A stretch of 64,000 nt of DNA. Origin: Actinomycetota bacterium. Its GTDB lineage: Bacteria; Actinomycetota; Thermoleophilia; Solirubrobacterales; 70-9. Under the pieces are notes generated by a model. It was not told the DNA's origin, did no database searches, and was given only the letters and a program-made list of their open reading frames with translations. Location of the stretch: contig JBKPOW010000052.1 of the NCBI GenBank assembly GCA_046733275.1, positions 486 to 64,485 of the forward strand, read 5' to 3'. Shown piece by piece: positions 1-64,000 of the stretch. How positions within the stretch are numbered: the first letter of the stretch is position 1; each line of letters begins with the position of its first letter. The translations under genes and the position numbers were made by a program.

Positions 1-1472
1 CCGAGGAGTACCGCGAGAAGTTGATGGACGAGGTGGCGGAGAACTCCGACGAGCTGATGGAGCGCTATCTCGAGGGGGAGGAGATCGACCACGCCGAGAT
101 CGTCGGCGCGCTCAAGCAGGGAGTCACCGCGGGGCGTCTCTTCCCCGTCACCTGCGGGGTCGCCACCCGTAACCTCGGCGCCGACCGCCTGCTCGGCGCG
201 CTGGTCGAGGACCTGCCCTCGCCGGCGATGCGCGGCCCGGTCGAGGCGATCGGCCAGGGGGGAGAGGCGATCGAGGTCGCCCCCGAGGACGACGGCCCGC
301 TGGTCGCTTACGTCTTCAAGACGCTCGCCGATCCTTACGCCGGGCGGATCAACCTGCTGCGCGTCTACCGCGGCACGCTGCGCTCCGACTCGCAGGCGGT
401 CAACGTGACCAGGCTGGAGAAGGAGCGGATCGGGCAGCTCGGCTGGCCGCTCGGCAGCGAGCTGCAGCCGGTCACCGAGCTCGGTGCGGGGGAGATCGGC
501 GCGGTGGCGAAGCTGAAGCAGACGCAGGCGGGCGACGTGCTCTGCGAGCGCCAGGAGGAGATCGCCTTCGCCCCGCTCGACCTGCCGGCGCCGGTGATGG
601 CCTTCGCCTACGAGCCGAAGACCAAGGGCGACGAGGAGAAGGCGGCGGCGGCCGTGCGGCGGCTGAGCGAGGAGGACCCGACCCTCGACGTCCACCGCGA
701 CGCCCAGACCGGCGAGCAGATCGTCGCCGGCCTGACCCAGGTCCACGTCGAGGTGATCGTCGAGCGGATGAAGCGGCGCTTCGGGGCCGAGATCGAGCTG
801 CACCCGCCGCGCGTCCCCTACCTGGAGACGATCCGCCAACCGGCCGAGGCGCACGCCCGCTACAAGAAGCAGTCGGGCGGGCGTGGCCAGTTCGCCGACT
901 GCAAGATCGAGATCGAGCCCGGTGAGGACGGCGCCGGCCTGGAGTTCGTCGACAAGATCAAGGGCGCGGCGATCCCCGGCAGCTTCATCCCCGCGGTCGA
1001 GAAGGGGGTGGAGGAGGCGATGCGGCACGGCACGGTCGCCGGCTACCCGGTCAAGGACGTGCGCGTGCGCCTGGTCGACGGCAAACACCACGACGTCGAC
1101 TCCTCCGAGATGGCCTTCAAGGTGGCCGGCTCGATGGCCTTCCGCGAGGCGATGGCGGCCGCCGACCCGGTCCTGCTGGAGCCGATCGTGCGGTTAACGG
1201 TGAACTGTCCCGAGGAAGTGGTCGGCGACGTGATCGGCGACCTCAACTCTCGCCGCGGCCACCCGCTGGGGATGGAGCCGAAAGGGACGGCGACCGAGGT
1301 CCGGGCCGAGGTGCCGATGGCCGAAGTGCTCGACTACGCCCCCGACCTGCGCTCGATCAGCGGCGGCCGGGCGGAGTTCACGGTCGAGTTTGAGCGCTAC
1401 GAGCCGGTGCCGGCGCACCTGGCTGAGAAGGTCGTTGCAAGCGCGCAGCAAGGCGCCGCAGCCGCGGCGTAG
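1..1472 (+). CDS. fusA: Elongation factor G family GTPase, C-terminal ~490 aa (5' end outside window)
   Basis: The ORF is open to the window edge. EF-G-like peptides read by eye include EEYREKLMDEVAE, HDVDSSEMAFK and GRAEFTVEFERYEP. It is not next to rpsG/tuf, so it may be an EF-G paralog. Confidence 0.85.
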   Translation, partial: EEYREKLMDEVAENSDELMERYLEGEEIDHAEIVGALKQGVTAGRLFPVTCGVATRNLGADRLLGALVEDLPSPAMRGPVEAIGQGGEAIEVAPEDDGPLVAYVFKTLADPYAGRINLLRVYRGTLRSDSQAVNVTRLEKERIGQLGWPLGSELQPVTELGAGEIGAVAKLKQTQAGDVLCERQEEIAFAPLDLPAPVMAFAYEPKTKGDEEKAAAAVRRLSEEDPTLDVHRDAQTGEQIVAGLTQVHVEVIVERMKRRFGAEIELHPPRVPYLETIRQPAEAHARYKKQSGGRGQFADCKIEIEPGEDGAGLEFVDKIKGAAIPGSFIPAVEKGVEEAMRHGTVAGYPVKDVRVRLVDGKHHDVDSSEMAFKVAGSMAFREAMAAADPVLLEPIVRLTVNCPEEVVGDVIGDLNSRRGHPLGMEPKGTATEVRAEVPMAEVLDYAPDLRSISGGRAEFTVEFERYEPVPAHLAEKVVASAQQGAAAAA

Positions 1473-1500
1473 GTCGCCGGGCCGCTGCTAGCTTTGCTGC

Positions 1501-1881
1501 GTGAGGCTCAGCGGCGTAGATCCTGCGGCTCCGGGAGCGACTGTCGGCCGGGTGGCGATGGCGACGACCGGTCGTCGATTCGAGCGTGCGGTCGCCCGCT
1601 TCAACGCCAGCGAGGCGGCGCGGACGGTCGCCGGCCTGACACGCACCCTGGGCCCGCCGCGGGTCTCGATCGGCGCCGCCGCCGGCTCGCCGAGCCAGGT
1701 GCGGGTGACGGTCGCCTGGGAGCTGGGCTGGTATCAGTGGTGTGTCGACCTGGGCGACGAGCCGCGGCCCGTCTTCCAGCTCGGCAGGGGCGACGAGATC
1801 GACCAGCTCGACGGCTCGGCCCGGCAGTGGAATGCGAGCGCGGGTGCGGACGGCCGCCTGGCGCTGGGCGCGCCGCGATGA
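1501..1881 (+). CDS. Hypothetical protein (alternative ATG at 1558)
   Basis: Non-repetitive composition. The stop TGA at 1879-1881 overlaps the ATG of the next gene at 1878 (ATGA coupling). No recognisable domain. Confidence 0.45.
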   Translation: MRLSGVDPAAPGATVGRVAMATTGRRFERAVARFNASEAARTVAGLTRTLGPPRVSIGAAAGSPSQVRVTVAWELGWYQWCVDLGDEPRPVFQLGRGDEIDQLDGSARQWNASAGADGRLALGAPR

Positions 1882-2282
1882 AGCTGGTCGTCAACGTCGA
1901 CGGCGGCGCCCGGGGGAATCCGGGCCCGGCGGCGATCGGCGCGGTCGTCCAGGCCGCCGCGGGCGAGGTGCTCGAGGAGCGCGGCGAGCGGATCGGCACG
2001 GCGACCAACAACGTCGCCGAGTACCGGGCGCTGCTGCTGGGGATCGAGCGGGCGGCAGAGCTGGGGGCGAGCGAGCTGGAGCTGGTCGGCGACTCGGAGC
2101 TGATCGTGCGCCAAGTCAAGGGCGAGTACAAGGTCAAAGACGCGACCCTGCGCGAGCTGCACGCCGAGGTGCAGCAGGCGTTGCGGCCGTTCGACCGCTG
2201 GTCGATCCGCCACGTCCGCCGTGCCGAGAACGCCGAGGCCGACCGCCTCGTCAACCAGGTGCTCGACGGGGCGGAGGCCTGA
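1878..2282 (+). CDS. rnhA: Ribonuclease H (RNase HI-type)
   Basis: MKLVVNVDGGARGNPGPAAIG, NNVAEYRALLLGIE and NAEADRLVN match the RNase H DEDD-fold motifs. The ATG is internal to track ORF 1494..2282. Confidence 0.8.
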   Translation: MKLVVNVDGGARGNPGPAAIGAVVQAAAGEVLEERGERIGTATNNVAEYRALLLGIERAAELGASELELVGDSELIVRQVKGEYKVKDATLRELHAEVQQALRPFDRWSIRHVRRAENAEADRLVNQVLDGAEA

Positions 2283-2286
2283 GCCG

Positions 2287-2778
2287 GTGGCGGAGCCGAT
2301 CGATCCGCGCGTCGACATCGGCCACATCCACCTCAAGGTGGCGGACCTCGACCGGGCGCTCGACTTCTACTGCGGCGCGCTCGGCTTCGAGCTGCAGCAG
2401 CGGCTCGGCGACGAGGCGGCGTTCGTCTCGGCCGGCGGCTACCACCACCACATCGGCCTCAACACCTGGCACTCGAAGGGCGGCGCGCCGCCGCCGCCGG
2501 GCAGCACCGGCCTCTTCCACCTCGCGATCCGCTACCCCGACCGGCGCACGCTGGCCGACGCGCTGCGCCGCCTCGAGCGGGCCGGCGTCCCGCTCGGCGG
2601 TGCCTCCGACCACGGCGTCAGCGAGGCGCTTTACGTCAACGACCCCGACGGCAACGGGATCGAGCTCTACCGCGACCGCCCGCGCGAGGAGTGGCCGCGC
2701 TCGCCCGGCGACGAGGAGATCGCGATGGTCACCGAACCGCTCGACCTGCGCGACCTCCTCGCCGAGCTGGAGGACTAG
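2287..2778 (+). CDS. VOC/glyoxalase-family protein (catechol 2,3-dioxygenase-like)
   Basis: IGHIHLKVADLDRALDFYCGALGF, GYHHHIGLNTW and NDPDGNGIELY. The GTG at 2287 is in frame with track ORF 2221..2778. Confidence 0.8.
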   Translation: MAEPIDPRVDIGHIHLKVADLDRALDFYCGALGFELQQRLGDEAAFVSAGGYHHHIGLNTWHSKGGAPPPPGSTGLFHLAIRYPDRRTLADALRRLERAGVPLGGASDHGVSEALYVNDPDGNGIELYRDRPREEWPRSPGDEEIAMVTEPLDLRDLLAELED

Positions 2779-2821
2779 GGGCGGGCGTGTCCTCGCCGCC
2801 CGCCTATAATCCGCGGCCGGT

Positions 2822-2895
2822 GCGGCTGTAGCTCAGCTGGCTAGAGCGTCTGCTTGCCATGCAGAAGGTCGAGGGTTCGAATCCCTTCAGCCGCT
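2822..2895 (+). tRNA. tRNA-Gly (anticodon GCC), no encoded CCA
   Basis: Hand-folded cloverleaf: acceptor GCGGCTG/CAGCCGC, D arm GCTC-AGCTGGCTA-GAGC, anticodon arm TCTGC-TTGCCAT-GCAGA, T arm GAGGG-TTCGAAT-CCCTT. Confidence 0.92.
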
Positions 2896-2901
2896 TCACG
2901 C

Positions 2902-2933
2902 GAAAGCCCGCTCTACAGCGGGCTTTCGTCGTT
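2902..2933 (+). terminator. Hairpin terminator after tRNA-Gly
   Basis: GAAAGCCCGC-tctaca-GCGGGCTTTC, a perfect 10-bp stem followed by gtcgtt. Confidence 0.6.
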
Positions 2934-2947
2934 CAGGGTCTCTGAAC

Positions 2948-3056
2948 GGGAAATCAAACCATCCCCTCATATCACCTCCATTTCAGGCACTAGTGCCTCG
3001 AATGACGCCGATGCGCGGCGATTAGCGGCGATTTCGCCCGGTCCCGCCTCGCTTTA
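2948..3056 (+). repeat. Repeat family copy A-R (GAAATCAAACC box + AGGCACTAGTGCCT palindrome + GCGATTAGCGGCGAT tail)
   Basis: Aligns by eye with 20166-20220, 23808-23910 and 40408-70, and its tail aligns with 28130-85. Confidence 0.6.
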
Positions 3057-3236
3057 GCCCGGCAGCGGAGCTACGGTCGCCGCGCCGACATAAGCAAAAG
3101 TGCCCCGGCGGCGGTGGAACGCCCCGGGGCCGGCACCGAAGCTCACACTTCGATGCACGAAAGACGGTACTCGCCGTCGCCCCTATCGGGGCAGCATCGT
3201 GGCCGGCTTCGGTGCCCTAACAAAAAGGGGGGCGCG

Positions 3237-3452
3237 ATGCCCAGCACCACCATCGAGATCAGCCGCGAGCAGCGTCAGCCACTTCACCGGCTGGTGACGC
3301 AGCACATCAGCGGGATCGGCGACGTCTATTTGATGATCGAGCGGGGTGACTTTGCCATCGCCGAGCGCTTCGGCCTGGAGTTCGGTGAAGACATCGGATG
3401 CTCAACGACCTTGGCTGGGACCCCGATAACGCTCGGGACTCCTACGCGCTGA
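3237..3452 (+). CDS. Small hypothetical protein, possibly the 5' part of a frameshifted gene continuing in 3398..3691
   Basis: The ATG follows aaaagggggg. The reading frame changes near 3395. No domain recognised. Confidence 0.35.
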   Translation: MPSTTIEISREQRQPLHRLVTQHISGIGDVYLMIERGDFAIAERFGLEFGEDIGCSTTLAGTPITLGTPTR

Positions 3453-3691
3453 CGCAGCCGCGCCACGAGCTGATCGAAGCGCTGAAGCGGCTGCGCCTGG
3501 ATGCCGAGGATGGCCTTGACGCGCCAGAGGACGAGAAACGCAAGCGGGAGGAGTACGACGAGCTGATCGCGTACTTCACGCGCGCCCGCGACCTCTGCGC
3601 CGAGCTGACCGACGCACTCGACACGAGGGTCGGCGAGGGCCCCGTGAGCCTGACGATTGACCGCGAGAGCGTGACTCGCTACAGGGCTTGA
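3398..3691 (+). CDS. Hypothetical acidic protein
   Basis: The peptide LNDLGWDP..YALTQPRHELIEALKRLRLDAE resembles the next gene (MQDLRWFD..FELTLPAEALASTLTRAREDA). The stop overlaps the next start. Confidence 0.45.
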   Translation: MLNDLGWDPDNARDSYALTQPRHELIEALKRLRLDAEDGLDAPEDEKRKREEYDELIAYFTRARDLCAELTDALDTRVGEGPVSLTIDRESVTRYRA

Positions 3692-4071
3692 TGGCCTATC
3701 GCTTCTTCACTGCTGGCGACTTGCGATTTCAGCGCTCCGTTGAGAGCGGCGTCACCCGCGAGGAACAGGTGCGCGAACTCGAACAGGACGCGCAGCTCAT
3801 GCAGGACCTGCGCTGGTTCGACAGGGGGCTGGCGGAAGCCCTCCGCATGCCCGAGGTCGACCAGGACCAGTTCGAGCTGACCCTGCCAGCCGAAGCTCTC
3901 GCCAGCACGCTGACGCGCGCCCGCGAAGACGCTCGCGTCGCCTTCGCTGACGGCCTGAAGCAGACCCCAACCGAAACCGACGAGGAGCGCCGAGCGCGTT
4001 TCCGGCTCGCCGAGCAGACCTGCGACGAGCTTCTGGCCCGCCTCGGCAACCAAGAGGAGGCATCAGCATGA
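3688..4071 (+). CDS. Hypothetical protein, paralog of 3398..3691
   Basis: ATGA-type overlaps at both ends (3688-3691 and 4068-4071). Protein-like composition. Confidence 0.5.
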   Translation: MMAYRFFTAGDLRFQRSVESGVTREEQVRELEQDAQLMQDLRWFDRGLAEALRMPEVDQDQFELTLPAEALASTLTRAREDARVAFADGLKQTPTETDEERRARFRLAEQTCDELLARLGNQEEASA

Positions 4072-4376
4072 GCACCAAAACGAAAGAGGCCGCAAGCCCC
4101 AAAGCGGCGTCGAGCAAAGCCAAGGCGGCAGGCGCGTCCAATGGCGGCGCCAAGCACAAGAAGCGTCTTCGCCCCGGCGAGTTGGACGGGCTTGTCCTCT
4201 CCTACATGTGCAAGCACGAAGGAGAGCTGCCGCTGACGGCCAGCGCGATCGGCAAAGGGATCAGAAATCCTCCGCGCCGTTGCCAACTGCCTCGCCCGGC
4301 TGCGAAAGCCAAAAAGGTCCGGCTGGCGAAAAAGACTCCCCGCGCGTACGACCTGAAAGGGGTCACCGCGCGGTGA
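4068..4376 (+). CDS. Lys/Ala-rich N-tail plus putative winged-helix DNA-binding protein
   Basis: KAASSKAKAAGASNGGAKHKKR followed by LRPGELDGLVLSYM..LTASAIGKGI..KKVRLAKKTPRAYDL. A more helix-like ILRAVANCLARL is readable in a shifted frame around 4258-4300, so the gene may be damaged. Confidence 0.45.
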   Translation: MSTKTKEAASPKAASSKAKAAGASNGGAKHKKRLRPGELDGLVLSYMCKHEGELPLTASAIGKGIRNPPRRCQLPRPAAKAKKVRLAKKTPRAYDLKGVTAR

Positions 4377-4479
4377 GGGGACGGGGAAGTAGGTCGAGGC
4401 ATCCAGGCCCGGGAACGGGCCCAGGCCACCTTGGTTGCCTCGGCCGAAACCCCGCCATCCCCCGAGAAGCTGGGCACTT

Positions 4480-4593
4480 CCATCTGCGATTGTTCGAGGG
4501 TCGGGGCGCAGGCCACAGGGAGGTGAGGTGGTTCCCGTCCTTGCTTGCGGGACCTCCGCCCACCTGCCTCGGCCCTCGAACAACCGCAGATGG
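4480..4593. repeat. Long inverted repeat (21-nt arms, 1 mismatch) enclosing a GC-rich inner hairpin
   Basis: CCATCTGCGATTGTTCGAGGG (4480-4500) pairs with CCCTCGAACAACCGCAGATGG (4573-4593). It lies in a non-coding gap. Confidence 0.7.
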
Positions 4594-4689
4594 AGTTCCG
4601 GCCGGGGCACATCGGTGAACCGACGCGAACCGGCCGGGCGGGAGCCTTGCCAGGACCGCCGGGGCGCCCGCCAAGTGGGGTGAGCGCGT

Positions 4690-5214
4690 TTGTTGGCGGC
4701 GGACCTCAGTCCTGAACCGATCCACTGTGCCGAGTGCGGGCGGGAGCTGGTTGATCTCGAACCGGATGGGACTCCTCCGACGCGATGCGAGGATTGCCTT
4801 GTGCTGGGGACCGCAATCGCGGATCGGCTCTCGATCAATCTCAACGAGCTTCGGGCTCGCGCCGGTATCTCGCTGAACGAGTTGAGCAACCGGGCGGCGA
4901 TGGGCTACAGCACGATCTCGGAGATCGAGGGTGACGGCGCCCACGAATTGCGCCTGACCACGGCATTGCGGCTCGTGCATTCGCTGGGCGCCTCGATCGA
5001 CCAACTCACCGAGCGCAATTACTGGAACCCAGGCCAGATTGTCCACAATTCCCAGCACCCGCTAAAGGAACGGCTCCCCGGCTTCTTCTCGTCCTGCCCA
5101 GCAATATGCCGGTCTTCGAGCCTGCCCCGAAGTGTGATCCCGTCGCCACTCGGGAGGAGGCGGCTGCGATCTTCGGAGCGAATGCGCGTCGCGCTCGCGA
5201 GCGGCGGCACTTGA
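4690..5214 (+). CDS. Zn-ribbon-like (CAEC..CEDC) plus XRE-family HTH protein; 3' part probably out of frame
   Basis: ISLNELSNRAAMGYSTISEIEGDG..LRLVHSLGASIDQL. After about 5085 the sequence reads better in the frame of ORF 5106. Confidence 0.5.
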   Translation: MLAADLSPEPIHCAECGRELVDLEPDGTPPTRCEDCLVLGTAIADRLSINLNELRARAGISLNELSNRAAMGYSTISEIEGDGAHELRLTTALRLVHSLGASIDQLTERNYWNPGQIVHNSQHPLKERLPGFFSSCPAICRSSSLPRSVIPSPLGRRRLRSSERMRVALASGGT

Positions 5215-6023
5215 CCCAGCAAGCGCTCGGCCGTGCCGCCGGCCTCAGCAAGGCCGGCCTCTCCTTGATTGAGCGGGGTATTCGCGAGACGTCGATCCGA
5301 ACTCTCTTCGGCCTGGCCCGATCGCTGGAAGTCGCGCCCGAGTCCCTGCTCGACGGAATCGCTTGGAAGCCCGAGCGACCGCCCTGTGACGGAAGCCGCG
5401 CTCGGCATCCCGGCCGCAGCCTCGATGGGGCGATCCGTCTCCTCTGGAATGAAGAAAAGACCGCGCGAGAGATCGCCGAGGCCGTAGGTACCTCGCCGGG
5501 AACCGTTTCAGCCACCGTCCACCGGCTCAGGGAGCGTGGGGAGCCGCTTTGCTATCGGTGCCGGCCGACGCGAGCGGTTCACGAGCGCGCGCGCCGCCGC
5601 CGCCCTCTCTGTCACGCAACTTCCGGCGATGAGGACCCGCCTGTCGCTGGTGCTGTCGATCCATCAGACCGCGGCGGCGCCTCCAACGAGGAGATCGCAC
5701 TGCGGCTCGGCGCCAACGTCGCCTGTCACCGTGAGGAAACCGGTTTGAGTCTGAGGCAGTTCGCCGAAGCAGCCGAGACGCACTTCACGCATTTGTCGAA
5801 GATCGAGAGGGGAAAGTCGGGGATTCCGCAGCTAGCCCTCATCCTGAGACTGGCCGGAAGCCTCAATGCGCGGTGTGGGCTCATCACCGCCGGAATCGCC
5901 TGGGATTCGGCCTCCGGTTCGTTCCAAGTGGAGGATGCCCCGCCTGGCGCTTGGCCGCTTGGGGCAGAACGTCCTGCGCGCACGCCACCGGGGCGGATCT
6001 CTCCCAGCACCAGCAGGCCCTAA
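5106..6023 (+). CDS. Multi-HTH protein (XRE HTH, sigma70-r4/LuxR-like HTH, XRE HTH)
   Basis: LTQQALGRAAGLSKAGLSLIERG, TAREIAEAVGTSPGTVSATVHRLRERG, and LSLRQFAEAAETHFTHLSKIERG. Confidence 0.55.
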   Translation: MPVFEPAPKCDPVATREEAAAIFGANARRARERRHLTQQALGRAAGLSKAGLSLIERGIRETSIRTLFGLARSLEVAPESLLDGIAWKPERPPCDGSRARHPGRSLDGAIRLLWNEEKTAREIAEAVGTSPGTVSATVHRLRERGEPLCYRCRPTRAVHERARRRRPLCHATSGDEDPPVAGAVDPSDRGGASNEEIALRLGANVACHREETGLSLRQFAEAAETHFTHLSKIERGKSGIPQLALILRLAGSLNARCGLITAGIAWDSASGSFQVEDAPPGAWPLGAERPARTPPGRISPSTSRP

Positions 6024-6499
6024 GTGATCGGGCGTCGATGAGCCGCGGCGATCTTGTCGATTTCGAGCGTGGCGCCCGCAACTTCAGGATCTTCACGGTG
6101 GTTAGGCTCGCGGGCGCTCTGGAGATCGGCTTCGCCGAGCTGTTTGCCGGGGTGGCGGATTGCCATATCCGGCCACTCGCTCCCCCCGAATTCCTGCCGG
6201 GGGAAGCCCCGACCAAAACCGAACGCGACCAACTGCTGATCCGGCTCTGGCGGGAAGGGCGCGGGGAACGGGAGATCGCTGAAGCACTGGATCTGGCTAG
6301 AGCCTCGATCGGTCCATACATTCGCGACCTGCGCGACGCTGGGGTAGAGCTTCCCTATCGTCGCCCGCCTCGAAACCGAACTGAGCGTGCTGCTCGACGC
6401 CAACGCGATGACCACCACGTTGCCCCGTTGTCTCAAAGGCTCCCGGGGTCAGCCCAGAGTCAGGAGCATCTACTGTGTGGAAGGGGCCAGCGCCCGTAG
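5873..6499 (+). CDS. XRE HTH plus second small HTH protein (true start or frame entry near 5950-5990)
   Basis: LSQHQQALSDRASMSRGDLVDFERG and GEREIAEALDLARASIGPYIRDLRDAG. The upstream LGQNVLRARHR sits in another frame. Confidence 0.45.
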   Translation: MWAHHRRNRLGFGLRFVPSGGCPAWRLAAWGRTSCAHATGADLSQHQQALSDRASMSRGDLVDFERGARNFRIFTVVRLAGALEIGFAELFAGVADCHIRPLAPPEFLPGEAPTKTERDQLLIRLWREGRGEREIAEALDLARASIGPYIRDLRDAGVELPYRRPPRNRTERAARRQRDDHHVAPLSQRLPGSAQSQEHLLCGRGQRP

Positions 6500-6568
6500 T
6501 GCTTCTCGAGCAGGGACTCGGCTTCGGAGATCGAGAATCCCAGCTCTAGGTGTCGTCAGACCTCGGCC

Positions 6569-7183
6569 TCAGTCCTGACCGGCGTGCTTGAAGTACCCCC
6601 GCGTGAACAACTCCGCGTTCGCCCGGTTCCAGCGCTCAAGCTCCTCTGGACTGCGCCAGGGAGCCGGAAGATGCCGGTTGATCGCGCCCTCGAACAGGGT
6701 GGGGCCGAGAATCGAGACGATCGTCTGCAGTGCGGCCCACTCGATATCCGCATCGGCTCGTAGCGCTCCCGTCTCTGCCAGCAGCCTCCACTGCTCGCGC
6801 GAGATTGCCAGGAAGGCGTCGAAGATCTCCAGCGCCGCCGGGTCCCCATCGGCGCTGAGTCGCGCGACGTAGAGCAGGGCCTCGGGATGCTCGTGTGCCA
6901 AGGCCGTGACCCGGTTACCCAGTTCCCTGAGGATCTCTGCGGCCGACCCTGACGCCGGAAACTCCGCGAAGGCCTCGGCCGCCCGTTCAACGACGTACTC
7001 GTTGACTGCCTCTCGCAGCTTGTCCTTCGTCGCGAAGTGATGCTGGACCAGCCCCGCAGAGACACCTGCCGCCGCCGCCACATCCCTGATCGAGGTTGCC
7101 TCAACGCCGCTTTCGGCAAAACCCAGCAGTGCCGCTTCGCAGATCCGTTCCCGCGTGGACGGCGTCTCGACAACATTCCCCAT
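6569..7183 (-). CDS. TetR-family transcriptional regulator
   Basis: RERICEAALLGFAESGVEATSIRDVAAAAGVSAGLVQHHFATK. The start is the internal ATG (MGNVVETP) of track ORF 6569..7309. Confidence 0.85.
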   Translation of the reverse strand: MGNVVETPSTRERICEAALLGFAESGVEATSIRDVAAAAGVSAGLVQHHFATKDKLREAVNEYVVERAAEAFAEFPASGSAAEILRELGNRVTALAHEHPEALLYVARLSADGDPAALEIFDAFLAISREQWRLLAETGALRADADIEWAALQTIVSILGPTLFEGAINRHLPAPWRSPEELERWNRANAELFTRGYFKHAGQD

Positions 7184-7285
7184 ACAGGTGTATTCTACAA
7201 CCAATACGGCCGTATTGGACTGGGAGGGGCACTGGATGCATACCGCGACATCACCGGCAGCGCCGCGATCGAGAGGGGTGAGGAA

Positions 7286-7732
7286 GTGAGTGCTGCGCGC
7301 CTTCGCCATTGGACGCCCGCCCAGATCGTTGCCGCTCTCTTCGGCCTCGTCTGGGCGCTCGACGGCATTAGCTCGCTCGCCTCGGGCAGTGTCAGTTCAC
7401 TCGGTGCCCATGAAGAGGTCAGGCTCATCGGCATCCCGATTGCGGTCAACGGTTGGCACGGTGTCTTCCACCTCATCACCGGTCTCACCGGTCTCACCGT
7501 CTGCCTTCGCCCGGCGGCGGCTCGCGTTTTCGCAATCACCGGTGGCCCAATCTATCTCGCGGCGGCGCTTTGGGGACTGATGCTGGGCAGCCGCGCCTTT
7601 GGCTTGATCGACGTTGATGTCTTCGGTTCTCTCGTCCATGCGGTGGAGGGGACGGTTGTGCTTTCCGCGGGTCTTTTTTCCCCGTCCGTGGAGACCGCGA
7701 CCCCAGGGGCCGGAGCGCGGAGCGAGGCATGA
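7286..7732 (+). CDS. Small integral membrane protein (DUF4383-like)
   Basis: The GTG follows gaggggtgaggaa. There are four hydrophobic segments with WHGVFHLITG. It is divergent from the TetR gene. Confidence 0.6.
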   Translation: MSAARLRHWTPAQIVAALFGLVWALDGISSLASGSVSSLGAHEEVRLIGIPIAVNGWHGVFHLITGLTGLTVCLRPAAARVFAITGGPIYLAAALWGLMLGSRAFGLIDVDVFGSLVHAVEGTVVLSAGLFSPSVETATPGAGARSEA

Positions 7733-8733
7733 CCGCTTCTCCTGTTCGGAATGTCTGTGTGATCGGCGCGCACGGCGCCCTCGGCGGTACTGTCGTCGAG
7801 CAGTTCGACGGAGCCGGTTGGAAAGTGCATCCGGCCGGTCGCAGGCCGGATCAAGGAAACGGCTTTCGTCAGATCGACCTCGACCGTCCCGAGACAGTGG
7901 CGTCGGCCCTGCGGGATGTCGATCTGGTCATCAACACAGTGGCGCACCCGGGCTGGGCGGCCGAGCGAGCGGTGCTCGAACAGGGTGGGGTCCTCGTCAA
8001 CTGCAGCCACGCCCCCGCGCGGACCGCGGCCGCAATTACTGCCGAGGTAAGAGGGCCGAAGGGGACTGCCCTGCTCAACGCAGGCCTGGTCCCCGGCGTC
8101 GCCAATCTGGTGGCCGCCGAGTTACTAGCGGAGCATGCGCGTGCCGACTGCCTGGAGGTCGCCTTCACCGTGCTTCGTGCGGGGACGGTGGGGAGGGCCG
8201 GTGGGGAATTTGCCCATCACGGCCTGACCTCGCAGAACCATCACCGGGTGGTCGAGTTGTCGATGCCCGAACCCTTCGGCGAGCTCTCGTTCATCGAGGT
8301 GGCCGAGGACGAGGACGGGGGGTTCGGGGGCGTGGCGGGACAGCGCACCCTGGAGACCTACCTCGGTTTCGGCGACCGGCCAGTGAACCTGGCGCTGCGC
8401 ACGATGAACGCTCTGCGTCTGATCTCTGCCCTGCCCCGAGCCGCGTTCACGCTTGGCCTCAGCAAGGGGGCCGAGGCTTCCAGGGAGCCGACCGCGATCT
8501 GGGTTGGGGCGCAGCGTGGGAGCGAACGCCTGGGCGCCTCGGTGCTTGAGTGCGAGGGGGACTACCGCACTACCGCTGTGGCCTCGCGCCTGTTCGGAGA
8601 AGCACTACTTGACGGGCAAGGCCGCCCCGGGTGCTTCAACCCAGAGGATTTGTTCAGCCTCGGCGACCTGTTGCCGGCGCTCAACGATCTTGGTCTGCGG
8701 GTAACCAGAAATTGGCAGGCCTCAGGTGGCTAG
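7729..8733 (+). CDS. NAD(P)-binding Rossmann-fold oxidoreductase (saccharopine dehydrogenase/NmrA-like)
   Basis: VCVIGAHGALGG glycine-rich loop at the N-terminus. ATGA overlap with the previous gene. Confidence 0.65.
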   Translation: MTASPVRNVCVIGAHGALGGTVVEQFDGAGWKVHPAGRRPDQGNGFRQIDLDRPETVASALRDVDLVINTVAHPGWAAERAVLEQGGVLVNCSHAPARTAAAITAEVRGPKGTALLNAGLVPGVANLVAAELLAEHARADCLEVAFTVLRAGTVGRAGGEFAHHGLTSQNHHRVVELSMPEPFGELSFIEVAEDEDGGFGGVAGQRTLETYLGFGDRPVNLALRTMNALRLISALPRAAFTLGLSKGAEASREPTAIWVGAQRGSERLGASVLECEGDYRTTAVASRLFGEALLDGQGRPGCFNPEDLFSLGDLLPALNDLGLRVTRNWQASGG

Positions 8734-8772
8734 AGGCCAGCATCCCACGAGCTGGCTAGGGAGGCGCTAGTC

Positions 8773-9414
8773 GTGGCGAGGATCTACGAGGCAACCGTCG
8801 CCCGCGCCTTCTCAGCTTGGTACGGGCGCATGATGCGGCGCATCGACGAGCGCGGGCTGCGCGATGTCCGCCGCGCACTCATCGCCGAGGCCCACGGACG
8901 GGTTCTGGACATAGGCACCGGGACTGGGTCGAACCTGCCCCTGTTTCCAGAGGCAGTCGACCTTGTCCTCTCCGAGCCCAGTCCCAACATGTTGAGGGCT
9001 TTGCGCCCCCGGTTGAGCGAGGAGGGTCGAACCGATGTCGATCTCGTTCAGGCGGGGGCCGAAGATCTGCCTTTTGACGACGCCAGCTTCGATTGCGTTA
9101 CCGCCACATTGGTGATGTGCACGATGCCCGACCCTCGTGCGGGTCTCGAGGAGATCGCGCGCGTACTAAAGCCAGGAGGCGCTTTTCTTTTCTTGGAGCA
9201 CGTCCGCTCGACAAATCATCGTGTCGCCCGAACTCAGGATCGCCTTGAGCGGCCCTGGCGCTTCCTCGCTGACGGTTGTCACTGCAACCGCGACAGCCTC
9301 GCGACGATCGAAGCGTCGCCCTTGACCCTGCAACGAGTCCAGCACGGCCGCATGCCCCTCGCACCCAAATTCATGGATCCCCTGATCTATGGAAGGGCCG
9401 ACCTTGTCTGTTAG
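8773..9414 (+). CDS. Class I SAM-dependent methyltransferase
   Basis: VLDIGTGTGSNL (motif I) and LKPGGAFLFLEHV. Confidence 0.85.
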   Translation: MARIYEATVARAFSAWYGRMMRRIDERGLRDVRRALIAEAHGRVLDIGTGTGSNLPLFPEAVDLVLSEPSPNMLRALRPRLSEEGRTDVDLVQAGAEDLPFDDASFDCVTATLVMCTMPDPRAGLEEIARVLKPGGAFLFLEHVRSTNHRVARTQDRLERPWRFLADGCHCNRDSLATIEASPLTLQRVQHGRMPLAPKFMDPLIYGRADLVC

Positions 9415-10807
9415 CGCCAGCCCCGCCAAGGTTCCCTCGGGGGCAGGTCCGATTGAGTCCAACCTTGCGGCCGCGCTCCCTGCCCCGCCGGTCGTGCCCC
9501 TGCCCGCCTGGGCGCAGATCCTGCGCTTCGACCAGCGCCAGATCGAGTTCGTCTTCCGGGCCAAGCGCGAGCTTGGCGATGTCTTCGCGATGCGACCCGG
9601 CCTTCCTGATGGTCAGGTGGTTACTGGCCTGCCGGATGACGCCCGGTCTCTGTTCACGGCCAAGCCCGAGGACGCGCCCTCAACTTCGGCTGAGTCGCCG
9701 CTGGTGCCGATCCTCGGCCCCGACTCGGTGCTCACTGCCCTCGGAGATCGCCACATGCGCCAGCGAAAGCTGCTCCTGCCGCCCTTTCACGGCGAAGCAA
9801 TCGAGCGCTATACGGAGGCGATCGCCGCGGCAGCCGAGCGCGAGATCGACAGATGGCCGCTGAACCGCCCCTTCGCTCTGGCCCCGCGGATGCAGGCGAT
9901 AACTCTCGACGTGATCATGGCGGGGATCTTTGGAATCCAGGGACGGCCTCCAGCGGGGAGTACGGAGGCGAGGCTCCGCGCGGCCACCAAGCGATTTTTG
10001 GCAATGAGCACCTGGCCTGCCTACCGGCCCTTCGAACTGCTGAACCTGGGACGCCAGGCCCCGGTCGGCTTCAACAAGCTCGCGGTCTGGGTCGGTGAGC
10101 GCACCATTTATCCCCTAATTGCCAAACGTCGCCGCGACGCCGATCTCACCGAGCGCCGCGACATCCTTTCGCTGCTCTTACTGGCGCGCAACGAGGGGGG
10201 CGAGCCGCTCAGCGATTCCGAAATCCACTCGCAGCTCGTAACTCTCATCCTCGCTGGCCACGAGACCACTGCCAACTCTCTTGCTTGGGCTTGGGAGCGA
10301 CTTGTCCGCAATCCGGCCGCCCACGAGCGCCTGCTTGACGCCGTCCGGACTGAAACCGAAGCGGCTGAGGTGATCGAGCAGACGATCACCGAGGCGATGC
10401 GCTCGCGGCCGGTGGTACCGCTCACCGGCCGGCGGGTGGAAAAACCTTGGCGGCTCGGCTCCTACGCGATTCCCGCCAGCACCCCCGTATTCATCAGCAT
10501 CCTCCTCATCCATCATCAGGAGAGCCTCTATCCCGACCCCTTCGAGTTTTGCCCCGAGCGCTGGATCGACCGCAAGCCGGGCACCTACGAGTGGCTTCCT
10601 TTCGGTGGCGCCATTCGCCGCTGCCTTGGGGCAGCACTCGCGATGGCCGAGCAGCGGGTGGTACTCGAGGCGATGGCTCGCCGACTCGATCTCGTCGCTG
10701 CCGATCCCACCCCCGAGCATGCCGTACACCGCAACGTAACGATGATCCCGGCGCGCGGCGCGCGGGTAATCCTCCGGTCGCGGCGCCCCGTCGCCACCGT
10801 CTTCTAG
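9389..10807 (+). CDS. Cytochrome P450
   Basis: AGHETTA (I-helix), EAMR (ExxR) and FGGAIRRCLG (Cys-heme loop). Confidence 0.9.
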   Translation: MEGPTLSVSASPAKVPSGAGPIESNLAAALPAPPVVPLPAWAQILRFDQRQIEFVFRAKRELGDVFAMRPGLPDGQVVTGLPDDARSLFTAKPEDAPSTSAESPLVPILGPDSVLTALGDRHMRQRKLLLPPFHGEAIERYTEAIAAAAEREIDRWPLNRPFALAPRMQAITLDVIMAGIFGIQGRPPAGSTEARLRAATKRFLAMSTWPAYRPFELLNLGRQAPVGFNKLAVWVGERTIYPLIAKRRRDADLTERRDILSLLLLARNEGGEPLSDSEIHSQLVTLILAGHETTANSLAWAWERLVRNPAAHERLLDAVRTETEAAEVIEQTITEAMRSRPVVPLTGRRVEKPWRLGSYAIPASTPVFISILLIHHQESLYPDPFEFCPERWIDRKPGTYEWLPFGGAIRRCLGAALAMAEQRVVLEAMARRLDLVAADPTPEHAVHRNVTMIPARGARVILRSRRPVATVF

Positions 10808-10854
10808 CTGGAGGTTCTCGATTGAACGGAGGCAAGCAAATAGCAGCCAAGACA

Positions 10855-12288
10855 ATGTGGCGGAATGACACCAAAGTTGGCAGGGCGCGATTTCCGCAGC
10901 CAGCACCAGCCGATCTCACCGGAATCCCGCCGGGTCCGCGGCTGCCGCGGCACCTGCTCGGCGCCTACTGGCTGCTGCGCGAGCACCGACTGCTTGATCG
11001 GTGCCGGCGACGCTACGGCGATGTCTTTTCGTTGAAGATGTGGCCGCTCGGCCTGCTGGTCGTCATCGCCGAGCCGGCAGAGATCAAGCGGATCTTTACC
11101 GGCGACCCCGAAACCGTGCAGGCGGGCGAGGGCAATGCGGTCACCGAGCCCGTCGCCGGCCCAGAGTCTGTCCTGTTGCTTGACGGCAAGCGCCACCTGC
11201 ACACCCGCAAGCTGATGCTGCCGTCCTTCCACGGCGAGCGCATCCGCGTCTACGGCGACCTGATCGGCGAGATCGCCGAAGCGGAGATCGACCGCTGGCC
11301 GCTGGGCACACCGTTCCCGATCCACCCCTCGATGCAGACGATCACTCTGCGGGTGATCCTGCGAGCCGTCTTCGGCATCGAGGACATCGAGCGCCGCGCC
11401 GAGCTGGAACGGCTGATCCCGAAGCTGATCTCATCGCCCGCCCTGCTTTGGCCTCCATTGGGATACGACCTCGGGCGCCACAGTCCCTGGGGGCGTTTCC
11501 TCGCCCTGCGCGAACAGGTGGACGCGATCCTTTTCGACGAGGTCGAGCGGCGCCGAGCCGATCCGGCCTTGGAGCATCGAGAGGACGTCCTCTCGATGCT
11601 CCTGCTCGCCCGCGACGAGGAGGGCGAGGGGATGAGCGACAGCGAGTTGCGCGACCAGCTCGTCACTCTGCTGCTGGCGGGCCACGAGACGACGGCGACG
11701 GCGCTCGCCTGGGCTTTCGAGCGTCTGCTGCGAAATCCCGCCGCGCTCGGTCGGCTACGTGCCACCCTCGCCGAAGGGGATGAGTCTTATCTGGACTGTG
11801 TGGTCAAGGAGACCCTGCGCTCCCGTCCGATCATCCCTTACGCGATGCGCCGCCTCACGGCGCCAATGGAGATCGCCGGCCACACGGTCCCTGTCGGTGC
11901 CTTCATTGGCTGTTCGACGATCCTCACCCACAGTGACCCTGCTCTCTACCCCGATCCTGATGCCTTCCGTCCCGACCGCTTCGAGGACGGTGGCGCCGAC
12001 ACCTACACCTGGATTCCTTTCGGCGGCGGCGTGCGTCGCTGCCTCGGCGCCTCGTTCGCCACCTTTGAGATGAAGGTGATCCTGCGGCGGGTCCTGAGTC
12101 GCTGCGACCTTAGCGTGCCCGACACGAGGCCCGAGAGCCCGGTGCGGCGCTTCGTCACCTATCCGCCGAGCCGTGGCGCGCGCGTCGTTCTTCACGAGCG
12201 TCGACCGCGATCTTCGAGTGACCCTGGGGACCTTGTTGTCGCAAGTGCGCAAATGCGAAGTGACGAAGGGGAGGAGAGTCGAAAGTGA
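10855..12288 (+). CDS. Cytochrome P450 (second, in tandem)
   Basis: AGHETTA, ETLR and FGGGVRRCLG. The ATG at 10855 is internal to track ORF 10447..12288. Confidence 0.9.
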   Translation: MWRNDTKVGRARFPQPAPADLTGIPPGPRLPRHLLGAYWLLREHRLLDRCRRRYGDVFSLKMWPLGLLVVIAEPAEIKRIFTGDPETVQAGEGNAVTEPVAGPESVLLLDGKRHLHTRKLMLPSFHGERIRVYGDLIGEIAEAEIDRWPLGTPFPIHPSMQTITLRVILRAVFGIEDIERRAELERLIPKLISSPALLWPPLGYDLGRHSPWGRFLALREQVDAILFDEVERRRADPALEHREDVLSMLLLARDEEGEGMSDSELRDQLVTLLLAGHETTATALAWAFERLLRNPAALGRLRATLAEGDESYLDCVVKETLRSRPIIPYAMRRLTAPMEIAGHTVPVGAFIGCSTILTHSDPALYPDPDAFRPDRFEDGGADTYTWIPFGGGVRRCLGASFATFEMKVILRRVLSRCDLSVPDTRPESPVRRFVTYPPSRGARVVLHERRPRSSSDPGDLVVASAQMRSDEGEESRK

Positions 12289-12734
12289 GCGTTCAGCAGG
12301 CTTCATCGTCTCGATCGACCGGCACGGGCGGGCAGCGTCCCGGAGTAACGGCACTGCGCGCGATCATCGCCTTCAACGTGTTGTCGACCTCGGTGCATTA
12401 CACCCACAACTTCGTGATGGCGGGCATGTACCCGCCGGTGCCTGTGGTCTTTCCCACCGCGCTCTCCTACCAGATTGGAATTGCGATCTTCTGGCCGCTG
12501 TTGACCGCCCTCGGCCTATGGGGATACAGGCTCTACAAGGAAGGGAATACACGGCGCTCGCGGCCCTTGCTTGTGGCCTACGCAATGCTCGGCTTCACGA
12601 CGCTCGGGCATTTCCTGGGCGGCAATCCCGATATCCCGCCGTTCTTCTACGTCACGCTGTTCACCGACTTTCTCGCCGGCTCAGCGTTGCTCGCCTTCGT
12701 GGCCTGGACCCTCCGACCTCAGAAACGGCCGTGA
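12285..12734 (+). CDS. Integral membrane protein, unknown function
   Basis: The GTGA overlaps the P450 stop. There are four hydrophobic helices. Confidence 0.6.
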   Translation: MSVQQASSSRSTGTGGQRPGVTALRAIIAFNVLSTSVHYTHNFVMAGMYPPVPVVFPTALSYQIGIAIFWPLLTALGLWGYRLYKEGNTRRSRPLLVAYAMLGFTTLGHFLGGNPDIPPFFYVTLFTDFLAGSALLAFVAWTLRPQKRP

Positions 12735-13138
12735 TGCGAATCGACCGCAATCTCAGGGTGAGGACGACATGGCAGGCCGGCCCCGCGGCCGCTTCGCCCG
12801 GCCCGTTCTTCATCAGCTACACCGAGTTCACCCCACACCACGCCGCCGATGTCGTCGGGATCTACCTCGCCGCTCGGCGCCTAATGGCGGAATGCGCTGC
12901 GCTCGAAGGCGCGGTCGGCCTGACGACCTACTGGCGGCTTCGCCAATGGAAAGGCGGGTCGCTCTCGGTTTGGGAAAGCCCAGAGGCACTCCGTAGCTTC
13001 GTCGGGCTCCCCTTTCACATCGAGATCATGCGCAAGTACCGTGAACGCGGACGCGTGCGCTCGACCGAGTGGTGGTCGCAGTCCTTGGACCTGGCTCAGG
13101 GGCTTGCCGACGGTCAACGTGCCGTTGCCGGGTCCTGA
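12734..13138 (+). CDS. DUF3291/ABM-like small protein
   Basis: SLSVWESPEALRSFVGLPFHIEIM pattern. TGATG overlap with the previous gene. Confidence 0.5.
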   Translation: MRIDRNLRVRTTWQAGPAAASPGPFFISYTEFTPHHAADVVGIYLAARRLMAECAALEGAVGLTTYWRLRQWKGGSLSVWESPEALRSFVGLPFHIEIMRKYRERGRVRSTEWWSQSLDLAQGLADGQRAVAGS

Positions 13139-13378
13139 ACCTCGGCGTCAGCTCGCGGCCGGACGCCGCTGTCTCGCCCGAGTCGCAATGGCTCCTATCA
13201 ACGCGAAGGCCAAGCCAATGGCCATGAAGACCGATGATCGACGCCGGATGATTTACCGGCGCATTGGGCCAAACTCGACGACCGTCCATTTTCCTGTGCT
13301 GGCGTTCCTGGCAGGATCGGCTCGTGCACCCGCTGGAACCCGTCGAGTTGTACAGCACCCGACCGTATTGGCCGCGCC

Positions 13379-13801
13379 ATGTGGCGCTGCGAGTACGCGA
13401 CCTGGCAGCGCTACACCGATGTCGCCCTGCCGATGATGGTCGGCGGGTTGGAGGCGCTGCTCGGCCTCGGCCGCAGCGACACGTCGCGGCGCTTCAAGAA
13501 CCGCCTCGCAGCGATGGCGAGCGAGCTTGGCATCGACGGGGTCGACGGCGACCTGCTCGACCGCATGTACGAGGGTCGGTCGGCGTGGGTCCACGGCTCC
13601 CCGGTGCGCCTCTTCGACCCGGCCGCCGATCCCGAGCGCGAACCCGACGCCCAGCCCGACGCGGCGATGGAGGCGGTCCTCGCCGAAATCGTGAGGCTGC
13701 AAGACACCCTCCGGGCAGCTCTGCGTATGGCGATCGAGGCCCCCGAGTTCCGGGCCGTCTTCGCGAGCGAGGCGTCGATCGCCGAGCGGTGGGGCGGGTA
13801 G
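13379..13801 (+). CDS. Hypothetical protein with possible HEPN-like Rx4H motif; possibly N-terminally truncated
   Basis: YEGRSAWVHGS. No upstream ribosome-binding site, and the frame is open upstream of the start without another start codon. Confidence 0.35.
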   Translation: MWRCEYATWQRYTDVALPMMVGGLEALLGLGRSDTSRRFKNRLAAMASELGIDGVDGDLLDRMYEGRSAWVHGSPVRLFDPAADPEREPDAQPDAAMEAVLAEIVRLQDTLRAALRMAIEAPEFRAVFASEASIAERWGG

Positions 13802-13816
13802 GCGTGCGTGGCTGGT

Positions 13817-13890
13817 GTAATCACCGCCACCTCGGATTTCGGGCACTCGTCCGCGCGAGTGCCCGAATCGCTGCATATCCACGCACCGGG
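13817..13890 (+). repeat. Repeat family copy L1 (hairpin GGGCACTCG-n6-CGAGTGCCC followed by GAATCGCTGCATATC)
   Basis: Hairpin at 13841-13864. Aligns with 19896-19980 and 23545-23630. Confidence 0.6.
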
Positions 13891-13912
13891 CCGAGCTTCG
13901 ATGCCTCCTGAT

Positions 13913-15350
13913 CTAGCTGCCGTTTGGCGGGGTTGCGGAGAATTGACCGTGGAAGCCAAAGGGGATGTGGTGGGGCGCGCGGGCGCGTGCCAACTCGGTG
14001 AGGTCGCTCACGTTCAGGACGAGGAGGAAAGAGTCGCCCGCCTCAGCGTCGAGGACGACCGAGAGTAGAACGCCATCGTCCTCGGCCTCCCCGTCGGGGT
14101 TGGCGACGAAAACCGGCTCGCCAGGGAAGCGGCCGGCTTCAGACCAGAACGTCGGTTCGCCGCTGGATATCTCAACCTTGACCATGTGATCGAAGTAGCC
14201 TGTCTCACCAATCCCGAGTCCCCATACATGCTCGTAGGGGCGGGTGTTCGAGCGCTCGTAGTTGATCCGCGTTAGTTCGATGTTCGTCTGGGAGAGAGGT
14301 TCGCTTGAAACCGAGCAATCGGTGAGGTTGAGCCGGTAGCGGCGAAGCTGAGCTTTCGAGACCGGCTTGCCGTTGCGCAGGCGGTCGAGATAGAAGTCCT
14401 CGATCAGCTGGGGATTGTCGAAGGCGCAAAGGTCGACCACCACCTCGTCGTCACGCTCGAACGCATTGACGTGATGGAAAGAAAAGCAGGCCTCGGTCTT
14501 GAAGCTGCGGCGCAACTCGCCGCTCTCGCGGTCCACTAGGAAGAAGCGTGTCCCGCGCTCGGGACGCCAGCGGAAGTTCTCTATGAAAGGGCGCCCGGCG
14601 AGGATCGCACAGTTGGGGTTGACCACGAACGGAAACGCAGCCAGGATCAACCAGCGCTCGGTCATCCCGAAGGAGTGGACGTAGGAGGGCTGAGCGACCG
14701 CCCAGGAGTTGATTACCTTCGTCTCCAGGGTTGCCGGGTCGACCGAGAAGAAGCGATAGCTGCTGAGCGGACCGAGGCGGACCGCGTAGTTCAGCATCTC
14801 GCCCTGTTCTCCTCCCTTGCTCTCGGAGGTGTCGAAGTGCGGGTGGGCGGTGCACAAGTGCCCCGGTGCGGTCAGTGGGGCCCTCGCCGCGGCGAGTGTC
14901 TCACGGTCGAATTCGATTGGGATCGGGGTCTCGGTCATCGCGATCATCCGCTCGCCGAGCTCGGCGACGTTGATGTTGGCGTTGTCCGGTATCGCCTCGG
15001 GCGAAAAGAGCGACTGGACGCGCGAGAAGAGGACCCGACATCGCGAACTCCGAATAAGCGATCTTGCCCTGGCGGCGGGCCTCGGCGTAGTTGCGGCTCT
15101 GGATGTAGCGGTTGGCGTAGGAGACGCGGCCCTCGGCAAAGGAGAAGCGGTGCAGCATCCCGTAGCCGTCGAACCAGTGACGCATCCTCTGCTCTCCGAC
15201 CTCGAACTTGGCGGGACCGTTGCGAATCAGCGATCCGGATAGCCAGGCGGGCAGATTCCCCTCCAGCGGCAGCTCGCCGACCTGGACCTCGTCGTCCAAC
15301 GTTTCGAAGCCCTTGGAGGGGCTGGTGATCTTCGTCTCAATCGGTGGCAT
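13913..15350 (-). pseudogene. Carotenoid (apocarotenoid) cleavage oxygenase, RPE65 family, with a frameshift near 15040
   Basis: The N-terminal part is in track ORF 14901..15350 (..HWFDGYGMLHRF..YSEFA). The remainder is in ORF 13913..15139 (RVLFSRVQSLFSP..DNANINV..). A one-nt frame change lies between them. Confidence 0.8.
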
Positions 15351-15382
15351 CGTTTCAGTTCCTCTCGTGATCTCGGCAGGGC

Positions 15383-15922
15383 TCAGCTCGCGGATCGGCG
15401 GCGCAGGTATGCCGCCTGAAGGCGCTGCATTGGCAGCATCAGGCGTTCAGTGCGGCTGTCCTGAGCCGGCAAGGACCCGATCTGGCGACCCATTTCAAAA
15501 AGGTCGATGTGGGTGTGGATCGCACAGGCCAACTCACCCTGAAACGAATAGTCATCGACGGCATCAACGCTGATCGAGCGCCCGGTCGCGGCCAGGCTCA
15601 TGTGGTCGAACGGGCCCAGCATCGTTCCTGAAAGCCGGTAGGCGACGAAGATCCGGGGTTCGCTCATCACGAAACCGGGCTGCTCTTGGATGTCGACCCG
15701 CAGGTCCGGAAAGGCGCGCAGCAAGTCCTCGGCGAAATCACGGAAGCTCTCGCGACCGTATTCGGGCGCTCGCAAAGCCGAGTCCTTGTGCAGGACGTTC
15801 TCCGTGCACATCGACGCGATCGCGTTTGCGTCATGTTCGTTCCATGCCTCCGTAAAAACCCGGATCCACTCCCGGGCAAATCCCTCCTCCAGGGCCCCGC
15901 TCGCCTGCGATGTCGTCGTCAT
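15383..15922 (-). CDS. SnoaL-like/NTF2-fold protein
   Basis: FTEAWNEHDANAIASMCTENVLHKD. The ATG follows GGAGGAGG. Alternative upstream ATGs at 15976 and 16000 lie inside the inverted repeat. Confidence 0.7.
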   Translation of the reverse strand: MTTTSQASGALEEGFAREWIRVFTEAWNEHDANAIASMCTENVLHKDSALRAPEYGRESFRDFAEDLLRAFPDLRVDIQEQPGFVMSEPRIFVAYRLSGTMLGPFDHMSLAATGRSISVDAVDDYSFQGELACAIHTHIDLFEMGRQIGSLPAQDSRTERLMLPMQRLQAAYLRRRSAS

Positions 15923-15960
15923 TGGCCCTCCTCCGCTGGTCTGGTCGGCCTTGATCAACT

Positions 15961-16168
15961 TGGCCACCTGAAGCATGAGGACGGCAGGCCGTTCGCGCAA
16001 TGAGGGATCACCCTTATGGCATGGCTACATGCCGTCACGGCGGAGTTGCGCCATCGCGGCGTGCGATTCATCCCTGAGCCTTCGCACGGTTCAGGACGCC
16101 ATAGGGTGATCCCTCATTGCGCGAACGGCTCCGTCAGCAGACACTGTCCTCATGCTTGAGGTGGCCCG
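15961..16168. repeat. Large inverted duplication covering a divergent intergenic region and both gene starts
   Basis: The left arm 15961-16020 pairs with the reverse complement of 16098-16168. A roughly 32-nt core is near-perfect (GCCGTTCGCGCAATGAGGGATCACCC(T)TATGGC). The outer part (GTCCTCATGCTT[C/G]AGGTGGCC) follows after an indel. Confidence 0.85.
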
Positions 16169-16796
16169 AGATGCGAGCCCAACGCCAGCGCGGAAAGCAC
16201 TTCCGGCAGCGGCCTTCTTGTTCGCCGACATCGCCTGCTTCACCTCCTTTACGGAGGTGCACGGGGACGCCCGCGCAGCCGAGCTGGCCTGGCGTATGCG
16301 GCTAGGCGTCGAGGGGCAGTTGGGTCATGATGCTCACGTCGTCAAGACGCTTGGGGACGCTGTCATGGTCAGGGTCGCCGATCCGGCTGAGGCCACCGCG
16401 GCTGGCCTCCGGATAGTTTCGCGGGCGTTGCCCGCAGCGGGTGACCCGCCGATTCGGGTGGGCATCCACTGTGGTGCGGCGATCGAGACAGATGGCGACT
16501 TCATTGGAGCGGCTGTCAATCTAGCCGCTCGTGTTGCCGCGCAGGCGGCGCCAGGCGAGGTCCTGACCACGGCGGACGTGGCAATCGCGGCTCGCGAACG
16601 CGGCATGCGGCTGGACGAGTTGGGCGAGCACAGACTCCGAAACGTGGCCAGGCCGGTGCTCCTCTACGCGGCGCGAGGCGGGCTGGAAACCAGCGAGTGC
16701 CGTCGGGGGTCGGCGTCCGATTACACGTCGCGACGCATGCGTCTGGAGCCAATGGCCCTTGGGGAGGGAAAGGAGGCGGTGGATGTCGGGGCCTGA
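16152..16796 (+). CDS. Class III adenylate/guanylate cyclase domain protein
   Basis: FLFADIACFTSFTE, KTLGDAVMV, IRVGIHCGAA and GAAVNLAARV. Confidence 0.85.
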   Translation: MLEVARDASPTPARKALPAAAFLFADIACFTSFTEVHGDARAAELAWRMRLGVEGQLGHDAHVVKTLGDAVMVRVADPAEATAAGLRIVSRALPAAGDPPIRVGIHCGAAIETDGDFIGAAVNLAARVAAQAAPGEVLTTADVAIAARERGMRLDELGEHRLRNVARPVLLYAARGGLETSECRRGSASDYTSRRMRLEPMALGEGKEAVDVGA

Positions 16797-17928
16797 GGGC
16801 AAGCACGGCCGCTCTTCGCGTCGCCGCCTCGTCCGATCTCGCCGAGGGCGCCTTATCGGCGGCGTCTGCAGCGGCCTGGGAGATCACTTCGGTGTCGACC
16901 CGATCCTCCTTCGCATCGCGTTTGTGGCGCTTGCGATCTTCTCGGGGGCGGGACTCGCGCTCTACCTGGCGTTCCTCCTGCTGGTGCCCGAAGAGGGGGT
17001 CAGCCATCCGCCCATTCGCTTGCGCCGCTCGTCATGGGTGAGCATCCTCGGCGTAGCGGCGATTCTCGCGGCGGCGGGGGTGGCCCTGGACTCTGCGGCT
17101 CACGGGACGCTGGGAACAGCCTGGGGCGTTTGCGCCGGTCTGGGGTCGATCGCGCTGGTCGGGGTCGTTGCGGTTGTGGTTTGGCGGCGATCGCGCCCGC
17201 GGCGTGGGGAGCAGAGCCGGCCAAGCGCCGATCGCCGACTGGTGAGCTGTCTCGCTCTCATGACGGCCGTCGCAGCGGCGGTCGCCCTGGCGGTAGCGGC
17301 AGGGGTGTGGCTTGCCGGCACCGATGGGCTGCTCGCGGGCTGGGCCGTGGTCGCGATCGGTGCGGCGCTGGCCGTCACGGCGTTCGCCGGGGGGGCCCGG
17401 TGGCTGGCACTGCCGGCCGTCGCCTTTGTCATCGCGGTGGCTGTCACGGCAGCGGCCGGCGTCGACCTCCATGGTGGCGTCGGCGATCGCGCCTACCGTC
17501 CGACCACGCTGAGAGAGGTGCACGATGGGTACCAGCTCGGCGCCGGGAGGCTCGAGATCGACCTGCGTGAGGTCAAGTTTCCGGCCGGATACACGCATCT
17601 ACGGGTCCGTTTGGGCGTGGGAGAAGTCGTCGTCCTCGTGCCAAAGGACGTCTGTGTGGCGACCCGAGCGCGAGTTGGCGGGGGTTACGCGGGAGCGCTC
17701 GACCGCCAGGCTTGGGGGCTCGATGTCGACTGGGTGAGTCGACCCCCCTCGCCGCAGTCGGTGCCTCACCTGGCGCTGGACGCCCATCTCGGGCTCGGGG
17801 CTCTATACGTGGTGGATCGCCCCCTCGGTCAGCGCTGGGGCTGGGGATCCGAAGGCGGCAGCGGCTTTGAGCCCGGCGCCTACGGCACCAACGAAGCCTG
17901 CTACACCGAACGGGTGAGCAGCCGATGA
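16783..17928 (+). CDS. PspC-domain membrane protein
   Basis: LVRSRRGRLIGGVCSGLGDHFGVDPILLRIAFV. The ATG follows GGAAAGGAGG. It overlaps the cyclase 3' end by 14 nt. Confidence 0.8.
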   Translation: MSGPEGKHGRSSRRRLVRSRRGRLIGGVCSGLGDHFGVDPILLRIAFVALAIFSGAGLALYLAFLLLVPEEGVSHPPIRLRRSSWVSILGVAAILAAAGVALDSAAHGTLGTAWGVCAGLGSIALVGVVAVVVWRRSRPRRGEQSRPSADRRLVSCLALMTAVAAAVALAVAAGVWLAGTDGLLAGWAVVAIGAALAVTAFAGGARWLALPAVAFVIAVAVTAAAGVDLHGGVGDRAYRPTTLREVHDGYQLGAGRLEIDLREVKFPAGYTHLRVRLGVGEVVVLVPKDVCVATRARVGGGYAGALDRQAWGLDVDWVSRPPSPQSVPHLALDAHLGLGALYVVDRPLGQRWGWGSEGGSGFEPGAYGTNEACYTERVSSR

Positions 17929-18116
17929 GCCGATCGCCGAATGTCACCTCGCTGGTGGCTGGTCTCCTCGTCATTGCACTGGGAGCGCTCGTCGTGATGA
18001 ATGCTGACGGCAGCCTCGATCTCGGCTTTGCCTACATGGGGCCTGCCCTCGTTGCCGCGCTGGGGGTTGTCCTCCTCGCCAGCGGCCTTGCGGCGCGGGG
18101 GCGTCGCCCAAACTGA
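17925..18116 (+). CDS. Small two-helix membrane protein
   Basis: ATGA overlap with the PspC gene. Hydrophobic composition. Confidence 0.5.
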   Translation: MSRSPNVTSLVAGLLVIALGALVVMNADGSLDLGFAYMGPALVAALGVVLLASGLAARGRRPN

Positions 18117-18117
18117 G

Positions 18118-19164
18118 ATGGCCGAAGGGAACGGTTCATCGCCAGGCGGCCGGTCGCGCGGCGGCTACAGGATCGCGGGCGGCGTGGGCCTGCTGATGGG
18201 CGGCGGGCTCCTGCTGGTACGTGCGGCAGGGCCCTGGCCTGGGGACGGGGTGGTCTGGCCAGCCGCGGTTGCGGCCGCGGGCGGGTTCCTGATCTGGCGG
18301 GCGCCTGCCATCGCGCCGCACCGGCGTCGTGGCTGGGCAGCGCACAGCCCCGACTCGCCGCCGCTTCCGCGCTCCCTCCCCGCGAGAGCGCTCCGCCGGC
18401 CGGAAGTCAGCCTCGGTGGCCTCGGCGTCGCGCTCGTTCTCGCCGGGGGGCTCGCCTTCCTCTGGGCGAATGGCGCGATTCGGCCGGCGGGAGAAGCGGT
18501 GCTCGCCGGCCTCGCCGTACTTGTCGCGATCGCATTGATCTTCGCTCCGTCCTGGCGACGCCTCGTCGATAGTCTGGCGGCCGAGAAAGCCGAGCGCATT
18601 CGCTCTCAGGAGCGCGCGGACGTCGGTGCCCACCTGCACGACTCGGTGCTTCAGACGTTGACGCTGATCCAGCAGAACGCGGAGGACCCGAAGCAGGTCA
18701 CCTCGCTGGCCCGCCGGCAAGAGCGCGATCTGCGCGCTTGGCTGGCCGATGGGGACCCCGCTGAAGCGGGCAATCGACTAGCCGCCGCGCTTGAGGTAGC
18801 GGCCGCCGAGGTCGAGGAGATCGCTGGTAGCTCGATCGAGGTTGTGGTTGTCGGCGATTGCTCGCTCGACGAGAGGGCGGTGGCCGTGCTCGCGGCCGCA
18901 CGCGAGGCGATGCTCAACGCTGCGAAGTTCGGCGACGAAAAGCCGGTATCGGTCTTCGCCGAGGTCGAGCAGGACGGCATCCGGGTCTTCGTCCGCGACC
19001 GCGGCCCCGGCTTCGATCCGGCCAGCGCGCCGGCGGCGCGGCGTGGCGTGCGGGAGTCGATCATCGGGCGAATGAGCCGTGCCGGAGGCAGGGCGACGGT
19101 GCGCTCCTCGTCGGCCGGGGGAACGGAGGTCGAGATCACGGTGAGTCGCAAAGGAAGGTCGTGA
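18118..19164 (+). CDS. Sensor histidine kinase (HisKA_3/NarL-partner type)
   Basis: H-box RADVGAHLHDSVLQTL and a C-terminal HATPase region (NAAKFG, DRGPGFD, GGTEVEI). The ATG at 18118 is internal to the track ORF. Confidence 0.85.
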   Translation: MAEGNGSSPGGRSRGGYRIAGGVGLLMGGGLLLVRAAGPWPGDGVVWPAAVAAAGGFLIWRAPAIAPHRRRGWAAHSPDSPPLPRSLPARALRRPEVSLGGLGVALVLAGGLAFLWANGAIRPAGEAVLAGLAVLVAIALIFAPSWRRLVDSLAAEKAERIRSQERADVGAHLHDSVLQTLTLIQQNAEDPKQVTSLARRQERDLRAWLADGDPAEAGNRLAAALEVAAAEVEEIAGSSIEVVVVGDCSLDERAVAVLAAAREAMLNAAKFGDEKPVSVFAEVEQDGIRVFVRDRGPGFDPASAPAARRGVRESIIGRMSRAGGRATVRSSSAGGTEVEITVSRKGRS

Positions 19165-19817
19165 GCGTCGTGGCATCCCCGCGAGTCCTGATCGTCGACG
19201 ATCACGCCCTCTTCCGGGCGGGAGTTCGCCAGGCGCTCGACAAGGAGATTGAGGTCGTCGGGGAGTGCGGGACGGTGGATGAAGCCGTCAGGGCAATCGG
19301 GGGGCTCGAGCCGGACGTCGTTCTGCTCGATGTCCACATGCCAGCCGGTGGTGGAGTCGAGGTGATACGGCGGGTGGCGGAGAGCCGGCCGCAGGTTCGC
19401 TTTTTGGCGCTCTCGGTCAGCGATGCGGCCGAGGATGTGATCGCGGTCATTCGCGCGGGCGCCCGCGGCTACGTCACCAAGACGATCTCCACGGCCGAGC
19501 TGATCGACGCGGTGCGCCGTGTGAACGAGGGAGACGCCGTCTTCTCACCTCGACTGGCCGGCTTCGTGCTCGACGCGTTCGCCGACGAGTTCTCGCCTGC
19601 GCAGGTGGACCCCGAGCTTGACCTGCTGACGCCACGTGAGCGAGAGGTGCTGCAGCACATCGCACGCGGGTACATGTACAAGGAGATCGCTGCCCAATTG
19701 GGAATCTCAGTGAAGACCGTCGAGGCGCACGTATCCGCCGTGCTTCGCAAGCTCCAGCTATCCAGTCGCCATGAGCTGAGCCGCTGGGCGACTCAGCGGC
19801 GGCTGGTCGAGGAGTAA
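19161..19817 (+). CDS. NarL/LuxR-family response regulator
   Basis: VLIVDDHALFR, DVVLLDVHMP and LTPREREVLQHIARGYMYKEIAAQLGISVKTVEAHV. GTGA overlap with the kinase. Confidence 0.9.
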   Translation: MSVVASPRVLIVDDHALFRAGVRQALDKEIEVVGECGTVDEAVRAIGGLEPDVVLLDVHMPAGGGVEVIRRVAESRPQVRFLALSVSDAAEDVIAVIRAGARGYVTKTISTAELIDAVRRVNEGDAVFSPRLAGFVLDAFADEFSPAQVDPELDLLTPREREVLQHIARGYMYKEIAAQLGISVKTVEAHVSAVLRKLQLSSRHELSRWATQRRLVEE

Positions 19818-19895
19818 GCAGGCCTCACCGGTCGCCGGATGCGGTTGTCGGTAGACGTGATCCTTGTTCACCGTGCTTCCCGGCGGTGTCTTTAC

Positions 19896-20220
19896 GGAAT
19901 CAAACCGTCATCTCGGATCTCGGGCACTCCAATGCCGGAGTGCCCGAATCGCTGCATATCGGCTCACATCCGCCACATATTGTTTTTTTGATCGAGGCAG
20001 TCTATCCGCTTGGCACGAAATCCCTGCAAATAAACACTATTCGCTGTCTGCCGACTTGGGAGACCGGCCTAATTGCCATGCAGAAGGTCGAGGGTTCGAA
20101 TCCCTTCAGCCGCTTTTTCGCAAATGCCCTGCACGTGGGGGGGGTCGGGCTCGGCGCGGGTCGCCGAAACAAGATCAAACCATCCCCGCATATCGCCTCC
20201 ATTTTGGGCACTAGTTGGCC
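19896..20220 (+). repeat. Composite module B: L-type hairpin, spacer, tRNA-Gly 3' half, spacer, R-type box
   Basis: Hairpin at 19922-19945, tRNA fragment at 20073-20114 and GGCACTAGT at 20207-15. It is collinear with 23545-23910. Confidence 0.75.
20073..20114 (+). other. Duplicate of tRNA-Gly positions 32-73 (att-core-like)
   Basis: 42/42 identical to 2854-2895 by direct comparison. Homology starts in the anticodon loop. Confidence 0.9.
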
Positions 20221-20307
20221 CGCCCACACACGTTGTGAACGCCTGAGAGGCATCCGGGCCCTCCAAGAGTCTTGTGGTTCTGACGCCCAAGCAAGAGGAG
20301 GACCCGG

Positions 20308-20646
20308 ATGAAGGTTCACGGTAACGCTGCTCTCGGACCAGCGGGAAGTCTCGCGCTGGTGCAGGCGACAGCTCATCGCTGGTGGCACCGTTGGCGAATG
20401 GCGAACGATGAGGAGCGTCGCGCCGGTCGCCGGGTGGCGGATCGGCCAAGCACACCGCACCGCCATCCTCGACGCCTCACCCCGGCTGAGGAGGAGTCGA
20501 TCCTGCGTGCCCGCCGTGAGACCCGGCCTCGGCCCGGGCCGAGGCCGGGGACCTCTGGCCGAGGTCTGCCGTCGGCCGCGCTCGACCTGTTGGAGCGGGC
20601 GAAGGACTACGCCAAGGCCGAGCAGCTCGGGCTAGAGCTGACTTAG
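20308..20646 (+). pseudogene. IS481-family transposase N-terminal remnant
   Basis: HGNAALGPAGSLALVQ..AHRWWHRWR..DRPSTPHRHPRRLTPAEEESILRARRE. No integrase core follows. Confidence 0.55.
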
Positions 20647-20725
20647 CAAGCGAGTTCCTTCAGCCACTCGGCCACCTCTCCGAGCCCGAAACCATAGCGT
20701 CGCCCATGGGGGTGCGGCTCGCTGG

Positions 20726-22159
20726 TCAGGAATGCCGTGAGCGAATGACCACGCGGGCCCCGCGCGAGGGGCTCATCGTCACGTTGCGATGCAGGGCGCG
20801 CTCGGGAGCCGGATCCTCGGCTTCGAGGTCGAGACGGCGTGCCATCGCCTCCAAGACGACGCGCTGCTCGGCCATCGCCAGCGCCGCGCCGAGGCAGCGG
20901 CGGATGCCACCACCGAAGGGGATCCACTCATAGGTCCCGGGCTTGCGCCCGAGCCAGCGCTCGGGGCGGAACTCGAACGGCTCGCGATAGAGGTCCTCGC
21001 GGTGATGGACGAGCAGAACGCTGATCAGCAGCTGGGTCTCGGGGGGCACCGCGTAGGGCCCGAGGCGCCAGGGGACCTTCACCTGCCGGCCGATCATCGG
21101 GATCACCGGTCGCGAGCGCATCGCCTCGACGATCGTCGCCTCTAGCTGCTCGGCCGAGTCGCCTTCGCTGCGGACCGTCTCGCGCAGGGCCTCGTGCGCG
21201 GCCGGGTTGCGGACCAGCCGCTCCCAGGTCCAGGCCAGCTGATTGGCGGTGGTCTCATGCCCGGCGAGGACCAAGGTGAGAAGCTCGTCGCGCAGTTCTT
21301 TATCGCTCAGCGCCTCGCCCTCCTCGGTGCGCGCCTGCAACAGCAGCGAGAGGATGTCGCGTCGCTCGTCCAGATCATCGGCGCGGCGGCGTTGCTCGAT
21401 GACGGCGTAGAACAGGCGGTCGACCAGCTCGATGCCGGCACGGACCGGGCCGACTGTCCCCTTGCGGCTGAGATCGATCAATTCGCCGATCTGCACCAAG
21501 GGCCAGGTGGAGGCCGCGGTGATCCGCTGGGTTGCGATGCGCAGCCAGTGCTCTGGTGTGCCACGTTCGGGCCTGCCATCGATACCGAAGACCCCGGCCA
21601 TGATTACGTCGAGCGTTATCGCCTGCATGCTCGGCGCCAGGGCAAAGGGCTTGCCGAGTGGCCAGCCGTCGATCTCGCGTTCGACGGCGTCGGCGATCAT
21701 CTGTGTGTACTGCTCGATTGCCTCGCCATGGAAGGGCGGCAGCAGCAGTTTGCGTTGACGCATGTGGCGAGGACCGACCGCGGTGAGGACCGAGTTGGGA
21801 CCGATGACGACCCGCACCGGCGAGTCACCGGTAAGCGAAGGTGCCTGCTCGGGCTTCGCGGTGAAGAGTGAGCGCACGTGGTCGGGGTGGCTGGTGATCA
21901 CCGCCCCTGGGCCGGGCAACACAGCACGCATGCGGAAAACTTCGCCCAGCTCGCGCCGCGCGCGGAAGACAAACTCGATCTGGCGCTGGGTGAAGCGCAG
22001 GGTCTGGAGCGGCCGCGCCTGCATGATCGCGGGCGGCTCCGGCAGGCCCACTGCTTCGCCAGGCTCGAGTGGGCCGGCGGGGGAGGGGGGCGCCTCGCCG
22101 ACGAGGCCGTTCGGGGGCTGGGTCTCGGGCGATGCTATGGGATCGGCCAGCTGGGTCAT
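20726..22159 (-). CDS. Cytochrome P450, close paralog of 9389..10807 in inverted orientation
   Basis: AGHETTA, EAMR and FGGGIRRCLGAALAMAEQRVVLEAMARRLDL, which is nearly identical to the first P450. Confidence 0.9.
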   Translation of the reverse strand: MTQLADPIASPETQPPNGLVGEAPPSPAGPLEPGEAVGLPEPPAIMQARPLQTLRFTQRQIEFVFRARRELGEVFRMRAVLPGPGAVITSHPDHVRSLFTAKPEQAPSLTGDSPVRVVIGPNSVLTAVGPRHMRQRKLLLPPFHGEAIEQYTQMIADAVEREIDGWPLGKPFALAPSMQAITLDVIMAGVFGIDGRPERGTPEHWLRIATQRITAASTWPLVQIGELIDLSRKGTVGPVRAGIELVDRLFYAVIEQRRRADDLDERRDILSLLLQARTEEGEALSDKELRDELLTLVLAGHETTANQLAWTWERLVRNPAAHEALRETVRSEGDSAEQLEATIVEAMRSRPVIPMIGRQVKVPWRLGPYAVPPETQLLISVLLVHHREDLYREPFEFRPERWLGRKPGTYEWIPFGGGIRRCLGAALAMAEQRVVLEAMARRLDLEAEDPAPERALHRNVTMSPSRGARVVIRSRHS

Positions 22160-22163
22160 TAGC

Positions 22164-22574
22164 TCAAAGGCGGCGGCTACGCCGGATCATCCACCAGCCG
22201 ACCAGCGGCACGGCGGGAAAGCCCGAGCGCGGTATGAAGGCGGTGCTGACGGCGCCGAGCCCGATCACGGCCCGGCCGCTTCGTCGCAGCGCTCTGGCAT
22301 CCCCGCGCCCCTCCGCGGCCTCGATCAGATGGCCGAGCAAGCCCATCATCGGCGCCGCGAAGAGAAACCAGAACGCCGCCGCGCGGCCGTCTTGGGAATG
22401 GGCTCGCTGAAAGACGCCGTCTCCTACCGAGTCGGCGATCCCCTCCCTGGCCAGCTCCGCAAGCGGCTTTCGATAGGCGAAGAGCCCCCAGGCCACGTGC
22501 CCGCAGCCCATTGCCTGGATCGCCCGCCCGGGAGAGTCGATTCCGCCTGCCATGGCGGCTAGGCTAACATACAT
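22164..22574 (-). CDS. Small integral membrane protein (start uncertain)
   Basis: Hydrophobic segments. Divergent from the TetR gene with only 2 nt between the annotated starts, so the true start is probably internal. Confidence 0.45.
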   Translation of the reverse strand: MYVSLAAMAGGIDSPGRAIQAMGCGHVAWGLFAYRKPLAELAREGIADSVGDGVFQRAHSQDGRAAAFWFLFAAPMMGLLGHLIEAAEGRGDARALRRSGRAVIGLGAVSTAFIPRSGFPAVPLVGWWMIRRSRRL

Positions 22575-22576
22575 AC

Positions 22577-23179
22577 GTGCATGTAAGTCAAGATGAGCGC
22601 CGCGCTCGCAGCAGTGCCGCTTTGCTCGAATCCGCCGCTCGCGGGATCTCTCGCTATGGCTACGGCAACCTCGTGCTCGAGCGCGTTGCCGCCGAGGCCG
22701 GCTACACCCGTGGCGCCATCTACCACCAGTTCGCCGGCAAGGAGGAACTTGCCCTGGCCGTGGTCGAGTGGGTCTCGGAGGGTTGGCTGGCGGAGGTGGC
22801 CGGCCCCGCCGAGGCGCTGGCGGACCCGCTGCAGGCGCTGCTCGCTCTCGCCCGCGGCCACGCCGTCTACTGCCGTCGCGACATCGCCCGGGTGCTCGTC
22901 TCCCTACGCGTCGAGTTCGGCGGTCGCGATCATCCCGTCGGCGCCGCCGTCGAGGCCGCTTATGAGACGCTCCTCGTCCTCTGCGGCGACCTGATCGCCG
23001 CGGCTCGCCATGACGGCACGATCCCCGGTGGACCGCCGCCGCGCACGATGGCGCTGGCCTTCGTCGGGGCGGTCGAAGGGCTGGTCATGCAGCTCTATGG
23101 CCACGAGCCCGATGACGAGCTGCTGGCCGAGCGAGCCGTGCTGGGCCTTCTCGCTGCAGATCCGCCGCCCTCTGTCTGA
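22577..23179 (+). CDS. TetR-family transcriptional regulator
   Basis: LLESAARGISRYGYGNLVLERVAAEAGYTRGAIYHQFAGKEEL. Confidence 0.85.
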   Translation: MHVSQDERRARSSAALLESAARGISRYGYGNLVLERVAAEAGYTRGAIYHQFAGKEELALAVVEWVSEGWLAEVAGPAEALADPLQALLALARGHAVYCRRDIARVLVSLRVEFGGRDHPVGAAVEAAYETLLVLCGDLIAAARHDGTIPGGPPPRTMALAFVGAVEGLVMQLYGHEPDDELLAERAVLGLLAADPPPSV

Positions 23180-23269
23180 GGGCCGACGGGGGCACTATGA
23201 CCCTGGCGACGACGAGAAGCTTGTCCAGCCCCTGCGTCACGCCAGGCGTGACGGCCGGGAGCCGCGGCG

Positions 23270-23493
23270 TCACGCGGCGACGGTGACTCGCTCGATCTCT
23301 ACCGGCCCCGGGATTGGGTCGCCGTGCGCGACGAGCGACTCGATGTAGACCTCGATCGCCTCGCGGATCATTGATAGGGCCTCTTCGCGGGTCTCGCCTG
23401 GCTCGTGCAGCCTGGGAGAGCGGGGACGGCCACGCTGAATCCACCCTCGGTCTCAGGCGTCAGCACGACCTCGTACTCGCGAGAAGTGGACAT
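23270..23493 (-). pseudogene. HicB-like (UPF0150) antitoxin with a 1-nt frameshift
   Basis: The reverse strand reads MSTSREYEVVLTPETEGGFSVAVPALPGCTSQ, then shifts frame and resumes GETREEALSMIREAIEVYIESLVAHGDPIP. Confidence 0.7.
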
Positions 23494-23544
23494 CGGGTTT
23501 TCAGCTTACCCGCCTGAGGCTGCCGATTGCGGTTGCCGGACCAG

Positions 23545-23910
23545 GGAAATGAAACCGCCACCTCGAGTTTCGGGCACTCGAGCGCACGAGTGCCCGAATG
23601 GCTGCATATCGGCGCACATCCGCACACATTCCCGAACCGCAGCCATCTGGGGCGCCGCTGTGAAATCCCTGCAATTGCGCATATTCGCTGTTGGCCGGGG
23701 TCAGAGACAGGCCTAAATTGCCATGCAGAAGGTCGTGGGTTCGAATCCCATCAGCCGCTTTTTCGCGAATCCCCTGCACGTGGGTGGGTCGGGCTCGGCG
23801 GGGGTCGCCGAAACAAGATCGAACCATCCCCGCATATCGCCGTTATTCCAGGCACTAATGCGCATTAGTGCCTGGAACCGCCCGAATGCGCGGCGATTGG
23901 CGCCGATTCC
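23545..23910 (+). repeat. Composite module C: L-type hairpin, spacer, tRNA-Gly 3' half, spacer, 28-nt perfect palindrome
   Basis: Hairpin at 23572-23595, tRNA fragment at 23718-23759 and palindrome CCAGGCACTAATGCGCATTAGTGCCTGG at 23847-23874. Confidence 0.75.
23718..23759 (+). other. Second duplicate of the tRNA-Gly 3' half, with a compensatory T-stem swap
   Basis: 40/42 identical to 2854-2895. The A-to-T and T-to-A changes fall on a paired T-stem position. Confidence 0.85.
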
Positions 23911-23967
23911 GTCTTGCATTGATCTCGTGGTAGCGGTAACGGGCGGCCGGCGAGGTACCCTGGCCCT

Positions 23968-24201
23968 ATGGCCCAGGAGCGAATCACTGTCGACCCGAAC
24001 CGGATGCGTGGCCTGCCCTGCATCCGCGACACCCGCGTCACCGTCAGCGCGGTGCTCGGCCAGCTTGCCGCTGGCGCCGGTATGGACAAGCTGCTGTCCG
24101 ACTACTCTTACCTGGAACGCGAGGACGTCCTTGCCGCGCTCGAATACGCAGCAGCCGCTGCACAGGAGCGCGAGCTGGCAGTTGTAGCTCCGGCAGCGTG
24201 A
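23968..24201 (+). CDS. DUF433-family antitoxin-like protein
   Basis: ITVDPNRMRGLPCIRDTRVTVSAVL...YLEREDVLAALEYA. Confidence 0.8.
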   Translation: MAQERITVDPNRMRGLPCIRDTRVTVSAVLGQLAAGAGMDKLLSDYSYLEREDVLAALEYAAAAAQERELAVVAPAA

Positions 24202-24225
24202 AGCTGCTCCTTGACCCACGTTGAC

Positions 24226-24843
24226 ATGCCTTCAGAAGCAGAACGCGTAATTGTCTGCCCTCACTGTGACCGACCAGCGACGGCCAGGGTCAAGGGTGAG
24301 GCCATATGGGATGGCTTCAACCGTGACGGAGAACGCGTCGATCCGGCCGCTGAGTGGACGCTAGTTCAATGCACGAATTGCTTGATGCCGAGTCTGCAAG
24401 TGCGGGAGGACTATGGCGGAGGATTCGAGGGCGACGAGCCAGTCTTCATCTACCCGGCACCACGCCGGCTCAGCCCCCAGATCCCCTCCCCGTTGCGCCG
24501 TGAGTGGGAAGAAGCCAAGTCATGTTTCGATGCCAAGGCGTATTCCGCTTGCACCGTAATGGTTCGCAGAACCGTCGAGGGGGCCTGCATGGAACTCGGC
24601 GTAAAGAAAAGAACGCTTGCCATGAGTTTGAAAGAGCTGCAGAACAAGGGGCTGATCGACGGCACCCTCGCCGAATGGGCCACTGCGCTTCGAGTCGCCG
24701 GAAATCAGGGGGCGCATTACACGGGCGAGCCTGTTGCCCGTGACGACGCCGAGGACTCCCTCGCCTTCGCCGAGGCGCTCCTGGATCACGTGTACGTACT
24801 CCGCAAGCGCTTCGAGGCATTCAAAGAACGACTCGATAAATAG
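24226..24843 (+). CDS. DUF4145-domain protein with an N-terminal CxxC...CxxC zinc-ribbon-like region
   Basis: CPHC..CTNC. C-terminal EAKSCFDAKAYSACTVMVRRTVEG...LRVAGNQGAHY. Confidence 0.65.
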   Translation: MPSEAERVIVCPHCDRPATARVKGEAIWDGFNRDGERVDPAAEWTLVQCTNCLMPSLQVREDYGGGFEGDEPVFIYPAPRRLSPQIPSPLRREWEEAKSCFDAKAYSACTVMVRRTVEGACMELGVKKRTLAMSLKELQNKGLIDGTLAEWATALRVAGNQGAHYTGEPVARDDAEDSLAFAEALLDHVYVLRKRFEAFKERLDK

Positions 24844-25069
24844 TTGTCTACTTGCCTTCGCGGGATCCGGGTAGTTCGTTGGCGTGAAGAAGGTACCGTC
24901 GAGGGCTGTCATCTGGAGCGGTGCGAACAGGAGGATGTCCGGCTGACGATGGATGAGTCAAATGGGAAACGCGCTCCACAATGTCGGGAGCTTCTGGCGA
25001 GAAGTTCTCGAATGCACGCGGCTCTCCCCATGTGACCGACCCGCCGCCTAAGGGGCCAGAATTCTAGTC

Positions 25070-25578
25070 GTGCTCTATCCCAATCTCGCCGCCGTCCTGC
25101 CGGTCGCCGATGGCGGCGGATTCACGCTAGTCCTAGGCGCCTACGGGGCGATTGTCTCGACGCTGCTCGCCGTCTGGCAGTTGCTCCGTGATCGCCCCGG
25201 GGTGAAGTTGCGCCTGACCCCGACCATGTCGAATATGCGCCGGAAACCGAGGCCGGCGCTGCGCTCACGCGCGACTTCTGGGAGGTCCGGGTCGTCAATC
25301 ACCGGAAGCGGCCAATCACGATCCGGCGAGGCGGCCTACTCGGCGACCATGGCCAGCACATCAACGCTCGGATCGTTGATCCCTATGCGATTGACGAGGG
25401 TCGCCCGAGGTGGATCGAACCCTTCCCCAAGACGCTCACCGACGGGACCAGCTTTTCGTTCTTCCTCGAAGCTGACTTCCGGCGTGACCGCGACCAGATG
25501 GGCGCCTACGTCCTGGACGACCTCGACCGGGACTTCCGGGCCTACTCGCCGTCGTTCTCACCCCGCCGGCTACGCTGA
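25070..25578 (+). pseudogene. Frameshifted membrane-anchored hypothetical protein
   Basis: The N-terminal TM segment is in the frame of ORF 25070. From about 25220 a protein-like sequence (DHVEYAPETEAG..FWEVRVVNHRKRPITIRRGG..) is open in another frame to TGA at 25576-78 and has no start codon. Confidence 0.55.
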
Positions 25579-25798
25579 ATGGAGGGCGCGGCGCAGGTTC
25601 GAAAAGGCGGTTGGGGGCAAGGCGACGCTCCTGCGGGAGTGGCGCCCCTGGCGGTGGCGGCGCCCCCGGTGGTAACGAGTTCGTCGAGGGCAGAGCCGTG
25701 GCTGATCCTCGTCGCGATCAACTTCGGAGGGCGGGACAACCTCTGCGCGTCGGCTGCATGAAGTCGATGCCCTACGTCATACCCTATACTTCCTTGTC

Positions 25799-26035
25799 AT
25801 GCGCAAGACCAGCATCTACCTAGATGACGAGCAGGCGGACCGGCTCGCCCGTCTGGCCCGGGCAGAGGGCCGGCCCCAGGCAGAGATCGTCCGCGACGCG
25901 ATCTCCTGCTATCGGCCCAGGCCCGAGCGGGACCGGAACTTTGCTCTCGCCGGTAACTTCGAGCGCATTGATACCGCTTCTAGGCCGATCTCGGAGATTC
26001 CGGAGGCCGAGTTGATGCACGGCTTTGGCGAGTGA
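25799..26035 (+). CDS. Ribbon-helix-helix (CopG/VapB-type) antitoxin
   Basis: MRKTSIYLDDEQADRLARLARAEGRPQAEIVRDAI. Confidence 0.8.
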   Translation: MRKTSIYLDDEQADRLARLARAEGRPQAEIVRDAISCYRPRPERDRNFALAGNFERIDTASRPISEIPEAELMHGFGE

Positions 26036-26454
26036 CGCTCGTCCTCGACGCGGCGCCGCTGGTGGCATTGGCAGACGCCAAGGAGCCTCAGCTCGAGGCG
26101 CTGCTGAGAATCCGTAAGGAGGAGGAAGGTCAACTAATCTTGCCGGCACCGGTCGCGGCCGAGGTCGACTACCTGCTCGGTGTCCGCTTTGGCGAAGCGG
26201 CTCGACGCGCCTTCCTCAGCGATCTCGCTGCGCAGCGCTATGACGTTGCCTGCCTTGAAGCCGGCGACTACCGGGCGGTTGCCGAGCTCGACGCCCGCTA
26301 CTCCGATCTCGGCCTCGGACTGGCTGACTGCTCGATCATGGTTCTCGCGGAGCGCTACGAGACGCAACGTCTGCTCACCTTCGATGAACGGCATTTCCGA
26401 GCGGTCAGGCCACTTCAAGGTGGGGCGTTCGAGTTGCTGCCGGTGGATTTCTAG
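26032..26454 (+). CDS. vapC: PIN-domain toxin (VapC-type)
   Basis: GTGA overlap with the antitoxin. LVLDAAPLVAL, GLGLADCSIMVLAER and LLTFDERHF. Confidence 0.85.
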   Translation: MTLVLDAAPLVALADAKEPQLEALLRIRKEEEGQLILPAPVAAEVDYLLGVRFGEAARRAFLSDLAAQRYDVACLEAGDYRAVAELDARYSDLGLGLADCSIMVLAERYETQRLLTFDERHFRAVRPLQGGAFELLPVDF

Positions 26455-26596
26455 CCAGGCGCGCTGTCGGGCTCATTCGCCAACCCGCCGAAATCGCTAT
26501 TCGAACCGGTCCTGGCGGGACCGAAAGTGCCCAAAAATGCCGCTCCGCGAAGGCTTCGGTATAGCAGTGCACCCGGCCGAGACCTGATCGCACCCG

Positions 26597-26722
26597 GTCA
26601 CGGAGCGACTCCTCAAAGAGGCAGGGCACGACGCTGTCCATGTCGGGGACGTTGGCTGCTAAGCGCGCCCCGATCCGGAGGACCCTGTGTCAGGTCGTGC
26701 AATTGTCAGCCAGCGGCGATAA
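26597..26722 (+). pseudogene. DUF5615 (Mut7-C/PIN-like) toxin remnant with an in-frame stop
   Basis: VTERLLKEAGHDAVHVGDVGC*ARPDPEDPVSGRAIVSQRR, with no start codon. Confidence 0.4.
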
Positions 26723-26741
26723 TGTCGATTAATGGGACGAG

Positions 26742-27527
26742 AAACGAGAATTTGTGCGGTGATCGCGGCGGCCGTTGCGCTGCTGTGCATTGGTTCCTCG
26801 GCGCAGGCGTCGGACCGTAACGATCGGTGATCCGTCGCTCGTCACCGGCAACAAAGCCATGGGATGCGGATCGAAAAGCGCTTGCACCTTTGTCGGCATC
26901 GGACTCCCCTCGCAGCTTGGCATTACCAGATCGCCTATCGAGGGCAGGATCATCAGTTGGCGGATGGTGACCTTCGGCAATCCGCCACCTGGCTACGCGA
27001 TCCGCGTGATGAAGGCGTTTGAAGGCCAGAACGATGAATTCACCGGTGGCGCGACGTCGGCACCCGTCAATCCGCCAAGCGTGGTCGGCGGACTGCAGGA
27101 ATTCGCAGCCGACGTCCCGATCGAAGTAAGGGACTACGTCGGCCTTGATGTTCCGGTCAACGGCACGGTCTCGTTGGGGGCCGGGCCGTCGGGCTCTTAC
27201 AGGTACTTCAACCCAACGCTCCCGGTGGGCGAAACCCGCTCGACCGGCGTCTTCTCGCCCCAGCTCGCCTTCAATGCCGAGATCAAGCCCCGACCAGAAG
27301 TCAAAGCGATCGGTCCCACTATCGGGCCCGTCGCGGGTGGCACGCTTGTAACCATCGCCGGGACAGAGCTAGGGGACGTGGTTGGTGTGAACGCAGTCGC
27401 GGGAACGTCACCGAAGCGAAGCGCCGGCGTACGGACCGGCAGGGTTGTCAAGCAGCGGCCCGAAGGTGGCGCCTCGGTTCCAATAGGAACCAAGATCGTC
27501 GTCACTCTGCGCAAACCCGGCAAGTGA
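26742..27527 (+). pseudogene. Secreted protein with IPT/TIG-like and PASTA-like C-terminal segments; frameshift just after the signal peptide
   Basis: The signal peptide MGRETRICAVIAAAVALLCIGSSAQA is in one frame and stops at about 26830. The mature part TVTIGDPSL...IGPVAGGTLVTIAGTELG is in track ORF 26775..27527. Confidence 0.55.
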
Positions 27528-27587
27528 TCGCCGCTGCGCGGCGCTCGGGGTGTCTTCTTTAGAAGAGCGTCGCGCCGAGCATGATCG

Positions 27588-27641
27588 CCTTACGGCCGAG
27601 AGGTCTCGCGAACTCGATGCTATTGGGCACTCCGCAGGAGT
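27588..27641 (+). repeat. Repeat family copy L4, left part, hairpin interrupted
   Basis: CTTACGG..CTCGATGCTATTGGGCACTCCGCAGGAGT aligns with L2 as far as GGAGT and then diverges into IS sequence. Confidence 0.5.
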
Positions 27642-28127
27642 CAGGCAAGGAACGGCTCGTGGAGGTAGCTCCCCGCTGGCGTTTGCGGAGCTGGGGTGGA
27701 TCGATGAGTGGGAGTTCCTGGTGCAGCCCAGGCTGGTGGGCCAATGGGCCGACGTTGCTCGCGGGCCAGCGTGTCGACTCGGCGGCGAGGCCCCGGATCC
27801 CGCGGTCGGCCGACGAGCAGCTTGACCGGCCTTCGCTTGTGAGCCCTGCCGATGCCGATGTGGTGCAGCCTGCTGTCGTGGCGCAGGGTCACGGTGCCGC
27901 TGGCGTCGACCTTGTCCTCGCGGACACGGAAGTGGGTCTCTGCTGAGGGAGAGCCAGGTGCCCGCGCCTTGGCCCGGGCGCCGAAGGCCTGCACGGGCAT
28001 GCGCCCGCCGAGTGCCCTGTGTGGCCTTCTCGCGTTGTAGTAGCTGGTGAAACCGTCGAGTTGCCGTTGCAGGTGGGCAGCGGTGATGTCAGACAACGCC
28101 CTCGCCTACCGCAGGTCGAACGTCTTC
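27642..28127 (-). mobile_element. IS481-family transposase remnant (C-terminal third, frameshifted tail)
   Basis: LQRQLDGFTSYYNARRPHRALGGRMP..HFRVREDKVDASGTVTLRHDSRLHHIGIGRAH. Confidence 0.7.
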
Positions 28128-28129
28128 AA

Positions 28130-28185
28130 GCGATTAGCGGCGATATCGGCCGGTTCCGCGTCGCTTCCGCCAGCGGCGGGGGAGC
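28130..28185 (+). repeat. Repeat family tail fragment (GCGATTAGCGGCGATATCGGCCGGTTCCGCGTCGCTT)
   Basis: Near-identical to 3019-3055 (GCGATTAGCGGCGATTTCGCCCGGTCCCGCCTCGCTT). Confidence 0.6.
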
Positions 28186-28590
28186 TAAGTTTGCCGGCGC
28201 CAAGACATAAGTGCCCCTGGCGGCGCGCTAACGCCCCGGGGCCTGGCCACGAAGCACCTTCTGTCGGTAAGCGATCCCTTCGACGCCCTGGACTCGGAGC
28301 GCGCGACCTGAGTGTCTCCAATCAGGCCCTACGTCTTCCCGCCCCGCAAGCCGAAAGCCAAAGGCCCGCCACCGGAGCCGATCCTCCGGGGCACTCCGGC
28401 GGGACGGGCCCTCACCGACTCATTCGACCCGACCGCGGATCTCTGCGTCGACGTTGTGATCGGCGAGCCGGTCGACGGCCTCAACAACAGCGGCTGACGG
28501 GCACGCGCCTGTAGAGCGGGCCACGTCCCTGCGTCGGTCGATTGCCCTGGCCAGCGCCGTCAGCGCGATCGCGGGCTCCTGAGAGCTCTC

Positions 28591-28619
28591 TTGACATTCA
28601 GACACACGTGTGTCTTAAT
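28591..28619 (+). promoter_or_regulatory. Sigma70-type promoter candidate: TTGACA, 17 nt, CTTAAT
   Basis: -35 at 28591-96 and -10 at 28614-19, about 125 nt upstream of the first gene of the big operon. Confidence 0.55.
28600..28615. promoter_or_regulatory. Perfect 16-bp palindrome AGACACACGTGTGTCT in the promoter spacer (operator candidate)
   Basis: Read directly from the sequence. It overlaps the -10 element by 2 nt. Confidence 0.7.
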
Positions 28620-28744
28620 CCCCCGCAGCACGAGAAACACGGATGTCCGCGTTTCTCGTGACCACAGGGAACAGGATCAAAAGAGCCATGGGGCCGCCCA
28701 GGGAAGCGGCAGGCAGGGGCTCTAGCGGACAAGGAGAGAGATAC

Positions 28745-31700
28745 GTGAGACGCCACGCACCGCTTGCGGGAACGACCGGCGAGAAGTCGGCTCGCTTCCC
28801 CTGTGTCACCGTTGCCTTTCGCTTCTTCGCCGCCACCGTCTTCGCGCTCCTGCTCCTCAGCCCCGCCGCAAGCGCTCAGCGCGGCACTGTTCAGATCATC
28901 GATACGGGTGGAAGCGTCGCCAGCGTCGCCGTCGACGACGCGAGCGGCGACCTCTACGTTGCCTCGGGCGCAAACATCAAGGTCTATGACGCGTCCGGCG
29001 CATTTCAGTTCGAGTTCGGCGAACCGGCGAGCGACCTCGCCATCGACCAGGTCAGTCACAACGTCTACGCCCTTGAATCAGGCAAGCAACGCGTCGCCAA
29101 GTACGACGCAGCGGGCAATTTCCTCTTCTACTTCGGTTGGAACGTCAACCTTACCGAGGTCGGCAGCGCTCCCGAGATCTGCCCGAGGGACGGTTTCCCG
29201 GGAGATGTTTGCCAGGAGGGGGAGCCACGCAGGGACCCCGGCGCCATTGGATATCCGCGTGACCCTAAAATAGGAAATGATTTCTCAATCGCAGCTGCCG
29301 GAATTGCTGTGGGTCCTGGCGGGGCGGTATTCATTTCCGAACCGGGTGCAATCGAAATCGATATCTCCGAAAACGTCACGCGCGGCAATAATCGCGTCCA
29401 AATCTTTAGTAAATCGGGCGAATTTTCATCGACTTTCTCTCTCCCCTTCGATCCGAATTGCGATCCTCAAGTATTCGAATGTATTCAAACGTCCAACCAC
29501 GAGCCCGATCAAATCGCTGTCGACAGCCAGGGAGTGATCTACACCACTCCAGTTTCGTCCGGTGAAACCGCCGACCCCCGCTTCCCCGGTTGCAGCCTTG
29601 TGGCCAATTTCCAAGTATGCGTCGTCAAGCGCTTCACCTCTTCGGGGACCCAGCTGGCCGACTTCGCCCCCTCGCGGGTCTTTCCTAAACTCTTCGACAT
29701 AGCCGCCGACTTGAGCAACGGCGACATCTACGTCTATCAGGCCAGTAGTAAAGAGGCGAGGCAGTACGAGATCGCTGTCTACAGCAATCAAGGTAGCTTC
29801 CTGGAAGACGTAGCACTCGGCCTTCCGCCAGACGGTTCTGGCTTGGCCGTGCGCGCCGGTACCAGCCGGGCCTATACGTCAGACGGCACCAACCGCGTTT
29901 TCGTGCTCGACACGATCGCCCTCCTCCCCGAAGCGACGATGGACTCGGTCGCCGACATAACTTCCGGTGGCGCAACGTTCCACGGCACGGCAAACCCCCG
30001 GACGAGCGAAATCGAAACGGGCTATGTCTTCGAATACCGTCCTGACGGTGAGGACGACTGGACTCGAGTCTCGAGTTCGGACGTCCCGATCGGAACCGGC
30101 ACCGACCCGGTTCCGGTTACGCAGGAAGTCAGCGGCCTTGCGCCCAACACCACCTACCATGCGAGGCTCACGGTAGCCCGCGAACTGGGGGCGGGAGCGG
30201 CTCGTTCCAATGAGATTTCGTTCACCACCGACGCTGAGATCCCCACGGTCTCGCGCCTCGGCGCGTCCCGAATCACCGATACCGGCGCCCTGCTCGGTGC
30301 GCGGATAGACCCCAGGCACGCCGCCACCTCCTATTACTTCCAGTACGGGACCGATACGAGCTACGGAAGAACGGCTCCCGTGGCAGGGAACGGCGACGCC
30401 GGCGCCGGCCTCGGCGAAGTCGCCGTCTTCGAGCGCATCGAGGGCCTGACTGCGGACACCACCTATCACTACTGCCTCGTGGCGGAGAATTTCGTCGGCC
30501 AAGCTCCCTGCGAGGACCACACCTTCGGGACCACGACTACGGCGGCCCAGGATTGGTCGGCGCGGGGCCTCGAGCTCGTCAACGAGCCCGACAAGGGAAA
30601 TCAGAGCGCTCTGTACCCCGCCGGCACCTTCGACAACCAACGCATCATCTCTCCCGACGGCAGCCGTGTGCTGTGGGGGACCACCTCCGGCACGCCCGAC
30701 AGCACTGGCGGTAACGCCCCCTCTTTCGTCTCGAGGCGAACGCCGAGCGGTTGGCAAACCACCCCCTTTGCCCCGACCGTCGATCAGCAGCCCGATGGCT
30801 TTGCTGGAAGGCTCACCTACCGGCTCGTGGCGGCCAGCACCGAGCTCGACCAATTCATCGCCGTGGCAAGCGAAGGCCCCGGCTCGATCGCCGAATCGCT
30901 GCCGAACTACCTGGCACGCGTAAAAAGCCCATCTGAGCAGGAAGAGTTGGCACCGGTGACCTACGGAAGCTCGTTCGAATATTCAGAAGAGTTAGTCGCC
31001 TCGGCAGACCTTTCTCGGGCGGTCCATTCGCGGTTCCTGATCGGCTTCGAGGTCGGCCCCGATATAACGATCGCGACGCCGGACTGCGGGGGAGGGACCC
31101 GCGCCGGTCCGCCGATGTTGTCGGCTGGCGGTGCTCCTTCCCCGATGGGCAGCGCTGCCAATCCGGTCACCCACGACTATGCCTTTCTTTACAGCGCATC
31201 CGACAGCGGCTGCGGCGAATTGCCGGAGCTGTACGCGACCGACTTCGCGACGAACACTCCAACCCTGATCTCCGGTCCGGCGCTCGGCGCCCAGCGGGGC
31301 GCGTCGTTGATCGGAACCAAGCCCAGCGGCGAGGAAGCCCTGTTCGTCAGCAGGTCCCAGCTGGTCGCCGAGGACGCCGACAGCGGAAACGACGTCTACC
31401 TCTGGAAGGCGAGCGGAGGCCCGCCGAGCTGCCTTTCCTGTGACGTGGCCGGGTTCAACCCTTCGGAAAACCGCCACATCGCCAAGGCCTCGCGCGACTT
31501 CAGCCACGTCTACTACCTCGGCGCCGACGGGGCGACCTACGTCCTGCGAACCGAAACTCATGAGCTCCATCTCGTCAGCCTTGGCAAAACGCTCGTCACC
31601 GACGAGCGCACCAGGATCACCCCGGATGGCGATGTGGCGCTCTTCCGCTCGGTGGACGCGGGCACGGCCGACGAGAACCCCCGAAAACGCGGGCTGCTCT

Positions 31701-32302
31701 TCCGCTATGACGACCGGACCGAGAGCTTGGAGTGCGTGTCGTGTCAGGAGTTCAGCCACGGGCTCGGCGGAGATTCTGGCGGCGGGGTGTTCGAGGACAT
31801 CGTGGTCTCAGACGACGGCGATACGGTCGCCTTCTCCACGGGGGCGGCGCTCTCTCCGCGCGACATCAACCAGGAGATCGATGCCTATGAGTGGCACAAC
31901 GGCGTCGTGCGCCTGGTCACCGACGGAGTGCACGAGTGGCCGCACAATATTTACGGCGGCACGCCGCTGGTGTGGGGGATCTCGTCCAGCGGCAGAGATC
32001 TCTTCTTCTCGGCGGGCGGCGCCCGGCTCACCGGAGAAGAGCATGACTATTACGCGAATGTCTACGACGCGAGAATCGGCGGCGGCTTCTCTCAACCGGC
32101 CCCGCCGGCCCACTGCGCGGAGGACGCCTGCCAGGGCCCCCTGAGGCCGAGCCCTGCGCTCGACATCCAGGGCAGCTCCAATTTCCATGGTGCCGACACG
32201 CGGAAGGCCGCGCGGGCGCACCGGAAGAAGCGCCGGCACAAACGCCGACACAACCACCGGCGAGCACATAGCAAGCGGTCGGAGGGTCGTCGCCGTGGTT
32301 GA
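28745..32302 (+). CDS. Giant secreted protein: signal peptide, NHL-type beta-propeller repeats, FN3-like FEYG domains, PD40/TolB-like propeller, polybasic tail
   Basis: The GTG follows AAGGAGAGAG. NNRVQIFSKSGEF (NHL), YVFEYRPDG..GLAPNTTYHARL and YYFQYGTDTSYG..TADTTYHY (FN3-like), DGSRVLWG/DVYLWK/DGDVALF (PD40-like), ending KKRRHKRRHNHRRAHSKRSEGRRRG. Confidence 0.8.
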   Translation: MRRHAPLAGTTGEKSARFPCVTVAFRFFAATVFALLLLSPAASAQRGTVQIIDTGGSVASVAVDDASGDLYVASGANIKVYDASGAFQFEFGEPASDLAIDQVSHNVYALESGKQRVAKYDAAGNFLFYFGWNVNLTEVGSAPEICPRDGFPGDVCQEGEPRRDPGAIGYPRDPKIGNDFSIAAAGIAVGPGGAVFISEPGAIEIDISENVTRGNNRVQIFSKSGEFSSTFSLPFDPNCDPQVFECIQTSNHEPDQIAVDSQGVIYTTPVSSGETADPRFPGCSLVANFQVCVVKRFTSSGTQLADFAPSRVFPKLFDIAADLSNGDIYVYQASSKEARQYEIAVYSNQGSFLEDVALGLPPDGSGLAVRAGTSRAYTSDGTNRVFVLDTIALLPEATMDSVADITSGGATFHGTANPRTSEIETGYVFEYRPDGEDDWTRVSSSDVPIGTGTDPVPVTQEVSGLAPNTTYHARLTVARELGAGAARSNEISFTTDAEIPTVSRLGASRITDTGALLGARIDPRHAATSYYFQYGTDTSYGRTAPVAGNGDAGAGLGEVAVFERIEGLTADTTYHYCLVAENFVGQAPCEDHTFGTTTTAAQDWSARGLELVNEPDKGNQSALYPAGTFDNQRIISPDGSRVLWGTTSGTPDSTGGNAPSFVSRRTPSGWQTTPFAPTVDQQPDGFAGRLTYRLVAASTELDQFIAVASEGPGSIAESLPNYLARVKSPSEQEELAPVTYGSSFEYSEELVASADLSRAVHSRFLIGFEVGPDITIATPDCGGGTRAGPPMLSAGGAPSPMGSAANPVTHDYAFLYSASDSGCGELPELYATDFATNTPTLISGPALGAQRGASLIGTKPSGEEALFVSRSQLVAEDADSGNDVYLWKASGGPPSCLSCDVAGFNPSENRHIAKASRDFSHVYYLGADGATYVLRTETHELHLVSLGKTLVTDERTRITPDGDVALFRSVDAGTADENPRKRGLLFRYDDRTESLECVSCQEFSHGLGGDSGGGVFEDIVVSDDGDTVAFSTGAALSPRDINQEIDAYEWHNGVVRLVTDGVHEWPHNIYGGTPLVWGISSSGRDLFFSAGGARLTGEEHDYYANVYDARIGGGFSQPAPPAHCAEDACQGPLRPSPALDIQGSSNFHGADTRKAARAHRKKRRHKRRHNHRRAHSKRSEGRRRG

Positions 32303-32333
32303 GCCGAGAAAGAACGAGGGGAACGAGGCAATA

Positions 32334-35300
32334 ATGACCTGCAAGGATCAAAGCCAGCGCCTACGTAAGGCGGTCGGCATAGCCCTTCTCTCTTTGGCCG
32401 CCCTGCTGATGATGGCCGGCTCGGCGTCCGCGGCAGTCGAATGGGAAGTGAACGCTCAGTGGGGTGACACCGTGCTGCGCCCCGGCGGCACCGGCGAGTT
32501 CATGCTCCGCGTCAAGAACGTCGGCACCACCGATGCCAGCGGGGCGGTGACCTTGAAGGAGCATCTGCCGCCAGGAGTGACGATGACGGGCTTCGCCACC
32601 CGAGGCCTGGCGTGGCAGTGCTTTGGGACGCAGACCGTCACCTGCGCCACGAACCTGCTGGATTCCCTCGGCAATCCGACCGGAACGGCGATGAGCACCA
32701 CCATGGAGACTTCGCATTACCTACCTCAGCTCTTCATCGAAGTCGCAGCAAGCCCGGATGCCTCCGGCACCAAGCTCAACACGGTGACGGTATCCGGAGG
32801 GGGAGGGGCGGTCGCCTCGACCAGCATGCCGGTCAGCTTCGGCGACCAGCCGACCGACTACGGCATCCTCCCGCACAGCTTCTCGCCCGCCGACGTCTAT
32901 GACACACGTTCACCGGGCCTCGGCCGCGAGCGGCAGGCCGCCACCCATCCCGAGGAGCTGAGGGTGAGGTTCGACATGAATCTGGTGCACGATTTCAATA
33001 TCAAAGGGGAATCGTTCACCGAACCGGCCGGACGTCTCCGAACCGCGGAGGTGTCGTTGCCGCGAGGCCTGGTCGGCAACCCCGAGGCGCTGCCCAAGTG
33101 CGCGACCAGCGACTTTCTGCAGGAAGGACTGAGTCCGTTCACCGCGACGGGCTGTCCCTCCAATACCCAGGTCGGCTATATCGACCTGGAGCTCAACCTC
33201 AGCGCGACGGAACATGGCTACGGAATCTTCAGTGGCGCCGGAAACGCCTTTTCCCGCATAGCCATATACAACCTCGTCGCGCCGAAGGGCACGCCGGTGG
33301 ACCTCGGCTTCCGCGCCGGTGGCTTCGTCTACGGGCATATCTACGCGCAACTGGACCCGACGAGGGACTATGCGATCAAGTCGATTTCCCCCGATATCAG
33401 CACGGGCGCGCCGGTGCGCGGGGCGCGGGTTACGATCTGGGGTGTTCCGGGGGACCCGGCGCATGACCTCTACAGGGCGGTCCCACCGGTCAACTTCACC
33501 CCAGGCGGAGCGGCTATCCATGACCGCGATCCCTACGGCGCCGCCTTCACCAACGCGCCGGTCAGGCCGTTTCTGACGATGCCCTCCGATTGCGGCACGG
33601 ACAACGGCCCCTTCCTGATGCGGGCAGACTCCTGGGCGGCAAAAGGGGAGTTCACGCCGCTGCTCGAGGGCGAAGAGCGCGTCAACGTGGAAGGTTGCGA
33701 TGACCCACGCATCCGCTTCGAACCGGAAGTCTCGATCCAGCCGACGACTAGGGACGCGAGCCAGCCGACCGGCCTCGACATCCATTTGGAGACCCCGCAG
33801 CGAGACCAGACGATCGGAGGTCCAGAGCAGGCCGGCAAGCTCTATGACCAAAGCGGCAACCTGCACGCGATCGACACCCCGCCGATCAAGAAAGTGGTCG
33901 TGCGCATGCCCGAGGGGATGACGCTCTCCGCCTCAGCGGCCCAGGGCCTCACCGCCTGCAGCGCGGCCCAGATGGGCATCGGCAACAACGACCCGGTCAC
34001 CTGCCCGGATGCCTCCCAGTACGGGACCTTGACCCTGCACACCCCCGTGCTGCCACCCGATGAACCGATGAAGGGCTTCATCTACATCGCCAAGCAGAAG
34101 GAAAACCCCTTCAACGACTTCTTGGCGATGTACTTCGTGATCGAGGACTCCGAGCGCGGCCTGCGTATCAAGATTCCCGGCCGCGTCCAGCTCGATCCGG
34201 TAACGGGGCAGATCACGACCACCTTCGACGACCTGCCCCAGTTCCCGCTCTCCGACGTGCAGCTGACCTTCAAGTCGGGAGTCAGAGCGGCGCTCGTCAA
34301 CCCGGCCACCTGCGGCAAAAAGACGATCTCGGCCACCTTCTACTCCTGGGCCGAACCAGACAACCCGATCCCCAGCGACACCGACTACTCGGTGACCCAG
34401 AAGGCAGACGGCTCGCCCTGCTTCAACAACCTCGCCGAGCGCCCCTTCAAGGCGCAGATGTCGGCGGGGATGGTCAACCCCAACGCCGCCTCTTATAGCC
34501 CCTTCGTCTTCCGCATGACGCGCTCGGACGACGATCAGGAGCTGTCGCAGATCGGCGTCTCGATGCCGGCCGGGCTGACCTCGAAGCTGGCCGGGATAAC
34601 CCGCTGCTCCGAGGAGGCGATAGCGGCGGCCTCGAACCCGCTTCGCACGGGCACCGAAGAGGCAAGCTTCCCATCCTGTCCCGCCTCGAGCCAGGTGGGC
34701 ACTACCGAGGTCGGCTCAGGTGTCGGGGTTCCCCTCACCTTCGTCCCCGGCAAGGTCTACCTGGGCGGACCCTACAAAGGCGCGCCCCTGTCATTGGTCG
34801 TCATAACCCCGATCCTCGCCGGCCCCTATGACCTCGGCGTGATCGCGGTCAGAAGCGCGATCTCCCTCGATCCCAAGACCACTGCGGTAAGCGTTCTCAC
34901 CGATCCCTTCCCGCAGATCTTTCAGGGCATCCCGGTACGTCTCAGAGACATTCGCGTGCGGATCGATCGCAAGGACATGATGCGGAACCCGACCAACTGC
35001 GATGTCAAGCAAATCCACGCGCATCTAACCGGGGCCGGAGGAGAGGTCAATACCACCGCCGATGACACAGCGGCAGATCTCTATGAACGCTTCCAGGTCG
35101 CCAACTGCGCGGCGCTTCGCTTCAAGCCGAAGCTCAGCTTCCGCCTCAAGGGGGGTACGAAGCGAAACGACCATCCCGCCTTCACCGCGACCCTTACCGC
35201 AAAGGACGGCGAAGCCAACATCGCCAGAGCCGCGGTCACCCTGCCCCACTCGGTCTTCTTGGATCAGTCCCACATAAGGACGGTCTGCACCAGGGTGCAG

Positions 35301-35756
35301 TACGCAGCAGACCAGTGCCCGCAAGGAGCGGTCTACGGCCGCGTCAGGGCCTGGACCCCGCTGCTTGACGAAACCCTGGAAGGACCCGTTTACATGCGTT
35401 CATCAAGCCATCAGCTGCCCGACGTGGTCGCGACTCTGAACGGCATCCTCGACGTTGAACTCGTCGGCCGCATCGATTCGGTCAAGGGCTCCCTGCGCAC
35501 CACCTTCGACTTCGTCCCAGACCAGCCGGTGAGCAGGTTCGTACTTTCAATGCCGGGAGGAGGGAAGGGCCTCCTGGTCAACTCGACCAATACGTGCAAG
35601 TCAACCAACCGGGTCAAAGTCCTGCTCGACGGGCAAAACGGCAAGACCGCCGATCAGTTCCCCAAGCTGCGGAACGGCTGTGCCAAGGAGACACGGCGGG
35701 CAAAGGCGCGAGGGGCCAGGCGAGCAGAGCGCAAGAGCGGGAGGACGGGCCGATGA
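32334..35756 (+). CDS. Giant secreted protein: signal peptide, DUF11/CARDB-like N-domain, repeated roughly 200-aa Cys-pair modules, basic tail
   Basis: The ATG follows gaggggaacgagg. Signal peptide LLMMAGSASA. GTGEFMLRVKNVGTTDASGAVTLKEHLPPGV. A recurring LP.G..(C)..CP..SQVG..P.L..P..G.VY pattern occurs at least 3 times. Confidence 0.8.
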   Translation: MTCKDQSQRLRKAVGIALLSLAALLMMAGSASAAVEWEVNAQWGDTVLRPGGTGEFMLRVKNVGTTDASGAVTLKEHLPPGVTMTGFATRGLAWQCFGTQTVTCATNLLDSLGNPTGTAMSTTMETSHYLPQLFIEVAASPDASGTKLNTVTVSGGGGAVASTSMPVSFGDQPTDYGILPHSFSPADVYDTRSPGLGRERQAATHPEELRVRFDMNLVHDFNIKGESFTEPAGRLRTAEVSLPRGLVGNPEALPKCATSDFLQEGLSPFTATGCPSNTQVGYIDLELNLSATEHGYGIFSGAGNAFSRIAIYNLVAPKGTPVDLGFRAGGFVYGHIYAQLDPTRDYAIKSISPDISTGAPVRGARVTIWGVPGDPAHDLYRAVPPVNFTPGGAAIHDRDPYGAAFTNAPVRPFLTMPSDCGTDNGPFLMRADSWAAKGEFTPLLEGEERVNVEGCDDPRIRFEPEVSIQPTTRDASQPTGLDIHLETPQRDQTIGGPEQAGKLYDQSGNLHAIDTPPIKKVVVRMPEGMTLSASAAQGLTACSAAQMGIGNNDPVTCPDASQYGTLTLHTPVLPPDEPMKGFIYIAKQKENPFNDFLAMYFVIEDSERGLRIKIPGRVQLDPVTGQITTTFDDLPQFPLSDVQLTFKSGVRAALVNPATCGKKTISATFYSWAEPDNPIPSDTDYSVTQKADGSPCFNNLAERPFKAQMSAGMVNPNAASYSPFVFRMTRSDDDQELSQIGVSMPAGLTSKLAGITRCSEEAIAAASNPLRTGTEEASFPSCPASSQVGTTEVGSGVGVPLTFVPGKVYLGGPYKGAPLSLVVITPILAGPYDLGVIAVRSAISLDPKTTAVSVLTDPFPQIFQGIPVRLRDIRVRIDRKDMMRNPTNCDVKQIHAHLTGAGGEVNTTADDTAADLYERFQVANCAALRFKPKLSFRLKGGTKRNDHPAFTATLTAKDGEANIARAAVTLPHSVFLDQSHIRTVCTRVQYAADQCPQGAVYGRVRAWTPLLDETLEGPVYMRSSSHQLPDVVATLNGILDVELVGRIDSVKGSLRTTFDFVPDQPVSRFVLSMPGGGKGLLVNSTNTCKSTNRVKVLLDGQNGKTADQFPKLRNGCAKETRRAKARGARRAERKSGRTGR

Positions 35757-38218
35757 AGACCGTCAAGGCAGGGTTCGCCACCGCGATAGCCGCCGCGGCG
35801 CTGCTCTCGGCGATCGCCGTCCCCGGTGCGGACGCAGAAGTGCTCTACCAGAAGACCGACCTGCTGGTGCCGACGAATGCTTATTTCCCGAGCGGCATGG
35901 ACATCGACCACTCGACTGGTGATCTTTATGTGGCGGGGGTTCACCAAGGCCTTCACCGCTTCAGTCCCGATCGGGTCGAAACCACCTACGGGCCCGCAAT
36001 CGACTTCAAGTCGGTAGCGGCGGCGCCGGAGCATAAGTCCTTCGGGCTGACCGCGAAAACGACCAGGATGATTGCGTTGGACGCCTCAGGCAACCAGACT
36101 GCCTCCTTCGGCGTAGGTGGCTCGCCCGGCGATATCGGCACCGATGCCGCCGGCAACGTCTTCGTGCCCGCCCCGGCCGCCATAACCAACGAGCAGCAGA
36201 CGCTGACGATCAGCGCGACCGGCGGCACCTACACGCTCAGCTTCGAAGGGCAGAGCACGGGCACGATGTCATTCGATGCCAGCGCGGAAGAAATTCAAAC
36301 TGCCCTGGAAGGGCTCTCGCCGATCGGCGCCGGCAACGTCGAAGTCAGCGGCAGGACCATCACCTTCCAAGGCGTGCTCGCTGGCATCGACGTACCCGAG
36401 CTCACCGCCGACACTTTGCTCTTGACCGGCGGCTCGCTGAAAGTCGAAACGACCGTGATCGGCTCGACCTATCCCCTCGCGGGCGTGCGCGAGTTCAGCC
36501 CCACCGGCACCCTGAAGCAGGTGATTGACTGCAGCGCCTGCCCCGCGCCGGCTGAATTCAGCAAACCCGCGGCGGTCGACTTCGACGCAGACGGCAACAT
36601 GTATGTGGCAGATTCCGGTGGAGCGCGCGTGATCAAGTTCGTCGCATCGGCCGGCGATCCGACCGATTACACCTCTGTGCCGCCGGAGGTCTTCAGCACG
36701 GGCGCCTCGGTAGCTGTAGCGGTGGACCGCTCCAACGGCGATGTCTTCATCGGTGGAGACGACGGCAGTGGCTATCACGTCACCGGATACCACTCCGATG
36801 GAGTCAAGTTCACCGATTTCGGTCTTGGTGAGCTCGACAACCTGGGCGAACTGGCCGGCGAATTCTTTGGCATGTTGCCCGACCAGCTCGCGGTCGATCC
36901 GCAGACCGGCCACGTCCATGTCGATGACATCAACTTCAGTGGGGAAAGCCGTATCTGGGAGTATGCCCCCGTTCTCGCTCCAACCGAGAGCCCTCTACCG
37001 GCAAGTGGCATCACCCAGGACACTGCCACCCTCAACGCCACGGTCAACCCAATGGGCGACACGGTCATCGCCTGCCACTTTGAATATGGCCTCGACACGA
37101 GCTACGGCCAAAGCACCGAGTGCGCCGACTACCCGGGCTTTGGCACCGACCCGGTCGGGGTAAGCGCCGACATTGGTGGCCTGGCCCCAAACACCACCTA
37201 CCACTACCGAGTGGTGGCCACCAACGCGGCGGGCACGAGCGAAAGCACAGATGAAGAATTCACGACCCTGGTAGAGAAGCCGATCGTCTCGACTGGATCC
37301 GCCTCCGCGATCAGCGCAACCGCAGCGACGATCTCAGGCTCGGTAGATCCCAAAGGCAGCGCGACCAGCACCTGCCATTTCGAATACGGCACCACCACCG
37401 CCTATGGCAGTCAGGCCCCCTGTCCCACCGACCCCGGAGAAGGCCAGGGAGCCGTAGGGGAGTCCCTCCCCGTCAGTGGCCTGGCCCCCAACACCACCTA
37501 TCACTACCGCCTGGTGGCTGAGAACCCAGGCGGGACTTCCCGGGGGGCCGACGGCTCCTTCAAGACCCTGCCCAGGGCACCGGGCACGAGCACCGGATCG
37601 GCCTCTGACCTGACCCCGACCACCGCAAAGGTCGCAGGCTCGATCGATCCTCAGGGGGTGCAGGCCTCCTACCGCTTCGAATACGGCACGACTCCGTCCT
37701 ATGGTCAAAGCAGCCCCGCGGGCGGTGCCGGCGGCCAAGGAGCGCAAGCGGTGGCGGTTTCCCTGGCATCGCTCAAACCCTCGACCACGTACCACTATCG
37801 CCTCATTTCAAGCAACGCGGGCGGCGCTACCCAAGGTGCCGATCGGACATTCACCACTCAAGCACGCCCCAAGGGCAGGTTGATATTGCCCGCCACTGCG
37901 GTGCTCAGAGGCAAAAAGGCGGCGGTCCCGCTCGAGTGCAGAGGCGCCAAGATTGCTATCTGCGAAGGCACCCTGACCCTGCGCGCCAGGGTGAAACAGG
38001 GAATTCGCTTGACCTTGGTCCAGATCGGTCAGGCGGCTTTCCAGGTCGACGGCGATGAGACCAAAGCGGTCTCGGTCACCCTCAACGGCAACGGCAGGAA
38101 AGCCCTTGCCGGCACAGACGGAAAAGCGCTTAGAGCAATCGCTTCTGCCGACGGCCACAACCGCGAAGTGCGCATTTCCCCGCGCGCAAAACGCAGCAAG
38201 CATGCGAAGAAGCGCTAG
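35753..38218 (+). CDS. Secreted NHL-repeat plus 3x FN3-like (HFEYG..APNTTYHYR) protein, basic tail
   Basis: ATGA overlap with the previous gene. Signal peptide AAALLSAIAVPGADA. There are three tandem domains of about 95 aa, ending PRAKRSKHAKKR. Confidence 0.8.
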   Translation: MKTVKAGFATAIAAAALLSAIAVPGADAEVLYQKTDLLVPTNAYFPSGMDIDHSTGDLYVAGVHQGLHRFSPDRVETTYGPAIDFKSVAAAPEHKSFGLTAKTTRMIALDASGNQTASFGVGGSPGDIGTDAAGNVFVPAPAAITNEQQTLTISATGGTYTLSFEGQSTGTMSFDASAEEIQTALEGLSPIGAGNVEVSGRTITFQGVLAGIDVPELTADTLLLTGGSLKVETTVIGSTYPLAGVREFSPTGTLKQVIDCSACPAPAEFSKPAAVDFDADGNMYVADSGGARVIKFVASAGDPTDYTSVPPEVFSTGASVAVAVDRSNGDVFIGGDDGSGYHVTGYHSDGVKFTDFGLGELDNLGELAGEFFGMLPDQLAVDPQTGHVHVDDINFSGESRIWEYAPVLAPTESPLPASGITQDTATLNATVNPMGDTVIACHFEYGLDTSYGQSTECADYPGFGTDPVGVSADIGGLAPNTTYHYRVVATNAAGTSESTDEEFTTLVEKPIVSTGSASAISATAATISGSVDPKGSATSTCHFEYGTTTAYGSQAPCPTDPGEGQGAVGESLPVSGLAPNTTYHYRLVAENPGGTSRGADGSFKTLPRAPGTSTGSASDLTPTTAKVAGSIDPQGVQASYRFEYGTTPSYGQSSPAGGAGGQGAQAVAVSLASLKPSTTYHYRLISSNAGGATQGADRTFTTQARPKGRLILPATAVLRGKKAAVPLECRGAKIAICEGTLTLRARVKQGIRLTLVQIGQAAFQVDGDETKAVSVTLNGNGRKALAGTDGKALRAIASADGHNREVRISPRAKRSKHAKKR

Positions 38219-38981
38219 GGCTCTTTCCCTGGCCGCTGCGCTGGCGATCGCCGTGGTGGCGATTGCCGGCGCCGAGGTGGGCCAGCAAGGCAACCTGCGG
38301 GTCGCCTTCGAAGGCAAGATCACCCCCCACGCCCTGCCGAGGAACAAAGAGGTGCCGGTCGCGGTCTCCTTCAGTGGCCGCATCACCACCACCGACAACA
38401 GCGAACCTCCGCCGCTTCGAACAATCCGCCTGGCGATCAACAGAAACGGCCACATCGACTACAAGGGCCTGCCCAAATGCCGCTACAACCGCATTCAGCC
38501 CTCGAACAACCACGAGGCGCTCGAGGCCTGTCGTTCCTCCTTCGTCGGCATGGGGCACTTCTCGGCCAAGGTGCTGTTGCCAGAACAATCCCCCTTCCCC
38601 TCGGAGGGCAAGGTCTTGGCCTTCAACGGCGAAATGCTCCAGCACCCGGTCATCTTCGCCCACATCTATGGCACCAGGCCGGTGGCCACGTCCTTTGTGC
38701 TCCCCTTCGTCGTCCGTCATTCAAATGGGCGCTACGCCACCACCCTCGTTGCCTACCTGCCCAAAGTGGGCGTTAAATGGGGCTTCGTCACCGCTGTCAG
38801 CTTGAAGCTGCAGCGCACCTTCGAGCTGAACGGCCGCACCCATAGCTACCTCTCCGCTGCTTGCAGCGCTCCCGATGGCTTTCCCGGCGCCATCTTCTCC
38901 TTCGCCAAAGCCGAATTCGCCTTCGCCGAAAACCGGACCGTATCGACGCCTTTGACCCGCAGCTGCAAGGTGCGGGACTGA
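38202..38981 (+). CDS. Secreted 259-aa protein homologous to the Cys-pair module of the 32334..35756 product
   Basis: 17-nt overlap with the previous gene. Signal peptide LAAALAIAVVAIAGA. LRVAFEGKITPHALPR..LPKCRYNRIQ..ACRSSFVGMG..EGKVLAFNG. Confidence 0.7.
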   Translation: MRRSARALSLAAALAIAVVAIAGAEVGQQGNLRVAFEGKITPHALPRNKEVPVAVSFSGRITTTDNSEPPPLRTIRLAINRNGHIDYKGLPKCRYNRIQPSNNHEALEACRSSFVGMGHFSAKVLLPEQSPFPSEGKVLAFNGEMLQHPVIFAHIYGTRPVATSFVLPFVVRHSNGRYATTLVAYLPKVGVKWGFVTAVSLKLQRTFELNGRTHSYLSAACSAPDGFPGAIFSFAKAEFAFAENRTVSTPLTRSCKVRD

Positions 38982-38999
38982 GACTGGCGGCTTAGGACG

Positions 39000-39745
39000 G
39001 CGCTAAGACCAGCTCGGGCGGATTCCGCCTGAGTGAATCGCTGGGCATACGCCGTCGGACGATTCCCCGGGGGTCTCGCCGCTCGTGTCTGGGTAGGTTG
39101 TCTCCATGTCCGGCGAAGCGCGTTGCGAGTCGAGACTGAAGCGTCCCTCACCGCCATCGTTGCCGAGCGTGTCTACGCGGGCGTTGAGCTCGCCGACGTG
39201 TTGGCGGCCGCGGGCACAGCGGAGGCAGGCTTCTCACCACGTCGGCCGCCTTGACGGTGGGGAATGCCCGTGAGGCCAAAAACAGGCGAGTGATCGTCGA
39301 GCATGTTGAGGATCTCCGCGCGTCCTCCTGTGGCGGGGGCCAGTGGGTGACGTCGGCCTGCCACATCTCGTTGGGCAGCTCGGCTTCAAAGCGAAGGAGC
39401 GAGGAGCGCGGGCGCTGCGCTCGGCCAGGTGGTAGGCGATCGTCGCCGCTCCGCAGTCGTGGCCTTCCTTGCTCAGCTGTCTGCGCAGGGCGACGATCGC
39501 ATCGGCGAGCTCGGCAGAGGTCCCGTTCGACGAGCTGCGCGGCGCCCTGGAGCGGCGCTCCAGGGCGCCATACCCGCCCGCCCTGTAGCGGGCCAGGAGC
39601 TTGTAGATCCAGCTGCGATGGACTCCGTGCGCCGCCGCCAGCTCGCTGACTGGGCGGCCCTCAACAGATGCGCCTCCACCAGATACCGCGCCTTGTCCCA
39701 CAGGAGAGCTCCCCTCATTGGAGATCCTCCCCCCGTAATTCCTGA
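39000..39745 (-). mobile_element. IS481-family transposase remnant (N-terminal HTH through the DDE core), with multiple frameshifts and a deletion
   Basis: GRPVSELAAAHGVHRSWIYKLLARYRAGGYGALERRSRAP, FEAELPNEMWQADVTHW and EILNMLDDHS, spread over three frames. Confidence 0.7.
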
Positions 39746-39759
39746 GATTCAGATGGAGA

Positions 39760-40330
39760 GGCCGAGCGCAGCGAGGCCGCCGCAGAATCCCTGGAAGCAC
39801 AGAGAGCCGGCGCCGAGCGCGATGCTCGCCGGGCCGTGGCGCGCGGGCTGGTGGCCGCGCTCGACGCAAAGATCAGAACCGCCCTGATGGCCCACCCGGA
39901 CGCCGAAGTCTTCGCTCCCCTGTTCCGCAGCGCCAAGACGACGATCTGCCCGGCGACTCTGATCGCTGAGATCGGTGACCGCAGGGGCCGCTACCCCACC
40001 GAGGCCGCGCTGGCGGCCGACGCAGGAATGAGCCCGGTCGCGCTGGAGTCGGGGAAGATGCGCGTCGCGACCTTCAGGCGCGCCTGCGACAAGCGGCTGC
40101 GAAAAGCCGTCACAGTCCTCGCCGACTCCACCCGCCACTGGCATCCGTGGGCCAAGGACGTCTACGAGCGAGCCCGGGCCAGAGGCTAGGACCATCCGCA
40201 CGCGACCCGCACCCTGGGGCGCGCCTGGATCAGGGTTCTGTGGCGCTGCTGGCAGGACGGAGTGCCCTACCTCCCGTCCTTGCACGGGAACCTGGGATTC
40301 GGTGTCTCCTATGTCCTGACACAGGTGTCG
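39760..40330 (+). pseudogene. IS110-family (DEDD) transposase, C-terminal half only, with an in-frame TAG at 40187
   Basis: TLIAEIGDRRGRYPTEAALAADAGMSPVALESGK..RRACDKRLRKAV..WAKDVYERARARG*DHPHATRTLGRAWIRVLWRCWQDGVPY. Confidence 0.75.
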
Positions 40331-40351
40331 CTTATGTGGTGGAAACCGGAC

Positions 40352-40470
40352 ACCATCAGCCGCTTCGCTTCGAATCCCCTGCACTTCGGCGGGTTGGCCC
40401 TCCGGGAGGAAATCAACCATCCTGTCGCCTCCATTTTGGGCATTAGTGCCCGAAATGACGCGGATGCCAC
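40352..40470 (+). repeat. Module D: last 12 nt of the tRNA-like core, spacer, R-type box with GGGCATTAGTGCCC palindrome
   Basis: CCATCAGCCGCTTCGCTTCGAATCCCCTGCAC aligns with 23748-23780. Palindrome at 40438-51. Confidence 0.6.
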
Positions 40471-40572
40471 CTAGATTGGGCGCGCCGCAGATCCTCCCTC
40501 AGGTTCCTGAGCGTGAAGGCACGGTGCAATCCTATGGCACCCTTTCAGCCGCTTTACTTCGCGCCGCGAGGG

Positions 40573-41034
40573 CTAGCTCGCCTCTATCACCACGACGGTG
40601 CCCTGCATTTCTGGGTGGATCGAGCAGATGTAGGTGTATTCGCCCGGGGTCTTGAAGCTCTCCGAGCCCAGCTTCCCTTCGTCGAGGATGCCGGTGTCGA
40701 AGCTGCCGTCATCTGCGGTCGCGGTGTGAGGGGCCGAGTCGCGGTTGATCCACGTCACCTTGCCGCCTTCCTCGACGGTGACCGGGTCGGGGTCGTAGGC
40801 AAAGTCGGCGATCTCGACTTTCGCCGAGCGCTGCGCGTTGCCGCTCGGCGCCTTTTCGGCTTCTTCACCCGATGCCGGTTCTTCGCTTCCCGTCGCTTCT
40901 TCGGTTTCGGCGGCCGGAGGCGTTCCGGTATCCGCGCCGCCGGCATCGTCATCGTCGTCGCCGCAACCGGCGACCCCAAGCGCGCCGATGGCAGCACAGG
41001 TCAGAAACAGGAGAACCAGCCGTTTTGTCTGCAT
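40573..41034 (-). CDS. Cupredoxin (plastocyanin/amicyanin-like) lipoprotein with an acidic linker
   Basis: Lipobox LGVAGC. Type-1 copper ligand pattern APH...YICSIHPEMQG. Confidence 0.85.
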   Translation of the reverse strand: MQTKRLVLLFLTCAAIGALGVAGCGDDDDDAGGADTGTPPAAETEEATGSEEPASGEEAEKAPSGNAQRSAKVEIADFAYDPDPVTVEEGGKVTWINRDSAPHTATADDGSFDTGILDEGKLGSESFKTPGEYTYICSIHPEMQGTVVVIEAS

Positions 41035-41136
41035 TGGCCCGTCCTACCCCTTTGGGCGGTAGCGAATCACGATCGGGGCGGGCAGGTTCGCTGCACCCGC
41101 GTACGATCGAGGGGAAACCTATCGAGGAGGAAGGAA

Positions 41137-41547
41137 ATGGCCACTGCGACTTCCGTTGTCCACGGCGTCGACTTCGTTTCTATCCCGGTGACCGACCTGG
41201 AGGCATCGGAGCGGTTCTACCGCGAGGTGCTCGGCATGCGGCCCTCGAAGCGCTGGCAGCGCCCCGGGCAGGAGGCGATGGGCGCCGAGTTCGAGCCCGG
41301 AACGGTGACCCTGGGACTGATCGATTGCGCGAAGATCGGTATCGAGTTCCAGCCGATGAAGGTGCCGATCGCGCTCCATGTCGACGACTTCGAGGCCGCC
41401 AAAGCCGCGCTCGAGGAACGCGGCGTCGAGTTCCGGGGCGAGACGATCGACAGTGGCGTCTGCAACATGCTCGCCTTCGCCGACCCCGACGGCAACGCCT
41501 TGATGATCCACCACCGCTACGCCCCCAAGGACGCCAGACCGACCTGA
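41137..41547 (+). CDS. VOC/glyoxalase-family protein
   Basis: The ATG follows GAGGAGGAAGG. VDFVSIPVTDLEASERFYREVLGM and FADPDGNALMIHH. Confidence 0.8.
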   Translation: MATATSVVHGVDFVSIPVTDLEASERFYREVLGMRPSKRWQRPGQEAMGAEFEPGTVTLGLIDCAKIGIEFQPMKVPIALHVDDFEAAKAALEERGVEFRGETIDSGVCNMLAFADPDGNALMIHHRYAPKDARPT

Positions 41548-41587
41548 GCGGCAGGCCACTTCCCAGCGGCTACCCTTTGCTCGGCAC

Positions 41588-41658
41588 GGCGCCTTGGCGG
41601 AGTGGCTACGCAGCGGCCTGCAAAGCCGTTTACACCGGTTCGATTCCGGTAGGCGCCT
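41588..41658 (+). tRNA. tRNA-Cys (anticodon GCA)
   Basis: Hand-folded: acceptor GGCGCCT/AGGCGCC, D arm GCG-9nt-CGC, anticodon arm GCGGC-CTGCAAA-GCCGT, T arm ACCGG-TTCGATT-CCGGT. Confidence 0.9.
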
Positions 41659-41741
41659 TTGGACGGCGGGGGCTGATGGAACTTTTTGAACTCAGGAAGA
41701 GAATCCACTTAGTTTTTAATTAACTCTCTAGCCTTTCCGAA

Positions 41742-43412
41742 ATGGTAGGGTGCCCGCCCGTGGAGGCGGCGATAGACGAAGGCGGCGTGGTCGGCTGCGG
41801 CGCGTTCTTCGATGCCGATGCGGAGTCGGCCAGCCTGCGTCGCTTCCTCGTTGGGCTGGATACGGCACCGCAGCTTATGGAGCGGGCGGAGATCGAAAGT
41901 GAGCTGAACGACCCTCTCGCCGCTCTCCTCTTTCGCCAGGGCGTTTTCCCGAGCACCGCCGAGGGCGTGCTGGCCGAGCTCGATCTCAAGATCGGCACCG
42001 ATCACCCGCTCTCTTTGAGCACGCAGCGATCGTTTGTCGTCGGCGAGGGGACGCAAATCGCCAAGGATCGCTCCGCAACCTTCAATCGCAATATCCGGTT
42101 CCTCGTCACTCGCGGCCGAGGTGGGCCCGACGGGCCCGATCTGATGATCAGCACCTTCCGGCCCAACAGCACCAGCATCGAGGTGATGGCCTGGGACCCC
42201 CAGAACGGGGGCTTCAACTTCTACCGGACCATTCCCGGCGCGGTGGGCAGCTGGGCCTGGGCGGGCAACTCGCGACATGCCTGGGAGGAGGGGACCCGTT
42301 CGAGCGGGCCGTTCGAGAGTCACCCGACCGGAAACCTGCTCTTCAAGGAGTTCAAGCTCCCCTGGGTGCACTGGCACTCGTCCAAGGCGATCATCGACAA
42401 GCTCGATTTCCCGGCCGCCGACGACATTGCGGAACACAGTTGGTTCACCGCGAAGGAAAACGCCTACGTGCTCGAGGACTCGGTGGCAAAGCTGGCCATA
42501 ACGCGGTGGAATCGCACCCGCCTCGGCCAGGTGCTTGACGCTGGGGCGATCGAGGAACCGACGCAGGTGATGGAGCGCATCGTCGGCTCGCCTGCACCGC
42601 GCCGCCACACCGTGAACCTGGTCTCCAGCGAGGACACCCAGCCGGCCCTGGCGGGCATCGAGGCGGTGAGGCTGCCGAAGTCGTTCTTCGTCGACGTCGA
42701 CGGCCTGTCAGGCGTGCTCGACCTTCCATTCCCGAAAGAGCCCTTCGAGGTCTCGGCCGACGTATATCGGTCGATCTTGAGCGAGTTCGACGTCACCGTC
42801 AGCAGCGACGATGGGGGTTTCTCGCGGCCCGGGGACACGCATTTTCTCTTCGTCGTCCCCGAGCGGGCGTTCGAGGACACCGAGTTCGTCCGGCAGCTCG
42901 TCAAACCTGACGGGGGTGCCGGCGAGCGCGATCTCGGCCTGGTCTCGGAACGGTTGGTCGGCTGCCTGCTGATGGTCGACTTCCCCAACCCGGTCTTCTC
43001 CGAGCGGCGGGCGTCGCTGCGCAGGCACCTGCCGGCCGGCCCGCTGCCTGCCTCCGAGTGGGGAGGATTCGCCGAGACGTTCGGCAATGCGATCGCTGCC
43101 GCCGCGACCGGTACCAACCCAGAACCGGCCGAGCTTGAGTTTGCCGAGCTCTGGAACCTCAAAGACGACGGCTGGCGTGACGCGGCGAGCCAGCGCCTCG
43201 AAAGCTACTACGCCGCGCTTGCCGCTCGACTGGGATCGGCGGACGACTTCAAGCAGATCTTCATGCTGGCCGAGGCGCGGCGCAATCGTGTTCGCGAGAT
43301 GCCGATCAACGAGACGTCGCTGCTCTTTGCGGAAACCTCAATACCGCCTGAGGACATCGTTGGCCTGGCGATGAACCCCGACGGCACGGTCGAGCAGAGG
43401 GACTCGGCGTGA
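41742..43412 (+). CDS. Hypothetical 556-aa protein, no domain recognised
   Basis: Protein-like composition, e.g. WDPQNGGFNFYRT and ESHPTGNLLFKEFKLPWVHWHS. The stop overlaps the next start (GTGA). Confidence 0.7.
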   Translation: MVGCPPVEAAIDEGGVVGCGAFFDADAESASLRRFLVGLDTAPQLMERAEIESELNDPLAALLFRQGVFPSTAEGVLAELDLKIGTDHPLSLSTQRSFVVGEGTQIAKDRSATFNRNIRFLVTRGRGGPDGPDLMISTFRPNSTSIEVMAWDPQNGGFNFYRTIPGAVGSWAWAGNSRHAWEEGTRSSGPFESHPTGNLLFKEFKLPWVHWHSSKAIIDKLDFPAADDIAEHSWFTAKENAYVLEDSVAKLAITRWNRTRLGQVLDAGAIEEPTQVMERIVGSPAPRRHTVNLVSSEDTQPALAGIEAVRLPKSFFVDVDGLSGVLDLPFPKEPFEVSADVYRSILSEFDVTVSSDDGGFSRPGDTHFLFVVPERAFEDTEFVRQLVKPDGGAGERDLGLVSERLVGCLLMVDFPNPVFSERRASLRRHLPAGPLPASEWGGFAETFGNAIAAAATGTNPEPAELEFAELWNLKDDGWRDAASQRLESYYAALAARLGSADDFKQIFMLAEARRNRVREMPINETSLLFAETSIPPEDIVGLAMNPDGTVEQRDSA

Positions 43413-44434
43413 TCGAGCCGCCCGGAAACGTCGCGCCGCCCTCGGCGGAGTGGTCCGCGACAGTCGAGCGGTTGATCGAGGACGCGAGCAATGAATCGCT
43501 CGATGGATTGAGCCTGGACGGACGGGAACCGCCCTTCTTCAACCCGCTCAAGGGGCCCCTCGGCGTGACGGAGTCCACCGTCAAGTGGTCGGTGCTCTCG
43601 GGCACGCTGCGCTCGAGCGGCCTCTCGCAGGAGGCGCGCTGGCGAGTCGCCGACCAGGCAAGGATCGAGCCAAGCGAAGTCGCACCCGGCAAGCGGGTTT
43701 TCGGGCAGGACGAGTACTGCGAGTGGAGCGTCGCACGCAGTGGGGACGAGGTCAGGAGCGTCACCTTCACCTCGGAGGTCGGCGAGTGGTACCAGCACCT
43801 CGCCGCCGATCCGGGTGCCATCCGCGCTGAGTACGAGCGCCTCCTCGGCGAGCAGGTGAGCGAGGGCGAGCTCTTCATCGACGGCAAGTACAACTGGCGG
43901 AATGAGTGGAACAACGGCGCCAAAGGCACGATCGTCCATCTGGCACAGCAAAACAACAACCTCACAGCCGCGGTCCAGCTCGCCGCCGAAGCGTCGGTTG
44001 TCCGGACCGGCCCGGCGGGGATCATCACGGACCCTCAGGCGTTGATGCAGTGCAATGGCCTTGGCAACGCCGACCGCTTCAGCGATCCCTCGATCGCGGC
44101 GACGATCAACGGCCTTGCGGCCGGCGGCGCGCGGATAGCGCTTGCCAACCCGCCTGGTCTTTATCTGGCCGGCATCCGGACCGACGGGATGCGTTTGCCG
44201 CCCGGACACGAGGACCTCGATCCGGCCGACTTCTGGCATCCCGAAAAAGGCGAGAACGGGAGGGTGGTCCGTGCCCGTTTCGAACCCCCGCCCGGGACCC
44301 TCGCGCTCAGCGACGTCCTCCTTGACGGCAGGCCGATCGTCACCGGCGCACAGCTCGCCGAGCGTGTCGACGTGACGATCTCGGTACTCGTGCACCAGGC
44401 TGAACAGAAACCAGTCACGAAGCCGTGCGGCTGA
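43409..44434 (+). CDS. Hypothetical 341-aa protein (paralog of the next gene)
   Basis: QDEYCEWSVARSGDEVRSVTFTSE and QNNNLTAAVQLAAEA. No signal peptide. Confidence 0.7.
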   Translation: MIEPPGNVAPPSAEWSATVERLIEDASNESLDGLSLDGREPPFFNPLKGPLGVTESTVKWSVLSGTLRSSGLSQEARWRVADQARIEPSEVAPGKRVFGQDEYCEWSVARSGDEVRSVTFTSEVGEWYQHLAADPGAIRAEYERLLGEQVSEGELFIDGKYNWRNEWNNGAKGTIVHLAQQNNNLTAAVQLAAEASVVRTGPAGIITDPQALMQCNGLGNADRFSDPSIAATINGLAAGGARIALANPPGLYLAGIRTDGMRLPPGHEDLDPADFWHPEKGENGRVVRARFEPPPGTLALSDVLLDGRPIVTGAQLAERVDVTISVLVHQAEQKPVTKPCG

Positions 44435-44473
44435 CTGCCACGCCTGCCGTGGCGATAACCCGGCCCTAGGGGC

Positions 44474-45685
44474 ATGGCCGCGCCCGGTGGACTCACCGAG
44501 CTGGGGGAGGACGCCGGCGCGTGGGACGCCCGCGTTGCCGACAAGGTCGCGCGGGCCGGGGCTCCCCTGGCGCTGACAGCGGCCGGCAGGGGCAACGCCA
44601 CTGAGCTGCGGGTCCCGGACTGGCCGGCCGTGCCCGCCCGGATCCGCGCCTGTCTCGGCAGGCAACGGGCGGATCGCCTCATGGACACGACGACCGAATC
44701 GGGGGGCGACCTGGGGCGAACGATGCTGCAGGAGGAGTACGCCGAGTGGCGGGTCGTGCGCGACGATCGCGGCCCGGTCCGCTTCGAGCTCACCACTGAG
44801 CTCTCCGACTACTGGGAGCTGCTGGCGCGGCACGCGCCCCGAACTGCGCTCGACCTGGTGTCCGGCTTTGCCGGGCACCAGGTCCCGGCCGAGGCGCTCT
44901 TCGGCGACCACGACCCGTTCGGCGCGGCCAGCACAGGGGACGAGCGAGCGGCGGCATTCAACGCGACGATGCTGGGCATCGACCGGCGGGGGGAGCGTGT
45001 CGCCCGGCGGGGCCCCTACAACGACGGCACCGCTGCCATCACCTGCCTCGCACGCGGCGACAATACCCTCGCCGCGCTCGTTCGACTCGTCGCGGGGGCC
45101 GCGGTACCGCGACTTGTGCTCGATTCCACGGGAGAAGGCGTGCGCTTCCCCTCCGGCTCGGAGGCGATCGCCTGGATGCCCACCGGCAGCGCGCAGGACT
45201 GCCGCAACTCGGATCCGGTCGTGGTCGAGCGGCTGACCAGGCTCGCCACCGAAGGGCGCCCGATCCGCTTCGACGACCCCGTTGGCGTCTACATCCTCGA
45301 CGTCCAGGGGTTTGACCTGCTCTGCCCGGGCGACGAGCCGCTGCCGCGCGAGTGGCTCGAGCTGAGCCGGCAGGGAGAGCTCGCCGACGGGCTCGCCCGG
45401 CACCAGCGGCTCACGCTGGATATCCCAGCCGACGCCGGCTTCTCCCTCGCCCAGCTGCGCTCGGCGCGCACCGGGAGGACGATCGAACACGGAGCGCAGA
45501 TCGCCGAGCTCGTCCAGCTTGGCGTCTACCTGCGGGTCGGCGATCGGGAGTCGGTGCCGGTCGATGTATCGCCACGCCCGGCCCCCGAGACTCCCGCCTG
45601 CGGCGGTGACGCGGCCTGCGAGGGCGTGCGCCGGGACGCGTCTCGGCTGGAAGAGAAGGCTCGGGGCGTACCTGAGGGCGCGTGA
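44474..45685 (+). CDS. Hypothetical 403-aa protein (paralog of the previous gene)
   Basis: QEEYAEWRVVRDDRGPVRFELTTE and GDNTLAALVRLVAGA. The stop overlaps the DyP start. Confidence 0.7.
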   Translation: MAAPGGLTELGEDAGAWDARVADKVARAGAPLALTAAGRGNATELRVPDWPAVPARIRACLGRQRADRLMDTTTESGGDLGRTMLQEEYAEWRVVRDDRGPVRFELTTELSDYWELLARHAPRTALDLVSGFAGHQVPAEALFGDHDPFGAASTGDERAAAFNATMLGIDRRGERVARRGPYNDGTAAITCLARGDNTLAALVRLVAGAAVPRLVLDSTGEGVRFPSGSEAIAWMPTGSAQDCRNSDPVVVERLTRLATEGRPIRFDDPVGVYILDVQGFDLLCPGDEPLPREWLELSRQGELADGLARHQRLTLDIPADAGFSLAQLRSARTGRTIEHGAQIAELVQLGVYLRVGDRESVPVDVSPRPAPETPACGGDAACEGVRRDASRLEEKARGVPEGA

Positions 45686-46899
45686 GGGTGACCGCCTCAG
45701 AGCCACAGCTACAGGCAGGCATCTACCTCGAGACGGGCAGCCTGCCCAACGCCTTCCTTCTCCTCACCCTCGAGTTCGCGGACGAGTGTCCCCCGGCCGA
45801 GGCGGCGGCGGCGCTAGGGCGGTTGTGGGCGATGCTCGCCGACCTGAGGGCGGGTGTCGTGCGCGAGCTCGAGGCAGCCAAGCCCGGCGACGACAGTTCC
45901 CGGATCGAGCCGGAAACCTTCGACGTGTTGCTCGGCTACGGAGCGAGCTTCTTCGAGCGCGAGCCGCGGTTGAGCGGGGCTGAGAAGCCCGACAACCTGG
46001 TCGCGCTGGAGCATCCGCAGGGACCGTTCGCGGCCATGCGCTGGGCTGCCGGGGTCGCCGCCGGGCGGGGCGAGGGTGACCTCTGCTTGCAACTGACCGG
46101 ACGCGATGCTCATGCCGTCAACCGCGCCGCGGTCGAGGCCTGGAAGCTGATCGTCGACGAGCGCCTGCCGCTGAGGATCGTCGAGACCTTCCCCGGCTTC
46201 GCCCGCGACGACGGCCGCAGCTGGATCGGCTTCCACGACGGCGTCAGCAACATCAGGCCGGACCTGCGCGAGCGCGCCGTCCGTTGCACCGGCGACCCCG
46301 ACTGGAACCGGGGTGGGACCTATCTTGCTTTCCTGCGCTGCCGGGTGGACCTGGCTGCGTGGCAGTCTCTCTCGCGCGCCGAGCAGGAGATGCTGGTCGG
46401 CCGCGACAAGCTCAGCGGCTTTGCCCTGCGCCGTATCGATCAGGAGCGAGCGAGGCTCGTGCCGCGGGCCTTCCCGCGCGGTTCGGGGGACCCCGGACCT
46501 GGGGCGGCGGAGGAGGAAGCCTTCCGCGACCCGCCCGAGACCGGCGATCCGATCGTCGAGGCCTCGCACGTCCATCGGGCCAACCAGAACCGTGCCGCGC
46601 CGACGACCCCGGCGGGCCATCGCATCTTCCGCCAGGGCTACGAGTACCTCAGCGGTGTCGGGCCCAGAGGCCCGGAGCTCGGCCTCAACTTCGTCAGCTT
46701 CCAGCGCGATCTCTATGACCTCAGGCAGATCCTCGGGCTGGCCGACTGGCTGGGCGGGGTCAACTTCGGCGGCCGCGTCGAGCGGGCGCGCGGCGAGCCG
46801 GAGCCGATCGAGCTGATCGCGCTCGAGGCGGGGAGCTTTTACGCGGTACCGCCGCACGCGAGCCCATTTCCCGGCGCGAGTCTGTTCGGATCGGGATAA
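45682..46899 (+). CDS. DyP-type (dye-decolorizing) heme peroxidase
   Basis: IGFHDGVSN, GGTYLAFLR, SHVHRAN (proximal His region), RQGYEY, GLNFVSFQRD and GSFYAVPP. Confidence 0.85.
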   Translation: MRVTASEPQLQAGIYLETGSLPNAFLLLTLEFADECPPAEAAAALGRLWAMLADLRAGVVRELEAAKPGDDSSRIEPETFDVLLGYGASFFEREPRLSGAEKPDNLVALEHPQGPFAAMRWAAGVAAGRGEGDLCLQLTGRDAHAVNRAAVEAWKLIVDERLPLRIVETFPGFARDDGRSWIGFHDGVSNIRPDLRERAVRCTGDPDWNRGGTYLAFLRCRVDLAAWQSLSRAEQEMLVGRDKLSGFALRRIDQERARLVPRAFPRGSGDPGPGAAEEEAFRDPPETGDPIVEASHVHRANQNRAAPTTPAGHRIFRQGYEYLSGVGPRGPELGLNFVSFQRDLYDLRQILGLADWLGGVNFGGRVERARGEPEPIELIALEAGSFYAVPPHASPFPGASLFGSG

Positions 46900-46926
46900 A
46901 GGGGAAAGAGCGCGCCGGACAACGGA

Positions 46927-46956
46927 AAAGGGCCCCGAATGGGGCCCCTTGTTTCC
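46927..46956 (+). terminator. Hairpin terminator after the DyP gene
   Basis: GGGCCCC-gaat-GGGGCCC followed by cttgtttcc. Confidence 0.55.
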
Positions 46957-47145
46957 GAAGGACGTGCCGCCAGATCAACAGACGCTGGCTCGTCGGTCCT
47001 CAAACTTTGAAGTTGTGCCGCCGCCCCTGCCGGCGGCTTGTATTGATAAACACGCCGTACGTGGAAAAGTTGCACTCCTTGCATCGGCGCTTGCAAGCGG
47101 CGACTTTAGGCCTTAGACCCACCGCTGCTAAATTCCGATTCCCTC

Positions 47146-47218
47146 GGGCGCATAGCTCAGTTGGGAGAGCGCCGCCTCGACAAGGCGGAGGTCGCTGGTT
47201 CGAGCCCAGCTGTGCCCA
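47146..47218 (+). tRNA. tRNA-Val (anticodon GAC) with an atypical C at position 33
   Basis: Acceptor GGGCGCA/TGTGCCC, D arm GCTC-AGTTGGGA-GAGC, anticodon arm CCGCC-TCGACAA-GGCGG, T arm GCTGG-TTCGAGC-CCAGC. Confidence 0.85.
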
Positions 47219-47245
47219 TTCCACCCATTCTCCGAGGAGCCGACG

Positions 47246-47692
47246 ATGGCCTACCGCCTGCTGCGCGCCGACGACGCCTTCTGGCGCGAGTCGAACCAGA
47301 TGCGGGTGCTCAACACCGACCTCGCCAAGCAGCTCGAGGCCGAGAACCTTGGGGCCCGTTTATGGCGGCTGCGGCCGGGCCAGGCGTCGACCAAGCACCA
47401 TCACCCCCGTGAGGAGGAGCTCTACGTGCTTATTCGCGGTCGCGGCCGGATCCGCGTCGACGAGGAGTCGCTGGAGCTGAAGCCGCTCGACGCGCTCCTG
47501 GTCGAGCCAGACTCCGTGCGCCAGGTCTTCAACGACACCGACGAGGAGGCTCTGTGGCTGGTCGTCGGTTCCCCGCCGGAAGCCGCCAACACCCTCGAGA
47601 TGAGCGAGGCGCGGCTGCGCGAGCTCTACCCCGAGGGGCCGCGTGCGCTGCCGCCGGAGCTGGGCGGCGGTCAGTTCTCGCCGCCGGACTGA
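47246..47692 (+). CDS. Cupin-domain protein
   Basis: GQASTKHHHPREEELYVLIRGRGRIRVD...LLVEP. Confidence 0.8.
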   Translation: MAYRLLRADDAFWRESNQMRVLNTDLAKQLEAENLGARLWRLRPGQASTKHHHPREEELYVLIRGRGRIRVDEESLELKPLDALLVEPDSVRQVFNDTDEEALWLVVGSPPEAANTLEMSEARLRELYPEGPRALPPELGGGQFSPPD

Positions 47693-47753
47693 GCGCCGTC
47701 TGGTCAGACGTCTGCGTCTCAGTCGGCGCCCCTTCATCTAGGCTCGCCGTCCT

Positions 47754-49454
47754 GTGATCGCGACCTATGCCGCAGCGCTGGCCGTTGGCGTCGCCTCGCT
47801 CGTTCTCGGACAGGCCTCGCTCACGCTCTGCGAGGTGCGCCGCTGGTCATGGCTCGCGCCCCCCGTCGGGCTGGCGTTGGTCTGTGCGATCTGCTGGGCC
47901 ACCGTGCGGATCGGCGAGAACGGCGTGGTTCCGGCGGTGCTGCTCCCCCTGCTGGCGATCGCGGCGGCGATCTACCTGCGCCGGCGGGTCGAGGGCGGGG
48001 GAGAGGCGCTGCGAGTGGGCGGCCCCGTTGCGCTCGTCGCCCTGCTTGCGGCCTCACTGCCCTTCGCGGTCGAAGGCCACTTCGGCATCCTCGGCACCGG
48101 CTTCAACCCCGACATGTCGCAGCACCTCCTGGCGTCCGATCGGCTGGCGGACGGCCACGGCTCGCAGTTGCTGAGCCAGGGCTACCCACTCGGCCCGCAC
48201 GCGGTAGTCGTCGCCCTGAACGAGGGGCTGGGCATCGGCATCGTTCAGGGCTTCAGCGGACTGACGGTCGCCGTGGCGATCCTGGCGCCACTGACCGCGT
48301 TGGCGGCGTTCCGGGAGCAACCGTTTTGGCCTCGGACCGCCGCCGCCCTCGTCGTCGGTCTCGCCTACCTGGTTGCTTCCTACTACGCGCAGGGCGCCTT
48401 CAAGGAGACGATGCAAGCCCTCTTCGTCCTCGCCTTCGCCCTGGCCCTGCGCGAGAGCAGCCGCTCGTGGCGCGATCTGCCGCTGCGCTTCGTTCCGGCG
48501 GCCATCGTCGCCCTCGGCGGGGTCTACGTCTACAGCTTCCCTGGGCTGATCTGGCTCGCCGCGATCCTGCTCATATGGCTCGCGTTCGAGCGCTCGCTGC
48601 CGGTCAGGCCACTGCTCCTCGCTCTGGTCGTCTTCCTCGTCGGCGCCCTGCCGGAGCTGGGTCGGATGATCGACTTCAAGCAGTTCGAGACGTTCGACCC
48701 CGACGGCCCCGGCCTGGGCAACCTCTTCGGCCAGATCTCGCCCTTCACCGCGCTCGGCATCTGGCCCTCGGGCGACTTCCGTCTAGCACCGGGCGACGGC
48801 GCGATCCCCGCGTTCATCTACTACCTGGGAGCGGCGTTTGCAAGCGTCCTGCTGCTCCTCGGCATCAGACGCGCATGGCGCAGTGGTGAACGAGCGATCT
48901 TCGCGGGCCTGGTAGGTGCCGCTGGCCTTTATGCCGCCTCGCGCCTTGGCGGCACGGCCTATACGTCCGCCAAGGCGCTCGAGATCGCGGCACCGCTGGT
49001 TGCCCTGATCGTCCTCCTGCCGCTGATCCGGTCCTCTTCCGTGGTCTACCTGGGCGCGGCCGGCGCCTGTTCGCTCCTCGCCTTTGCCAACGCGCCGGTT
49101 GGGCCGAGCTCCTACTCGCCCGCGCTCACCGGCCTGCGCCCGTTGCTCGCCGGCGGCTCGACCCTGGTCCTCGCCCCCGACCAGCTGCTCGAAGAGGAAC
49201 AAGGCGCCCGCTACATCGCCTGGGAGCTGCGCGGCGGCCGCGTCTGCATCGAAGCGGAGAGCTCGGCGGGGGGGAAACCGCCGGCCGGCGTCCGCTTCTT
49301 CGTCACCACTGGCTCACCGCGGCGCGCGCCCTTCAGCCGGCTCGAGCGGCTGCGCCTCGCCGGCCCCTACGTCGTCTGGGAGCGGCGCGGCGTGGTCGGC
49401 GGGCCCAGCCCCTGCCCGCTGATCGCCGTGCGTCAGGCCAGGCAAGGGCCGTAG
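47754..49454 (+). CDS. Polytopic membrane protein (about 12 TM segments; GT-C-like glycosyltransferase is a guess)
   Basis: Strongly hydrophobic throughout. No motif recognised with confidence. Confidence 0.65.
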   Translation: MIATYAAALAVGVASLVLGQASLTLCEVRRWSWLAPPVGLALVCAICWATVRIGENGVVPAVLLPLLAIAAAIYLRRRVEGGGEALRVGGPVALVALLAASLPFAVEGHFGILGTGFNPDMSQHLLASDRLADGHGSQLLSQGYPLGPHAVVVALNEGLGIGIVQGFSGLTVAVAILAPLTALAAFREQPFWPRTAAALVVGLAYLVASYYAQGAFKETMQALFVLAFALALRESSRSWRDLPLRFVPAAIVALGGVYVYSFPGLIWLAAILLIWLAFERSLPVRPLLLALVVFLVGALPELGRMIDFKQFETFDPDGPGLGNLFGQISPFTALGIWPSGDFRLAPGDGAIPAFIYYLGAAFASVLLLLGIRRAWRSGERAIFAGLVGAAGLYAASRLGGTAYTSAKALEIAAPLVALIVLLPLIRSSSVVYLGAAGACSLLAFANAPVGPSSYSPALTGLRPLLAGGSTLVLAPDQLLEEEQGARYIAWELRGGRVCIEAESSAGGKPPAGVRFFVTTGSPRRAPFSRLERLRLAGPYVVWERRGVVGGPSPCPLIAVRQARQGP

Positions 49455-49456
49455 CA

Positions 49457-51400
49457 TTGCCCGGGATGGAGGCGACGACCAAGATCACCGCCACGCTGCC
49501 CGACGGCAAGCCGCTCGAGCTGCCCGACGGCGCCAGCGGCGCCGACGCCGCCGCGGCGATCGGACCCGGCCTGGCCAAGGCCGCGCTGGCGATCCGCGTC
49601 GACGGCGAGCTGCGCGACCTTGCCGCGCCGCTCCCCGACGGCGCCGAGATCGCGATCCTCACCGACCGCGACCCCGAGGCGCTCGAGCTGATCCGCCACG
49701 ACGCCGCCCACGTCATGGCCGAGGCCGTGATGGAGCTCTACCCGGGGACCAAGGTGACGATCGGCCCGCCGATCGAGCAGGGCTTCTACTACGACTTCGA
49801 GTTCCCCGCGGACGTCAGGGTGACGGAGGAGGACCTCGACAGGATCGAGGCCGCCATGCGCGAGCACATCAAGGCCGACGAGCCCTTCGAGCGGCGCGAC
49901 GTGCCGCCCGCCGAGGCGATCGAGATCTTCCGTGCCCAGAACCAGGACTACAAGGTCGAGCTGATCGAGGACCTCGTCCGTGACGAAGGGGTCGAGACCG
50001 TCTCGCTCTACCGCAACGGCCCCTTCGAGGACCTCTGCCGCGGCCCCCACGGCCCCTCCACCGGCCGCATCGCCGCGATCAAGCTCAACTCGCTCGCCGG
50101 TGCCTACTGGCGCGGCGACGAGAGCCGCGCGATGCTGACCCGGATCTACGGCACGGCCTTCTTCTCGACGAAGGACCTCGAGCAGCACCTGGAGCGGATC
50201 GAGGAGGCAAAGGCGCGCGACCACCGCCGCCTCGGGCCCCAGCTCGGCATCTTCATGCTGCGCAAGGAGGCCCCGGGGATGCCCTTCTGGCTCGCCCACG
50301 GCACCACCCTGCTGCGCCTGATCGAGGCCGAGGTGCACAAGCAGTTGCGCAAACGCGAGTACGTCGAGCTGAAGACGCCCCACCTGATGGACGTCGACCT
50401 CTGGCACCGCTCGGGCCACTGGGACAACTACCAGGAGAACATGTACTTCACCGAGTCGAAGGAGCGCCAGTACGCGATCCGGCCGATGAACTGCCCCGGG
50501 GCCTGCCTCGTCTTCGCCTCCGAGCGCCACTCCTACCGCGAGCTGCCGCTGCGCATGGCCGAGTTCGGCCAGGTCTCCCGCGCCGAGCGCGAGGGCGTCC
50601 TGCACGGCCTCCTGCGCGTCCGCGCCTTCACCCAGGACGACGCCCACATCTACTGCACCCCCGAGCAGATCGTCGACGAGGTGACCGGCGTCTGCGAGGC
50701 GATCGACGAGCTCTACGCCCGCTTCGGCTTCGACGACGTGCACATCGAGCTCTCCACCCGGCCGGAGAAGTCGATCGGCACCGAGGAGCAGTGGGGGCAG
50801 GCCGAAGACGCGCTGCGCGCCGCGCTCGAGAGCCAGGGGCGCGAGTACACGCTCAACCCAGGCGACGGCGCCTTCTACGGGCCGAAGATCGACTTCCACG
50901 TCACCGACGCGCTCGGCCGCTCCTGGCAGTGCGGCACCTGCCAGGTCGATTTCTTCATGCCGGAGCGCTTCGACCTCACCTACACCGACCAGAACGACGA
51001 CCCGCAGCGACCGGTGATGATCCACCGCGCCCTGCTCGGCTCGATGGAGCGCTTCGCCGGCATCCTGATCGAGCACCACGCCGGCCGCTTCCCGGTCTGG
51101 CTGGCGCCGGTGCAGGCGACAGTGCTGCCGATCTCCGACCGCCATGTCGATCACGGCAACGTGGTCGCCGCCAAGCTGCGCGAGCTCGACGTCAGGGTCG
51201 AGGTCGACCGCCGCTCGGAGTCGATCGGCAAGAAGGTGCGCGACGCAGAACTGGCGCGCAACCCGTACATGCTGGTCGTCGGCGATCGCGAGGAAGAGAG
51301 CGGCGAGGTCGCGGTTCGCTCCCACGCCGAGGGCGAGCTGGGCTCAATGGGCCTGCCCGAGTTCGCCGAGCTGGTCCACCGTGCCGAGCGCGACGGCTGA
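49457..51400 (+). CDS. thrS: Threonine--tRNA ligase
   Basis: TGS N-domain, HDAAHVMAEAV, class II motifs (RPMNCPG, FGQVSRAERE, FTQDDAHIY) and an anticodon-binding C-terminus. Confidence 0.95.
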   Translation: MPGMEATTKITATLPDGKPLELPDGASGADAAAAIGPGLAKAALAIRVDGELRDLAAPLPDGAEIAILTDRDPEALELIRHDAAHVMAEAVMELYPGTKVTIGPPIEQGFYYDFEFPADVRVTEEDLDRIEAAMREHIKADEPFERRDVPPAEAIEIFRAQNQDYKVELIEDLVRDEGVETVSLYRNGPFEDLCRGPHGPSTGRIAAIKLNSLAGAYWRGDESRAMLTRIYGTAFFSTKDLEQHLERIEEAKARDHRRLGPQLGIFMLRKEAPGMPFWLAHGTTLLRLIEAEVHKQLRKREYVELKTPHLMDVDLWHRSGHWDNYQENMYFTESKERQYAIRPMNCPGACLVFASERHSYRELPLRMAEFGQVSRAEREGVLHGLLRVRAFTQDDAHIYCTPEQIVDEVTGVCEAIDELYARFGFDDVHIELSTRPEKSIGTEEQWGQAEDALRAALESQGREYTLNPGDGAFYGPKIDFHVTDALGRSWQCGTCQVDFFMPERFDLTYTDQNDDPQRPVMIHRALLGSMERFAGILIEHHAGRFPVWLAPVQATVLPISDRHVDHGNVVAAKLRELDVRVEVDRRSESIGKKVRDAELARNPYMLVVGDREEESGEVAVRSHAEGELGSMGLPEFAELVHRAERDG

Positions 51401-51542
51401 GCGGGCGGCGACCGGAATGCAAGTCTGTCTCTATACTTGCGGGCACTTGATCGCAGCCAGTCCAAACGCACCGCGCCGCTGAGCGTCCCGTGGCTGCCCC
51501 CGCATCCCTCGTCCTCTTGAAGCTTCCCGTCTCCTCTCGCTA

Positions 51543-52139
51543 GTGCCTGTCCCGCGCAGGTTCGATCGCCGTCCGCCGGAGCGCGACACGACGCGCATCA
51601 ACGAGCGCATCCGCGTCTCGAAGGTGCGCCTGATCGGCGCCGAGGGCGAGCAGCTCGGCATCGTCGACACGGCGGAGGCGATGAAACGGGCCCAGGAAGC
51701 CGACCTCGACCTGGTCGAGGTGGCGCCCAACTCGAGCCCCCCGGTCACCCGCCTGCTCGACTACTCGAAGTACAAGTACGAGCAGGAGCAGAAGCAGAAG
51801 GCAGCGCGCAAGCACCAGCAGCAGGTCAACGTACGCGAGATCAAGCTGCGGCCGAAGATCGCCGACCACGACTACGAGACGAAGAAGGGGCACGTCGAGC
51901 GCTTCCTGCGCCAGCGCAACAAAGTCAAGATCACGATCATGTTCCGCGGTCGCGAGCAGGCGCATCCAGAGCGCGGTCGCGACCTGCTGAAACGGCTCTT
52001 CGAGGACCTCGACGGCCTCGCCACGATCGAGTCCGAGCCGCTGCAGGAAGGGCGCAACATGAGCATGATGCTGGCGCCCTCCAAAGATGCGACGAAGGAG
52101 AGCCCGGAGGGGGACTCCCCCGGTAAGGCCTCCACTTAA
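51543..52139 (+). CDS. infC: Translation initiation factor IF-3
   Basis: [61 protein letters not shown]. Start codon uncertain (GTG at 51543). Confidence 0.9.
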
Positions 52140-52207
52140 CTTTTTTTGAAGACAGTCGGCGGTCGTCCGCGGGCGCCGCCGCAAAAAAAGTACAAGACGT
52201 TCCGCCC

Positions 52208-53287
52208 TTACCGGGGGAGTCCCTCACAGAGGATGTCGGCGATTCGATTGGAGGCCTTTCCATCCCAGAGGGGGGGAGGCTCCGGCGCCGGAGGACGATT
52301 CGCGAGCGCCGCGGGGATCTCGGCTATCGCCGCCGGGTCGAGGCCTAGCAGGGTGTTGGTGCCGGCGCGGATCGTCACCGGGCGCTCGGTGTTGTCGCGC
52401 AGGGTGAAGCAGGGGATGCCGAGGTAGGTCGTCTCCTCCTGGATCCCGCCCGAGTCGGTCAGCACCGCGCCCGCGTCGGCGAGCAGCGAGAGGAACGCGA
52501 CGTAACCGAGCGGCTCGCAGAGCAGCAGGCCAGGATGGTCGGACTCGACCGTCTCCATCATCTTGCGCGTGCGCGGGTGGACGGGGAAGACGACCGGCAT
52601 CTCGCGCGCCAGCTCGGCCAGGCGGTGGACCGTCTCCGGCAGCAGCTCGCCGTCGACCAGGGCGGGACGGTGCAGGGTGACCAGCAGGTAGCCGCCGGGC
52701 TCGACGCCCAGCTTCGCCGCCGCCGCGGCGTCCCGGAAGCGGTTTTCGAGCGCGACCAGGGTGTCGATCATCGTGTTGCCGACGAAGTGCATGCGCTCCT
52801 CGGCGATGCCCTCGGCGCGCAGGTTCTCGATCGCCTCGTCGCTGTGTAGGAAGAGGTGTCGGGCGAACTCGTCGGCGACGATCCGGTTGACCTCCTCCGG
52901 CATCGTGCGGTCGAAGCTGCGCAGGCCCGACTCGATGTGGGCGACCGGGATCTGCATCTTGACCGCGGTCAGCGCCGCCGCCAGGGTCGAGTTGACGTCG
53001 CCGGGCACCATCACCAGGTCGGGCCTCTCTTCCGCCAGCACCGGCTCGAGCCGCTCCATCGTCCGCGCCGTCTGCAGCGCGTGGCTGCCCGAGCCGACCT
53101 CGAGCATGTGGTCGGGGGCGGGAACGTTCAGCTCCTCGAGGAAGATCGCCGACATCGCCCGGTCGTAGTGCTGGCCGGTGTGGACGATCGCGTGGCGGCC
53201 CTCGGGCAGGCGCTCGCGCATCGCCGCGATCACCGGCGCGGTCTTGACGAAGTTGGGACGCGTCCCGATCACGTAGACGATCCGCAC
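52208..53287 (-). CDS. wecB: UDP-N-acetylglucosamine 2-epimerase (non-hydrolysing)
   Basis: [34 protein letters not shown] and TDSGGIQEE. Confidence 0.9.
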
Positions 53288-53362
53288 GGGGCGGCAGCGT
53301 ACCTGCGGCGCCCGCCGCGACCCGCCGAGCGCAGCCGCCGGTCTGCTTCAATACCCCTCCCG

Positions 53363-53563
53363 ATGCCGAAGATGAAGACCCATTCCGGCGCCAAGAAGCG
53401 CTTCCGCAAGACCGCCAAGGGCAAGCTGCGTGGGCGGCGCGCCTACTCGAGCCACATCCTCGAGAAAAAGTCGCCGAAGCGCAAGCGGCAGATGGCGCGG
53501 CCGGTGGAGATCGCCAAGCCCGACCAGAAGCGCGTGCGGACCCTGCTCGGAGGCGGAAAGTGA
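53363..53563 (+). CDS. rpmI: Ribosomal protein L35
   Basis: [22 protein letters not shown]. Confidence 0.9.
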
Positions 53564-53919
53564 GCCGGGTCAAGCGCTCAGTCCACGCCCGCAAGAAGCG
53601 GCGCAAGGTGCTGAAGGAAGCGAAGGGCTACTTCGGCCGCAAGCATTCCTCCTACCGCTTCGCCAAAGAGCAGGTGCAGCGCTCGGGGATGTACGCGTAC
53701 AGGGACCGGCGCAATCGTAAGCGCGAGTTCCGCCGCCTCTGGATCACCAGGATCAACGCCGCCGCACGGCTCGAGGGCATGAGCTACTCGCAGCTGATGC
53801 ACGGCCTCAACGAGGCCGGCGTCGAGGTTAACCGCAAGATGCTGGCCGAGATCGCGGTCTCCGACCGCGAGGCCTTCCGCCGATTCGTGGAGCTAGCCCG
53901 GGAGGGTGCGGCCGCCTAG
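53560..53919 (+). CDS. rplT: Ribosomal protein L20
   Basis: [41 protein letters not shown] overlap with rpmI. Confidence 0.95.
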
Positions 53920-54021
53920 CCGCAACCGACACTCCACTCTCCCGGGCGGGCCGTGAAGACGGCCCGCTTTTTGTTGTCGAGGAGTTCCAGGAGAAGGTAC
54001 GACCGAACCGAACGAACACGA

Positions 54022-54735
54022 ATGATTTCCAGCCCCCACAACGAGAAGCTGAAGCTGGTGCGCAAGCTGCGCGAGCGCAGGCAGCGCGAGCGCGAGGGCC
54101 TGTTCGCCACCGAGGGCGAGGATCTGGTCGAGGCCGGCCTGGCGGCCGGCGCCGAGCCGCGCTTCGTCCTCGTCGCCGCGGGCAGCGGCCTCGCCGGCGA
54201 GGAGGTCGAGCCGGAGCTGCTAGACGGCGTTTCGGCGCTCGGCTCGGGGACGCGAGCGATCGCCGTCTGGCCGCAGGCCTGGGTCGCCGAGGCGAGGCCG
54301 CCCTGCGTCTACCTGCACAGCGTCACCGATCCCGGCAACGTCGGCGCGATCGTCCGCACCGCGCACGGGCTGCTCGGCGGCACCGTCGTGCTCGGCCCGG
54401 GTTGCGCCGACCCCTTCGGGCCGAAGGCGGTGCGGGCGAGCATGGGCTCGATCTTCGGTCAACCGCTGCTGCGCGCCGGCGTCGAGGCGACGCCGGCGCC
54501 GCGGGCCGCGCTGGTCGCCCACGGCGGGGCGGCGCCCGAGGCGCTGAACGGTGCGGCGACCCTCTGCCTCGGCGCCGAGCGCGAGGGTCTCCCGGCCGAG
54601 GTGCTGGCGGAATGCGAGATCGAGGCGACGATCCCCTTGCGCCCCGGTGGGGCCGAGTCGCTCAACGTCGCCGCTGCGGCGGCAATCGCCTGCGAGCGGC
54701 TATCGTCGCCCGCCATGCGGGAGGCGGCCAAATGA
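54022..54735 (+). CDS. TrmH/SpoU-family RNA 2'-O-methyltransferase
   Basis: DPGNVGAIVRTA, LGAEREGLP and ESLNVAAAAAI. Confidence 0.8.
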   Translation: MISSPHNEKLKLVRKLRERRQREREGLFATEGEDLVEAGLAAGAEPRFVLVAAGSGLAGEEVEPELLDGVSALGSGTRAIAVWPQAWVAEARPPCVYLHSVTDPGNVGAIVRTAHGLLGGTVVLGPGCADPFGPKAVRASMGSIFGQPLLRAGVEATPAPRAALVAHGGAAPEALNGAATLCLGAEREGLPAEVLAECEIEATIPLRPGGAESLNVAAAAAIACERLSSPAMREAAK

Positions 54736-55793
54736 CGCTCGAGCGGATCGAGGCGATCGAGGCGGAGGCGAGCGCCGCGATCGAGGCCGCCGCCGGCACC
54801 GCCGAGCTGGAGGAGCTGCGGGTGCGCTACCTCGGCCGCAAAGCCGAGCTGACCTCGATCCTGCGCGGCATCGCCGATCTGCCACAAGAGGAACGGGGCA
54901 AGGTCGGCGGCGGCGCCAACCGCGCCCAGAAGAGCCTGGAGGAGTTGCTCGAGCGGCGCTCCGCCGAGCTCGACTCGGCTGAGCTGGAAGAGCGGCTGGC
55001 GAGCGACCGGGTCGACGTCACCCTGCCGGGCGCCCCCGTCCGCCCGCCCGGGCACCTGCACCTGATCACCCGCACGACGCGGCAGATCGAAGACACGATG
55101 ATCGGCCTCGGCTACCGCGTGGTCGACGGGCCGGAGATCGAGCACGACTACTACAACTTCACCGCGCTCAACCACCCGCCGGGCCATCCCGCGCGGATGC
55201 TGCAGGACACCTTCTACATCCAGTCCCACCCGGACGTGCTGCTGCGCACCCACACCTCGCCGGTGCAGATCCGCGCGATGGAGGCGCAGCCGCCGCCGAT
55301 CTTCGTGATCGTCCCCGGCAAGGTCTACCGGCGCGACTCGGACGCCACCCACAGCCCAATGTTCCACCAGGTGGAGGGGCTGGCGATCGGCGAGGGGATC
55401 ACCCTGGCCGACCTGCAGGGCACCCTGGAAGAGATGCTGAAGGCGATCTTCGGCGCCGGCCGCGAGGCGCGCATGCGGCCCCACTTCTTCCCCTTCACCG
55501 AGCCCAGCGTCGAGTTCGACGTCTCCTGCTTCCAGTGCGAGGGCAGCGGCGAGCTCGCCGAAGGGGAGCGCTGCAATCTCTGCAAGGGCCAGGGCTGGAT
55601 CGAGATCGGCGGCGCCGGCATGGTCGATCCCAACGTGCTCGGCTTCGTCGCCGAGGACGGCTACGACCCCGAGCGGGTGCAGGGCTTCGCCTTCGGCATG
55701 GGGGTCGAGCGGATCGCGATGCTGCGCCACGGCGTGCCCGACCTGCGGCGCTTCTTCGACAACGACGTGCGCATGCTGGAGCAGTTCTCATGA
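54732..55793 (+). CDS. pheS: Phenylalanine--tRNA ligase alpha subunit
   Basis: HPARMLQDTFY, LRTHTSPVQIR, FHQVEG and FGMGVERIAMLRHG. Confidence 0.95.
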   Translation: MTLERIEAIEAEASAAIEAAAGTAELEELRVRYLGRKAELTSILRGIADLPQEERGKVGGGANRAQKSLEELLERRSAELDSAELEERLASDRVDVTLPGAPVRPPGHLHLITRTTRQIEDTMIGLGYRVVDGPEIEHDYYNFTALNHPPGHPARMLQDTFYIQSHPDVLLRTHTSPVQIRAMEAQPPPIFVIVPGKVYRRDSDATHSPMFHQVEGLAIGEGITLADLQGTLEEMLKAIFGAGREARMRPHFFPFTEPSVEFDVSCFQCEGSGELAEGERCNLCKGQGWIEIGGAGMVDPNVLGFVAEDGYDPERVQGFAFGMGVERIAMLRHGVPDLRRFFDNDVRMLEQFS

Positions 55794-58228
55794 GGGTGCC
55801 GTACTCATGGCTGCGCGAGTACTGCGATCCCGGGATGGGCGCGCGCGAGCTGGCGGAGCGGCTGGCGATGACCGGCACCGAGGTCGAGCGGGTCGGGACC
55901 GCCGGGCCGCCGGCCGCCGAGGGCTTCGTCGTCGGCCGCGTGGTCGAGCGCGAGAAGCACCCCAATGCCGACCGGCTCAGCGTCTGCGCGGTCGACGTCG
56001 GCGAGGGCGAGCCGCGCACGATCGTCTGCGGCGCGCCCAACGTCGACGCCGGCCAGACGGTGCCGGTGGCGCTGCCCGGCGCGACGATGCCGGACGGCGA
56101 GAAGCTGGGCGAAGCGAAGCTGCGCGGGGTCAGGTCCTCAGGGATGATCCTCTCCGCCGCCGAGCTCGAGATCGCCGAGGAGTCGGACGGGATCATGGTC
56201 TTGGAGGACGGCGTGGCGCCGGGAACGGCGCTGGCCGAAGTACTGCCGATCGCCGAGCCGGTGCTCGAGCTTGAGGTGACCCCCAACCGGGTCGATTGCT
56301 TCGGCGTCTACGGCGTCGCCCGCGAGGTGCACGCGATCAGCGCCGCGCCGCTGGCGACCGAGCCATGGGCGGAGGACGCGCCTGCGGAAGGGCTTGGTCA
56401 GGTCAGCCAGTTCGCCTCGGTCACTGTGGAGGCGCCCGAGCTCTGCCCCCGCTTCACCGCACGCGTCTTCACCGACGTCGAGGTCGGCCCGTCGCCGGCC
56501 TGGCTGCAGGCACGCCTCAGCGCCGCCGGCCAGCGCCCGATCAACAACGTCGTCGACATCACCAACTACGTGATGCTTTTGACCGCGCAGCCGCTGCACG
56601 CCTTCGACCTCGACAAGGTGCCGGGCGGGGCGCTGACCGTGCGCACCGCGGCCGAGGGGGAGAAGATGACCACGCTTGACGAGGTCGAGCGGACCTTCGA
56701 CGCCGAGACGGTCCTCGTCTGCGACAGCAACGGCCCCTCCGGCATCGCCGGGATCATGGGCGGCCAGACGTCGGAGGTCTCAGCCGCGACGACCCGCGTC
56801 CTGCTCGAGGTGGCGAACTGGAACGGGACCAACATCCTGCGCACCTCGCGCCTGCTCGGCCTGCGCTCCGAGGCTTCGTCGCGCTTCGAGAAGCAGCTCC
56901 ACCCGGAGCTCTGCATGCGGGCGCAGCGGATCGCCTCGCGGCTGATGGTCGAGCTTTGCGGGGCAAAGCTCATGCCGGGGACGATCGACGTTGCCGCCGA
57001 GCCGCCAACGCTCTCGCGGCTCCGCCTGCGGGGTAAGCGGGTCGAGGACCTGCTCGGCATGCGGATGGCGCAGACCGACGAGGTCGTCTATTTGGAGCGG
57101 CTCGGCTTCAGCGCCTTCCCTGAGGACGGCGACGTCGTCGTCGAGGTGCCGCCCGATCGCCACTACGACGTGACTCGTGAGATCGACCTGATCGAGGAGG
57201 TGGCGCGGGTCCACGGCCTCGACGAGCATCTGCCCTCGACCCTGCCCGCCGAGGCTGCCCAGGCTGGCGGTTTGCGGCGCGACCAGCGGCTGCGGCGGCG
57301 GGCCGAGGACGCTCTGCGAGACCTCGGCTTCGACGAGATCGTCGGCTGGAGCTTCACCGACCCAGGCGAGGCGGAACGGTTGCGGATTCACGACGACGAC
57401 CCCCGGGCGAGCGGGGTGGCGATATCCAACGCACTCTCCGAGGACCAGTCGGTAATGCGCACGACCCTGCTCGGCTCGCTCTTGGGCGCCGCGCGGGGGA
57501 ACCTGGCGCGCGACGCCGAGCGCGTCGCCCTCTTCGAGTCGGGGCGCGTGTATCTACCCGCCCCCGAGGTGGGGGAATTCGTCGGCGAGCGGCCGGCGCC
57601 ATTCGCCGAGCCGCACCGGCTCGGCTGCATTGCCACCGGCCCGGCGCCGAAGAGCTGGCGGGGGGGCGGCGAGGCGGGGGACTTCTTCGCGCTCAAAGGC
57701 GTGCTGGAAGGCCTCGCGGCACGGCTCGGCGCGAGTCTCTCGTTCGTTCCGGCGCGCGAGCCCTTCCTCCATCCCGGCCGCGCTGCGAGGGTGCTCGCCG
57801 GCGAGGCCGAGGCCGGCTGGATCGGCGAGGTCCACCCGCTCGTCTGCCGCGTCTGGGACCTGGCGGAGGCGAGCGCCTTCGAAATCGACCTCGCGGCCCT
57901 GGTCGGCGCCTCCGACGCCGGCGAGGAGCTCTTCGAGGACGTGACCACCTTCCCGTCCGTGCGCCAGGACATCGCCGCGGTCGTCCCCGACGACGTCTCA
58001 GCGGCCCAGGTGCGCGCCGCGGTCCTCGCCGGCGGCGGCGAGCTGCTGCGGGCGGCCGAGGTGTTCGACCTCTACGAGGGAGAGCAACTGGGGGAGGGGC
58101 GCAAGAGCCTCGCCCTGCGGCTCGAGTTCCGCGCCGCCGACCGCACCCTCACCGACGAGGAGGTCGCCGAGCTGCGCGTCGCGATCGAGGCCGAGCTGAA
58201 GCAGATCGGAGGGGAGCTGCGTGGCTGA
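55790..58228 (+). CDS. pheT: Phenylalanine--tRNA ligase beta subunit
   Basis: MRVPYSWLREYCD, tRNA-binding domain (HPNADRLSVC), and B3/4, B5 and FDX-ACB regions. Confidence 0.95.
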   Translation: MRVPYSWLREYCDPGMGARELAERLAMTGTEVERVGTAGPPAAEGFVVGRVVEREKHPNADRLSVCAVDVGEGEPRTIVCGAPNVDAGQTVPVALPGATMPDGEKLGEAKLRGVRSSGMILSAAELEIAEESDGIMVLEDGVAPGTALAEVLPIAEPVLELEVTPNRVDCFGVYGVAREVHAISAAPLATEPWAEDAPAEGLGQVSQFASVTVEAPELCPRFTARVFTDVEVGPSPAWLQARLSAAGQRPINNVVDITNYVMLLTAQPLHAFDLDKVPGGALTVRTAAEGEKMTTLDEVERTFDAETVLVCDSNGPSGIAGIMGGQTSEVSAATTRVLLEVANWNGTNILRTSRLLGLRSEASSRFEKQLHPELCMRAQRIASRLMVELCGAKLMPGTIDVAAEPPTLSRLRLRGKRVEDLLGMRMAQTDEVVYLERLGFSAFPEDGDVVVEVPPDRHYDVTREIDLIEEVARVHGLDEHLPSTLPAEAAQAGGLRRDQRLRRRAEDALRDLGFDEIVGWSFTDPGEAERLRIHDDDPRASGVAISNALSEDQSVMRTTLLGSLLGAARGNLARDAERVALFESGRVYLPAPEVGEFVGERPAPFAEPHRLGCIATGPAPKSWRGGGEAGDFFALKGVLEGLAARLGASLSFVPAREPFLHPGRAARVLAGEAEAGWIGEVHPLVCRVWDLAEASAFEIDLAALVGASDAGEELFEDVTTFPSVRQDIAAVVPDDVSAAQVRAAVLAGGGELLRAAEVFDLYEGEQLGEGRKSLALRLEFRAADRTLTDEEVAELRVAIEAELKQIGGELRG

Positions 58229-59252
58229 TCGGAGCTCGCAACCGCTGGCGACCGGTTCCGCCGCGCGGGTCGTGGTCGCCGGGGCCTCGGGCTTCACCGG
58301 CGCCCTTGCCGCGCAGATCGTCTGGCGCCACCCGCGCATGGAGCTGGTCGCGGTTACCTCGCGCAGCGACGCCGGCACGCGGCTCGACCGGCTCTACCCG
58401 CGCTACCGGGTCCCGCTCGAGCTGACTGAGCTCGACCTTGATGCGTTGGAGGACGTCGACGCGGCGATCGTCGCCTACCCGCACGGCGCCTCGGCGCCGA
58501 CCGTCGCCGCGCTGCGCGAGCGCGGCATCGTCGTCGCCGACCTCTCGGCCGACTTCCGCCTGCGCAACCGGGACACCTACGAGCGCTGGTACGGCGAGCA
58601 CGGCGCTTCCGACCTCTTCGGCGGCGCCGTCTACGGCCTCACCGAGATGTACCGGGACGAGCTGCGCGAGGCGAAGCTGGTCGCCGTGCCCGGCTGCTAC
58701 CCGACCGCGAGCGTGCTGGCGCTGGCGCCACTGGCCGAGCGTGGCCTGCTGGCCGACGTCGTGATCGACGCCAAGCAGGGCGTCTCCGGCGCCGGGCGCG
58801 GCGGCGGCGACGCGATGCACTACGCCAACATGGACGAGAACGCCTTCCCCTACAAGACCGAGGGCCACCGCCACCGGCCCGAGATCGAACAGGAGCTGGC
58901 GGCACTCGGCGGCGAGACGCCGGTCACCTTCGTCCCGCACCTGCTGCCGCTCGACCAGGGCGAGCTGACCAGCTGCTACGCCCAGCTGAGCGAGCCGATC
59001 TCCAAACAGGAGGTGCAGGCGCTCTACGCCGAGCGCTACGCCGGCGAGCCCTTCGTCCACGCGGTCGAGCGGCCGCCCGGCCTACGTGACGTGCGCGATA
59101 CGAACGATTGCCACGTCTACGTCACGGTCGAGGAGCGCGGCCGGGTCCTGGCCTTCTCCGCCCTCGACAACCTCTGGAAGGGGGCGTCGGGGCAGGCCGT
59201 GCAGTGCCTCAACCTGATGCTGAGCTTCGACGAGACGGAGGGACTGCTGTGA
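58221..59252 (+). CDS. argC: N-acetyl-gamma-glutamyl-phosphate reductase
   Basis: GASGFTG and AVPGCYPTA (active-site Cys). Confidence 0.93.
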   Translation: MADRSSQPLATGSAARVVVAGASGFTGALAAQIVWRHPRMELVAVTSRSDAGTRLDRLYPRYRVPLELTELDLDALEDVDAAIVAYPHGASAPTVAALRERGIVVADLSADFRLRNRDTYERWYGEHGASDLFGGAVYGLTEMYRDELREAKLVAVPGCYPTASVLALAPLAERGLLADVVIDAKQGVSGAGRGGGDAMHYANMDENAFPYKTEGHRHRPEIEQELAALGGETPVTFVPHLLPLDQGELTSCYAQLSEPISKQEVQALYAERYAGEPFVHAVERPPGLRDVRDTNDCHVYVTVEERGRVLAFSALDNLWKGASGQAVQCLNLMLSFDETEGLL

Positions 59253-60427
59253 CGTCCCCCGCGGACACCAGGGCCTTCTTCGGATCGCGCTGGGTCGAGC
59301 CGCCCGCCGGGGTCGAGGAACTCGATCCCGCGGCGCTCGCGCCCGGCTTCGAGGCCGGCGCGGTCGCCTGCGGGCTCAAGCCGAGTGGAAACACGGACGC
59401 CGCCGTGATCGTCGCACGGTCGGCGCGCTGCGACTCCGCCCTGCTGATGACCCGGAATGCCGCCGCGGCGGCGCCCGTTCGGCTTTGTCGAGAGGTCTGC
59501 GACTTCAAGCGGATTCGCGCAGCCGCCGTGAAGGCGGGCAACGCCAACGCGGCGACCGGCGAGCAAGGAATGCGGGACGCTGTCGATATCCAGCAGGCGA
59601 CTGCCGAGGAGCTGGGCCTTGACCCATCCGCCGTTGCGATCGCCGCCACCGGCAAGATCGGCGAGGCGTTGCCGATGGACAAGGTCCTAGACGGAATACG
59701 ACGGGCATCGAACGTCGTGCGTGCCGACGGTGGGGAAGAGTTCGGGCGGGCAATCATGACCACGGATGCGTTCCCGAAGCAGTGCACCGTGCGCTGCGAT
59801 GGAGTGACTCTCTCCGCGCAGGCAAAGGGCGCCGGGATGATCCAACCGGGCTTCGCGACCATGCTCTGCTTCGTCCAGACGGATGCGCTGATCGACGACG
59901 ACCCCGAAACATTGTTACGCCCAGCGGCGGGCTCGTCCTTCGAGCGGATAACCGTCGATGGACAGATGAGCACCAACGACCTCGTGCTGTTGCAGGCAAG
60001 CGGCGAGTCAGGCCGGTCACTGCCGACTGGGCTCTTGGACGCGGTCCTGCTGCAGTTGGCACTGCTGATCGTCGCTGACGGCGAGGGGGCGACGCGGGTT
60101 GGGCGCATCCAGGTGATGAACGCCACGACCGACGCAGAGGCTGAGGTGATCGCCAGGGCTATCGCCAACTCGCCTTTGGTCAAGACGGCCCTATTCGGCC
60201 GCGACCCCAACGGCTGGGGGCGCGTCGCGCAGGCCGCAGGGATGGCATTGGCCGGCGAGGAGTTGCCCGAGCTGGGACTTGATCACATAGATGTGAGCGA
60301 GTTCGCGAGCGACTCAGCGGAGGTGGAGCTCTCGCTTCGCCTGGACAGAGGTGAAGGAAGCGCCCACGTCTACTTCTCCGACCTGGGCTACGAGTACGTG
60401 CGGATCAACGCCGAGTACACCACCTGA
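59249..60427 (+). CDS. argJ: Bifunctional ornithine acetyltransferase/N-acetylglutamate synthase
   Basis: KPSGNTDAAV, GFATMLCFVQTDA (autocleavage TML) and GRDPNWG-like GRDPNGWGR. Confidence 0.93.
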   Translation: MTSPADTRAFFGSRWVEPPAGVEELDPAALAPGFEAGAVACGLKPSGNTDAAVIVARSARCDSALLMTRNAAAAAPVRLCREVCDFKRIRAAAVKAGNANAATGEQGMRDAVDIQQATAEELGLDPSAVAIAATGKIGEALPMDKVLDGIRRASNVVRADGGEEFGRAIMTTDAFPKQCTVRCDGVTLSAQAKGAGMIQPGFATMLCFVQTDALIDDDPETLLRPAAGSSFERITVDGQMSTNDLVLLQASGESGRSLPTGLLDAVLLQLALLIVADGEGATRVGRIQVMNATTDAEAEVIARAIANSPLVKTALFGRDPNGWGRVAQAAGMALAGEELPELGLDHIDVSEFASDSAEVELSLRLDRGEGSAHVYFSDLGYEYVRINAEYTT

Positions 60428-60436
60428 GTCGAGCGG

Positions 60437-61273
60437 ATGAGCAACGTCGAGACCCTGCTGGAGGCGCTGCCGTACATCACCGAGTTCCACGGCCGCCGGG
60501 TGGTGATCAAGTACGGCGGCGCGGCGATGCGCGAGGCGCCGCTGCGCGAGGACTTCGCCACCGACGTCGTCCTGCTCAAGTACGTCGGGCTCGATCCGGT
60601 GATCGTCCACGGCGGCGGGCCCGAGATCTCGCAGTACATGGAGCGGCTCGGGATCGAGGTCAAGTTCCACGAGGGCCTGCGTGTCTCCGACGCGGAGACG
60701 GTCGAGGTGGCGAAAATGGTCCTGCGCGGCAAGCTCAACTCGGAGATCGTCCGCCTGCTCAACCGGCACGGGCAGCCCGCGGTCGGCATCTCCGGCGAGG
60801 ACGGCTCCCTCTTCGAGGTCGCGCCGGTCGCCAACACAGACCAGGTCGGCTTCGTCGGCACGGTCGAGCACGTCGACGTCGAGCTGATCAATCACATCGC
60901 CGACGACTACATCCCGGTGATCGCATCCTCCGCCACCGACCACGACGGGCAGCCCTACAACGTCAACGCCGACGAGGCCGCGGGCAAGGTGGCGGCGGGA
61001 ATCGACGCCTACAAGGCGATCTTCCTCACCGACGTCGAGGGCTGGCTCGCCGACCCCGCCGACGAGGGCTCGCTGATCGGCAAAGCCACGTTGGCCGAGG
61101 TGGAGGCGGCGCTGCCCGAGATCGGGGGCGGGATGCGGCCGAAGCTGCAGGCCTGCGTCGACGCTCTCCGCGGCGGCGCCGAGGCTGCTCACATCATCGA
61201 CGGGCGTGTGCCCCATAGCCTCCTGCTCGAGCTTTTCACCGACGCCGGCATCGGCACGATGGTGACTCCGTGA
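60437..61273 (+). CDS. argB: Acetylglutamate kinase
   Basis: VVIKYGGAAM, VIVHGGGPEI and YNVNADEAAG. Confidence 0.93.
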   Translation: MSNVETLLEALPYITEFHGRRVVIKYGGAAMREAPLREDFATDVVLLKYVGLDPVIVHGGGPEISQYMERLGIEVKFHEGLRVSDAETVEVAKMVLRGKLNSEIVRLLNRHGQPAVGISGEDGSLFEVAPVANTDQVGFVGTVEHVDVELINHIADDYIPVIASSATDHDGQPYNVNADEAAGKVAAGIDAYKAIFLTDVEGWLADPADEGSLIGKATLAEVEAALPEIGGGMRPKLQACVDALRGGAEAAHIIDGRVPHSLLLELFTDAGIGTMVTP

Positions 61274-61289
61274 GGGCAGGGCGAAATTC

Positions 61290-62480
61290 ATGAATTTCTC
61301 AGAGCTCAAAGAACTAGAGAACCGGTACCTGATGCAGACCTACCGCCGCGCGCCGGTCGAGTTCGTCCGCGGCGAGGGAACGCTGCTCTGGGACGCCGAG
61401 GGCAAGGAGTACCTCGACTTCCTCGCCGGCATCTCGGTCTGCTCGGTCGGCCACTGCCACCCGGCCATGGTCGAGGCGGTGCGCGAGCAGGCCGGCCGCC
61501 TGATGCACGTCTCCAACCTCTTCTACACCGAGCCGATGGTGCGGCTCGCCGAGCGGCTCTCCCGGTCGAGCCTGGGAGGGAGGGTCTTCCTCGCCAACTC
61601 CGGGACGGAGGCCAACGAGTGCGCGATCAAGGTCGCCCGCAAGCACGCCCACCGGCGCGGGGTGAGCAGCCCCGAGATCGTCAGCTTCGAGCGCGACTTC
61701 CACGGCCGCACCTACGGCGCCCTCTCGGCGACGCCGAAGCTGGCCGAGAACGAGGCACTGGGCCCGATGCTGCCCGGCTTCCGCGCGGTCCCCTTCGACG
61801 ACGCCGGCGCCCTGCGCGAGGCTGTCCACGAGGAGACCGCGGCGCTGCTGATCGAGCCGATCCAGGGCGAGTCGGGCGTCTACCCGCTGAGCGAGGAGAC
61901 GCTGCTCGCCGCGCGCGAGGCGTGCGACGAAGTCGGCGCGCTGCTGATCTTCGACGAGATCCAGACGGGCATGGGACGCACCGGCTCGCTCTGGGCCTAC
62001 CAGCAGACGCCGGTCCGGCCCGACCTCTTGACTAGCGCCAAGGCGCTCGGCGGCGGCCTCCCGGTCGGCGCCTGCGTCGCCTCGGAGGGGCTGGGAGAGG
62101 TGCTCGAGCCCGGCGACCACGCCTCGACCTTCGCCGGCGGGGCCGTCGTCTCCGCCGCCGCCCTCGCCGTGCTCGACCTGGTCGACGACGCCGCCCTCCT
62201 GCGGCGGGTGCGCGAGCTCGGGGCGGCCTTGCGCGAGCAGCTCCTCGCCGGCGAGGGGGTGGTCGAGGTGCGCGGCCGTGGCCTGATGCTGGGGGTGGGA
62301 CTGGCCCAGGGCATCGACGCCGACGCGGTCGGCGCCGACCTGCTGAGGCGCGGCCTGATCGTCAACGTCCCAGAGCCGGGCACCCTCCGCCTGCTGCCGC
62401 CGTTGACGGTCGATTCGGCCCAGATCGAGCGCGCCATTGCGCTGATCGGGGAATCGCTCCTAAGCTACGCACCTGCATGA
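61290..62480 (+). CDS. argD: Acetylornithine aminotransferase
   Basis: NSGTEANE, FDEIQTGMGRTG and TSAKALGGG (PLP Lys). Confidence 0.9.
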   Translation: MNFSELKELENRYLMQTYRRAPVEFVRGEGTLLWDAEGKEYLDFLAGISVCSVGHCHPAMVEAVREQAGRLMHVSNLFYTEPMVRLAERLSRSSLGGRVFLANSGTEANECAIKVARKHAHRRGVSSPEIVSFERDFHGRTYGALSATPKLAENEALGPMLPGFRAVPFDDAGALREAVHEETAALLIEPIQGESGVYPLSEETLLAAREACDEVGALLIFDEIQTGMGRTGSLWAYQQTPVRPDLLTSAKALGGGLPVGACVASEGLGEVLEPGDHASTFAGGAVVSAAALAVLDLVDDAALLRRVRELGAALREQLLAGEGVVEVRGRGLMLGVGLAQGIDADAVGADLLRRGLIVNVPEPGTLRLLPPLTVDSAQIERAIALIGESLLSYAPA

Positions 62481-62944
62481 GCGCAGAGAAGTCCCAGTCG
62501 GGAGGGCGACCGCCCTCGTCGGCCGCCGATGCGGCACAGCGCCTGGCGACGATCGTCGACGCGGCGGAGCGCGCCGCGGCGAGCGTGATCGACGACGCCG
62601 AGCGGCAGGCCCAGCAGCACCTGGAGGAAGCGCGCGAGCGCGCCGACCGGATGGTCGCCGAGCGCCTGCGCGAGCTGGCCGACGAGCTCGACCCGCCGGC
62701 CGCGGAGGAGCGCCGCGGCAACCACCTGAAGCCGGTCGCGGCGATCTCCGACGACGGCGAGGACGGCGAGGACGGCGAGCCGTTCGCCCCGCGTCGCTCC
62801 GGCTCGGCCGGCGCGCGCCTGCTGGCCACCCAGATGGCCGTCTCTGGCGCCGACCGCAGCGAGATCGAAGCGCGCCTGCGGCAAGGCTTCGACCTCGAGG
62901 ACACCGGCGAGATCCTCGACGCGATCCTGGGTCCTGAGGACTGA
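62477..62944 (+). CDS. Hypothetical acidic, helix-rich protein
   Basis: ATGA overlap with argD. No domain recognised. Confidence 0.5.
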   Translation: MSAEKSQSGGRPPSSAADAAQRLATIVDAAERAAASVIDDAERQAQQHLEEARERADRMVAERLRELADELDPPAAEERRGNHLKPVAAISDDGEDGEDGEPFAPRRSGSAGARLLATQMAVSGADRSEIEARLRQGFDLEDTGEILDAILGPED

Positions 62945-62949
62945 AGCGA

Positions 62950-63297
62950 GTGCACGACGACCCGACCCGGATCATGGGGCAGCCGGGCGATCCCGGCCAG
63001 CGCCCGCACGGCAACATGCGACTGCTGGTCGCCGGCCTGATCGCGGTGATCGTCGGCCTTGTCGTGGCGATCGCCGTGATCGCCTCCGACGACGACGGCG
63101 ACACCACCACGGCACCGGCGACGGTCACGACCGAACCGACCACCGGCGAGACGACGACGGAGCCGACGACGACCGAGACGACCACCACCGAGCCCACGAC
63201 GACCGAGGAAGAAACCACCGTCGAAACGACGACCGCGCCGCCGACCACCACTCCGGAAGCAGAAGAAAACACCAGCGGCGGCGTCCAGGCCGAATGA
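62950..63297 (+). CDS. Single-pass membrane protein with a Thr/Glu/Pro-rich tail
   Basis: TM segment LLVAGLIAVIVGLVVAIAVIA, then TTEPTTGETTTEPTTTETTTTEPTTTEEE. Confidence 0.5.
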   Translation: MHDDPTRIMGQPGDPGQRPHGNMRLLVAGLIAVIVGLVVAIAVIASDDDGDTTTAPATVTTEPTTGETTTEPTTTETTTTEPTTTEEETTVETTTAPPTTTPEAEENTSGGVQAE

Positions 63298-64000
63298 GCG
63301 AGCCGGCGCCCGAGCAGGTCCGCACGGCGGGCCACGAGGCCGATCCCGCGGAGGTGCGGCGCGTGCTGCTGCTCTACTCGGGCGGCCTCGACACCAGCGT
63401 GATGCTGAAGTGGATCCAGGAACGCTACGAGGCCGAAGTCGTCTGCCTCACGGTCAACCTCGGTCAGCCGGGTGAGGATTACGCCGCGATCGAAGACAAG
63501 GCGAAGCGGATCGGCGCGATCGAGTGCCACGTGGTCGATGCCCGCGAGCGCTTCGCCCGCGACTTCGTCGTCCCGGCGATCAAGGCCAACGCCCTCTACG
63601 GCGGCGGCTACCCGCTCTTCACCGCGCTCGGGCGGCCATTGATCGCCGAGCTCGCGGTCGAGTACGCGCGGCGCAGCGGCTGCGACACGATTGCCCACGG
63701 CTGTACCGGCAAGGGCAACGACCAGGTGCGGATCGAGGCGACGGTGGCGACGCTGGCCCCGGAGCTGAAGACGATCGCGCCTGTGCGCACCTGGCAGATG
63801 GGGCGCGAGGAGGAGATCGCTTACGCGCGCGAGAAGGAGATCCCGATCAAAGGGGGCACCGAGGAGGCGCCGTACTCGATCGACGACAACCTCTGGGGTC
63901 GCTCCTCCGAGGGGCTCTGGATCGAGGACCTGGGCCACGCCCCCGAGGACGACGTCTTCCAGCTGGTCACGCGACCGGAGGAGGCCCCGGACGAGGCGGA
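63294..64000 (+). CDS. argG: Argininosuccinate synthase (3' end outside window)
   Basis: Translated by hand (not in the track because there is no stop): VLLLYSGGLDTSV, AHGCTGKGNDQVR and YSIDDNLWGRS. Confidence 0.9.
   Translation, partial: MSEPAPEQVRTAGHEADPAEVRRVLLLYSGGLDTSVMLKWIQERYEAEVVCLTVNLGQPGEDYAAIEDKAKRIGAIECHVVDARERFARDFVVPAIKANALYGGGYPLFTALGRPLIAELAVEYARRSGCDTIAHGCTGKGNDQVRIEATVATLAPELKTIAPVRTWQMGREEEIAYAREKEIPIKGGTEEAPYSIDDNLWGRSSEGLWIEDLGHAPEDDVFQLVTRPEEAPDEA

What the first reader, a model, noticed from the sequence alone, without database searches (positions are those of the whole stretch)
41659..46956. tRNA-bounded operon: three unrecognisable proteins translationally coupled to a DyP-type peroxidase
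- The genes are 41742..43412, 43409..44434, 44474..45685 and 45682..46899. Two of the three junctions are GTGA overlaps.
- The operon ends in a hairpin terminator and sits between tRNA-Cys and tRNA-Val.
- Only the last product is recognisable, as a DyP heme peroxidase.
- None of the products has a signal peptide.
- This is not the known EfeUOB context, and there is no encapsulin shell gene in the window.
- The first protein has a His/Trp-rich stretch (ESHPTGNLLFKEFKLPWVHWHS) that could bind a metal or cofactor.
- It is a candidate for an undescribed oxidative pathway or protein-modification system built around a cytoplasmic DyP.
Basis: partly seen in the sequence, partly recalled or inferred. 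Interest (0 to 1): 0.7.

Follow-up and report, generated by a model that had tools for sequence, protein, structure and literature searches.

The report
Undescribed protein pair partnered with DyP
A four-gene operon in a soil actinobacterium joins a widespread, never-studied two-protein unit to a haem peroxidase (DyP) that brings its own copy of one of the two proteins; dozens of genomes keep this linkage, which points to unknown peroxide-dependent chemistry.

Summary
In detail: four co-oriented genes, two GTGA start/stop overlaps, flanking tRNA-Cys and tRNA-Val, and an intact leaderless DyP.

- Proteins 2 and 3 are paralogs of Pfam DUF8225 (PF26676).
- Protein 1 belongs to a large family (1,148 clusters at 50% identity) with no Pfam or NCBIfam model.
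- P1 and P2 give confident AlphaFold models (pLDDT about 92) with no PDB fold match.

The operon is two modules.
- Module 1 (P1 then DUF8225) is the core. The two genes are adjacent in 76 of 80 genomic loci across six or more phyla, and fused in at least six lineages.
- Module 2 (a second DUF8225 then DyP) is an accessory. DyP follows P3 in 49 of 51 testable loci. P1-P2 is present in 16 of 19 well-flanked loci, in four different gene arrangements.

Elsewhere the core has independently acquired three other haem-peroxidase lineages, often with H2O2-forming oxidases. It has also acquired signal-less proteases and PLD domains.

Best reading: a new cytoplasmic, peroxide-coupled enzyme system in which DUF8225 is the subunit shared by P1 and DyP. 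The substrate is unknown. The main rival is a conflict or cell-death system with swappable effectors. The tRNA bracketing is incidental. I found no literature on either family.

The parts
41659..41759 (+). AT-rich leader or promoter region between tRNA-Cys and the P1 start
   Evidence: Sequence read. It has no Rfam match, no sigma-70 consensus hit, and no mini-ORF conserved in relatives.
41760..43412 (+). P1: 550-aa member (556 aa if started at ATG 41742) of a large family with no Pfam or NCBIfam model. It is the core subunit of module 1.
   Evidence: 345 clusters at 90% identity; 1,148 representatives at 50%; AF2 pLDDT 91.6; no PDB fold match; universal residues D57 R119 W151 W171 H194 K202 E203 P207 W208 W211 N292 Y342 E378 D379 D413 N416 S420 R423 R513 E524; start.
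43409..44434 (+). P2: DUF8225 (PF26676) protein, the partner subunit of P1. Its start overlaps the P1 stop (GTGA).
   Evidence: AF2 pLDDT 92.7; no PDB fold match; adjacent to P1 in 76 of 80 loci; natural P1-DUF8225 fusions.
44474..45685 (+). P3: a second, divergent DUF8225 paralog specialised as the DyP-linked subunit of module 2.
   Evidence: 27% identical to P2, E 2e-9; 94 clusters, all PF26676; keeps all universal DUF8225 residues but lacks P2's C104, H177 and C215; always directly upstream of DyP.
45682..46899 (+). Leaderless DyP-type haem peroxidase of class A/EfeB-like descent. Its start overlaps the P3 stop (GTGA); an alternative GTG lies at 45688.
   Evidence: closest PDB entries are EfeB-type; GFHDG aligns with the GXXDG motif and the distal Arg aligns; no signal.
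46930..46947 (+). GC-rich hairpin, a candidate operon terminator
   Evidence: 7 GC pairs, weak U-tract, z -1.43.
41588..41658 (+). tRNA-Cys(GCA), the upstream boundary. It is incidental and not part of the system.
   Evidence: no att-like partial copy.
47146..47218 (+). tRNA-Val(GAC), the downstream boundary. It is incidental.

Best explanation
The operon encodes a cytoplasmic, two-module enzyme system.

Module 1 is an obligate complex of P1 (a new family) with a DUF8225 protein (P2). Module 2 is a second DUF8225 protein (P3) made together with a leaderless DyP haem peroxidase.

P3 keeps every universally conserved DUF8225 residue. I therefore read DUF8225 as the shared ligand- or substrate-holding (or docking) subunit: in module 1 it serves P1, and in module 2 it serves DyP. 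In this model P1-P2 makes or holds an oxidisable substrate, most likely an aromatic small molecule or a peptide. P3 presents that substrate, or presents the P1-P2 complex itself, to DyP, which oxidises it with H2O2.

Shown:
- the gene anatomy
- the paralogy of P2 and P3
- conserved linkage in four gene arrangements
- independent recruitment of other haem peroxidases and H2O2-forming oxidases by the same core
- intact DyP catalytic motifs

Inferred:
- physical complexes, from fusions and start/stop overlaps
- the direction of flow from module 1 to module 2
- the nature of the substrate
For: - Core pair: P1 is followed by DUF8225 in 76 of 80 genomic loci from Actinomycetota, Alpha-proteobacteria, Myxococcota, Cyanobacteria, Acidobacteriota and Rokubacteria.
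- At least six independent natural P1-DUF8225 fusion proteins exist.
- Module 2: DyP lies directly after P3 in 49 of 51 testable metagenomic loci, and P1+P2 are present in 16 of 19 loci with long flanks.
- All 9 DyP-bearing genomic loci and all 4 long-contig loci also hold the full set.
- Four arrangements recur: colinear P1-P2-P3-DyP 10 times, P3-DyP-P1-P2 11, divergent 8, convergent 4.
- The P3/DyP start-stop overlap is conserved.
- P3 keeps all universal DUF8225 residues.
- The same core sits beside three other haem-peroxidase lineages: An_peroxidase of a Streptomyces type in 7 loci, An_peroxidase of a Geodermatophilaceae type in 3, and a DyP_N-type DyP in 4. In all, 20 of 80 loci have a haem peroxidase. 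These lie on separate branches of the P1 tree.
- H2O2-forming enzymes lie alongside: GMC oxidoreductase in 7 loci, including the tight GMC-AnPox-P1-P2 cluster in L052; DAO; and LodA/GoxA with its flavoprotein.
- An annotated haem-binding protein lies directly upstream of P1 in two genera.
- A ferritin-like domain is fused to P1-DUF8225 in P0293.
- Control: no Pfam family recurs more than 3 times among 201 singleton neighbours.
- Both core proteins have many invariant polar and aromatic residues, as enzymes do.
- The DyP motifs are intact.
- All four products lack signal-like N-termini.
Against: - About 75% of P1-P2 loci have no peroxidase within 8 kb, so peroxide chemistry may be optional.
- A second recurrent partner set does not fit a simple oxidative pathway: signal-less S8, S53, astacin, caspase-like and trypsin-like peptidases, PLD fused to DUF8225, patatin, and STAND AAA_16 proteins.
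- No substrate, cofactor or precursor was identified.
- Only one His in P1 is invariant.
- Both folds are without PDB relatives, so structure gives no chemistry.
- There is no expression or biochemical evidence; only soil DNA runs hold the operon.
Confidence: 0.45

Rival explanations
1. This is a biological-conflict, defence or programmed-cell-death system. P1-DUF8225 is the conserved core (sensor, activator or toxin). Interchangeable 'effector' enzymes are bolted on in different lineages: here a cytoplasmic haem peroxidase, elsewhere proteases, PLD, patatin or H2O2-forming oxidases. These effectors damage the cell or a competitor.
For: - Partner enzymes are swapped around a constant core: PLD fused to DUF8225; astacin and caspase-like proteases contiguous with P1-P2 in Rokubacteria, Myxococcota and Actinomycetota; S8, S53, PLD and an AAA ATPase in Rhizobium; a patatin-like protein.
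- STAND AAA_16 proteins are adjacent in 4 distant loci.
- The distribution is patchy across phyla and the contexts are often mobile: integrases and transposases around L001, IS110 near L083, 13 plasmids of which 9 are conjugative, and Streptomyces chromosome ends.
- The proteases lack signal peptides.
Against: - The four window proteins match no PADLOC model.
- There are no phage-borne copies.
- The 201 singleton neighbours are mostly metabolic or regulatory genes, not defence genes.
- In this window the operon sits in core chromosome beside translation and arginine genes.
- Several genomes carry two copies.
- P1 and DUF8225 are conserved like enzymes rather than like fast-evolving sensors.
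- It does not explain why the DyP needs its own DUF8225 paralog.
Confidence: 0.25
2. The DyP acts as a maturation factor. It installs or maintains a protein-derived redox cofactor or cross-link (Tyr, Trp or Cys based) in P1 or DUF8225. The analogy is MauG making TTQ, or DtpA supporting maturation of the Tyr-Cys cofactor of GlxA.
For: - P1 has invariant Trp, Tyr and His residues (W151, W171, W208, W211, Y342, H194), and DUF8225 has the Q-x-E-Y-x-E-W motif.
- P2-type proteins in the actinobacterial set also have invariant Cys104, Cys215 and Cys340.
- There is a precedent for a DyP serving another enzyme's maturation (PMC4736821).
- A LodA/GoxA CTQ oxidase and its flavoprotein lie next to P1-P2 on a Bradyrhizobium plasmid.
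Against: - Most P1-P2 loci have no peroxidase nearby.
- The Cys residues are not universal, and P3 lacks them.
- This reading gives no reason for a second DUF8225.
- No structural evidence for a cross-link could be obtained here.
Confidence: 0.12
3. This is a RiPP-like or protein-modification pathway. A small precursor peptide is tailored by P1-DUF8225 and oxidatively cross-linked by DyP, with proteases elsewhere acting as leader peptidases.
For: - Proteases recur next to the core.
- A radical SAM protein and a flavin halogenase are adjacent in L158.
- A SARP-type BTAD-AAA_16-TPR regulator is adjacent in L049.
Against: - No mini-ORF is conserved upstream of P1 in 13 colinear loci.
- The window operon has only an 83-101 nt leader and a 39-nt internal gap.
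- No recognised RiPP enzyme family is present in the window operon.
Confidence: 0.08
4. The adjacency is coincidental. The DyP is an ordinary stress or iron-related (EfeB-like) or encapsulin-cargo peroxidase that merely lies next to unrelated hypothetical genes.
For: - The DyP's nearest solved relatives are EfeB-type enzymes.
- The P3-DyP half has a higher GC content (70-73%) than the P1-P2 half (62-67%).
Against: - The linkage is conserved through four rearrangements in dozens of loci.
- There is no Tat leader, no EfeU or EfeO, and no encapsulin.
- P3 is a paralog of P2.
Confidence: 0.02

Closest known systems
DtpA-GlxA of Streptomyces lividans: a DyP serving a partner oxidase (PMC4736821)
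   Same: A class-A-type DyP works as a dedicated partner of another enzyme rather than as a free-standing detoxifier. It acts as a peroxidase in the presence of that partner.
   Different: DtpA is Tat-exported, its partner is a radical copper oxidase, and no DUF8225 or P1-like protein is involved. Here the DyP is leaderless and is co-translated with a paralog of the core's own subunit.
EfeUOB iron-uptake system (EfeB, a class A DyP)
   Same: The closest solved sequence relatives of the window DyP are EfeB-type enzymes (6kmm, 7pkx; E about 1e-14). The GXXDG motif and distal Arg align.
   Different: There is no twin-arginine leader and no EfeU or EfeO in the window. TIGR01412 scores 79 bits against a 428 cut-off.
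Encapsulin-DyP cargo systems
   Same: A DyP is co-transcribed with a dedicated non-enzymatic-looking partner gene.
   Different: The partner is not an HK97-fold shell protein: the DUF8225 model has no significant PDB match, and the HK97 head hit has E 1.6 and TM 0.08. The partner lies upstream and is a paralog of another operon member. No Linocin_M18 hit appears among the listed window families.
Flavin oxidase plus haem enzyme pairs (VioA/VioB, RebO/RebD); the domain assignment here is recalled from memory
   Same: An H2O2-forming flavoenzyme is paired with a haem enzyme, as with GMC-An_peroxidase beside P1-P2. One family member (P0293) carries the PF12902 ferritin-like domain, which I recall as the VioB/RebD domain.
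   Different: P1 and DUF8225 show no similarity to a recalled VioB sequence (this negative is weak). The enzyme families differ.
Bacterial conflict systems with swappable effectors, for example gasdermin-protease or STAND-linked systems (from general knowledge)
   Same: A constant core has variable neighbouring proteases, PLD, patatin and STAND NTPases, with patchy and partly plasmid-borne distribution.
   Different: No known defence model matches. The core proteins are of unknown fold, and peroxidases are not a recognised effector class.

Membership tests
DyP-type peroxidase (product of 45682-46899) | Sequence match above the curated family thresholds | tested here: met
   PF20628 scores 74.7 bits (cut-off 20). 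TIGR01413 scores 105.6 bits (cut-off 100.5).
DyP-type peroxidase (product of 45682-46899) | GXXDG motif with the catalytic Asp, and the distal Arg | tested here: met
   GFHDG aligns with GFKDG of EfeB, and the R of IFRQGYEY aligns with the R of ILRRAFSY (alignment).
DyP-type peroxidase (product of 45682-46899) | Proximal His haem ligand | tested here: inconclusive
   A candidate (EASHVHRAN) lies inside the Pfam-matched stretch 179-351. That segment was not aligned residue by residue to a solved DyP.
DyP-type peroxidase (product of 45682-46899) | Haem binding and H2O2-dependent oxidation | not testable with these tools
   This needs purified protein.
Class A (EfeB/Tat-exported) DyP within EfeUOB | Twin-arginine signal peptide | tested here: not met
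   The N-terminus MRVTASEPQLQAGIYLE has no RR motif or hydrophobic segment. The start overlaps the P3 stop, leaving no room for a leader.
Class A (EfeB/Tat-exported) DyP within EfeUOB | Adjacent efeU (FTR1) and efeO (M75) genes | tested here: not met
   The neighbours are P3 and tRNA-Val. No FTR1 or Peptidase_M75 appears among the listed window families. TIGR01412 scores 79 bits against a 428 cut-off.
Encapsulin cargo DyP | Adjacent HK97-fold shell gene | tested here: not met
   There is no such neighbour, and the DUF8225 model has no significant fold match. Only 25 of the 78 window families were displayed.
Encapsulin cargo DyP | C-terminal cargo-loading peptide | not tested
   The C-terminus ...PFPGASLFGSG was inspected by eye only.
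Pfam DUF8225 (PF26676), for P2 and P3 | Match to the family model | tested here: met
   The precomputed Pfam tag is on the window proteins themselves (P0121, P0183) and on all their homologs. The model is absent from the local Pfam copy.
Pfam DUF8225 (PF26676), for P2 and P3 | Shared conserved signature (Q-x-E-Y-x-E-W ... E ... N ... N ... R-x-S-D-P) | tested here: met
   These residues are at least 90% conserved over 156 P2-type, P3-type and fused sequences, and are present in both window proteins.
Known anti-phage defence systems (PADLOC 2.0) | Match of any component to a defence-system model | tested here: not met
   The four window proteins have 0 hits. Only the PLD domains fused to DUF8225 in other genomes match generic DrmC-type models.
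RiPP biosynthetic cluster | Precursor peptide gene next to the modifying enzymes | tested here: not met
   No mini-ORF is conserved upstream of P1 in 13 colinear loci. Very short or distant precursors cannot be excluded.

The most novel reading that the evidence does not exclude
P1-DUF8225 is a new kind of enzyme complex, made of two folds with no solved relative, that carries out redox chemistry serviced by peroxide. DUF8225 is a general docking or ligand-presenting subunit through which haem peroxidases are coupled to it: here a domesticated, leaderless EfeB-type DyP. This would define a previously unseen class of cytoplasmic peroxidase-coupled systems spread over at least six bacterial phyla.
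Probability: 0.35. Interest if true: 0.8.

Novelty: categorically new. Interest (0 to 1): 0.68.

Why it matters
- The physiological substrates and partners of bacterial DyPs are largely unknown outside EfeUOB and encapsulins. This is a DyP clade with an obligate, genetically defined partner set, which turns the question 'what is this DyP for?' into one that can be tested.
- The work exposes a large protein family with no database model (P1, 1,148 clusters at 50% identity) and gives the first functional context for DUF8225.
- Both proteins have confident models without solved relatives, so structures and activities would be new.
- Cultured carriers exist (Modestobacter, Geodermatophilus, Streptomyces, Rhizobium leguminosarum WSM1325, Azospirillum), so genetics is feasible.

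Tried and rejected
- Sequence and profile searches of P1, P2 and P3 against local Pfam, NCBIfam, PADLOC and PDB sequences found nothing.
- P1 and DUF8225 are not related to each other (hhalign probability 0.1).
- VioB lead: P1 and DUF8225 do not match a VioB sequence recalled from memory. This negative is uninformative and I dropped the lead.
- tRNA-targeted integration: there are no flanking direct repeats and no partial tRNA-Cys copy, and related loci are not tRNA-bounded.
- Riboswitch or leader RNA: Rfam finds only the two tRNAs.
- Precursor mini-ORF: none is conserved.
- Literature: searches for PF26676, DUF8225, DyP genomic context, and peroxidase in conflict systems found no description.
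- Transcript evidence: only soil-metagenome DNA runs hold the operon.
- Unbiased Pfam census of 201 singleton neighbours: no further enriched family.
- The first attempt at this census exceeded the residue limit.

Full report
**1. Check of the observation**

The two GTGA start/stop overlaps (43409-43412 and 45682-45685) were read directly. Each is preceded by an SD-like purine run. P3 follows P2 after 39 nt, with AGGGG before its ATG.

The last product is a DyP: PF20628 E 9.5e-21, and TIGR01413 above its cut-off. The GXXDG motif and the distal Arg align to EfeB-type structures. The other three products have no hit in the local Pfam, NCBIfam or PADLOC libraries, nor in PDB sequences, whether as single sequences or as profiles.

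Small corrections:
- The P1 start is probably the GTG at 41760, not the ATG at 41742.
- The hairpin is a modest terminator candidate.
- A crude hydrophobicity test supports the absence of signal peptides.
- The rest of the window is ordinary core chromosome: EF-G, IF-3, L20, PheT and arginine genes, plus three P450s. No encapsulin, EfeU or EfeO appears among the listed families.

**2. What the three 'unknowns' are**

P2 and P3 are paralogs (27% identity, E 2e-9). Both they and all their homologs carry the precomputed accession PF26676, named DUF8225. This model is newer than the local Pfam copy.

P1 has 345 homolog clusters at 90% identity and 1,148 representatives at 50% identity. All are annotated 'hypothetical', and none has a Pfam domain. 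P1 and DUF8225 are unrelated to each other.

No paper in the held library mentions either family.

**3. Anatomy: two modules**

A genome scan with the P1 alignment returned 80 loci. They come from Actinomycetota (Solirubrobacterales, Geodermatophilaceae, Nocardioides, Pseudonocardia, Streptomyces), Alphaproteobacteria, Myxococcota, Cyanobacteria, Acidobacteriota and Rokubacteria.

- In 76 of the 80 loci a DUF8225 gene directly follows P1.
- At least six independent single-polypeptide P1-DUF8225 fusions exist, some from low-GC lineages.

I infer from this that P1 and DUF8225 form one functional unit.

The second module (P3-type DUF8225 then DyP) is rarer. It occurs in 9 of the 80 loci, all within one actinobacterial P1 clade and on many of its branches. 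A metagenome scan with a P3 alignment gave 64 P3-type loci:

| Test | Result |
|---|---|
| DyP directly after P3, where downstream sequence allows a test | 49 of 51 |
| P1+P2 present, where at least 3.5 kb flanks both sides | 16 of 19 |

The exceptions to the second test are L131 and L133 (the same sequence in two samples) and the divergent L144.

Four gene orders recur:

| Arrangement | Loci |
|---|---|
| P1>P2>P3>DyP | 10 |
| P3>DyP>P1>P2 | 11 |
| Divergent | 8 |
| Convergent | 4 |

Linkage that survives this much rearrangement is strong evidence of functional dependence. The reverse does not hold, because most P1-P2 pairs have no P3-DyP. The core is therefore P1-DUF8225, and the DyP module is an accessory that needs it.

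The P3/DyP start-stop overlap is conserved. The tRNA bracketing is not, and I found no att-like scar.

**4. Independent evidence for a peroxide theme**

Clustering all neighbours within 4-8 kb showed that, outside lineage-specific synteny, the recurrent partners are haem peroxidases from four separate lineages:

| Peroxidase lineage | Loci |
|---|---|
| Module DyP | 9 |
| An_peroxidase, Streptomyces type | 7 |
| An_peroxidase, Geodermatophilaceae type | 3 |
| DyP_N-type DyP | 4 (3 of them shared with the Streptomyces-type An_peroxidase loci) |

That makes 20 of 80 loci in all. The lineages sit on different parts of the P1 tree.

H2O2-forming enzymes travel with them:
- GMC oxidoreductase occurs in 7 loci. 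The clusters are tight and same-strand: GMC-AnPox-P1-P2 in L052, and P1-P2-GMC-AnPox in L059 and L048.
- A DAO-type oxidase occurs in L036.
- A LodA/GoxA CTQ oxidase with its flavoprotein lies beside P1-P2 on a Bradyrhizobium plasmid.

Other redox-related partners:
- A protein that RefSeq calls 'heme-binding' lies directly upstream of P1 in Rhizobium and Sphingomonas.
- A PF12902 ferritin-like domain is fused to P1-DUF8225 in P0293. A ferritin-like gene also accompanies the pair in L082 and L158.
- A tyrosinase is adjacent in L084.

As a control, no Pfam family occurs more than three times among 201 singleton neighbours. Haem peroxidases are rare genes, typically a handful per genome (general knowledge). 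So a 25% incidence within 8 kb is a large enrichment. This last step is inference.

**5. A second, awkward partner set**

Signal-less peptidases also recur beside the pair: S8, S53, astacin, caspase-like and trypsin-like. So do PLD domains (fused to DUF8225 in four alphaproteobacterial and acidobacterial loci), a patatin-like protein and STAND AAA_16 proteins.

Contexts are often mobile or accessory:
- integrases and transposases around L001
- IS110 near L083
- Streptomyces chromosome ends
- 13 rhizobial or Azospirillum plasmids, 9 of them conjugative

No copy is in a phage. This pattern is what keeps the conflict-system rival alive.

**6. Residue-level clues**

Across 150 diverse P1 sequences the universal residues are D57, R119, W151, W171, H194, K202, E203, P207, W208, W211, N292, Y342, E378, D379, D413, N416, S420, R423, R513 and E524. 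It has only one invariant His, which argues against a multi-His metal site.

Across 156 DUF8225 sequences the universal set is W60, D82, Q100, E102, Y103, E105, W106, T121, E123, N168, N183, R223, S225, D226, P227, P248, G250, Y252, R288, G313, Q315 and A317 (P2 numbering). P3 keeps this entire set. P3 lacks only the P2-clade-specific C104, H177 and C215. P3 thus looks like a working DUF8225, not a decayed adaptor.

**7. Mechanism**

*Most likely (0.45).* This is a cytoplasmic, peroxide-coupled enzyme system in which DUF8225 is the subunit shared by two catalytic partners. P1-P2 makes or holds an oxidisable substrate. P3 hands it, or hands the complex itself, to DyP for H2O2-dependent oxidation.

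- Shown: the anatomy, the paralogy, the conserved linkage, the independent recruitment of peroxidases and H2O2 sources, and the intact DyP motifs.
- Inferred: the physical complexes, the direction of flow and the class of substrate.

*Rivals.*
- Conflict or cell-death system with swappable effectors (0.25)
- DyP as a maturation factor for a protein-derived cofactor, by analogy with DtpA-GlxA (PMC4736821) or MauG (0.12)
- RiPP-like pathway (0.08; no conserved precursor ORF)
- Chance adjacency, EfeUOB or encapsulin (0.02; contradicted)

**8. Comparison with known systems, and novelty**

The DyP is a member of the DyP family and descends from the EfeB-like class. It fails the defining context features of EfeUOB (Tat leader, EfeU/EfeO) and of encapsulin cargo (shell gene).

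The closest functional analogy is DtpA-GlxA, where a DyP also serves a partner enzyme. Neither the partners nor the cellular location match.

No known family or system accommodates P1-DUF8225. I therefore rate the system as categorically new, with the caveat that its function is inferred from context only.

**9. Limits**

- Fold comparison was possible only against the PDB, not against AFDB.
- No multimer prediction was possible.
- No expression data exist for this soil-metagenome sequence.

Noticed in passing
window 40573-41034 (-) and 47246-47692 (+): An amicyanin/plastocyanin-like cupredoxin with a lipoprotein-like N-terminus lies just upstream of tRNA-Cys. A Cupin_2 protein lies just downstream of tRNA-Val. 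A related quartet locus (L084) also has cupin and glyoxalase genes next to it, which suggests shared synteny.
   Followed up: partly
window 2822-2895 to 41588: tRNA-Gly(GCC) lies 38.7 kb upstream of tRNA-Cys. The stretch between has weak GC3 periodicity and many gaps in my composition-based gene calls. The window as a whole holds three P450s, an RPE65-type oxygenase and TetR regulators. This stretch may be a foreign or accessory segment splitting a tRNA cluster.
   Followed up: no
window 41600-46999: The two modules differ in base composition: the P1-P2 part is 62-67% GC and the P3-DyP part is 70-73% GC. This is consistent with separate histories for the two modules.
   Followed up: no
L003 about 5520-5565 and 1736-1809: In the closest relative, the 3' part of a tRNA-Met is repeated immediately upstream of P1, while the full tRNA-Met lies 3.7 kb away. 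This looks like the scar of an integrated element beside the operon.
   Followed up: no
L078 7815-12164; P0341, P0304, P0307, P0380, P0385, P0411: These are natural single-chain P1-DUF8225 fusions. Some carry two C-terminal PLD domains. P0411 has a signal-peptide-like N-terminus, so not every family member is cytoplasmic.
   Followed up: partly
P0293 (Logan contig from ERR12040025): A PF12902 ferritin-like domain is fused in front of P1-DUF8225 and followed by an S8 peptidase gene. The DUF8225 part is split over two gene calls.
   Followed up: partly
L158 (Bradyrhizobium barranii plasmid pBb323S2c, 120582-138096): P1-P2 lies in a same-strand cluster with a radical SAM protein, a tryptophan 7-halogenase, an MBL hydrolase, a LodA/GoxA CTQ oxidase with its FAD monooxygenase, and (on the opposite strand) a ferritin-like protein. 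It looks like a biosynthetic or oxidative gene cluster. The ferritin-like gene and two hypothetical genes recur in L082.
   Followed up: partly
L157 (Rhizobium leguminosarum WSM1325 pR132503, 26850-44304): A same-strand array holds five peptidases of different classes (S1, caspase, serine protease, S53, S8), a 'heme-binding protein', P1-P2, a PLD-like protein and an AAA ATPase. The two peptidases upstream of an IS66 remnant have signal-like N-termini; the rest do not.
   Followed up: partly
L013, L016, L020 versus L018, L021, L050: Several MAGs carry two P1 genes. The copy without an adjacent DUF8225 is followed instead by CYTH, SRPBCC (Polyketide_cyc2) and trypsin-PDZ genes. L113 has P1-P2 followed by a second P1.
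   Followed up: no
L131/L133 8944-10470; L144 8812-11294: There are exceptions to the linkage rule. L131 and L133 (the same sequence in two metagenomes) hold an orphan P3-type gene with neither DyP nor P1-P2 within about 8 kb. L144 holds a divergent P3-DyP pair without P1-P2.
   Followed up: no
L083 5058-6710 (-): The P1 gene of this Acidimicrobiia MAG is broken by two frameshifts, although P2, P3 and DyP are intact. It is either a pseudogene or an assembly error.
   Followed up: partly
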